Part shown: positions 1-64,000 of the stretch, piece by piece | Layout: the number at the start of each line of letters is the position of its first letter | How positions within the stretch are numbered: the stretch's first letter is position 1 | From: Heteronotia binoei | Lineage: Eukaryota | Length of the DNA stretch: 64,000 nt | NCBI RefSeq assembly: GCF_032191835.1 | Contig: NC_083234.1 | Span: forward strand, 51,212,001 to 51,276,000 | Direction: 5' to 3' | Notes under the pieces: generated by a model | Seen by the model: the letters and a program-made list of their open reading frames with translations, nothing else | Databases searched by the model: none | What the model was told of the DNA's origin: nothing | Made by a program: the position numbers and the translations under genes

Positions 1-2434
1 CCAAATGAGACAGGCACTGCCAAACTTCAGATTTCTGGCACTTTACTACCTTAGCATTAGCCTGCCAATTTAACCAAAGTTGAGGATGTGGCTTCACACT
101 GTACAACTATAGTTCTTTCCTGCCTTTTACATTGCCAGTGAGAGGGGAAAAGGAAAGGAGAAGGAGGAAAGCTGCAAATAGGGAGATTTGTTTTCTAATT
201 TTTAACAAAGGGGATAAGAAAAAGAGATCTTTGGTAGGCTAGAATAAATTTAAAGAGGAGCTGTAAAAATAAAAAGCATACCAGCAGAGTGCAAACCACA
301 AAAAAGAGCAAGAACAGGAACACTAGCTTGTTCTTGCTGTACTAGAACAGGCAGGTCATGAATGGGAAGAAGCCTCTTCCCAGAGCAAAATATATTTGTA
401 TTCACAGTCCATAATTTTTGCTAAGACTCAAAGTGAATATCCTACAAGGTAGTTTGATTGTATGTACCTGGTTGGATTATCTCAATCCTGATGAAGAACA
501 CAGTGTTCTCAGAGACTCTTGCTTACTTTGCAAAGTCCATATTCCCCTGGACACATACAGCACCCTGTGTCTTGTTACCATAGGAGGTACATAAGGCTAG
601 TTTTCCTGTAAGTTTTGTCTTTCCAAAAAGCTCATAATTAGATCTCTAAGCTGGTGAAATAAATACACAAACATCCAAAACATTTGAAAAAACAACTTAC
701 CAAGGAAATTTAACCTACCTTCTTCAAAATATCTGAAGCCAATCACCCTGAAGAAACAAGGTGTTTGCAAATAGACTAGACTGTGCAGCAAGTTGCACAG
801 CTCTGCAGCACAGGGCTTCCTTTCACAAGGAAAATACTTGTTCACAATTTATCCCCTGGCCTACCTCTCCTTTCTCTTCAATCCTCTTCATCACTTCTGG
901 GACAGGTACATCAATATAAATGACCAGATGAGGAGGCAAGACCTCACAAATGCTCAGGTGTTTGATCTTTTCGTAGTGCTCCACACCTGTAATGAAAAAC
1001 CAGACACATACAAATGAATGTTTTTGTCAGCATAAGAGAGAGTTATAGTGCCACATACCAGGCAGAACCAACAATAAGTAGCAACTGGAAGTAGGCATTC
1101 TTGTGCCAGCACAGGAAGCTGGGTGACAAATAAGGATTGCCAACAGATTATGAAGTGAGTATCCTCCCCACTGCAGAACTTGCTGTCTTTGTGAAAACAC
1201 TGGTAGGTTTCAGGTACAACAAAAGACTGCAAGACAGAGACCTTGGGTGTAATCACACAAAAGATTTGGCCCAACCTAGTCACACCTCCCATCTGGATTT
1301 AATGTGCAGAAACACAAACACACACATCTGCCTCCTGAGTCCCATCCATCCTTACCTCATCTTAGGACAGGCTGGGACTGGATTAAATAGCTACCAGGTA
1401 CAACCTGGTAGCAGATCTCTAAAGCATATGTAAGGCACCTTTCCCGGCTGTCTGAATAACTGGAGCATGCATTGCAGGTACCTCACATACACACAGGCAG
1501 TTTGAATGCTCCTATTGTGTGTGTTCCTCTCCTGGCAGCAAGGCAGTGGCTGTGTGAATGCCCCATTTTCTTCTGCTTGAGTTCCACTGCTTGCAGTAAC
1601 ATAGTCTAGAAACTATTTGCAAAATTCTAGTGTCAGATATCACATGAAATGGGGGAAAAAAACATTAAATGATGCCTCTAGCTCACACTGCAAAAGAAAA
1701 AAAAAAGTAATCAGGTGGGCTAGGTCTGGACACTGGCACAGAGAAACAGCAAATACATCAATTGAATAACTATATACTGATATAAGAGACATGAAAATAA
1801 TGTACATGGGTGGGCACATGGGTATACACATAAACAGATTACTGCCATTCCTACTTTCCTATACTTCACATACATATTTCCTATCCTTCCTCCAGTGAGC
1901 TCAGAGATGTGTCCATAAACATAAGAATCCCATCTTCTACCTTTTTACAACTTGTGAGATGGACCAATCACTTACTCTCTACCTAGCGTAACATCACACA
2001 ACATGTTTCATTATCTGAGCATAGGTTCAAACCCAAGCCTACGTTCAAGACTAACCACTGCCATCACACTAACTCAATGAATTCTTCAGCTTTTAGTTTA
2101 CTGGATCATCATATTCTCATGAGCAGCTACTTTTCTTGTAAAATGAAATTACTTACACCTTTTGAGAATGTAGCCTTGCTTAAATATAGCATCCAAGAAT
2201 ACAAAGTCACTGTATGGGGAACGTTCCAGCACTACTCCTTGCCCTAGAATTAAATACAAAGCCTCACATGAAAATACCTGCACATCTTATATAAAGATTA
2301 CAATGAAGTTGTTTAATGTATATTAGTCATTTAATGTATACTGTATGTAGTACAATCTTGTGCAAAATTACTCTATGCCAAATAAATACTCTGCATGCAA
2401 AAAACATTTTAAACAGTATATCCTAAAAACTAAA

Positions 2435-2975
2435 CTGCGCGAGCTGCACTGGCTGCCAGTTACATACCGGGTTCGTTACAAAGTGCTGGTCATTACCTTT
2501 AAAGCCCTATATGGTCGAGGACCTGTCTACCTTAGGGACCGTCTCTCCCCATATGAACCCCAGAGAGCACTGAGGTCAGCCGGAAAAAAACTTGTTGACT
2601 ACTCCCGGACCGAGAGAGGTGAAGCTGCAATGTACCCGTAACCGGGCCTTCTCCTCTGTAGCCCCGAGCCTATGGAACCAACTTCCAGAGGAAATGCGGG
2701 CCCTGCGGGACCTTGAACAATTCCGCAGGGCCTGCAAGACCTTCCTCTTCCGACTAGCTTTCGCTGACAAAGGAAGAAATTGTTAATGATAACCGCCATC
2801 CTAAAGAACAGTATTAGCACTTTTATTAACTTAATTAACTAATTTTAAACCTAATCAGAATTTTAATGCTTAAATGTAATTTTGTGTTTTTTGCTTTTTG
2901 TATAATTGAAATTTGTATGATGTTGTTAGCCGCCCTGAGCCTGCCTCGGCGGGGAGGGCGGGATACAAATAAAAT
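2435..2975 (+). mobile_element. L2-clade LINE 3' fragment
   Basis: Encodes ELHWLPVTYRVRYKVLVITFKALYGRGPVYLRDRLSPYEPQRALRS (L2 ORF2 C-terminus), then a 3' UTR ending gttagccgccctgagcc...gggatacaaataaaa and a (TATC)n tail. Confidence 0.85.
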
Positions 2976-3711
2976 TATCTATCTATCTATCTATCTATCT
3001 AAACTTACAAATATACATATATTTGAGAACTGCTCCTGGAAGCCTGTTGAGTAGTTACCGTAAGTTCTTCAGTTATTGTTTTATTTTTGCTATATTTGTT
3101 CCCTAAATAGAACTCCAGCTTCTATTAACAGGATTTGTTCAAAAACAAGAACTCAGAGTCAAATACCTGTAGCCAGAAGATGTTCCAGAGCATCACCATA
3201 CTGCAAAAGGCGGTTACTGTACAACCAGGATTGAAGGCGGTATGAATTTCCATTTGGATGTTTAGGATCATTGTAAAACGTCTCCAGGCTACAATTGCCA
3301 CTGAATTTTGAATCCAGAATTGATCCATCTCCTGTGGTTTTGTCTAAATAATGAACATCTGCTTCTGGGAAGTATCGCATATCTGAAAAGAGCAATCAAA
3401 GGGTTTAGATAACTGGGGAAGAAACAGAGACTGTCTCATCTATTTAAGACTATGGATGCAATGGTTAGTTGAACAATTAGACTGGTTAAAATAGTTTGAT
3501 TAATTAAATAAGAGCACTATGATTTATTAAGTATCAGGTTGTTTTAAAACACTAATTATTTTAATAGAACTGCTTACAAACCGTCTGTTGGCAAGTGCAT
3601 TCTTAGAAGAAGCATTCTTATTCTTACACACAGGAAGCAATGCTTCTTCCAAGATAATGCCCACTCTAAGCTGTATGCTTCTTCCAAAAAAGGAAGTATT
3701 TTGTCTTCAGT

Positions 3712-3888
3712 NNNNNNNNNNNNNNNNNNNNNNNNNNNNNNNNNNNNNNNNNNNNNNNNNNNNNNNNNNNNNNNNNNNNNNNNNNNNNNNNNNNNNNNNN
3801 NNNNNNNNNNNNNNNNNNNNNNNNNNNNNNNNNNNNNNNNNNNNNNNNNNNNNNNNNNNNNNNNNNNNNNNNNNNNNNNNNNNNNNNN
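3712..3888. other. Assembly gap (177 N) in NDUFA10 intron 2
   Basis: Run of N in the sequence; the right edge abuts a retroelement 3' tail. Confidence 1.
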
Positions 3889-3953
3889 AGAGTGTTGGAC
3901 TGGATGGGCCATTGGCCTGATCCAACATGGCTTCTCTTATATTCTTATGTTCT
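3889..3953 (+). mobile_element. SINE/LINE 3' tail fragment next to the gap
   Basis: ggactggatgggccattggcctgatccaacatggcttctcttatattcttatg resembles the Squam2/CR1-type 3' tail. Confidence 0.6.
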
Positions 3954-5258
3954 AACTTTTACATTCCTATTAAAGTTTATGCAGATTCAAATTGTTAATC
4001 GGCATAAACACATATGGTTTATTAACTAACATTTGCACTGGTCACCAAAATCCAGCCTGAATCAAAAGTTGTTCAACAAACATTTTGCATTTTTAACTAA
4101 GGACCAACAACAGCTGTGTACCTAAGAAATACCAAAAGAATACCAGCACATAGAAAATGCAATTTTTACTCTATTTCATGGCCTCAGGAAATCATGGGAT
4201 CTTAGATATTTAAACCTTGCCCCAAATATCTAACACTCAATTATTACTACTCAGAGATTATGAACATTACAGCAATACTCAAAATTACATAAAGATACGT
4301 GCTTAGCTTTTCTGCTATCTGCTGTGCCAGTTTGCCCTTGCCACTGCGCAAGTTGCCATCCACTGTGAAAACTTTGCTGAATTCATTGAACTTCTTAGTC
4401 GTTCTCTCTCCCAATATATAGGCCAACCAGCCATACTCCAGGTTCCAACTAGAAGTAACGTGAAGCTTTGCCTAGGGGGTGGAAAAACAGACCAATTCAA
4501 TATAAGTTTACTGCCACTTCAGCACTCTACCACACCAACATAAAGTGCCAAGCAGCCATACAGCAAACAATTACCAAGGTTTGGAGAACCACCTCTACAG
4601 ATGCTAAAGAAACTGGCAAGAAGAACTGATCCAGAATGGACAAATTGCCATTTATAAGTTAGGATTCCACAACAACAACCAAAAGGGTAAGCAGGAAAAA
4701 TGGGGGGAGGCAATAAAATTCAGCTCCAAAAAAATAGATGCATAAGACATCTTTGTTAAAACCAACCCAAATGATACAGAACAGTATGCAATCTTTTTAG
4801 TCTTTCAAAGCTCTTGATCAGGCTGAATGCTAAAGTCAAAAGGACAAAGGGAATTAAAATGCCTGGAAAGGGGGAAAGATCCCTTCATTTGCAACCCACA
4901 GAATATATGAAGTATATGTAACTTATTAGACAGCTGCACCCTGTGCCCAAAGTCAGCTAAGCATCTTATAGGATGCAAATGATAGGATCGCTCACCCACT
5001 TTGTTTTTTTAACATTTATGGATTTTAATTTGCACCATTGCAGCTACCAGCAATCACATTAGATTCTGAGGCATTTCCATCTTCCACAGAACAGCTTCAT
5101 TCTCTGGACTACAACTCTGAGAACTCTTCATGGCTGCACAGGCCCTTCCCTGCCTACAATTACGAACTTCATCTCAGGAAGTTCTTGGAGATCTGAAGAC
5201 AGTGCCCGAGAGAAATGAAGTTTGGAGAGGGAAAAGTTGCCATTTCCTCCAGGGCAAA

Positions 5259-5533
5259 TGATGATATTGGATTTATATCCCACCCCCACTCCGAATTTCA
5301 GAGTCTTAGAGTGTCGAACAATCTCCTATATCTTCTCCCCTCACAACAGACACTCTGTGAGGTGGGGGGGCTGAGAAGGCTCTCACAGCAGCTGCCCTTT
5401 CAAGGACAACTACTGTAAAAGCTATGGCTGACCCAAGGCCATTCCAGCAGGTGCAAGTGGAGGAGTGGGGAATCAAACCCGGTTCTCCCAGATAAGAGTC
5501 CGCACACTTAAACACTACACCAAACGGGCTCTC
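5259..5533 (-). mobile_element. Squam3-type tRNA-derived SINE
   Basis: On -: ggtgtagtg-ttaagtgtgcggactcttatctgggagaaccgggtttgattcccc head, cctcacagagtgtctgttgtg core, ataaatccaatatc tail. Near-identical copies occur elsewhere in the window. Confidence 0.85.
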
Positions 5534-5599
5534 CTGTACCAAACAGGATCTCTGTCGTCTGGGTACAGTAAAATCCGGAGAAAATCCAGGCCCCAACCT

Positions 5600-18712
<13,113 letters not shown>

Positions 18713-19606
18713 TGTATGCAAACACCCATGCTAGGAGACAGGTGCAGCTTCAAGCCACAGCCTGGAAGGGCAAAGTAGCCCTGCCTGCTACAGCCCACCA
18801 CCTTCCTTGTACTCCAGGCCCCTCAAGGGCTTTCTGCTTCCAGCCAGGAGCTGGCTGAGGTGTTTGTGGCAGCTACAGGCTCTGTGAATTTGGGAGCATA
18901 GCAGTCACTTGCAGAGCTGCAACCAGCAGTGGCAGTTAACTTCCCCAGGGAAGAGCAGAAACTGATATCCTGCAGAACCCTGTCGTTGGAGACAAGGGCT
19001 GCCTCAGGATCAAAAGGACACAAAGGGGCAAGAGCTGGCACTGACATCAAACCAAACTACTTGATTAAAAGGCCTCAAGCTCTGCCCCTGCCTCTTTCTG
19101 GTATTGAGCATTACATGCCGCCCTCTCTGCAATCAAGTTCTCCACCTCTCCCACAGCAAGAGTGGCCCCAACTATTCGTTGGTCCCAAGAGTGGCGTTCA
19201 AACAGGATGCAACTACCTCTTCTCCCTCCCAGCATAGCTTGTCCTGCCTTAGCTGGGACATTAATGACTCCTGCCCTAGAGGACATTAATGACTCCTGCC
19301 CTGTTTTTGCATTTTACTTCTTTCTGTTGATGGTACAGATTACTGAGGTGCTGCTTTTGGGATCTGTCTTGTTTTTTTTAATGGCCTTTGCCACTAGCTG
19401 ATAATCTGCTCTTTCTTGCCACCCTTTCTAGTCCTGCCTCCATAGGAAGAACGTCTCCATTTTTTGTATCTTGTGTTCTGTTACAAAGCATGCAAACATG
19501 AGCACTAAACTTTCTGAACTGAGTGGAGTGGACAGAAACTGGAGGCGGAGAAATCACAGCAGACTATCAATAGGACTTCTACGCTGACAAAATGTTCTCA
19601 AAGTGC

Positions 19607-19638
19607 AATAAATGATTGTTATCAGTGCCTCAAATAAA
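19607..19638 (+). terminator. FHIP2B polyadenylation signals
   Basis: AATAAA at 19607-19612 and 19633-19638, about 0.9 kb after the stop codon. Confidence 0.55.
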
Positions 19639-19753
19639 CAGCAAGCTGTGGGGGGGGGGGGGGATCCTGCAGAAGCTGAGTTCTTAGGTCATTTGCAGTG
19701 GTAAGTCTAATATATACCAAACTTGTCAGATAATTGGTGCATAACCTGCCTTT

Positions 19754-19855
19754 TTTATTATGAAACACAATGTGAGTCCTAAATTATGTACCTTCAACCC
19801 TACCCCCTACATTAATCAAACATGGCATCCAGATAGAGGAGACTGGGCTTTTATT
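19754..19855 (-). terminator. NUDT18 candidate polyadenylation signals
   Basis: TTTATT (AATAAA on -) at 19754-19759 and 19850-19855. Confidence 0.45.
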
Positions 19856-20492
19856 TGTTTTGCACAAAGCCATAATAAGCATTGCCATGTTGAATTTTGC
19901 CAGGAGAAACCAGGCTAAGAGGCCCCAGCAAAATGACAGCACTGCTCTGAGCCTCAAGCTGAGCCACACTTCTGCCAACAGTGCCAAGGATGCAGAAGTA
20001 ACTTTAATATTGCATAAGCCTTGCTGTGGACCTCTTAGAAAAAGGATGTGTTCCTCAGATGTTGGAAACTGGCAGATTTTAGCTTCCATTGCAGAGGGGG
20101 AGCAGGCAGGGATTCAGCTGTGCCTACAGCCCAGTATTCCTCAAGGGATAAAATTAATATTGGTGAATTTCCTATATTTAGGCATACATTATGCAAGTTT
20201 ATGTAAATGCAGAAATGCTTAGTTACCCTCAGTGGTACTTTATGCTTGTCTCCTGTTTCCATTCTAGATCTCTCCAAAGCACTTGTCCCAATAGCAAGGT
20301 GCATGTGTTGGCATAAACAAGGGCTTTCCTGGCTGGACAACTAGTTCTGCCAAGACAGACCCAACATGCGAGGCCCATCATGCGAGGGATTTTAAAGGAC
20401 CTAACAGTCTGGCTGTAATGGGCATGCTTCTTCCCAAGCCCCAGTTAGCCAAACACCGTCATATTTCAAGCCGTTGCATCCTGGGGACCTAG

Positions 20493-22142
20493 CTAATGAA
20501 CTGGGATGAAGGATGACGTGCTGAGTCTCTGAAGGACTCTGCTCTTTAGGTCCTCATCCTCAACCTTCCACCAATGGAAGGCCTTGCTCTGCAACTCTGG
20601 CGGTTTCTCCTTTGAGCACTGGCCAAAGTCCCCAATTGTCACTACTGTGTTGAAGCAGATGCCATCGCTTTGGCCTGGCTCCTTGCCGAGATGCTGTAGC
20701 CCAAGCAAGCCACGGACCTGTACCACCATGTGAGGGGGTGGCAGGCACTCCTGGAGCAGCTGATGAATGGCCACCAGAAGTCTACTGCCCCGTGCTGACG
20801 AAGACACACCACTCACAACCACAGGCAAGTGCAGAGACCTTGCTGTGCCCAGGAGCACCCATGGAGCACCACCACTGTCAGTAAACACAGCCAGAAGCCT
20901 CTGGCAGATCACAGCACAAGGCAGTTCCACAGGCAGCAAAAGTGGATGGCAAGGGTTGGCTTGATACTGCAGAGCAAGATCCATAAAGGGCACAATATCC
21001 CTGGCTCGTAGTGGTAGAGAAGGAGACTTCCGGTCCCACCACCGGGCCTGCAGCGATTCTTCATCTGCATCCTGCAGACTTTTCAGGGTGCCACCTACAG
21101 AAATAACGTGGTGTCAGGGCAGCTGCAGCAAAGGCATCTGTACCTCCTGCTGCTGCTTAACTTATTTTGCAACTATTACATAGAGAAGTAGAGGTAGAAC
21201 AAAGGTACTTTTGGAGTCTGATGACTGCTGTACAGCAGTAGGGGATATTAAGCAATAAGTGGGATCTCACTCCAGTGAGCAAAAATGAAGGAAACATTAA
21301 GAAGCAGCTGAGAAAAACATTCCAAATTAGCAAAGGTGACCTTTAACCCTAGGGTTCCCCTTCTGGATAGAGAAATTCAGTTTTCTCCAAAAGTAGAATA
21401 AAAATTAGATGTAGACTGCGATGAGGATAGCTGATCCACCTAAAGTGTTCTTCCCACAGCACAGGCACCCTTAACCTCCACAAGCTGTGCCTAGAAAGCC
21501 TTCTGGAGAAACAAGGTCAAGGAGAGAAACAAGCCTGTATTCTACTGGCTGCTCAGCCTGGCCTTTCCTTCCCCTCGAGGAGGGGCGTCCAGCGAGGTTG
21601 CTCTCCAACCCGCCCCTACTTCCCCACCAGGCCCCCAAGTACGCACCAGTCGGTCTAGCCAGGAAGATGAACCGCAGCCAGGAGGGGCCCCGGTCCTCGA
21701 CCGCCAGCAGGGTGAGCGGCTGACAGTCCAAGCCCGCCTCCTCCTTCACCTCCCGCTGCATGGCTTCCACAATGGTCTCTCCGGGCTCCATCCGCCCTGC
21801 AGGCAGGTACCACGTCCCGTGGCACTCCAGCTTCGCCTCCTGCATCATCAGCACTTCGTTCTGCGGGAGAAACGGCAGTCATGCTCGGGTTCAGGGCAAG
21901 GCCGTGGAGGGGAGAGGAGGAGGGAAGACAGCCGTCCAGCCCGCCAGATGAGAGCTTAAAAAGGCCCGCCCCGACGCGCCCTCCCGGCTGACCTTCTCGT
22001 TCAGCAGCACGGCCATCACGACGTAGCAGGTGTTTCTCCGCAGACGGACGGGCTGCAGAGGCGGCGGGGGCCCGGCATCGTACTCCTCCGGGACAGGCCA
22101 GCCCTTACCGCTCAGCAGCAAGTCCAGCTCCTCTTCGGCCAT
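20493..22142 (-). CDS. NUDT18: Nudix hydrolase 18 (8-oxo-dGDP phosphatase, MTH3), 321 aa
   Basis: Exons 21993-22142, 21647-21860, 20493-21094 (966 nt, in frame). Intact Nudix box [22 protein letters not shown]; N-terminal [18 protein letters not shown]; [13 protein letters not shown]. Confidence 0.96.
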
Positions 22143-22450
22143 ATCTACGATGCTCTCTGCACATGCTCAGGAGCGCCGTCGCCTTCTGCAGCAAAACACA
22201 GCGCAGAGGCGAGCCCCCCTCCCGGTTTCCGCAACGGAAAAGGGGCGGGGCTAAGGCGCGAGAGGGGGAGGAGCCTCGGCGGCGATGACGTTCGCGGAAG
22301 TGGAATGACTCCGCCGTCGCCTCCGGAGCGGGGGAGTCGGGGGCCCTAGAAGTGGTAGGGGTGGCTTTTGACTCCATGCCTGGCGCTCTAGAGAGGCTGA
22401 GGAAGAAGCAGCGGATGGCCGGGTCTCCCTGGGACTTCCATGTCCAAAGG
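21600..22450. promoter_or_regulatory. CpG island / NUDT18 promoter
   Basis: CpG-rich, covers exons 1-2 and upstream DNA. GC box GGGGCGGGG near 22242-22250, CRE-like TGACGT near 22286, ETS CGGAAG near 22294. Confidence 0.7.
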
Positions 22451-24943
22451 CAGTATTGTTTATTTAGAGATAATACTAATAGCATATGATGATGCCCTGT
22501 AGGGACATGTTCCAGGCTGCTTATGAATTAAAAATATAAGAGAACCAGTATAGTTCTGCATTTCCATTGAAAGTTTTCTTTCCAGCTCCTGGAAGGGTGG
22601 GGAGGGGATATTGGTGGAGCTGGTCTCGCGGGGCTCTCCTACTGTTTAGGAGTCGCTTCCCATCCAGCAGTTCTTGTGACAGCGTCGGGGGAGGTTTTTT
22701 GTGTGTGGCATAACCGATAGTCCTGTCAAAGATCTGTTCATCTTCTGGCTTAGGTAAGTGAACTGAGATAATTATGGCTAGATTCCATTCAGCTCACTGG
22801 TTTACAAAACAACATGTATGAGTACCAGCAGCAGAAGCCTCACTTAAATTCCAGCCAACCTCAACTTAACCGCCTGCACGGAGGTGACAAAGAAAAATAC
22901 TGGCATACAGAGCGTTTTCACATGGTTAGGCCCCTTTTATAGGAGTTGAGAGCAGATGCTAACCACAATCAACAGGCTAAGCAGTGTTTGGGTCACTTTA
23001 AATGCCACTTCTAATTCACTTTAAGGTATCCACTAGACTGAAGTTCCCCCTTGTCCTGCTATTAATGGGAGCTTTTCAGCTTGGGCATCCAGTATGACAT
23101 GGACAAGATCCCTGAGGTGATGAGGTGCACTTTGAACATTGCTCTTCCTGTTCAAATCTGCCACAAGATGCCCAAGAAGTGCTTCTTTTTGAAGCATTAA
23201 ATGAATCCTAAATCTTTGCAAGAGCACTCTGAAAGAAATCCTCACTTAGCTCCCCTGCTTGTTTAGTCAAGATGCCCAACTGGTAGGCTACTACTAAGGA
23301 GTCTTTAGAACACTGACAGATTTTTTCAGTATGGCTTTGGAATGTAAAATACTTGTGTTATCCTCCTAGATAATCTGGACCAGGACACAGACCAGGGGCA
23401 TGGTCCGGGTGCTCTTAGTACCTACGACAGTCCTGTTCTGAATTACAATCCTAGGAGTAGGATGAACCTAGACACTACTGTTCTAGGTATAATTCATGAT
23501 GTTGCAGGACTGCTGCTGGGTGCTGGTGTGACAGGGAGTAATAGTTGATGCAAGTTTTATGTTTGTTTATATGCCACAGCCCCTTTTAAGACTGAATCAT
23601 GCGGCATTCTGAGAAAGGAGATGGCAGTTAGCAGACTTCAGTACCAAAGTGATTTTGGTTCTGAAAGAGTTTTAGTTTGTGATTTGGGCCCCACAACCAG
23701 CCAGAGGCCAAACCGCATTGTTTCCCCCAGTAGAAGAAAGGAAACAGGTAACATAACTGATCCAGGAGATTAGCATGATTGGAATGAAGTCACACTCCTA
23801 GGGGAAGTTCACAGGTTGAACGTGCTTATGGAGCCAAACATTGTTCTAATATGTTCAGGACTACATTTAAGCAGTTGCCTTTAAAAGAAAAGTTCTGACA
23901 AAAGTTCCACATGCCCTATTGACTCCTGCTTGGGTGCTGGGATTTGCTAGTTTTGGTTTTAACTGAAAATGTTTTTAACTATTATTGGAAGCCACCTTGA
24001 ACCATGAAGAAAGGCAGGACATTTTAATAAACAAATAAAACACTGTGGAAAGTGTTTAGACATGGCAGCTTGGTTGGTATTATGCTGGCTGAGGTGGGAG
24101 GTTGACTTATGGAGTTAGCATCAGCAAGACACACTAGTTTGAGGGAGGGAGTCAAGCTTAGTCCCAGCATTTGCTGTTCACTATTGAGGTACTGAGCAAA
24201 AGCACTACCATCCCACACTCACTGCTCAGTTAAAGAAGAATGAAGAGAGGAAGACAGACTCCTCCACTGACATGATCTACCATCAGCTCTAGGAGAAAAG
24301 GAAAGCCTGCACGCCAGCTGGGGGAACAATGTGGTTTGGCCTCTGGCTTGGCTGTGGGGCCCAATCTGTATGTCCACTTAAGGACTGTGCTTGCCTGAAA
24401 GGAGCTAATGAAAATGAAGCCACTGACTGAACTGCATTTGCCTCTGCAAGAAATGCCTTGTTATGCATGACGCTGATCCTAATCCAAATAGGAAACTGAG
24501 CTATGACTGGCTAGCAGTACAGATCCTTTTTGCAGCTGTTCTTCCAACACGGACATATACTGAGCCTCTCCCACTCACCACACGCGCACACACAAGCTCA
24601 CTAGCACAGGAAGTGGAGAGTGGTTTGGTTTGAGGGTTGGAAAGCACTGGAGCACCAGCTCACATTCATGCACATGAGCCAGCAATGCAAGCACAAGTTA
24701 CAAACAGTCAGGTAGGAAGAAGACCAGCAAGTTCTCTGCCTGACCAGTTTCATCAGTGCTGTCTCTTCCAATTAGCTTTAAGGTCGATCTGTGGGCTGGA
24801 ATGCAGAAGGGAAGGGAGAACTTGCTCGTTTCCCCCCTCCTTTTTTTTTCTTACACAGTTTCTCTTTAACCAGCCTCAATATCTATCTCACACAACCTCT
24901 GAAACAAACAGAATGAAATCTAGCTTAGATTTAAGAACACATG

Positions 24944-24949
24944 TTTAAT
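24944..24949 (-). terminator. REEP4 candidate polyadenylation signal
   Basis: TTTAAT (ATTAAA on -) after a 3' UTR of about 750 nt with a T-rich end on the - strand. Confidence 0.45.
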
Positions 24950-25702
24950 CAATATAAATTCAAAACATACTCAAAATACAAAGACACTCAAGTCACAGTA
25001 GTTAAATCAAGTTTGACTCTTTGGAGACAGAGACCCACAAAAGGGGGTGAGGAATATTTAGGTGCAAGTTTGCGGCTGTTTCTTTTTCTTGCAAACCTAA
25101 GCAGAAGGGTAACCGAACAGACTCTGAGATGCTGGTAAATAAGCTGCAGAAATATCTGCTCAACATTCAGTAAAATGCTGGCAGGCATTGCACATGTCTT
25201 TGGGGGGAAAGGGTGCCTCAGTTTCTGCATGCTGAGGCACATGATGGCAGGGGGCAGACTTCCTAATATAGGCAGCCAAATTGAGCAAGATACTCAGATG
25301 CAGTTCAAGAGCCACTGAGTGAAAACCGCAGCCACCATTCCAAGTCAAGGCATCATGGTGGGGGCAGGCACAAGAGCTAAGCCTGCCAAGGCCAGAGAGG
25401 CACCAGAGGTTGCTGCCAGCTCAACTGCCAACAAGGACCAGCAAATCAGGTTCCTCCTCAGCTGTTGGAATCCCCCCAAGCAAGAGGCTTATTTCCCAGC
25501 CCCACTGAACCCAATCACAACTACTGGCACTGAGAAGTGGCTCAATTGGGGCCACACTGACCATGCCCGTCTGAGGTGGAAAAAAACTACTCACAGCTCC
25601 TTGAACAGGGTCAGCAAAACATGCTGTGAAGCACCATTAGAATCACCCCCCATGCCATGTGCCAATTGGTTTGCCCAAGTGATTCTCTGAAGCAGAAGTG
25701 GC

Positions 25703-28700
25703 CTAGCTGTCCTGCTCCACCACCTTCTTTCTTAGGCGGCTTCGCACCAGTCGAGTTGAACCCTGCAATAAAAAGGGGGAGAGATAAAGGGGCTGTCACT
25801 TCTCCTTAAACACCTGAGTCTCAAACAGAGAGCCAAAGTTCCAAGTCATGGAAGATGATGACACCCCTACCCCCAATCAGCACTAGGGAATACAACTTCA
25901 GATTATGGGCCCCCACCTGAATTGTGCATACACAGCAAGAGCCTTGCACAACCAATGGATGCTTTACCTCCTTGGCTGAAGGCTTTTTCTTAACCAGCCG
26001 AAGGCTCTGAGTCCTAGACAGTGGCCTGGAAATCAATGGATCCTTGTTGTGGGCTTTGGACCCCGGGGAGAGCTGAGAATCTGACCAACAGTCTTCCTCA
26101 TTGCTTTCGTACTCCAGTTGTCGGGTAGTAGTTCTGTGTGATACAGTACGAGTCGCCACTGTTAGAAGAAGAAGAAGAAGATATTGGATTTATATCCCGC
26201 CCTCCACTCCGAAGAGTCTCAGAGCGGCTCACAATCTCCTTTACCTTCCTCCCCCACAACAGTCACCCTGTGAGGTGGGTGGGGCTGGAGAGGGCTCTCA
26301 CAGCAGCTGCCCTTTCAAGGACAACTTCTGCCAGAGCTATGGCTGACCCAAGGCCATGCTAGTAGATGCAAGTGGAGGAGTGGGGAATCAAACCCGGTTC
26401 TCCTAGATAAGAGTCCGCACACTTAACCACTACACCAAACCAGCTCTCCAGAAGAACAACAAAAGCAAAGAGCTTTGATCAGAACAAATGCAGAGATTAA
26501 TTCCCCAAGGCCCTGTCTAGAATAACTCAGTTCCTTATGCTCGGCACTGAAGGGCCATCGATGTCTAGTCAATTTCAGATCCAGCACAAGGTTCTTCAGG
26601 CCATCAATGTACAGCAGCCATTATTTGCCTTTGCAAGACATCCAGGTTTGTCCTTTGAAAAATCCCCAGAAGGTAAAAAGGCACCCGTAAGGAAAGCAGC
26701 TCTTGCTGGGTCTTGCAAGCATCATTTCCAACCCAGCATAATTGATATCCACCCTCCAAGGAGGTCAGGGGGCATTTTAGTCTCACATCAAGGACAGAAC
26801 TTTAGACTGCAAATCAAACACGGGGCTGTCAATCCTAAGTTTTCCCCAGGGAAGGTAAGGGAAGCACACTTCCAGAGGACAAGTGGATTTAAACCTTTCC
26901 CCATGCTTGCTGTTTCTCCCCAGCATGTCCCTCCTATCTAGTTACATCACTGTTTCTCTCCCCCACCCCCAGCAACGTTTGAGACCAAACCCAGCCATGT
27001 AGAGCTAACAGGCTGGAATGTGGGGGTACTTGTAGGGAAGAGCTGGCAGGCACAGAAGAAGGTTAAGTGCACACACACACATACCCCGCAGATCTGTTTG
27101 GGAAACCAGTTTGCCAGCATAGCACATGTTGTGCTTGTCCAAGGTCATCTGGTTAGGCTCTCCAGACAGCAAAGGGAGCAACAAAGCCCCACCCTTGGCT
27201 TGCCTATAATCAGCTGCTATGGGGCTCCTCCCCTCCCATTTCAGCTGGTCATCACCTGACAGCTGATCTAAGGAGTGAAAAGAAGCATTTCCGCCTTTTC
27301 TTCTCCCCTTCCTGTCCCCTTATTCTACTTTGTGTATTACATTAGTCTGTCTCCAACACTGTGGCAGAAAAACAGATGAAATCAAAGCAAGGATTGCTGA
27401 ACTGTGCTTCTCAGGAAACAGAAGGACGCTTATTACAATCCCTGGGTTTCTGTTTTAAGGGGGTTTATCTTGTTAGCTGCTCTTTCAAGGTTTCTTTTCC
27501 AATTTGCATTCCCATGCCAAGCCATTCAGGTCCTCCTGCCTTCATTCCCCTGACATTCAGAGCTTTCAGGGGCAAAGAAAACCACACAGACTGGCCAGGC
27601 TCTTACATCTTGGCCGCTGCTGCTCCTCTGGGTAAAGGGGATCTGAAAAGTGAACTGGGCTTGTGTCCGGAATGGAAGTCAGATCCTGCATGCTGAAGCT
27701 CCGCAGTCGGCCAGCCAGGGCGCCCTGACTCTGAAAGGAAGGAAAGAGATCCACATGGAGAAGGTGCCGTCTTCAAGCCAGCTTTCCAGAGGCAAAAAGG
27801 GTGCAGGAAGAATCCACAGTGGAACTTACTAGAAAAATTTATTCCACCAAGGAGAAACTGCCACTTACCACTAATGCATTTCACTATGATGACTTAATTT
27901 AAAATGCCCACACTTCCAATTTTTTTGCTGATTGCCACTCCCAAAGGAGACCTCAGATTCCCCCTCCCCTCCCATCAACTGATTCTTGGGGGGTTCCTTG
28001 TCCCCATAGCAGCACTTCAGGGGTCGTTTTGGCCTGCTACAGGTGCGGGATATTTAAAAAAAAAAACATGCTCCCTCTTTGCATGCAAGGGAATTCTGGG
28101 CAGGATGCAAGTCAGTGTTTATGCTCATTTGAAGGAGGACTGAAAGATTCATTGCGGTGTCCCAGAAACCTTTTGGATGGCAGGAAAGAAGACCAGAAGT
28201 TCAAGCACAGGGCAGTAGGAAGGCAACAGGCTCTGCAGATTCTGACTAGCTGCCAACAATGGTTCTCAAGTAATTGTTAGGAAGTAATAAAAGGGGGCAG
28301 GAAACCAAGCCAAAGAAGAAGAGGTGGGACACGTTTGCAGCCACAGTGGTATCTGTGGCTGGGAGAAGGAACAAGCTGAAAGCAGCCCCTGAAAGCTCCA
28401 TTCTGAGGTTCAGCAAGCCCCTAATTCCAAGGAAATGAAGAGTGTGGGCAGGCAGCAAGGAGGACATCCCACCACCAGATATGGCAGGACCTCACATTCA
28501 TTTCATTCCAAAGAGTCCAGAAGAAACAGCATTACCTTCGTAGCAGCTTGGACAGCAGCTGTGGCTGCTACATTAAGGCTTCTCTTCCCAAGGCTCACAA
28601 GGGTCTCGTAGCCACGCTCTTTGGCTTTAACAATGAACTGATCTATTTCCTGCAAAACAAGGGGTGGGGGTGGAGATCAAACAAAGGTAGTCTACGTTTA

Positions 28701-31700
28701 AATTAACCTTAATGGAAACTAGCAGTGGAAAGCCATTTTGCTCGCTGGCTAACTAAATCCACATAATGCCCAGCACCACCCTTAAGAGTTTGTATCAGAG
28801 CCGCCAGCAGTCACTGAAGGAAGGCTCACTCGCTGGCCCTTCTGTATCCTCGAGAGCAGTGCTCCTAGAAGGCCACATTCTGCCCACATGATACAGGCAT
28901 GAACAGCTGTGCATATTTCCCTGAGTGTGCCTGTTTTCACACAAGATTTTACACTTCTGAAGAGCCAACAGCAATAGCTTCCAGGGCAGCAGATGAAGAC
29001 CACTCTTGAATCCAAAACAAACATCATAACAGAGCAAGAAACTCAATGGATGCCAGGTTCGGCATCCTCTTTACCCACATGACAGCCTGGCCTCTTCTAG
29101 TACAAGTAGTGGTAGACAGTATTTACCTTCTCCTTGTTAGACAACGTAGGATGGATAAACTTGCGGTACAGCAGGCTTGCCCCTCTCGTGTAAGGAGACA
29201 GGAGCCACACTACAAAGGCCATCTTGATCTCGTAGTAGAAGGGAAACCTGGGCAACAGGTGACACAACACTGAGGTCAGCCTGACTACAAGAGGACTTGA
29301 GAATGCTCAGCATCTGCCACACATCCCAGCAACTCACTTCCCAGTTTGGTGGAGCTTCCCAAGCAACCCACAGTCTCTAGACTCTAGAGCATCATCTTAA
29401 AACTCTAGGGCGTGTCTTGCTGCACTCATGTGCCTGCTTTAAAAGGGCATAGGTAGGTTGGAGCAAAAGAGCATTCCTTTCCAGTTAACACAGGCACTGA
29501 TTTGAAATGTGTTGTGCTTCAGCTACTTGTAACCTGCCTTGCGCATTACAACATTAAAGTTAACTCATTTTTGATGACAGCCATGTAGCAGTATGTCAAT
29601 TTGTGTAGTAAATTTAAGTGTGGCAATATACTTTTAAAAAACTAATTCACTCTTCAGCAGGAGAAACTTCTGGTCTCCGGGGTGACTGGAGAGCATTTAT
29701 TACTTTGCATATGACAGAGATTGACCCACACAGTAGCAAATGAAGGGTGGATCAGCCATCAGATGCTTCACTGCTGACCCAGATCACTCATCGACCCACA
29801 CCAGTCCCAGAACAAGTGAGTCACATACAGTGACCCAACTTGCACCTCAGCCCACACAAAATTGTCACCCATGGATCCATATTTCAGAATATATACACAC
29901 TCCTCCAAAACCAAAATCACATCAGTTGGCAAAAAGCCCCAACTCTGCAGTTCCTGGCAACAGGCAAGTAAATTGAGATGAAGGGAGGCTCTCTAACTTG
30001 ACACACATAAATTCAGTGCATCTCATTTAGTGGAAGCCACATCACATTTGGGACTTGTTAGTAAACTTTACAGCTGCTCAAACTTTGCTGCCAACATAAT
30101 CATAGTATTTGAGTGGTCAGTTAAGTGGCAGCCAAGTATTTTTGATATTAGGGGAACACAAAGAGATAGTTCTAAAAAAACTACAGTGAAATTTTGAAAT
30201 CAAGCTACAAGCCTCTAATCAATACTTGCCATCAGGGGTGTGAAAATGGCAATGCTGACAAGAGATATAAATTCCCCCCCTGGAACTTACATTAAAGGAA
30301 TGACTAAGGGTTATTATACAGAAATTGATTGTTAAAAGCACAGTTCAATGACAGTGATGTTAGCAAGCATTTCACATTTTAGCTACAGCCACGCCCGCCA
30401 AGGAGCACCAGAGATGGCCTAAATCCATGTGATTAACAGCAGCCATTTTAATAGGCAACAATATTGCAAAAGAGGTCACTAAAGCCAGGTAGAACACAGT
30501 GCAAAGGCCCTCCCCTCTCCACTCTCTCAGCCAGCAGCTTGGGATGGTTAAATCAGTTCCCAAAAGCTACAAGGAACATCCCCAACCAGAATCCTGGATC
30601 TTTCAGCCTATGGAGGCAAAAATCAGAATCTAATACTAAGCATGACTTGCAGAACCGGAGAATGAAAGAAACAACAACTCACCAGGAAATGAAGGTATCT
30701 GCAACCGTTTCTGTAGCCATGAAGAGGGCAAACACAATCCAATACATCATCCAGCGCACCTGTAAGAACATGAGAGGGAAGGCTTAGAAGGCACTGACTT
30801 TCCCCTCCCTCCCCATAAACAGCAACAGGATGAGGGAGAGAAGGCACTGCCAGAGCAGAACCTGGCCTCAGCCATCCAGTATTTTGCTTCAGCTGAAGGA
30901 TGTTACTTTCCCACTTAGCTGTACTATCTCTAAAGAATTTGTATATTGGAGGAGTTTATTTGCAGACTCTCCAGGGTGGCTTACAAGTAAAACACCACCA
31001 CAGGATTATAAGTTACCAACATAAAAACAAAGCAAGCCATTAAAAACATATACAATGTATAAGGCCTTTCTTAAATTACGAAAGTAAAGCACAATGATAA
31101 TTGTTTTTAAAAAGACAAGTTAAAATACACAACCACAAAAAACCCAAACTGCTTTGAAACCAGCTCTCGCTATTATACAAAAAACCTTTGCTCAGAGACT
31201 GCAATCCTCTCTGGGCTTACAAACTGCGCCGCCGCCGCCCCCCCCCCCCCCCCCGGGCTCCATGGGTTATCTTCCCACAACTATTTGTAGCAAGAGTTTC
31301 CTCCATTGTTCTCAGCCCCAACTTACATATTCCCGGATGTTCTTTGTTTTCACAGCCTTGTAGGAGGCATAGGCAGGATACAGCATCCCAAAGAGCAGCC
31401 TGTAACGGAAAGGAGGGGTCAGGCAGGCTGGCCACCATCTGTACAATCCTGCCAGCAGCCAGAGGCAGCCTCGTTGGCTCCAGCGTAGCAGTTTGGCCTT
31501 AGCTGCTTCCAATATCATAGTGGCCCCAGAGGGGGGTGCTTCCTTTTGCCCTGCAGCAGGAGGAGAAGCCATAGCCAAGCCCAATTTGACAGGCTCCCTG
31601 TCCTCCCTGCTGTCCTGGGAAGAGGTGCCGGACCCAGCCGACCAGGCAGCACCAACACAGGGCCAGACACAAGAATCTACTCCCAAGGATAAGCTGATCT

Positions 31701-34308
31701 TTCTGAGGCCTTCCCCTTCCCACACAAATGCCTGCTTGTTGCACAACTGGTGACAAGACCAGCTGTGCAGGCTTGGAAGCCATGCTGCCATGTGATCAAG
31801 AGTGTGGCCCAGGGGATCACTACCTTCTGCCTCCTAAAGGGGGAGCCAAGCAGCTTGGGGCAGGGGTTAAAAGTGTTGGATTCAAATCCTCACTCTGCCA
31901 CAAAGCTTGCTGGGGGACTGTGGGTCAGTCACCCGCACTCAAGCCTTCTGGGGTTGTTGTGATGGTGAAATGGAATGAGACTGGCATACAGCAGCCTGAG
32001 CTCCTTGGAAGAAGGGGGGAATTTAAAATATAGTAAAGAAATATAAAATCACTCATATCCAAACAGCCTCAGCACTCACAGCCAACAGGCAATTGCACCA
32101 GAAGAAGTCCTGCTTCACCCTCCTTTATAGGGAGAGAAATGCAGATCCTGCCAAGTACTGCCCCCACTTACTCTAGAGCAGGCATGGCCAAACTTGCTTA
32201 ATGTAAGAGCCATATAGAATGAATGTCAGATGTTTGAGAGCCACAAGACATGAATGTCAGATGTTTAAAAGCCGAAGGAAGGAATATAGATAAGGGAGGA
32301 AGAGGTGGGAAGAAAGCAACTTAAAATGCATTCTCTGAGTCACCTGTTGATTTGGCTTGGAGAAATGATTTAAAGAGACAAATGCCATCTCCAATTTGGC
32401 CAATGGGCTGGTGGGGGCTTTGAGAGTCACACAATATGTGTGAAAGAGCACATGAGGCTCCCAAGCCACAGTTTGGCTGACCCCTGCTCTAGGCATAGGT
32501 CTTTGGGGATGATATTTAGGGGCTAGAGCTAGCCAACATAATCCATATTATCTGAAAATGCATGAACAGGATGCTCATTCCAGAAGGTACCAAATAGCTC
32601 TAGAATTAGATAAGTCATTTGAGTCACAGCGGAAAGAACTAATTTTGAGTCCAGTGGCACCTTTAAGACCACCAAAGTTTTATTCAAGGTGAGCTTTCAT
32701 GTGTATGCACACTTCGTCTGACACAATGGAATGGAGGTTAACAGTTCATCTACAGAGACAGGCTGCAAATCAGCATACAATTTAAGATGTTCTGACATAT
32801 GCAAAGGCCAAACAGCAGTAACAAGCTAAGTTCATAGGGTCACCATAATTAGGGGGGAACCCCAAAGCAATAAATATGTCTAAATAGGAGACAGATGTGT
32901 AAAAGTGAGCTTCTTAGTTGTTACGCTCCATTTGTCTCCTCCTAAGCATGGAGTTAATTAACAGCATCCTTTTCTGAAAGAACTGTTTTCAGTGCAAAGC
33001 AAGACAGACATCAGGCAGGGTGCATTAGGGTGTCTTCATATTTAAGATGATACCAGGAATTAACTGATTTTAATCCCTGCTGAGAATTTAGGGCAAGACT
33101 AGACTGAACCAGAAGAATACAAGTTCAGGCTTGCTAATCGTTCAAGCCCAGGGCTTATACCTCTCCTTTGGGGCAAGGCTGCCACTCCCTTGAGGTCGGC
33201 AGTACAATGAGAGAGGTCACTCTGCAAGACTGGTCACTCTGAGGTCAGCACCCACACAAAGTTCTACTGCGGGGGGGGGGAGGGCTCTTCATCATGACAG
33301 CCCCAAAAGCAGAGCAGCATGACTATGGAAGTAACTGCTGGATTAAACACCCTTCACTAGTTGGCAATAAAAAGCAGGAGAGTAACAGCAAAAGTAACCC
33401 ATAAAACGGGGGCTTGAGTTTTGCCACTTAGATGAGCCACCCAAGGAAGTCAGGCAACGCAGTGTCTTGGAAGTCAAGGCTGGGGAAAACAGTGACCTGG
33501 CAACTGACACCGAAGTTGGAGGCCCCAGAGCTGCGGAAGTATTTTCACGTGGATAACATCGAAGCTGCCCAGAGCTCTTTCCGCCTCTTTGGAGGACTTA
33601 AAGGAGCCGGGATCTTTCTGGGGCGTCTTTCAGAAGTCGCCAGCAGCAGCAAGGCTGCACCCACATCATGGCACCGCGGGAGAGAGGCGGAGAAGGGCGG
33701 CGGCGGCGGCAACGAAAGGGGGAGGGGGGGGAAGACAGGGGTTCCTTTAAAGCGGGAGCTCAAGTTCAAGGCCAGCCCGCTGGTGAAAGCACCGAGTCGG
33801 TCTGTGCAGTAGTTCTTCGATCAAGCAAGGCTCCGAGTTAACAGCCGCAACGCGCAGCCGGGCTTGTCCACGCGTAGAAGGAACCACGGAAGGATGCCGA
33901 AGCACCCCCATGAACTTCGCTATAGCAAAAAGGGCCATCGGGGCTGCTGCCTCGAGCGGAGAGCCAAGCTGAACAATAACTCCCTAGATCGGCACTGTTT
34001 GCATTCAGTGGCACCTTTAGTACCAGCTCGGAGTTCGTGGCCTCCCTGAAGGCTGGTCGTGAAGAAAAGTACAACTAAGTTTCTAGCCCCGGCTTTGTAG
34101 AGCAGTTTCTGGGCAATTCAGGCGAGGACTCCGAACAAATCCGCTCCCTCCGCGGCCCTGTGCCACCCAGGGCACAGATCTCAGCAGCGGCGCTGCCACC
34201 CCCGGCCATCCTCTCCCCAGCTGCCTGCGGGGGGACTTTGCAGTCACCCTGAGGCTCCCTCTCCAGCCAAACTCACACCACGATGCTGCTTAAGATCCGC
34301 GAGACCAT
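25703..34308 (-). CDS. REEP4: Receptor expression-enhancing protein 4, 263 aa
   Basis: Exons 34277-34308, 31327-31399, 30683-30759, 29127-29247, 28536-28649, 27607-27730, 25968-26158, 25703-25762 (792 nt). [78 protein letters not shown]/.../[17 protein letters not shown]/...[32 protein letters not shown]. The C-terminal motifs and NUDT18 adjacency favour REEP4 over REEP3. The exon 7 acceptor at 26159-26160 is the only phase-compatible one. Confidence 0.94.
26171..26449 (-). mobile_element. Squam3-type SINE in the REEP4 intron 6 polypyrimidine tract
   Basis: Full-length copy with a (TTC)n tail, flanked by agaagaa at 26164-26170 and 26450-26456 (putative 7-bp TSD). Confidence 0.9.
31850..32040 (+). 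mobile_element. Older Squam3/MIR-like SINE
   Basis: ggttaaaagtgttgg-attcaaatcctcactctgcc head, ggttgttgtga core, A-rich tail. Confidence 0.6.
32179..32486. mobile_element. hAT-Charlie-like MITE
   Basis: TIRs caggcatggccaaac...gtttggctgacccctg; 8-bp TSD ctctagag/ctctaggc, matching the NTCTAGAN target typical of Charlie elements. Confidence 0.8.
32628..32740. mobile_element. Penelope-like element end fragment
   Basis: gagtccagtggcacctttaagacc-caaagttttattcaaggt-agctttc motif, shared with 34830-34925 and 48925-49030. Family assignment is from memory. Confidence 0.55.
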
Positions 34309-35350
34309 AGTCGGAGGAGCCGGAGAGACCCTCCCCGGGCTCACTGCTGTGCGTCGCCTCGACGGTTACTGTTGCTGCTGGGCGCTTCCTTTCTTCCCAT
34401 TCGTCGCCCTTTTTCCTGCCCCTCGCAAACAGACCAATAGGAAGCGGCGGCGGAATCCTGCTTGGCTTCGAACAGTTTCTTCTACTGCTCGCGAGGGTTT
34501 TTTGCTCGTCTGAGACGAAGCTGTTGCAAAGGCCGCGGTGGGGCAACTAGCCGCGCGCGGATCTCGCCAGCGCTGGGCGCTCCGCATAAGAAAACGGTGC
34601 TGGCTGGCTGGCGACGCCGAGCAACCCTTGGGCAAAACCGCCCACACAGGGAAGTGGGAAAAAGAGAAATGCTGCTCCATGGATAGGGTTGGATGAGACA
34701 GGGACTGTCTCCGCCCCCCCCCCCCCCCCTTCAAGCGCTATATGTACTTCCCACTACCGGTTTGGCTGGCAAATCCTGCGTCTGCTCGGGCTTTGCCTCA
34801 GTATAACGCGAAGGTAGATCCAGGTGGGTAGCTGCGTTTTCTGAACCAATAGAATAAAGTCAGAGTCCAGTGGCACCTTTAAGACCAGCAAAGTTTTATT
34901 CAAGGGATGAGCTTTCGGAGAGCTTCTTGACGATCCACCGGGAAGCACTGAATCCGTATGCGTGTTTGCTGCGTGGCCGTGGTGCTGGCCTTGCTACCTT
35001 AAGGACGCGCGCGCAGCTGTTTGGCGCATGTTGGAGCTCTACACGCGGCCGAGCCCCTGCAGAAGGGCGCAGGGAGGCTCTTGCCCTCACCAGCCTTGCG
35101 GTGAAATCGAGCTGTGTCGTTTCCCAGCACGAGTCGACCTGTCCCGCGGTCGGTTTTCCCAGGCGTGTTAAGCAGGAGAGTCGTCCTACAGGAAGTCTGC
35201 CAACCCGAATTTAGCTTATTAGTTTCCTGCTTTTTCAAGCTGCTCTGCGAGAGCTGCAGTAAAGTGCAGAATACGCGTTGCTCTCAGCCTCCTTTTCCTC
35301 ATCACAATTATTCCACATATCAGTATTATCCATCTGGCGGAGATCGGGTT
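33550..35350. promoter_or_regulatory. Extended CpG island / REEP4 promoter
   Basis: CpG-dense on both sides of REEP4 exon 1; CCAAT near 34433; GGAAG ETS cores. Confidence 0.7.
34830..34925. mobile_element. Penelope-like element end fragment
   Basis: Same motif as 32628-32740. Confidence 0.55.
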
Positions 35351-35574
35351 GTGGGGGGTTTTTTTTGGGGGGGGGGGGAGGAATATTGCTCCTCAGTTCC
35401 TTCCCGTCTTCTGTTCGACATGGATATTGTCCTTTACATACTTCTTGCTTTTTCCTATGCTACAGTGACTTGCACTGTAACATATGTGTGATATATATTT
35501 GAGGGCTTGCACACTTTGTATCATTTTGGCTCTCCTTAATAATATTGAAAGGTATTACATAGCTTTTGTTTTTG

Positions 35575-35770
35575 GATTTCCACACACACTCACACTGTGG
35601 TGAGAAGTGCCCTCAAGTGACTTATGGCAACCCAGTAGGGTTTTCAGGGCAAGAGTTGCCATGGCCTGCCTCCACATCACAACTGTGGTAATCTCTGGAC
35701 ATCTCCCATCCAAATACCAGCCAGGGCCAACCCTGCTTAGCTTCCAAGCTCTGATCAGATTGGCCTAGCC
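35575..35770 (-). mobile_element. 5S rRNA-derived SINE
   Basis: tctcccatccaaataccagccagggccaaccctgcttagcttcc is the reverse complement of the 5S internal control region; the tail resembles that of 6622-6800. Confidence 0.65.
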
Positions 35771-38179
35771 AAGCAATATATCATTTGAGCCACCATGTAC
35801 ATATAATTAAACTCATTGCATTCATTTACTTTGCTTACTGAAAATGTATACTGCACCTTCTGCAAAAGAATACAAAACAAAAATCCATTTCAAAACACCA
35901 TAGATCAGCTGCTGCTTTTTTGGTCAATGCCTTCTGACAAAACATCTGTATATTCTATGAAATAAGAAGGAAGGAGCTCTCCAAACTGCCCCAGGATGTA
36001 AGAACAAACCCACACTTCAAAGGGCAGGGAAACTATTAGAGTAGCCAAATGCACCTGGTAGATCTTTGGAGCCACCAGAAGAGATCTGCTGGCTTAGGGT
36101 AGGGAACGTTGGCTCTTCAGATTTTTTTTGCCTACAATTCCCATCAGCCCCAGCCCCAGGCTGATCTAGGTCAGCAAGCAGGTGGGGTTAAGGTGCATTT
36201 GAAAATACTCCACCCTTCTACTGAAGTCAGCTGACAAAAATTAAAATATCTAAACTATGGGTATTAGAATGTAAATTAAAATAATCACAACATCAACAGC
36301 AGTATTCTAAAACTCTGGCCCCATATAAAAGCACCAAAAATGGGGGGAGCACACCACCAATGAAAGCCAGTAAAATTTTAAAAATACAGCAGAGGGTTTT
36401 TTTTTTTGAAATTTAAAAAAAAAATCAGCACTCAGATAATCAGACTGAGTTTGAAGCAACTCCTGCACCAAAGATCTTCCTAAGAAGAATGGTCTTCACC
36501 AGTCGCTGGAATTATGAGGCTGAGCAGGCATCTTGTGACTGGGAAGTTCCAAAGTCTGGAAAGCATGGATCAAAAAAACGCCTCCTGAATTTTCTCCCAA
36601 CCGTAACCCACTCAAGTTAATGTGTCTTAGACCAAGGACAGGTTTCAGGGGGCAGAACTGGGTAGTCAGTATAAGGACTAATAATAGGACGTGCATGAGA
36701 AATAGGGTAATTTTAGCAAATGTCTACCCTAGTGGAAGGTTTTGAATGTGAGGGCCCTGGAATACATTAACTAAAAAAGTATAGAGCATCAACAAGCATT
36801 TGGTATGTTGCTACTAAGTCATTGGCTGGAGAACTGTGAGAGGTTGTACCCCCTTCCCTCTCTGCAAAAATGCCCCAGAAGGGAAGATCAGCCAGAACCA
36901 GCCATTGGTGAGAGGACTAACAAATGCAGAGAGTGTGCCTTTCCTTTCTAGAAAAAATGTGTTTTCATGCCTGCTAAAACTTACCTCTTTTTGATAAATA
37001 TAGAGGCCCCCTGTCGAATCTCCTTATGTATAGATTTGTGAGCATAGTCTGTGTCCGGAAGAAAGATAATTCTACATGTATGCCTTGCACATGTATGCAT
37101 CATTTGAGCTTCAGAGCCATTCTGGGGCACAGAGAGAGAAGAGATGTTTCCTCTTCTGACAACAGTACTAGAACATTCATCAAGGATGGCCTCTTCATGC
37201 ACTCGAAAGAAATGAATGGCTCCATTTAGGTGCTGTTTACTCAGTTATGCAAGCCCACTTCAAGAGTACCACTCAGCTACATGAGAGGGAAGCCATGTGC
37301 GTAAATGTATACTCCTGAAGGAAAGAAACAACACACCTAGTCACCCTCTGTCCAGTCTCCTTGTCACGTGACTCTGTCTTTGCTGCCAAGGCTTTGGCAC
37401 TGTTTGGATAAACGAGTCAAGCATTAACCCAGTTCATGTAACAAGTCCTCTGGCAGCTTGAAGACTAGTTATAATTGTTCCACATATCCTTAAATTTGCT
37501 CCCTCATCTAGCATAAAGAATAAATGAAAGAGGAACCAGGTATGGTTTGGTAAAGCCACCTAGGATTGGTCAGTGCCTGAACAGGAGAACACTGGGAAGC
37601 CCATCCCCAAAAGAAAGCCAAATTTAAGAACCAGTAGTTGAAATCTTTAAGTGAATTTCAGCCTTAATCTTCCATCTAAAGTACGGGGATTATTTTCCTG
37701 ATTTGACAGGGATGCTAAAGTCTATTGAGATTACGTATTTAAACATTTAGGAAATGCCTTATAAATGCATATTATTTATTAACAATAGATGTTCCTTGAG
37801 ATGGAAAAGCTCAAAGCTACTATCCCAGAAGGCAAAAGGAATTCACAGGATTGTGAAAGGAGGAAGACAGCGGGAGGATCAGAACACGTAAGAGAGTTTG
37901 GATAGCACTTAAAGGTGTATACACACTGCAGAAAGAGGGAGACCCCTGAGGTGGGAAAGTGGTGCACCCTGCTTCCCAAAAGAATCAAGTGGGAAAAATT
38001 ACTTTGTAGAGACTTTTCTAATTAAAAAAACAGGTGGGTAAAGCTGTTGTGAGAAGGATGGAGAGAGAGGGGAACTTTCAACTGGGTGAATTCCCCAGGA
38101 CTGGAATGGTTGCAAGGGTAAGCTGTGATCTGCAGCTGAGGAGCTGTCACCACTGAGGAGCTCACCAGCACAGTCGCCA

Positions 38180-38544
38180 CTGTGTTTAATTATAGTCCAG
38201 ACCCCAGGTTTACACTTGCTGTAGCACAGTTATGTAGTCATTTTAAAACATAAAAAAGATCAGGTCTCTCTTCCCTGCATCTTAGAAACTGGTGGTAGTT
38301 CCCCAGTCCCAAGATTGGAGGGGGGGTAGGGAGTGGCCATGTTCCCAAGTGGAAAACAACCTCAAAGACTGGTGTGACTGAAGACTCCAAGAACATGAGA
38401 TCTCTCACGCAGATGATTTCCATGGGCCCTCCTTATTGGTTCAGCTCACTAGCTCTGCTCTTCCCAAGCAAGCCCCTCCTAGCCATAAGTATTATAAAAA
38501 GGAACACCTTATGGAGCACTTGGGTATGAAAGTACACCACAGCT
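38180..38544 (+). promoter_or_regulatory. TATA-type SFTPB promoter with NKX2-1-like and FOXA-like sites
   Basis: TATAAAA at 38493-38499, about 50 nt before the ATG. Several CAAG cores (CCCAAGTG near 38344, CTCCAAG near 38385, CCCAAGCAAG near 38463, CACTTG near 38517) and TGTTTA at 38183. Mammalian SFTPB promoters are NKX2-1/FOXA driven. Confidence 0.6.
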
Positions 38545-41500
38545 ATGTTGCAACTGCTTCTTCTCACCTTTCTCTTTGGGGGCTCAGGTAAGCTTGATGG
38601 ACTGGGGACATGGGGAGGAATTTCCTGATCAGAGTGAATTCAGATGATCAGTTTCTAGATGACAGCATACTATGAGGAGCATGTGATCGCTTAGCAACTC
38701 TATACTAGGGGTGCCAGGTCTGTGTTGGAAAGTACCTGGAGACTTTGGGGGTGGATCTGAGAGCAGGGTTTGGGATAGGGAGGGGCCTCAGCATGGTACA
38801 ATGCCATAGAGTCCACCCTTCAAAGCAGCCATGTTCTCCAGGGGAGCTGAACCTTGCCAGCTGGAGATCAGTTGTAAAAGCAGATCTCCAGGCCCCACCT
38901 GGAGGCTGGCAACCCTAAAACTGTATCATGTTGCTTTGGGTCATACGTTACCCCAGTGAGAAATCTGGAGGGGAAAGGGATAATCGTAATAACATTCCAC
39001 TCACCGCTTGGCAGAAGAGTCTTTATTTAGCTTTCTTAATTAGGCTGCATTTGACTAGTTTAGTTTTCATTTATTGGCGATCCTAATTGTGATTTTAAAT
39101 TTATATGTATGTATGTGTATAGATAGATAGACACACACACATTGTAAGCCACCATGAATTCTGCAATGTAGAAAGGTGGTTAATAACTGTTTGAAATAAA
39201 CAAAATTGCTGGGCCTCATAAAGGAGACACCTTTTCCAGTCATTGTTATTATCTTAGTAATTCTTATTACAGACCCACTAGTATATCAAGAACAACAAAC
39301 CCACAAGGGGAGGTTATCTCAGGAACCTGGCAGCCTAAATGTCAAGATTGCAGGGAAGGAGGAAAGAGGGTAGGCCAGGTCAAAATAGATGAATGGGAGC
39401 AACTATGTCCTTATATATTTGGTTTTGTTGGGCCGGGATAAAACCAGAGTCATGTCTGAACAGTCAGCCACCCCTGCTCTGTACACTTTATACAGAAGAT
39501 GACATTTGTAAGCCTAGCAAAATGACAGTTGTATGCAGGTAGGGAAAAATGGAAAAAGACTAGTAGACTGCAGGGAATCCTCTCCCTGTTATGTGTTTGT
39601 GTCTACCTGCACAAAAAGGCCAGGCAATGGGCAGATTTTGCTTCTTCCCCTTCAGGGTCCCTAAGTTCAACATTTGAATTTTTTTCTCCACTGAAGTGAA
39701 TGGCAACCATGAGAAATTGGGATGAGATGGGGAATCAGAGGTACTACTGGCATGGGGACAAAACTTGCCCCTGGCAATGCCCAATAAAACCAGCTATTGA
39801 GATTCAAGCCCATCTGCATTGCCTTATCTTCTGCTTGTGGAGAGTGGGTCAGAATGCTGGATACTGGTTTAGATTGATAGATTTGTCAACAGGTTCTTAA
39901 ACACTGCTGTCTTAGCTAACAACAGTAGGGACTCCAACTGGATAGGATAGAATTTTCTCAAGGTAACCATAAATTCCAGGTGACTTGTAATATGCAAGAT
40001 AGTAATAGTTCATTAGCCCTGTAAAGGGAAAAAAATCAGGTTCAACACAAACATTTTATAATATCTAGAAAGTGCTTGACTGCTTATCACATCTCCTGTG
40101 ATAAGGGTTGCCAACCTCCAGGTGGTGGCTGGAGGTCTCCTGGGATTATAAGGGCAACAGAGATCCATCTAGAGAAAATGGCCAGTTTGGAAGGTAGACT
40201 GTATGGCATTCTATTCTACTAAAGCTTGTCCCCTCTTCAAGCCACCTTGAGTCTTTGTAGAATGGGTGGGATATAAATCTAATGTAATAAATAAACCCCT
40301 CCATCCTCAGACTCCACCCCCAAAATCTCCAGGTCGTTCCTAACCCAAAGCTGGCAACCATACCTGTGACACAGTGTGAACTCTTGAAGCAGAAAAATGT
40401 CTTGGCCTGGTGTTTTGTGGTTCTGTATAGAAAAAACAGAAACCTGCTGCCTTCCAAAGCAGGCCATCCTCTCTTGTTCACACCAAATGCCAAGCCTAGC
40501 TGAGCAAACAGCATAAGTGGGAACACTGAAAATCATGTCCACATACCACATGCCTACATCATCAGGAGAGAGTCAAGGGGGCCTGGAAAACCTCTGAAGT
40601 GGGTCACTTCCTTGTCCTAGAATAAGACTTTTTGCCTCTTGAAGTGTTGCAAGGGATATGAAGCAAACAGAGTTGGGAGGAGGGGTTCAAAGGCTCACAT
40701 GCACAGGAATTGATTAGCGCTGTTATTCTTGTGACACTTTCCAAAGTACACATATCCTTGCACTTTTGGGTCAGTTACTCTCTCTCAGCTTAACCTGCTT
40801 CTCAGGATTGTTGTGAGGATAAAATGGAAGAGGGAAGAATGGCTTTGCAAACTGCTTTGGATCCTTAGTGGAGACAAAAGCAGGGTATAAATATCTATTT
40901 TTTTTTAAATCCTGTGTAGGTAAGAGAGACTGACTGGTCTGTGACCAACCAGAGTTTCATGCCTGAGAGGCTGCTGAGTTTTATGTCCAAACCCAACACT
41001 GTGTCTACAGCTTGGCTAGTATCACAGAATCATTGAGTTGGAAGGGATCCCCAGGGTCATCTAGTCCATCCCCCAAACTGACCAAACATCACCTTCCACT
41101 TCCTCCTCTGGTATTATGTCACAGGCTGACTCTGTCTGTTCTCTTTCCTAGTAGTCATTTTCTTCTGGGTCACTTCTGGTGACTTGTTTTGAGCCCCACT
41201 TTGTGATCAGCTAACAATTAATTTTTATTTTTCTTCAGCATTTTATTTGGTTTGTTTTTATTCTGCCCTTCTTCCAAGAAACTCAGGATGATGTAGATCA
41301 TCCTCCATGTGATTGTTACCTCAGCTGCCCTGTGTGGAAAGTCAGGCTGAGAGAGACTGACTGTTCCAATATGATCCCCAGCAAGTTTCATGGCACAGGA
41401 GAGATTTGAACCTAAGTCTCCCAGATGCTAATACCCTAACCACTGCATCAGGTTGTCTTGTATTTAAAATACTTGTATCCCATAGGGTTACCAACCTCCA

Positions 41501-44500
41501 GGTGGGGGCTGGAGATCTGCCCCTTTTACAACTGATACCCTGGAGAAAATAACTGCCGAGGCCCTCCCCCTCCCCATGGCATTGTACTATGCTGAGTCTC
41601 CTCCCTTCCTCAAACCCCACTCTCTCCTGGATCCACCTCCAAAGTCTCCATGTATTTTTCAACACAGACCTGGCAAACCTAGTATCCTACCTTTCAATAA
41701 AATGAAGTCCAATTCAAGAACTTTGGTTTTCCATAGAAAAGAGCCTTCTGGGTAATTTCTTGGTGGTCAGCAGCAAAGAAAGGCATTAGAGGATGTGATT
41801 AAAGCTTTTTCCCAACTCATTGCTGTCCCTGCTGATGTTGGTGCTGCTATCCCTATGGGGTCCATATTGAGCTCAGATGAAACACCTGTCTAAGAAGTAG
41901 GCTACCAGGCACTGCCAGTTGTAATTTTAGTACAGCAATCAAGTAGGTCTTCTGAATAAGCCCCATGAGGTGGTGTTGCGAAAGCATGCAGCTGTGCTTA
42001 TGCACATCCTCAAGAACTTCCTGGTTTACTATTCCCATTGTATGTCCAAACCCAGAGAATGAAGAGCTCTCTAAAGATGCTGTTTGCTTTAGGTGAACTG
42101 ATCTGTATAGTCTGAAGACAGACTTGCCAATTCCAGGTTGAGAAATTTCTAGAGATTTGTGGTTAAGCCTGTGACGGTCAGAGTTTTGGGAGTGGAGGAA
42201 GCTTAACAGGGATATGATGACAGAGTCCATCCTCTATAATCTGGAGAACAGTTTGGTGCAGTGGTTAAGTGCGCGGACTCTTATCTGGGAGAACCGGATT
42301 TGATTTGCCACTCTATTTGCAGCTGCTGGAATGGCCTTGGTTCAACCATAGCTCTTGCCTGAGTTGTCCTTGGAAGGGGAGCTTCTGGGAGAGCTCTCTC
42401 AGCCCCACCCACCTCACAGGGTGTCTGTTGTGGGGGAGGAAGATAAAGGAGATTGTGACCTGCTGAGACTCAGAGTGGAGGGCGGGTTATAAATCCAATA
42501 TCTGCTTCATCATCTTCATCATCTTGAACTCCAGGCCACACCTTGAAGATGGTAACCTTAAATGTGGTCAGTACTCCAACAACATCCATCTCCTCCATCT
42601 GACACAAAATCTGCAATTTCAGTCTTCATTTAGTGCCTTGGAGTAGTGTTGAGCCAAAGAAGGGTGGGAAAAATTCAGATTTAATCCAGAAAAGATGGAG
42701 ATTTGGGTGGGTTTCCAGGAACAGGTTGTCCAGTTCTAGATGAGGTTGCACTTCCTCTAAAGGACTTTGTCCTCAGCTTGGGCCAGAATATGGTTTCTGG
42801 ATGCTCAGAAGGCAGCCATGGTCAAAAGCTCTTTTTCATCAGTTTAGGTTGATGTCCCATCTTAATTTGGAAATTATCATGTTCATGCTGCTGATCATGC
42901 CTTAGTAACCTCCAGATCACAATAATGTTGCACTCGTGACGTAGGATTCTCTTTGAACACTGCTCAGAATCTGACAGCCAGATCTAGCTCCCATTTAGTT
43001 CTAGGCACAATACCAAGTGCTGGATTTGACTCATAAAGGCCTAAATAGTTTGGGGATCAAGGACCTGAGAGTTCACCTGCTCCTGTCTGGACTTGCTTGA
43101 ATACTTGAGTCTTCATCTGAGGCCCTGATTTGTGTTCCACCATGACTGGAGGTTAGAGCAGCAAACACCAAAAGAACACCTATTTCACTCATCCCCTTCC
43201 CCATACCCTCCTCTTTTTCAAGGGAGAGTAATCTCCTTTCACAGACTGAATTTGCTGGTTTCTGATAGCCTGGAAGACGTGATGTGATGTGTGAGTAAGC
43301 TAGCTCTGCTTTTTCTTTTACATAATTTTTACATGTCACTGGTTTCACTGGTTGTCTGGTTTTATTAGGCTTTGAGGTCAAAGTGGAATACTTTAAGATT
43401 CCAATAAAGAACCAAAGGAAAATTTTGCTTTGCCACAAATTTACAAGGGGCCTTAGGATAGCATTATTCTTTCATCCTCAGCTTCAGTCACCTTGCTTTG
43501 CATTATGGGGTTCACAACAGCAACCTACATGTAAGGATTAATCATGCAACAAAAGCAAGGAGATAAAATATATTTCTTTGGACACCAAAGCTAAAGGTTA
43601 TTATTGCCATTATTTATGCTGCCTATTGATCCTTTGGCCAGTGGCTGAAGCACTTGACCATAAATCCTTCTTCAAGTACACACATTTCTGTCCACAGCCC
43701 ACTGTTAGTTATACAAGCCTTTTATTCTTCCAGCCCTGGCCAACAAGATCTCCATTCATCATCAATGTGCCAAAGGTCCTACATACTCGTGCAAGAACCT
43801 AATGACAGCTATCCAGTGTGGCACCTTGCAGCACTGCATACTGGCAGGTTGGAACCCGACCATCAATGTAAGTATCTGCAGGTCTCTTTCCCCACAAGTT
43901 CCTTCTCTCTTTCCATGGTTCAGCAGTTATAGAACAGTGTGAGAAAGGAGAGATCCTTGGAAAATCTGCCCTTGTGCTTAGTCACCAGGCAAGGGGCAAA
44001 AACAAAGGACTGCTGCTGGGAGGTACAATGGGTGCTTACTATTCAGATAGCTTTTCTGAGGGCCTAATTCCATGAGAAGAGCCCTGTGGTGCAGAGTGGT
44101 AAAGCTGCAGTACTGCAATCCTAAACTCTGCTCACAACCTGAGTTTGATTCCAGCGGAAGCTGGGTTCAGGTAGCCAGCTTGAGGTTGACTCAGCCTTCC
44201 ATCCTTCTGAGGTCAGTAAAATGAGTACCCAGCTTGCTGGGGGGAAAGTGTAGATGATTAGAGAAGGCAATGGCAAACCACCCCATAAAAAAGTCTGCCG
44301 TGAAAACGTTGTGAAAGCAGCTTCACCCCAGAGTCGGAAACGACTGGTGCTTGCACAGGGGACTACCTTTACCTTTATTTTAATTCCATTAGATGCTTTC
44401 CTGAAGTCTTAATTTACCATATTTATAGTCTACCTTTCTTGCTAATACTCAAGACAGATTACACCAATGAAATCAGTAGACATCTAATAAGCAGTGTAAT

Positions 44501-47500
44501 AGAGCCAGGACTGCAGAAATCTGAAACAAAGCATAGAGTATTTGACAAGATGTGTTAAACAATGGCAGCAAACGTAGAAGACAATGCAGTGAGAGTGGGA
44601 TAATGCATACCGCAAGCACATTTGTAAGTGTTCAGCAGTCTTCTGCATGAGAAAGGATGTATTCTGTACATAGTGCTACAGTTCACAGTCCCATTCCCAG
44701 TATAAAATACCTTCCAGAACCACTCTGTTATAATATAGTTGTATTACCTTGATAAAAATGCCATCCTGTGCAATTCTGTTTTACATAAATTGCAGAACAA
44801 CAAAAGCCCAGGAGCCTTCCTAATCTACTCAGTCAGGGCATTCCAAAGGGGGGGGGGGGGCACAATGCAGAATGTATAGGTATTAGCTGATCTTATTCAC
44901 TTGCAAAATGGTACCCTCAGGAGGCCATGCTCATATGAGTGAAGCTGTCATGGCGCCACATAGAAGAGATGGTCCTGCAGACTTGAGGGCCCAGAGCCAT
45001 GACGGGGCTTGTATATACCAATCTTTTTGCGTTGGGATTATGGTACAAAGGGAGAGTACGTTTAAGCATCTCCCCAACATTCTTTTCCTGACTTGAAGCA
45101 TCCCCAGGAGCTGCTGTTTGCTCCACTGGAGAAAATTAATTCATACCTCATCAATATGTATTCAATTTCCCCAATAGGGCAAATAGTGGCTCACAGGGCT
45201 GTTTCTCATCTGGAAAACTGCCCAAAGGGGTATGCTTAGGCCACCTCTACCTATGTGCCAAAGTCCCAATCCAAATTGTGCCCAGGTGACCTTGGATGCA
45301 CAGAGTATGTCTGTTGACCCCATCCATCAAGGGAAAGTGTATTGCATACTCCAGTTTGTGATGCCCCACTTGCTCTTGCCTCCTAGGATTCATGCACAGA
45401 CTGTGAACAGATTGTCAACATCCTCATCCGCATGGCCAAGGAGTCATCTTTTAAGGTAATGAAGACAACTAGGTAGTCCATGATCAATTTACTATAGATA
45501 ACCCCTCTTGTCTGCTTTTTGTCCCTGGCAAATCATTACTCCTGTTCTTGCCTTGGGGGTGGAGACATCTCCTTGAAATATTATTACTGAGGGCTGTTAG
45601 CATATTCTTTAACGAGCATTCAGCTCTCTTCTCCATGGGAAAGGATGCATCTGCCCCAGAACACATCCATGTGAATGCCTGCACCTGAATACTAAGGCTC
45701 CATGCTCATTATAAAGCCAGGCCACTTCTCACAGTGCAAGTATTTATATGTATTGTACAGCAATTATGGTTTTTTTTTCTAGTTCAGCTTTCAATAAAGG
45801 ACCCTCCCTTCTTGGTTAATTCCACTCCCCCCCATTTTTTGGGGGGGTGTGCCTGTGCCTAGAAGTCATGATGACCTTTGGTGACTCTTCCTGGGGGCAT
45901 GGAGGATGGTCAGATAAGTGGCTTCATAACCTGCCTCTGTCGCCCACTCCTGGTATTCTCTGGAGGTCTCCCATCCAAATACTTGCCAGATTCAGCCCTG
46001 CCTAGCTTCCAAAATCTGACAAGATCAGGTTTATCTGGGCTGTCCAGGCTACCTTCTTGGCTTTTGATTCAATGGAAGGCAGGGCATTGCAAAGTAAGAT
46101 GAATACAGCAGGTAACAAAATGTCTCCAGCAATGGTTAAGCAGGGCTCATTAAGCGATCCCTGAATGAGAGCTAGTTACATGCACAGCTTTATTTTCATT
46201 TGTGAAATATTGGACAGAAAAACTGTAAAGAGCTCTTGAAAGTCTTGATTTAAAATTCACAAAGTTTGGCCTATCAACAAACTGTAGGGAGAAGGCATTT
46301 CACAGACGAGATACCACAATCTTGAAGGCCCTGTCTTTTGCAGCCACCCACTGAGAATAAAAAAACTAGATCTCAGAGCTCAAGCAGTCTCATATGGGAA
46401 CAGGAGACCTTTGAGGTGCTTGATTCTAAACTGTTCAAGGCTTCAAAGGCAATGATAGGAACTTTGAATTGAGCTTGAAAAACACAACAGGCAACCAGTA
46501 AAGTTTTGTAAATACCAATCTAATGTGTTGCCCATAATCATCAGTGGCCAACAGTTTTGTTGCTGCATTTGGAACCAGTTTAAGTTTCCAAACCATTTTT
46601 AGTTTCATCCCAATGTGCAGTTTTTCTAAATGGTTACAGATCAGTGAAGGTACCTAAGATGGAGAATCCAGCGGAAAAACTGTCTCTGCAGAGTTCCCTC
46701 CCAGTCTCATTCCCTCTGCATCAATACTTCAGCTGTAATATACATCACCTGCTCTCTGAAGCGTCCAAGAGCCCCACCCTTTGTTTTTCTGCATGATACT
46801 TTGTTAAATCTAGGCAAGCCTGAGTCTAGTCAGTGCCTGGATGGGAGACTTCCTGGGAAACCCCCTCCTCCTACCCCATATACACATGTCACCTCAGCAT
46901 ATGAGTGGAAGGTGGAATTAAACCAATTATAAATGGCCTCTCCCTTAAAAGCGGAAGTCAGGAAAGTTCACAACTTACCTTTTTGCATAATTATCCTAAT
47001 GCCAAAATATGGGGTTTTCCAGTTCTTGACTGCCTTTTTGCTTGATGATTGCATGATGTTTAATCAATTAAACTGGCATATATCTTTATATACCTGGCCT
47101 TTAGCCGTGGGAGAAAGACAGGTATATATTTTTAAATAAATACATTTTAATTATGAACAGAATTATATTATTATTATTATTAAGGAAGAGGCATTCCTCG
47201 GTGGTTGTGGGAGGAATGCAACCCCAGTTTTTACAAATGCAGGAAACCATAGTAATCCAGCCAGTGTCGCACATCAGTGTACCCTCCAAACACCCTGTGA
47301 GTTGGAATGAGTGGTAGTAAAACAGATATCCCATAAGAGACAGTTCTCCCTCACCCTAAACTGACTCTCCTCAGGCATAAGAAGAGAGAAGTGGACAGAC
47401 ATCCCACGCCTTCTCATAATGCCTCCCTCCCTGCTAATTCCCACTGTTGTCCTCACAAAGGAGATCATCCGGAAGTACCTGGATCGTGAATGTACCACTT

Positions 47501-50500
47501 TGCCACTGCAGACGCTAGTCCCACGTTGCCAGACACTGGTGGATACATACTTAGACCTCTTCATCTCCAGCCTGGAAGGGCAGATTGTAAGTAGCCCCAG
47601 TTGGATCAGCTCTGCCACTAATCCTTCCTAGTGGTTTAGTAAGCAAGAAGCTGAGTCATAGTGGGGATGGCAGGGAAGGGGGAGAAAGGACAAGGTAGAA
47701 GTTGCTCTAGCATGAGAAAAAGTATGGAGGTGGAACAAGAGACAGACGTATCTGGACTGATCCGCTGTGAAGATCTCCTGTCCAAGGCTCATGGAAATGA
47801 ACTATTTGCTAGTGGTGCATGCAAGAGAACTTCCCTGAACAGTGTTGCCTCAAGGTCCAGCTTTGCAGCTGCTTCACTTACTTCTGGGTATGGCTGCCTG
47901 TGAAACAGGAATGGGTTATTCATTTGCTATCCTGGATTCTTGTGCCCTTCAGAAGCCCCTTTCTGTCTGCACAAAGTTGGGCCTCTGCCATTCCGAGCCA
48001 CTGGAGAGCAAGAACACCTTTGACATGCTGGTTCCAGTGGTGGAGCAGTTCTTTCAGCTACTACAAGGCAAAGCTCTCATCACACCCAACAGCCAGACCG
48101 AGGTAAGGACAGCTTCACTGTGCCAGATCTACATGGAGAACACATTTCTTCCCCTAAAGCTAATCTTAATCCTAAGAGGTGTGATATGGCCCCTTGGTCA
48201 GCGCTTTTGCTGCAGAAGTGTATTCCAAGGACTTTACCTGCCTGGAATTATCCACTGCACAAGAAATGCAATGGAGAAACAAGATGATGGATATCCTTTT
48301 GCCTACAACACAGGCAACAATTCCATTGGAGAGAAGGAGTCCAGTGGGCTCAGCAACAAAAAGTTAAGAGGGTGGGGAATGATACCCATCTGTGAGCCTG
48401 GCCTGAATGGAGCAAAACCCTCAGCCCAGATGGGATCAACAGGTCCAAAACCTTTCTGCTGCACAGTGAGCAATGCACTAAACATAGAGCTGCTTCAATT
48501 TGTCTCTTATTGCTTACACTTATTCCTTTTCCTAGGAAAATCCAGAGGAGGAGCTGCCCATCCCCCTGCCTCTTTGTTGGTTGTGCCGATCTTTTGTAGG
48601 CAGGGTTGAATCCTTGATCCCAAAGGTAAGAGAGCCATTTTCCTTCTTACAAAACAGGCACAAGCTGATGCAGAAGTGAGCAGCTGGAGCATCTAAGTTT
48701 TCTATTTTAAAACAACAACAAAGAAATTCTAACTTGACAGAGTGAATCTTGTGAATGTCTGTGGCACCTAGTAAAACCTTTCAGGGACCAAGGTGCCTGG
48801 ACTCCTTGTCTGTGGAAGAGGCAGGTGGCATCCTCCATCTCTTAGAGCAGAGATGAGGTTTCAGGACTCTGGCTAGTTCTCTGTGCATCATCCCCCTACA
48901 AATGCACACACACACACACACAAGCAGAAGCAGCAGAACAAAGTTAGAGTCCAGCAGCACCTTTAAAACCAACAAAGTTTTATTCAAGGTATGAGCTTTC
49001 TTTCGTGTGCATACATGCTTCTTCAGATCTAAGCAGAAGCAGTGTAATTCAAGCTAATGAAAGAGAGGCACAGGGGTCTTATTTATTCTTCATGCAGCAA
49101 TGAAATTGGTTCTAGCACACTGTCCCATCTGGTCAGGACACCCTGTGCTACGAAAGGAGGGTATGGTTAACTGTAGACCTCCCCATCATGCTGTCTAGAG
49201 ATATCTGAAGTTGCATGGAATAAGTTGTATGAAGACTTATAAATGGGGAAGGGACGAGGGCTCAGTGGTAGAGCATCTGCTTGGTAAGCAGAAGGTCCCA
49301 GGTTCAATCCCCAGCATCTCCAATTAACAAGGGTCCAGGCAAATAAGTGTGAAAAACCTCAGCTTGAGACCTTGGAGAGCCACTGCCAGTCGGAGTAGAC
49401 AATACTGACTTTGATGGACCGAGGGTCTGATTCAGTAGAAGGCAGCTTCATATGTTCATATTCAAGATGGGCCTCTGCCCACTGCTTGCAAAAGCATGAG
49501 GTTCTTTCTTTGCCTATGGCTACAACTGCAAAGTATAGGTTTCAGGCAACTTTGCAAGATCCAGTAGAGTTGCCAACTCCAGCTTGGCAAATTCCTGGAA
49601 ATATAAGAACAGTGCCTAAGGAGGATGGCGTTTGGGGAGGGGAGGGAACTCAGTAGAGATGTAATTCCATGGAGTCCACATTCTGCAACTGCCATTTCCT
49701 CCAGAGGAACTGATCTTGGTAGAACTCTGAACTCCAGGCCCCACCTGGAGTCTGGCAACCCTAGGGTCCAGGCAAGATCTCTGGATTTAGACCAGCTGGC
49801 AGGCCATACCAGTTAAAATGTCAAGCTTAAGACAGTGGCCCTACCTGCTAACTTTCACTAATGCTTGCTTTTTCTTCAGGCAGCAATTGCCAAAGTCCTG
49901 TCACAACTCTGCCGGATTCTGCCATTAGCCGTTGCTGGAATGTGCGAGTGTTTGATGGAGAAATATACCATGATCATTGTTGATTTGATCCTGGGCAAGC
50001 TGGGGCCACGGCTGATCTGTGGGATGATGCTCATGTGTGCCACAGAGGAAAACTGTGGTCCAGGTACAAGGCTAGTCAAGATGACTGCTTTCTGCTCCTG
50101 AACAACTCATTAGATAGCGTCAAACAATAATGTTACTGTCAGATTTAGTAATGTTTAACTAAGTATTGATTGTTTTTAAAATGTTAATCTTAATGTTTTA
50201 TTTATTGTATTGTTTATTTATGGATACTGTTAGCCGCCCTGAGCCTGCTTCGGCGGGGGAGGGCGGGATACAAATAAAATTTTACTTACTTAGGCATGCA
50301 TACATGCATGTTTCTCACCAGGCTGCTTCAAGCTAAGCGGAGACTCTACAACCAGCTTTCTCATTGCCTGTTGCACTGGCAATGCTGCCTAGGTCAGTGG
50401 TGTAGATATGGCAACAGGCATGCTTTATGCCTGTCCTCATGTTCCACACTTGCATGGCCACCAGCTGAGTCCAAGGTAAGTCCATGAGAGGTTGCCAATG

Positions 50501-53500
50501 CTGCTAGGAATTGGCTTGCTCCAAGAATCTCTGGCCAAGCACAACCTGTCCCCTTCCCCACTTGATCTGCCCACACATCAAGATCTAAACAGGTTGATCT
50601 TGCATTTATTTTCAGCACCTGGGCCAAAGAAGGTTGCCTGTGCCTGGAATAAGGTGTAATGACCTCCAGAGTGGCAGATGCAGAGTGGGAGGGGCTGCTT
50701 TAAACTGGCAGTAAATGCAAACAGAGAGAGAGATGTCCCCTAAGCAGCACCCAAGATGCCAGAGCTTCCAGAGGGAAAATGCCAGTGCCCGATACTTGAC
50801 TGCTCTGGCTGTAGGCCACATGGTTCTCTTCCTTCATCTCTCAAGCCCCACTACTGCCCTTCAGTTCTTGTGGACTGACTAGTTTTGAAAGAGAGGATAG
50901 TAAACATCTTGCCACTAGCCACAGGACATACTTTTTGCACTTTTCCTGCTTAGAGGTGTTTGCTAAGAAACCACCAAGTTCTTTAATCCTCCCCCCCCCC
51001 CCACCTCATGTCTATGAAATAGACAAAAATCATTGGCTGCAGCTGAACAGTAGGTAGTAACATGCCCTATGCAGCTAAGGACTTGGAAGAAATGCCCCAT
51101 TCAGTATAATGAGCAAATCAGTTTTTCAGCACAGAATTTTTAAATGCAGAATGATGTCTTCAAAGTAGCTGAAACAGGTTAGCTGTCGATGCTGAAATGC
51201 AGGTTGAGAGAATAAACAGTTTTGCTTTGAGTGGGTAATGTTCCAGCTTCCCTGCAAGTTACTACACATTATAGCTTCCTCTCACCAGAACTGTGTGTTT
51301 TCATAGAATCATAGAGTTGGAAGGTACCTCCAGGGTCATCTAGTCCAACCCCCTGCACAATGCAGGAAACTCACAAACACCTCCCCCTAAATTCACAGGA
51401 TCTTCATTGCTGTCAGATGGCCATCTAGCCTCTGTTTAAAAACCTCCAAGGAAGGAGAGCCCACCACCTCCCGAGAAAGCCTGTTCCACTGAGGAATCAC
51501 TCTAACAGTCAGGAAGTTCTTCCTAATGTTGAGCCAGAAATTCTTTTGATTTAATTTCAACCCATTGGTTCTGGTTCTGGTCCTGCCTTTCAGGATCACA
51601 GAAAACAATTCCACACCATCCTCTATATGACAGCCCTTCAAGTACTTGAAGATGGTGATCATATCACCTCTCAGCCACCTCATCTCCAGGCTAAACATCC
51701 CCAGCTCCTTCAACCTTTCCTCATAGGACTCGGTCTCCAGACCCCTCACCATCTTCGTCGCCCTCCTCTGGACCCGTTCCAGCTTGTCTATATCCTTCTT
51801 AAAATGTGGTGCCCAAAACTGAACATAATACTCCAGATGAGGTCTTACCAGAGCAGAGTAAAGCGATACCATCACATCATGTGATCAGGACACTATACTT
51901 CTGTTGATACAGCCCCAAATTGCATTTGCCTTTTTAGCCACCGCATCATACTGTTGACTCATGTTCAGCGTATGATCCACTAAGACTCCTAGATCCTTTT
52001 CGCACATACTACTGCTAAGACAAGTCTCCCCCATTCTATAACCATGCATTGGATTTTTCCTACTTAAATGCAGAACTTTACATTTATCCCTGTTAAAATT
52101 CATTTTATTGGTTTTAGCCCAGTTTTTCAGCCTGTCAAGGTCATCCTGTATCCTATTTCTGTCTTCTGTGTTTGCAAGCCCTCCCAATTTAGTATCATCT
52201 GCAAATTTAATAAGCATTCCCTCTATTCCTTCATCCAGATCATTGATAAAGATGCTGAACAAAACAGGTCCCAGGACAGATCCCTGAAGCACTCTACTTG
52301 TCACTCCTCTCCAAGAGGATGAGGAACCATTCACAAGCACTCTTTGGGTGCGATCTGTCAACCAGTTACAGATCCACCTAACGGTAACAGAATCCAAACC
52401 ACATTTTACCAACTTGTCAACAAGGATAGTATGGGGAACCTTATCAAAAGCCTTAATGAAATCAAGATAAACGATGTCTACAGCATTCCCCTGATCCAGC
52501 AAGGTAGTCACTTTCTCAAAAAGAGAGATCAGGTTAGTCTGACATGACTTGTTCTTGAGAAAACCATGCTGGCTCTTAGTAATCACATCCATTCTTTCTA
52601 AATGTTCCAGGATCAACTGTTTGATGATTTGTTCTAAAACTTTTCCAGGTATAGACATCAAGCTGACAAGTCGGTAGTTACCCGGATCCTTTTTTCCCCT
52701 TCTTGAAGATGGGGACAACATTTGCCCGCCTCCAATCTTCCGGCACCTCTCCTGTTCTCCAAGAATTTTCAAAAACAATAGCCAGAGGCTCAAAAATTAC
52801 ATCTGCAAGCTCTTTTAGAACCCTTGGATGCAATTCATCTGGCCCCGAGGACTTAGTTTCATTTAAAGAAACTAGGTGTTTATGTACTACACCCCTATGC
52901 TGATCCTAGGTTGGAACGTCATACCCTCCTTATATGTTCTGTTTTTGCCATGTTGAGCACCGTTCCCCTCAGAAGAGAAGACTGAGGAAAAGTAGGAATT
53001 GAGCAGTTCCGCCCTCTTTTCATTACCTGTTACAATTTAACTTTCTTGCCCTCGCAATGGGCCCACCGTGTCCTTGCTCTTTTTCTTATTCTGAACATAA
53101 GAAAAGAACCCTTTTTTGTTGTTTTTAGCATCTTAGGCCAGCCTAAGCTCATAATGAGCTTTAGTTTTCCTAACTTTCTCTACAAGCACTGGTGATTTGT
53201 TTATATTCATCCTTGGTTATAAGGCCCTCCTTCCAATTCCTAAAGGAGTCTTTTTTATTCCTCAAGTCTTTAGAGAGCTGTTTATGGAGCCACTTCAGCT
53301 TCTTTAGGCTTTTTCCTTTTTTTGTTCTCATTGAAATCGTCTGTGATTTTGCTTTCAGTATTTCGCTTTTGAGAAACTCCCACCCCTCCTGAACCCCCTT
53401 CCTCCTAAGTATTTCTGACCATGGGATTTTACCCAGCATAGTTCTAAGTTTATCAAAGTTTGCATTTCTGAAATTCAACCTATAAGTCTGACTATGTATA

Positions 53501-56500
53501 GCTTTTTCCTTCCCCTAAGACTGTAAATTCCAAAATCACATGGTCTCTACCGCCCAGGGTGCCCACTATTTCCACTTCTTCAATCAATTCTTCCTTGTTG
53601 GTGAGAATCAAATCCAAGATAGCAGATCCCCTTGTTTCCTTCTTCACTTTCTAGAAAAGGAAGTTGTCAGCAAGACAAGTCAGGAATCTATTTGACTTTT
53701 CATTTTTAGCAGAGTTGGACTTCCAACAGATGTCTGGGTAATTGAAATCTCCCATGATCACTGTATCCCTTCTCTTGGAGAACTTTGCAATCTGCTGTAG
53801 AAGTATCTCATCCAAGTCCTCTGCCAGACTTGGTGATCTATAGCAGACCCCCACAATAATATCACTGTTGTTTCTAACTCCTTTTATTTTTACCCAGAGA
53901 CTCTCAACTGAGCTGCCATGCTCTGATTCACATATTTCCTCACAAGTATATAACTCCTTCTTTCCACCGCAGAGATCAATACAGGGCCACTCCCTTGCCA
54001 AGCCTGCCTCACTGTCACCAGCCAGGTGAAGCTATCCATCAAGGCAAACAGTACCCAGATTGAAATAGAGGCAGCCTTCCTTAGCACATGCAGCAGCATC
54101 TATCCAGAATGGCAAGAAGAGGTAAGTGGCCAAAGAAGGGAGAGAGCAACCACTAGCCCAGGATCCTCTGCCCACCAAAGCCTGACAATTAACAGGAGAT
54201 GAAGCTGTTTCTGCTCAAGCAGTGTTTGAATTCAGCATGGAGAGACATAGTGGAATTTTAAGTGGGACAAGAGAAACTCCAGACAATGGTATGGGGGGAG
54301 AACCACACAACTGCTTTCCATGTTTTCAAGGTATTGCCATGCTGTGAAGATGCTATTGCTCCTACTCACAGCTCTAGCTGGCAGGTGCTTATTCATGAGA
54401 AGGCCTTGGCCTCTAGGCTCCATTTGTTGGCTCTCAAGGGGAACAAGTTAGTCACAGTATGAGAAAAGATGTTGATAGTCTGACCCACCAAGGCTGTTGT
54501 TCCTAGATAAGGCACAGCGAGGAGAGGAGGATCAGGTAGTTCTTGCCCAGTCAAGTGCCAGAGAGATCAAATATAACGGCCCACAAGTTGCCTAAAATCA
54601 ACATACAGACTGCTCAACATTACAAGATAATGTATTTTTCTTTTTAAGGGGAGCCAAGGTTCTGGGAAAAGAAATGGATATAGGGTTGGAGGCAGTCAGC
54701 TTTTCCTCTCAATTTCATCCAGTTCCTCTCCATACAACATACCCTCTCCCCCAAGGCTTTTGTACATGCAGTCCCATGATTCACAGTGTAGCATGGGTGG
54801 TCCAAGACCACTTCCTCCTGTTTTTGCTAGCAGAAAAGACTGTTGAATCCAACCTTTATACTAAAACCACTCCCTTACTCTTTTGCAGTGCAAAAGTTTT
54901 GTCCACCAGGACCAGTCGAAGTTGGCCATCCTGCTTGCAAAACCATGGAGCTCCAAGAGAACATGCCAGGTATGCTAGGCCTGTCCACAACAGATGACAT
55001 CATTCCAGTGCCTCTGCTTAACTGTAAATTCAGCTCTGATACTAGTGAAGATCACAACACAGAGTCTGCAAAGCATCCATAGTTTTCTTAAGTGTATTTA
55101 AGTAGCAACAAGGAGTTCAGTGGGCAGGTGCAGGCACACAGTGTGAAATTTCTCTTAATAAAACCAGCTCTGTAGAGCTTGGCTGGTTCTGGTTTTGGTT
55201 CTGGTTCTGAGAACCGATCTGGTTCTCAGCAGCCTCTGTATTGTCAAACCACATTCAGTTCCACTCTCTGCTCAATTTGCGGCATTTTTTCACTGACTTT
55301 CTCTATTAAGTATCAAAGGAAATGGACAAGCCAAGTCAGGAAAAGGTCAGTTACAAAAGCCCCCAATTTGTGAAGCAATCCAGGAGAATAAGACTAAGCC
55401 AGGGGTGGCCAAACTGCGGCTTGGGAGCCACATGTGGCTCTTTCACATATATTGTGTGACTCTTGAAGCCCCAACCACCCTGTCAGTCAGCATGGAGAAG
55501 GCATTTCTCTCTTTAAATCACTGCTCCAAACCAAGCCAACTGACGACGTGGAGAGTGCATTTAAAGTTGCTTTCTCCATCCCCATCTAGTTGCCTTCCTG
55601 TCTTCCAGCTCTTAAACATCTGGCATTCATGTCGTGTGGCTCTCGAACATCTGACATTTATTCTATGTGGCTCTTACATTAAACAAGTTTGGCCACTCCT
55701 GGACTAAGCAATGCAAAAGAGTAAAGCTCTGAATAAATGCTACTAGAACTCCTGCATTATGATCATGTAGATCTCAGCCCCTGGGGATCATCAGCAACCA
55801 GCAGAAAGGAGAAACATTTCACGCTATTAACCACAAAAGTCACCTCATAGGGCATGGATACCCCAGAGTGGCATGATTTGGCTTAGGAAGGCAGTTCCAG
55901 TGTACAAGGCAAAAGGACTATTATTTCCACAAAGGCATAGGATCCCACTGACTTCTCTTCCTCCTCTTCGTTCTTTCTTTGCTAACAGGAACTGGGTGCC
56001 TGTGTGGCTGAGGAGGGAGAGTTTCCAGGAGACAAAGCATGTGCCCAGGGTCCTACTTACTGGTGCTCCAACTTGAGTGCTGCTGAGGAATGTAAGGTAA
56101 GAACTGCATCTGTTTTGTGGGCAAGCAATGTCTTAAGACAGCTGTGGCAAAGGCAAAACCACCACTGGCTGCCAAGATCATGAGGCACATGGCAGTTAAA
56201 CTCATAACCTGATCCTAGAAGGGCAGGTCCAGCTCAGGTTCTGTGGACACCATGCCTCTCACCTCTCTTCCTCCTAAGGCAGGGGTGGCCAAACTACAGC
56301 TTGGAAGCCACATGTGGCTCTTTCACACATATTGTGTGGCTCTTGACACCCCCACCACTCTGTCGGCTAGCTGGGAGAAGGCATTTCTCTCCAAGCCAAG
56401 CCAGCTGGTGACTTGGAAAATGCATTTAAAGTTGCTTTCTTTCTACCTCTACTTCTCCTATCTGTCTGCCTGCTTGCCTTCCTTCCAGCTCTCAAACATC

Positions 56501-57020
56501 TGATTACAATAAAATATTCTCAGTCTAGAAGTGCTACTAAAGAGACTGGGAAGACTAGAGCTGGCATGCCATCCCAGTTAAAATTGTCAGGCTACTCTGA
56601 GACAAATGGGTTTGAATCTCTGCTATACTGTGGAAACTCACTGCGTGACCCTGGGTCCATTGCAATCTTTCAGCATAGCCTACCTTACAAAGTGTTGTTG
56701 TGAGAATAAAGAAGAGGAGAGAGAATGATGCAGTAAACCACCTTTGGTCTCAATCAGGTAGCAAAGTGAAATTTAAAAACAGAGCTGGGCCTCTAGGCTA
56801 GGGCACATGGAGCCAAATGAGTGAATTTCAGCAGGCTTTACTACTGACCTACACCTTTGAATGGCCACATTGCAAAAATCAAGCTAGAAGTGGACAAGTA
56901 TTAGAAGTACCTCCACAGATTGTAGCCCCCATCACCCTTTGAGCTGGATGCAATTTCTCCCGCTTTCTCATTATTCTCTCCTAGGCTGTGCAACACTGCC
57001 AGGCTCACGTATGGCTGTAG
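38545..57020 (+). CDS. SFTPB: Pulmonary surfactant protein B precursor, 389 aa (SapA-SapB-SapB-SapB-SapA)
   Basis: Exons 38545-38587, 43734-43867, 45387-45455, 47461-47586, 47953-48102, 48536-48625, 49880-50063, 53973-54121, 54889-54969, 55989-56096, 56985-57020 (1170 nt, in frame). Signal peptide [15 protein letters not shown]. Mature SP-B region [79 protein letters not shown] aligns without gaps to human FPIPLPYCWLCR... Convergent with USP39 as in human. Exon 1 is assigned from TATA, signal peptide and phase, so it is slightly less certain. Confidence 0.93.
38706..38917. mobile_element. hAT-like MITE (TAGGGTTGCCA TIR family)
   Basis: taggggtgccag...ctggcaacccta termini; internal sequence shared with 40104-40362, 41483-41681 and 49565-49763. 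Confidence 0.75.
40104..40362. mobile_element. hAT-like MITE (TAGGGTTGCCA TIR family)
   Basis: agggttgccaacctccaggtgg...ctggcaacca termini. Confidence 0.75.
41022..41075 (-). mobile_element. CR1 3' tail fragment
   Basis: cacagaatcattgagttggaagggatccccagggtcatctagtcc matches the CR1 end at 51302. Confidence 0.7.
41225..41450 (-). mobile_element. Older Squam3/MIR-like SINE
   Basis: ccctgtg...gtcaggctgagagagactgact...gatttgaacc...cctaaccactgc on +, the reverse of a SINE head and core. Confidence 0.6.
41483..41681. mobile_element. hAT-like MITE (TAGGGTTGCCA TIR family)
   Basis: TIRs tagggttacca...tggcaaaccta; 8-bp TSD gtatccca/gtatccta supports the hAT superfamily. Confidence 0.8.
42241..42525 (+). 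mobile_element. Squam3-type SINE
   Basis: Same family as 5259-5533 in the opposite orientation; ends ataaatccaatatc-(TTC/ATC)n. Confidence 0.85.
42700..43105 (+). mobile_element. Decayed L2 fragment
   Basis: Recognisable degenerate L2 ORF2 nucleotide blocks (ccttagtaacctccaga, cataaaggcctaaatagtttgggg) with many stops. Confidence 0.5.
44075..44376 (+). mobile_element. Sauria SINE (Squam1)
   Basis: gttgactcagccttccatccttctgaggtcagtaaaatgagtacccagc core, BovB-like gaaggcaatggcaaaccacc block, (accttt)n tail. Confidence 0.85.
45860..46050 (-). mobile_element. 5S rRNA-derived SINE
   Basis: ggtctcccatccaaatacttgccagattcagccctgcctagcttcc is the reverse complement of the 5S internal control region. 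Confidence 0.6.
48925..49030. mobile_element. Penelope-like element end fragment
   Basis: Same motif as 32628-32740, ending gcttcttcagat. Confidence 0.55.
49245..49460 (+). mobile_element. Squam2 tRNA-derived SINE
   Basis: A box gggctcagtgg and B box ggttcaatcc, then gagagccactgccagtc...gtagacaatactga...gatggacc...aggcagcttcatatgttc. Confidence 0.85.
49565..49763. mobile_element. hAT-like MITE (TAGGGTTGCCA TIR family)
   Basis: tagagttgccaac...ctggcaacccta termini; flanks agatccag/gggtccag are a partial TSD. Confidence 0.75.
50120..50285 (+). mobile_element. L2 3' UTR fragment
   Basis: gttagccgccctgagcctgcttcggcggggagggcgggatacaaataaaa is near-identical to the end of 2435-2975. Confidence 0.8.
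51302..53959 (-). mobile_element. CR1 LINE, 5'-truncated ORF2 (endonuclease C-half plus RT), disrupted
   Basis: ORF pieces on -: [10 protein letters not shown]...GVCYRSP...[11 protein letters not shown] (APE endonuclease), [52 protein letters not shown] (RT), [12 protein letters not shown]. 3' (ATTCTATG)n-type end at 51302. Several stops and frameshifts. Confidence 0.96.
55400..55701. mobile_element. hAT-Charlie-like MITE
   Basis: TIRs caggggtggccaaac...gtttggccactcctg with a perfect 8-bp TSD gactaagc (55392-55399, 55702-55709). Confidence 0.88.
56280..56502. mobile_element. hAT-Charlie-like MITE, truncated
   Basis: Left TIR caggggtggccaaac and an interior matching 55400-55701; right end missing. 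Confidence 0.75.
56605..56770 (+). mobile_element. Older Squam3/MIR-like SINE
   Basis: gggtttgaatc head, cagcatagcctaccttacaaagtgttgttgtgag core. Confidence 0.55.
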
Positions 57021-57149
57021 CCAGATAAGAAACCAGACATCATCGGGTGCTGTGACAAGTTCCTGCCATCTGACCTAGTCATTTGGATTCTTCCTGCTTA
57101 TTGATCACTGATGGGAGGCAGGATGTAAGAGGACTGTATACTCTTGAAT

Positions 57150-57155
57150 ATTAAA
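57150..57155 (+). terminator. SFTPB candidate polyadenylation signal
   Basis: ATTAAA 130 nt after the stop codon. Confidence 0.4.
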
Positions 57156-58267
57156 ACTCATTTCAACACAGTACTGCACTGACTTTCATCCTTGAACTAT
57201 AAATGAGAACTGCATACTATGAAGTAACTCCTTCTTTCTTCATGCTCACAGATTATGGCATGAGGGATATTGAGCAGGCTGGATTATTAGACTGCTCACA
57301 ATGGAAGGAAAGGAATGGCAGAAAGTTCTAGGGAAGATGTAGGGAAAAAGCAAGGGCTATACGATGGAGCTGGATCCCATTTAAATTCCCTGCATGCAAG
57401 TGTAACTTCCCCATGTGTCCCCCCTTTTACTGTTGCATGAAATATCCCTGAAGTGCAAAGAATCCCACCCCCCAGAAGCAGCATAAAGAGGGAGGATGTC
57501 ACAGCAGTGAGACCAGCAGCAAAAATCACCTCTCTCCTTACACATGAGGACACTTTCCATGAGACTGAACCCAATATCATCCTGCATCTGAACATGGTAA
57601 AGCTTCTTTTTTAAGGTAACTCCTTGCCTGAAAAGGTTTGGACAGCTGCCCTCTCAATATTGGCATAACTTCAAAGCATGGTGAGATCCATTCTACCACT
57701 ATTCCAAAAGGTGGAGGGAATCCTTGAAGGGCTCATTGTACAAACAAGAATGACATGGCTAGGCTTGGAGAACAAATATGTAATTCAGTGAGCCTAAGAA
57801 TTCCTGCTCTCCATTAGGAACAGTCTAGCTTTGATTTCCCACACTGTATGGGGAGCTGGATTAGATGGCCTATTAGGCTCTTTTTGCTGGAATGCCAGGC
57901 TATGCCTGAACACCAGCACAAAAGGGCTGGGTATCCACTAGTTAGAACAATAAATGCATGCCTTCTTCCATTAGGGGCAGCTTGAGGAAAAGGGAAGAGA
58001 AACACAGTTTTCATGGCTGTCATTGTCTAGCTGACCGCCTCTGTTGTAGCAGCTCACAAGTGAACATTATCTAGTCTTAGAATGCTAAATAGTTGTGGTT
58101 AGCATTACCACTCATGATAGTTCATAAGCTAGAGTTTGTAGCTTAACACTCATCGACTTAAAGCAGAAATAGCTAAATTAAATGGAACTCTCTAGTCTAC
58201 AACATTCCTATGCAATTTCTAGAAAAATCAATTGTTTAAAGAAGGACAATGTTAAAAATAATGTACA

Positions 58268-58273
58268 TTTAAT
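58268..58273 (-). terminator. USP39 candidate polyadenylation signal
   Basis: TTTAAT (ATTAAA on -) about 385 nt after the stop codon. Confidence 0.4.
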
Positions 58274-58656
58274 GCACAGACACAAAAATAACCAGCACAG
58301 CACATACTGAAAGGTCCTTGTTAGTCAGGCAGCATCCAGGGTAGAGTCTTCCCCAGGTGGGCCAACAAGATGGTGAAATGTGTGGAGTAAGCTATGTCCA
58401 AAGGCTGTGACCTCTTTGTTCTTGCCCCATGCTCCAACTCTACAGAGGCAGCAAGGAGCCAAGAGGTGGGCTGAGGAAGGAACACAACCAGCAACTAGAG
58501 GCTTGTAAAAGAAATAGGACCACCCTGCCCAGTTGCTGGCACTAACAGCAACTTAACTGAACGAGCCAAGTTTGGACTTCTCAATTTCAGCAGGGGGAAC
58601 TGGTAAGTCGGGCACTCTGCCCTCTTCATCTTCCAGTGGCTCTGCCTCTTGCCGTT

Positions 58657-61600
58657 TCAAGCTCCTTGCTGGTTGGTCTCCTCTTCATTATCTCTTCTCT
58701 TCCAGATCTACAGAAATAAACCAAACCTTATTCTAGTTTGGTGGCATATTCTGAAGCCACAGTGGCTCTCTTTGACTGTATGCAAAACTGCACCAGCAGA
58801 GCAATTCTAAAAACACTTTCCTGAAGTAATCCCCAATGAATAGATCTGACTAGGAATCTCAAACCTGTTTGGGAGATTTATAGTGTAATCCTAATCAAAA
58901 TGGCATGACATGCAGATTAAATTCAGACTATTTGATTAGTTTGTACACTGCATCCCAACAGCATTTTTAAAGGGCTGATCAGAATTTGGATTGTGTAGGA
59001 AATATGGTGGGGAGCATACACACAGGGAAATTACATGTACATACTGAATTACCAGCTACCCTGGCCATCCTCTGAAACCCAAGGCCAAGGATCCCTGTCT
59101 CTCAACGCAAGGAGGTCAGCAGTTGATTTCAGTCAGTGCTTCAGGTAGGGGAACCACCTCTGCCTGCAGGCAGGTCCCAGCACTCACCTGAATGTAAGCC
59201 TCGGAGAGTGTGATCATCTGGGGGAGAATGTCTGTCACCTGCAAGTCTTGCAGCTCATACCATTTGCCCGTGCCCTGCCAAAGCCATAACACAAGGAATG
59301 AGGGTAAGATATGAGCCAGCAAGGTTATTTGTGTGCAAAGACGACATTATGGCACAAGTAGTCACTCTGTCAAGCATGGAATCTGGTCCTGACACAGCAG
59401 CACTACTTCATCACATAGGACAAGTTGAGGAAAGGCCTTTAAAAAGCAGCTGAGGGCCACACAATGGGCCTAGGAAACAAAAAGGAGGTGAACTGCTTTG
59501 AGAGGGCAGTGTGCTCACACACACAATGTGCTTATACTGCCTCTGGGAAAACAGCAACCGGAACTGCTTGAATCACCACTTCTGAATGCAGGACACAGTA
59601 AGAGCAAGCCTGAGCCAACTCACATGGTGCAACACATGGATCCTGTATGCCCCTTCAGCTGGCTTCCCATCATGCACTATGTTTGCGATGAGATCATAGG
59701 TTGTATTCTTATGCACAGCCTGTACTTCCTCAGAGAGGTATTCCCGGAGATCCACATTCCTGTAGCAGAAAAAGAAGGACTGTGTTTTACCTGCTCTGCA
59801 ACAATAACACATTGCAACTTCGGTTCCCATACACAGAATACCATAAATCTGCATCTTTGGTAAGTCTCCCTTCTGGTGAGTGCCCCTGCCATACACACAC
59901 ACACAGAAGATGATGATGATAATGGATTTATATCCCACCCTTCGCTCTGAATCTCAGAGTGGTCACAATCTCTTTTACCTTCCTCCCCCACAGTAAACAC
60001 CCTGTGAGGTAGGTGGGGCTGCGAGAACTCTCACAGAAGCTGCCCTTTCAAGGACAAACTCCTGCAAGAGCTATGGCTGACCCAAGGCCATTCCAGAAGC
60101 TGCAAGTGGAGGAGTGGGGAATCAAACCTGGTTCTCCCTGATAAGAGTCCACACACTTAACCACTGTTCTTGCGTTTTTGCAAGAAGTAGTGACAGCAGT
60201 GAGATGCTGCTAGCACCATCTTCAGAATCCCCATGTGCAGAATTTTAAACACTTTGAATACGACTCCTGATCAGTGCTCCCTCTAAGCTGATAGTGTGAG
60301 CTAGCTCACAGGTTCTTAGCCTCTAGATCACGCATTTTTGTCAGCTCAGAAAGGATGGCCCCAGAGCAGTTTCCGGGTTATGTCGCCTTGAGCTCAGTGG
60401 GGGTCCGCAGAGCTTGTCTCTAGCACCCCCCCTGAATCAGGCAGTTGGAGAGGTGCCACAGACGTGGCATCTCCAGGGAGACTCTGAAGGGGTTTCCTTT
60501 TGGCATGGGGCTTTGCAAGAAGCCAAGGGCATAGCGGCGGCTATTCCTGTCCTTGTATGCCCCGAAGCTCCGCCGCCATGATCGCCATTACGGCAATAAG
60601 AGGTGAACACCTGACCGCTTGCCCTTTTTTTTCTTAACAAGCTTCTGATGCATCGCTTTGCTACCTCAAGCATGGCAATTCTGCTCAGCAAGTAAGTTTG
60701 TTTTCAATACCACTGGCTAATGGGTCATTTTACATAACAACAAACGGGACAGTTCAAAGGAAGGGAAAGAGGTGGATTCCCCCCCCCTTTCCCGTGAATG
60801 CAGTTTCAAAAAGACGAAGAACAACTTTGAGCATTGGCAACAATTTGAATTAGACTGATTATAGATACTCAAATTGACCCGCATTATAATTGAATATGTG
60901 TTAATGAGACTATTATCTGGTTATAATATGGTCTGAACAAAAACGAGATATATTTTAGAGAGATTTGTCTTTGCCACCTGAGTACAACTGAAATGGCAAA
61001 TCAAAACACATGGCTGAAGGAGATTTGGAGAGGCAGACTAACTGGGTCTCTGAGTTACTTTTCAACTTGGACTAATAGACTGAGTTATTTGGTAGAGAAA
61101 AATGGCATTACTGAGCGAAATGTTTTATAAAAAAGATATAATGGTTACCATAACTTCTCTAAAGCAAGATCTTGGTTTATTATCAGAGTTGATAAAAAAG
61201 CAAATGGGAGCTTTTATGTTGAAAGCTAGCGAAATCTCAAATTTACATGAGCAGAGTGTTAAAGAGATCTCGGTGACGTCTGTGGAATTGGAAATGGAGA
61301 GTGATCCGCTGGGAAACGAACAGAAGAAAACCAAAATGGAACCTTATTGCGCAGTTAAAAAGAAGGACCAGAAATTGAGACTGATTGAAGTTTTTTCGAG
61401 AAGAACAAGTGGCGTGGGATCCTTACTATTTTTACTGAGAGGGATGACTGCACTAAGGAGAGAGAAGGTACATCTCAGCAAAAAAATCAAGATGTGGAAA
61501 ACTTTCAGGAAAAAGGGCCTTTGAACTGTTTCTCTCTCTGTGGGTAATTGGATATGGAATTCTCAACAAAAACTGACATGCGATTTTAAAAGGCCAAATG

Positions 61601-63931
61601 AGATTTTTTTGGGTCATATTAAGTTGTTCCTCCTAGAGAAATATGGATATAAGAGTTAAAGGATTGAAAAGTTTTGAAAAGAATTTTATATAAATAAATA
61701 GTTAACTTGGATCAATTTTTAAGAAGGCAGACAACACAATTACTCTGTAATCTGGTAGATTGCTCTTAATATGTTTGTTTGGAGAAATTGTTTATACTGA
61801 GACAGATAAATTACTATTTTTTTCTGCTTATTACTTTTTTTCTCTCTACGTTTTATATTTTAAATCTGATTTTTTTTTCTTTCTGTTTGAAATAAGTAAC
61901 TTAGAAGGATAAAGATATTTGTTTCTTATGCTCATTTTAATGACGACATTGTTAAAACAACAAGTTAGTCTGTATTTTTAATATGGTTAAACTTAGCCAG
62001 TTAATTCTGTGTTGAGACTTCTCTGACTTTTTTATACTTATATGTGCTGAAGAAGAATAGTTTAGACTTGTATTTTAAGAAACAGTTTAGTAAAAAGTGT
62101 ATAATGAAAGATAAAGATAGTAAAATATAAGGGGAAAATTTAATACTTGCAGAAAGAATTGGGTATTTCATTTGGAGGTAGAAATGTAACTGATATATTT
62201 GCATTTTTCTTTGTTTCTGGTCTGCCACTCTGTATCCACCCCTCCCCCTCTTTAATGCTTCTGTATCTATGCTTATGCCTTTTCTTTTTATAGTTAGCAT
62301 CAATAAAAATTATAAAAACAGGATGGCCCCAGAGCAAACTAATTTATGCACTAGCTCACAAGTTTAATGCCAGTAGCTCACAAAGTAGAATTTTTGCTCA
62401 CTAGACTCCACAGCTTAGAGAGAGCATCCTGATGGCACTTTGGGGAAGCTGGGGAAGGAAAGGAAGAGCTATTTATTTAGGCTTCTTTCAGAGGTCTTAG
62501 CAGCAGGGAGTGAAAGAAACCATCTTTAGCAAAGTCACTGGCAGTTACAGACTTTGATTTGGCTAGTAATCAAATCACTTCAGTGGACTGACTCACTCTT
62601 ACCAAGATCCTTTGGCAGAGCTCTCCTTTCTAACTACAGATACTCAAAAGAGAACACCACACCCAGAAGTCAAGACTGCTGGCAACTACAGACACCAGCA
62701 AAGCCTTGACCAACCATCTGGAGGGGATGGAGGGAACAGGACCAGTCAACCCCAGCTACTAATCTACTGCCACGACCATTTGCCATCATCATGTGAGGAT
62801 CTCTATACCACTGTCAGAAATCCTCAAAAGGTGGGATAGACACCGTGTATTTCTAGGGACAAGCCACAGAGCAGCCTCAATTTATAACCCAGGGGATTTC
62901 TGAAGGCTGCTAAGAGTTCAGTCTTAAGATCCATGTCAATGTAACCTTTGACTAGCTAGATTTTATTTTCACATTTCTTACTTGAACTCTTGACATTACA
63001 TTAACTAGAAGCCGATCGGCAAATGCCTTCAGAGGTGACAGTAACACAAAGCTTCCACCCATCTAAGTCACCCAAAAAGCAATTTCAAAAGGATCACCAG
63101 TCTCAAGATTCATGACTCAGACTCAACTCCAAGGCCAGGAAAAGTCCACTCCAACAAAGCGATATCACATGGCAACATGATGCTACCTACGTGATAGGGA
63201 AATTGACAATAGTTGGGTTCTTCTCCACAAAAAAATTATTCTTGGTGAATCTTTTGATGCAAAAGATGAGGTAAGGAGGCAGTTTGGTGAGCTGGAAACG
63301 CTTCAGGAAATTCTCCTTGTAGGTTTTATATTCCTGAAGAAAGCAATTTATGCAGATATGCTGTCACACAGAACCTGAGCTACATCATCACACAAACTCA
63401 CACAACTGACCTAGCCCCTCTCCCAATCCCTTTTTTGTCAAGGAACCAAGCTTAGGAAAAGAACTAACAGTGCAATCCTAAGGGGGGGGAGCTGAAAGTG
63501 CTTTGGGAGCCAACTAGCTGCTACACCGGCAGAAATGGGAGTTCCACCGCTCTAACTCCCTCCCCGCCAGCGCAAACGGGACTTGCGCCACTCTACACCC
63601 GCCTCAGAGTACGCCTGCCCACGGTGGGACCTCCCACTGGTGAGAGGGTGTGATGTTTGGGGTCACTGCATTACCTTTTTCACCCTCTACAAACCATCTT
63701 GGAAAAGATTTAGAAAAGCAGAGGGGACCAAAAAAGACTTACCTTCTCTGTAATTCCATTGAACTTGGCCAGGATGTTGAAAAGTGGCACCTGGGGAATA
63801 ATAAGCTGCTCCTTCTCATCCTTGTAAAGGGGGGCTGTGGGGAGGTCCAGGGTCAGGTACATGAAGGTGGATTCCACCATTTTTTCCTGGTACTCATCAT
63901 TCTGGAGCAGCTGCTCCTTCTCCTCTGCTGG
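58657..63931 (-). CDS. USP39: Ubiquitin-specific peptidase 39 (U4/U6.U5 tri-snRNP Sad1), last 5 exons (partial, 5' exons lie right of the window)
   Basis: Exons 63743-63931, 63191-63333, 59624-59759, 59188-59274, 58657-58707 in frame: PAEEKEQLLQNDEYQEKMVESTFMYLTLDLPTAPLYKDEKEQLIIPQVPLFNILAKFNGITEK/EYKTYKENFLKRFQLTKLPPYLIFCIKRFTKNNFFVEKNPTIVNFPIT/NVDLREYLSEEVQAVHKNTTYDLIANIVHDGKP.../GTGKWYELQDLQVTDILPQMITLSEAYIQ/IWKRRDNEEETNQQGA*. Confidence 0.97.
59906..60165 (-). mobile_element. Squam3-type SINE
   Basis: Same family as 5259-5533. Confidence 0.85.
60272..62426. mobile_element. hAT-like MITE (CAGTGCTCCCTCTAAGCTG TIR) split by a nested insertion
   Basis: Left TIR at 60272 and degenerate right TIR cagcttagagagagca at 62411-62426; flanks ctcctgat/tcctgat; MITE halves at 60272-60368 and 62320-62426. 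Confidence 0.7.
60369..62319 (+). mobile_element. Non-autonomous L1-like retroelement (1951 bp)
   Basis: Flanked by a perfect 17-bp direct repeat aggatggccccagagca (60352-60368, 62320-62336). CpG-containing 5' end, 140-aa Lys/Glu/Leu-rich ORF at 61102-61524, AT-rich 3' part, AATAAA at 62302-62307 and an A-rich tail. No RT motifs seen. Confidence 0.75.
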
Positions 63932-64000
63932 CTGAGAGGGGGAGACAAAGTGATCACAATTAGCAGAGATGGCCGATGCAGAAGGACAAGCTTGGGGGCA

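What the first reader, a model, noticed from the sequence alone, without database searches (positions are those of the whole stretch)
51281..53972. CR1 insertion 13 nt from the SFTPB exon 8 acceptor appears to donate the branch point
Seen: CR1 homology (KELYTCEE...) stops at about 53959, leaving only ctttccaccgcag before exon 8. Removing the 2.66 kb element gives ...ctcAccagaactgtgtgtttt|ctttccaccgcag, with a yTnAy branch A (51284) 30 nt from the exon. In the present allele the antisense CR1 supplies ctcAc with its A (53942) also 30 nt from the exon, plus extra pyrimidines. Inference: an insertion that should have broken splicing of an essential lung gene was tolerated by exapting endonuclease-coding DNA as a branch point. 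This is the second such case in the window. No clear TSD is visible, so the junction is approximate.
Basis: partly seen in the sequence, partly recalled or inferred. Interest (0 to 1): 0.7.

Follow-up and report, generated by a model that had tools for sequence, protein, structure and literature searches.

The report
CR1 insertion beside SFTPB exon 8
In Bynoe's gecko, a 2.66 kb jumping gene landed 10-13 bases before an exon of the lung surfactant gene SFTPB, so that exon's splicing signals must now come from the inserted DNA; this is a well-documented but ordinary case of a tolerated insertion, and no RNA data were available to test it.

Summary
The window is Heteronotia binoei (100% identical to GCA_032191835.1). 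An antisense, 5'-truncated, decayed CR1 LINE (51301 to about 53959) carries an endonuclease remnant, a reverse transcriptase and a TTCTATGA tail. It sits in SFTPB intron 7 and ends 10-13 nt before the exon 8 acceptor (AG 53971-72).

Three other geckos (Paroedura, Sphaerodactylus, Eublepharis) and Phrynosoma have the empty site. In the geckos the two flanks abut to within 2-3 nt, and a conserved ctcAcc lies 28 nt before the same acceptor. In Heteronotia that block now lies 2.66 kb upstream.

If exon 8 is spliced as annotated, the branch point must therefore lie in CR1-derived DNA. Six of the 12 bases of the pyrimidine run also come from the CR1 side. This follows from geometry and was not measured.

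Which adenine is used is unknown. A53942 (ctcAc, -31) and A53953 (ataAc, -20) are both plausible.

The motif is no more than chance would give: 21-52% of all possible truncation points of this CR1 would leave usable-looking signals.

The scan has noted similar near-acceptor insertions elsewhere in this genome (REEP4, SEMA4B, an olfactory receptor gene). I rate it a new member of a known kind, of modest interest.

The parts
49880..50063 (+). SFTPB exon 7 (second half of the mature SP-B-like saposin domain). Donor gt at 50064-65.
   Evidence: tblastn of SFTPB orthologues; sequence read; protein alignment.
50064..53972 (+). SFTPB intron 7, 3909 nt, of which about 2659 nt are the CR1.
   Evidence: The same intron is about 940 nt in Phrynosoma.
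51270..51300 (+). Orphaned ancestral 3' splice-site block: cttcctctcAccagaactgtgtgttt, with the branch-site candidate at A51284. It is conserved in all four geckos and now lies 2.66 kb from the acceptor.
   Evidence: Alignment A4. It is the only perfect yUnAy within 60 nt of the acceptor in Sphaerodactylus, Eublepharis and Paroedura, always at -28.
51301..53959 (-). 5'-truncated, decayed CR1 LINE, antisense to SFTPB. The 3' end is at 51301. The 5' end is solid to 53952, probable to 53959 and ambiguous up to 53962.
   Evidence: Pfam endonuclease and RT hits; relatives L001/L002; at least 5 frame changes and 2 stops; absent from orthologous sites.
51301..51316 (-). CR1 terminal octamer repeats (CTCTATGA TTCTATGA on the minus strand).
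   Evidence: a second CR1 tail at 41023 starts at the same base; octamer definition TTCTRTGA in PMC2612034.
51885..52793 (-). CR1 reverse-transcriptase remnant (302-codon open stretch).
   Evidence: PF00078, E 2.2e-31.
53651..53959 (-). CR1 endonuclease remnant. The element starts in the middle of this domain (…KELYTCEEI…).
   Evidence: PF14529, E 6.4e-8; 69-72% identical protein fragments P0001 and P0002.
53938..53943 (+). Branch-site candidate 1: cctcAc, A53942 at -31. It is followed 3 nt later by AG 53945-46, the same layout as the ancestral ctcAccAG. It is CR1-derived: the reverse complement of GTGAGG in the TCEE codons, present in both relatives.
53949..53954 (+). Branch-site candidate 2: tataAc, A53953 at -20. 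It lies at the uncertain CR1 5' junction; the relatives read tatatt here.
53954..53965 (+). Uninterrupted 12-nt pyrimidine run, ctccttctttcc. Its first 6 nt are on the CR1 or junction side and its last 6 nt are native.
   Evidence: longest Y run is 12 here and 9 in the three empty-site geckos.
53960..53972 (+). Native remainder of the intron, ctttccaccgcag, with acceptor AG at 53971-72. Two or three of its T's may be a short target-site duplication.
   Evidence: Alignments with the empty sites.
53973..54121 (+). SFTPB exon 8, 149 nt, phase 1 to 0. It begins the C-terminal saposin-like domain of proSP-B. Donor gt at 54122-23.
   Evidence: SapB_1, E 6e-6; 100% match to P0045; conserved boundary; coordinates.

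Best explanation
After the Heteronotia lineage split from Paroedura, a CR1 LINE retrotransposed in antisense orientation into the 3' splice-site region of SFTPB intron 7. It landed between the conserved ancestral branch-site/pyrimidine block (cttcctctcAcc…gtgttt) and the last 10-13 nt before the acceptor.

Shown:
- The ancestral block is now 2.66 kb upstream.
- The same acceptor and reading phase are kept.
- The gene is otherwise intact.

Inferred: U2 snRNP now pairs with a branch site inside the CR1's antisense endonuclease-coding remnant, somewhere in 53940-53955. A53942 (ctcAc) or A53953 (ataAc) is most likely. U2AF would bind a pyrimidine tract that is half CR1-side and half native.

The insertion probably survived because this particular truncation point happened to bring an AG-poor, pyrimidine-rich stretch with degenerate branch motifs. 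That is survivorship among many insertions rather than a special adaptation.
For: - Identity of the window and gene.
- CR1 domains and tail.
- 5' limit of the CR1 against relatives.
- Contiguous empty sites in three geckos, and no CR1 in Phrynosoma.
- Conserved ctcAcc at -28 in all empty-site geckos.
- The acceptor position and phase are conserved, and the annotated H. binoei protein uses it.
- The 13 native bases hold no usable adenine, and the nearest upstream AG is at 53945-46. This confines a branch that would select AG 53971-72 to about 53940-53955.
- The pyrimidine tract is not weakened. It has a 12-nt Y run against 9, and 15 of 20 pyrimidines against 12-14 of 20.
- Chance control: 21-52% of truncation points are compatible.
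- CR1 decay (at least 5 frame changes and 2 stops) argues for long residence.
Against: - No transcript evidence.
- The branch point is not mapped.
- Upstream yUnAy motifs at -43 and -47 would select AG 53945-46 and add 26 nt, a frameshift, so some mis-splicing is possible.
- The antisense CR1 adds about 17 acceptor-like sites and one good donor-like site at 52532, so pseudo-exon use cannot be excluded.
- The 5' junction is uncertain by about 7-10 nt.
Confidence: 0.8

Rival explanations
1. The insertion allele is splicing-defective or leaky. Exon 8 would be skipped or mis-spliced from this allele, and the animal would rely on an empty second haplotype, on low residual correct splicing, or on a truncated proprotein.
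For: - No RNA data.
- Competing signals exist: yUnAy at -43 and -47 with AG 53945-46, and many acceptor-like sites in the CR1.
- In mice, a proSP-B lacking the C-terminal part still improved survival (Akinbi 1997, as cited in PMC8798122).
Against: - The CR1 carries at least 5 frame changes and 2 stops, so it has been resident for a long time and is not a fresh deleterious polymorphism.
- All SFTPB exons downstream of the insertion are intact, and the protein is 81-83% identical to other geckos.
- Skipping the 149-nt exon would shift the frame.
- The local pyrimidine tract is at least as good as the ancestral one.
Confidence: 0.08
2. Variant of the junction. The element ends at about 53951, and 53952-53964 (aactccttctttc) is a diverged 13-nt target-site duplication of aactgtgtgtttt (51289-51301). 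The native or duplicated DNA would then reach 21 nt upstream. The -20 branch candidate would straddle the CR1/duplication junction, and G-to-pyrimidine changes in the duplicate would have improved the tract.
For: - blastn homology to the relatives stops at 53952.
- aact is shared, and 8 of 13 positions match the left flank.
- The reconstructed length fits Paroedura to within 1 nt.
- All three G's of the left copy are pyrimidines in the right copy.
Against: - 53953-53959 also matches the CR1 relatives at 4 of 7 positions, a match about as good as the duplication model's.
- Five differences in 13 nt are more than expected for a duplicate younger than the Paroedura split, while the left copy is unchanged.
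- Only two related CR1 copies were available.
Confidence: 0.15
3. The ancestral branch site at 51284 is still used across the 2.66 kb CR1 (a distant branch point), so the CR1 contributes nothing.
For: The block 51270-51300 is still identical to Paroedura at 29 of 30 positions.
Against: - Known distant branch points need an AG-free zone up to the acceptor (established knowledge of AG exclusion zones).
- This stretch holds many AGs and about 17 acceptor-like sites.
- The first AG after the old branch is now catAG at 51305-06, supplied by the CR1 tail.
- Conservation of a 30-nt block is also expected if the insertion is not very old.
Confidence: 0.02
4. Assembly artefact: the CR1 was placed in the intron by mis-assembly.
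For: None specific.
Against: - Both junctions are clean and fall at one point of the orthologous sequence, with the element's true 3' terminus at one side.
- The public chromosome-level record has the same sequence.
Confidence: 0.02

Closest known systems
Canine merle allele: SINE inserted in reverse orientation at the PMEL intron 10 / exon 11 boundary (PMC7349775)
   Same: A retroelement sits in antisense orientation inside the branch-site-to-acceptor interval of a coding exon. Element-derived pyrimidines act as the tract, and the original acceptor can still be used.
   Different: Merle is a SINE whose poly(T) length tunes a switch to a cryptic acceptor and gives a phenotype. Here the element is a 2.66 kb LINE fragment without a poly(T), apparently old and probably fixed. 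The original branch site is far out of reach, and no phenotype or RNA data exist.
Polymorphic Alu insertions within 100 bp of exons (Payer et al. 2019, PMC6326789)
   Same: Insertions are depleted near exons but not absent. Position alone does not predict a splicing effect, and some insertions in the branch-site/pyrimidine zone leave exon use unchanged.
   Different: Those are young human polymorphisms tested in minigenes. This is an old insertion in a gecko, closer to the AG (10-13 nt) than most, and untested.
Antisense Alu/SINE exonization, where element sequence supplies the pyrimidine tract and acceptor (summarised in PMC7349775)
   Same: Antisense retroelement DNA is pyrimidine-rich and readily provides 3' splice-site signals. 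One search gave 21% compatible truncation points for the antisense strand against 7% for the sense strand.
   Different: Exonization creates a new exon. Here the element only replaces the upstream signals of an existing, conserved, constitutive exon.
Other near-acceptor insertions noted by this scan in the same genome (s1-322688 REEP4 SINE, s1-335886 SEMA4B L1, s1-333683 Penelope near an olfactory receptor gene)
   Same: They are lineage-specific retroelements within a few bases of a splice acceptor of an apparently intact gene.
   Different: The element classes and rescue routes differ (a target-site duplication recreating the acceptor; a pyrimidine tract donated by a SINE). None was checked here.

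Membership tests
CR1 clade non-LTR retrotransposon (LINE) | ORF2 with an APE-type endonuclease followed by a reverse transcriptase | tested here: met
   PF14529/PF03372 on 53651-53971(-) and PF00078 on 51885-52793(-), in that order on the minus strand.
CR1 clade non-LTR retrotransposon (LINE) | 3' end made of 1-4 copies of the octamer ATTCTRTG / TTCTRTGA, with no poly(A) | tested here: met
   The minus strand ends ...CTCTATGA TTCTATGA at 51301; definition from PMC2612034.
CR1 clade non-LTR retrotransposon (LINE) | 5' truncation, with short or no target-site duplication | tested here: met
   The element begins inside the endonuclease domain. The flanks overlap the empty sites by 0-3 nt. A longer diverged duplication is not excluded.
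CR1 clade non-LTR retrotransposon (LINE) | The RT groups with CR1 rather than L2, Rex1 or RTE in a phylogeny | not tested
   Only the nearest protein hits were seen: CR1-like endonuclease fragments and one from a bird, Turdus. No tree was built.
Lineage-specific insertion with an orthologous empty site | The flanks are contiguous in related species at the same point | tested here: met
   Paroedura, Sphaerodactylus and Eublepharis: left flank to 51300-51302, right flank from 53961-53963, adjacent in each orthologue. Phrynosoma intron 7 is only about 940 nt.
Transposable-element-derived splice signal (exapted branch site / pyrimidine tract) | Element-derived DNA occupies the branch-site and tract positions of an acceptor | tested here: met
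   The CR1 reaches to 10-21 nt from the AG, and positions -14 to -2672 are CR1.
Transposable-element-derived splice signal (exapted branch site / pyrimidine tract) | The acceptor is used in mature mRNA | tested here: inconclusive
   The annotated protein P0045 joins exon 7 to 53973, and the boundary is conserved.
Transposable-element-derived splice signal (exapted branch site / pyrimidine tract) | The branch point maps inside the element | not testable with these tools
   This needs lariat reads or primer extension. Only motif candidates are available.
Transposable-element-derived splice signal (exapted branch site / pyrimidine tract) | Evidence of selection or adaptation on the donated signal | tested here: not met
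   ctcAc is ancestral to the CR1 family, being present in L002. Compatible contexts arise at 21-52% of truncation points.

The most novel reading that the evidence does not exclude
The insertion forced a complete turnover of the branch site of a constitutive exon in a gene needed for breathing, and was followed by compensatory changes next to the acceptor. On this reading, the three G-to-pyrimidine differences and the new TAAC at 53951-54 arose after insertion, in a duplicated target site. That would make this locus a datable natural experiment on how 3' splice sites are rebuilt.
Probability: 0.12. Interest if true: 0.55.

Novelty: new member of a known kind. Interest (0 to 1): 0.33.

Why it matters
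The locus gives an unusually clean before-and-after comparison. The ancestral branch-site block is conserved across roughly the whole gecko radiation, and the insertion point is known to within 3 nt. The exon cannot be skipped without a frameshift.

If lung RNA confirms normal splicing, the locus shows how little sequence the vertebrate spliceosome needs upstream of an acceptor. It also helps explain why retroelement exclusion zones near exons are leaky, especially for antisense, pyrimidine-rich LINE fragments.

Beyond that it is an ordinary tolerated insertion. It changes no annotation of SFTPB and reveals no new mechanism.

Tried and rejected

(2) Other CR1 copies in the window. There is only a 52-nt tail at 41023-41074, which helped fix the 3' end but not the 5' end.

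(3) A protein alignment with a bird CR1 (P0003) suggested that CR1 homology runs through 'CGG' into the acceptor itself. I rejected this. The closer DNA relatives show that the window's LY is the IY of KNIYTCEE, so the match to GGVALY is not collinear without an extra deletion.

(4) My first idea was that exon 8 is 150 nt and that skipping it would stay in frame. Recounting gives 149 nt, so I dropped it.

(5) Closer relatives than Paroedura. None were in the protein collection. P0019 and P0042 had no contig on record; isoform P0069 worked.

(6) The big representative search with the exon 8 peptide mostly returned multi-saposin proteins. Only P0013 and P0019 were useful.

(7) PDB search with exon 7 gave saposin and SP-B hits but did not settle the limits of the mature peptide.

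(9) MaxEnt-type splice scores were not available; only crude motif counts were used.
Full report
**What the window is.** Positions 43000-57520 are 100% identical to Heteronotia binoei chromosome record CM063336.1 of GCA_032191835.1. The gene is SFTPB. The exon 8 peptide, searched by reference, found SFTPB-type proteins. A word search then named them in turtles, lizards and snakes. The annotated H. binoei SFTPB protein P0045 matches most of the exons in the window at 100% and the rest at 95-98%, apart from one over-extended local match.

The exons found on the + strand are:
- about 43733-43879
- 45387-45455
- 47458-47592
- 47953-48102
- 48536-48628
- 49880-50063 (exon 7)
- 53973-54121 (exon 8)
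- about 54886-54975
- 55986-56096

**The element.** The minus strand of 51301-53959 reads, in order:
- an endonuclease remnant (PF14529 E 6e-8; PF03372 weaker)
- a linker
- a reverse transcriptase (PF00078 E 2e-31)
- a C-terminal region and a short 3' UTR
- the octamers CTCTATGA-TTCTATGA

That octamer tail is the hallmark of CR1 (PMC2612034). That paper also shows that the terminal A belongs to the element, which puts the 3' end at 51301. A second CR1 tail in the window (41023-41074) starts at the same base. The copy is dead: the open stretches change frame at least five times and there are at least two in-frame stops.

**Where the element ends near the exon.** A word search with the open frame 53651-54001(-) found two close fragments (P0001 and P0002, 69-72% identical) and a bird CR1-like fragment. 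The contigs of the two close ones (L001, L002) extend further 5' in the element. DNA alignment and blastn show solid homology up to window 53952. Four of the next seven bases match, up to 53959, and nothing matches beyond.

An apparent protein match of 'CGG..LY' to the bird GGGVALY motif would have carried the CR1 into the AG itself. It is not collinear with the closer relatives, and I rejected it.

**Empty sites.** I fetched orthologous SFTPB loci through their annotated proteins:
- Phrynosoma platyrhinos (L003)
- Eublepharis macularius (L004)
- Paroedura picta (L006)
- Sphaerodactylus townsendi (L007)

In all three geckos, intron 7 aligns with the window on both sides of the CR1, and the two alignments abut:

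| Species | Left flank: window ↔ locus | Right flank: window ↔ locus |
|---|---|---|
| Eublepharis (L004) | 51300 ↔ 13461 | 53963 ↔ 13463 |
| Sphaerodactylus (L007) | 51300 ↔ 14127 | 53963 ↔ 14129 |
| Paroedura (L006) | 51302 ↔ 11963 | 53961 ↔ 11961 |

The sequences at the site read as follows:
- Paroedura: cttcctctcaccagaaccgtgtgttttcccatggcag|AGATC
- Sphaerodactylus: cttcctctcaccagaactgtttgtttctccactacag|AGATC
- Eublepharis: cttcccctcaccagaactgcgtgtttctccaccacag|AGATG
- Heteronotia: cttcctctcaccagaactgtgtgttt[CR1]ctttccaccgcag|AGATC

The insertion is therefore specific to the Heteronotia lineage after its split from Paroedura; both belong to Gekkonidae. Heteronotia has 2-3 extra T's at the join. 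These could be a tiny target-site duplication or slippage. A diverged 13-nt duplication (aact…) cannot be excluded and is listed as a variant.

Phrynosoma has a 940-nt intron without the element. It uses the same acceptor phase, G|AA ATC against G|AG ATC. The protein alignment shows 'CGPE|I/M/F..G.L.C' in all five geckos, so the acceptor itself did not move.

**Splice signals before and after.** In the three empty-site geckos, the only perfect yUnAy within 60 nt of the acceptor is ctcAcc, with its A at -28 (adenine to first exon base). It is followed 3 nt later by an AG that is too close to be used. Then comes a G-containing pyrimidine tract with 12-14 pyrimidines in 20 and a longest run of 9. 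That block is the best conserved part of the intron.

In Heteronotia the block lies 2.66 kb upstream. The sequence now in front of the acceptor is ...gctctgAttcAcatatttcctcAcaagtatataActccttctttccaccgcag. Its features are:
- perfect yUnAy at -31 (A53942), -43 and -47
- aUaAc at -20 (A53953)
- the nearest upstream AG at 53945-46
- 15 of 20 pyrimidines, with a 12-nt run at 53954-53965

The 13 native bases contain one adenine, 7 nt from the exon. That is too close for a branch, by established knowledge of branch-to-acceptor spacing. A branch at -43 or -47 would meet AG 53945-46 first.

A branch that selects AG 53971-72 must therefore lie at about 53940-53955, which is CR1-derived or junction DNA. 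This is an inference from geometry and standard scanning rules, not a measurement. The ctcAc is the reverse complement of GTGAG in the TCEE codons and is present in relative L002. It came with the element and was not made afterwards. The TAAC of candidate 2 differs from both relatives, which read tatatt, but it lies in the uncertain junction.

**Is it more than chance?** I slid the junction over every possible 5' truncation point of this same antisense CR1 and applied three requirements:
- a branch motif at -18 to -40
- no AG more than 10 nt after it
- at least 65% pyrimidines after it

Of all truncation points, 21% (strict yUnAy) to 52% (U at -2 plus one flanking pyrimidine) pass. The same DNA in sense orientation passes at 7-24%. 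Shuffles of the antisense CR1 pass at 28-55%.

A usable-looking context is therefore a common outcome for an antisense CR1, and the resemblance of ctcAcaAG to the ancestral ctcAccAG is not statistically remarkable. The likely story is survivorship: an insertion that happened to bring adequate, degenerate signals was not removed.

**Stakes for the gene.** Exon 8 is 149 nt, so skipping it, or using the +26 nt AG, shifts the frame downstream of the mature SP-B region. Exon 8 starts the C-terminal saposin-like domain (SapB_1). In mice a truncated proSP-B improved the survival of SP-B-deficient animals, and the C-terminal part mattered for surfactant formation (Akinbi 1997, as summarised in PMC8798122).

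The downstream exons are intact, and the protein is 81-83% identical to those of other geckos. Together with the decay of the CR1, this argues that the allele has long been compatible with function. The antisense CR1 also adds about 17 acceptor-like sites and a good donor-like site at 52532. In addition, the CR1 tail puts catAG 22 nt after the orphaned ancestral branch site. Some aberrant splicing is therefore a fair prediction.

**What could not be done.** The N run at 3712-3888 was not touched.

**Comparison with what is known.** Retroelements are depleted within about 100 bp of exons, but not absolutely, and position alone does not predict the effect on splicing (PMC6326789). The canine merle SINE sits in reverse orientation at the PMEL intron 10/exon 11 boundary. 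There, element-derived pyrimidines serve as the tract between the branch site and the original acceptor (PMC7349775).

The scan's own notes list three more near-acceptor insertions in this gecko genome. I did not check them.

This locus is a well-documented new example of that known kind. It is notable for three things: its closeness to the AG, the complete displacement of a conserved branch-site block, and the clean set of empty sites.

**Verdict.** Novelty: new member of a known kind. Interest is modest.

Noticed in passing
window 41023-41074: A second short CR1 3' tail in the same orientation, 88% identical to 51302-53353's first 52 nt (that is, to 51302-51353), lying in an upstream SFTPB-region intron. 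It starts at the same terminal base (T|CAYAGAAT).
   Followed up: partly
window 51284-51323: The orphaned ancestral branch site and tract are now followed by catAG (51305-06) and atAGAG from the CR1 octamer tail, and by a donor-like aag|gtacct at 51323. This is a possible decoy 3' splice site or 17-nt micro-exon.
   Followed up: no
window 52239-52532: Inside the antisense CR1 there is a strong acceptor-like site (cctctattccttcatccag|, 14 of 16 pyrimidines) and the best donor-like site of the element (cag|gttagt, 8 of 9), 294 nt apart. This is a candidate pseudo-exon.
   Followed up: no
window 5318-5538, 8541-8765, 26223-26453, 42249-42471 (inverted), 59961-60187: At least five copies of one tRNA-related-looking SINE family (65-94% identical).
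   Followed up: no
L001 and L002 (ENA assembly ERZ27276729, contigs k141_45855 and k141_31091): Two short contigs of a metagenome-type assembly carry CR1 endonuclease sequence. They are 92% identical to each other and 78-79% identical to the gecko copy. This is presumably reptile host DNA in that sample; the source organism is unknown.
   Followed up: no
L003 (Phrynosoma platyrhinos CM034702.1) 3001-3219: The annotated Phrynosoma 'SFTPB' protein P0013 has an odd glutamate-rich N-terminus and lacks the SapA and first saposin exons. This is probably a mis-predicted first exon in that annotation.
   Followed up: no
window 55394-55706, 56274-56471 and 32174-32449 (inverted): A repeated segment of about 120-300 nt occurs twice in tandem-like spacing (880 nt apart) downstream of exon 9, and once inverted at about 32.2 kb. 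It is an unclassified repeat.
   Followed up: no
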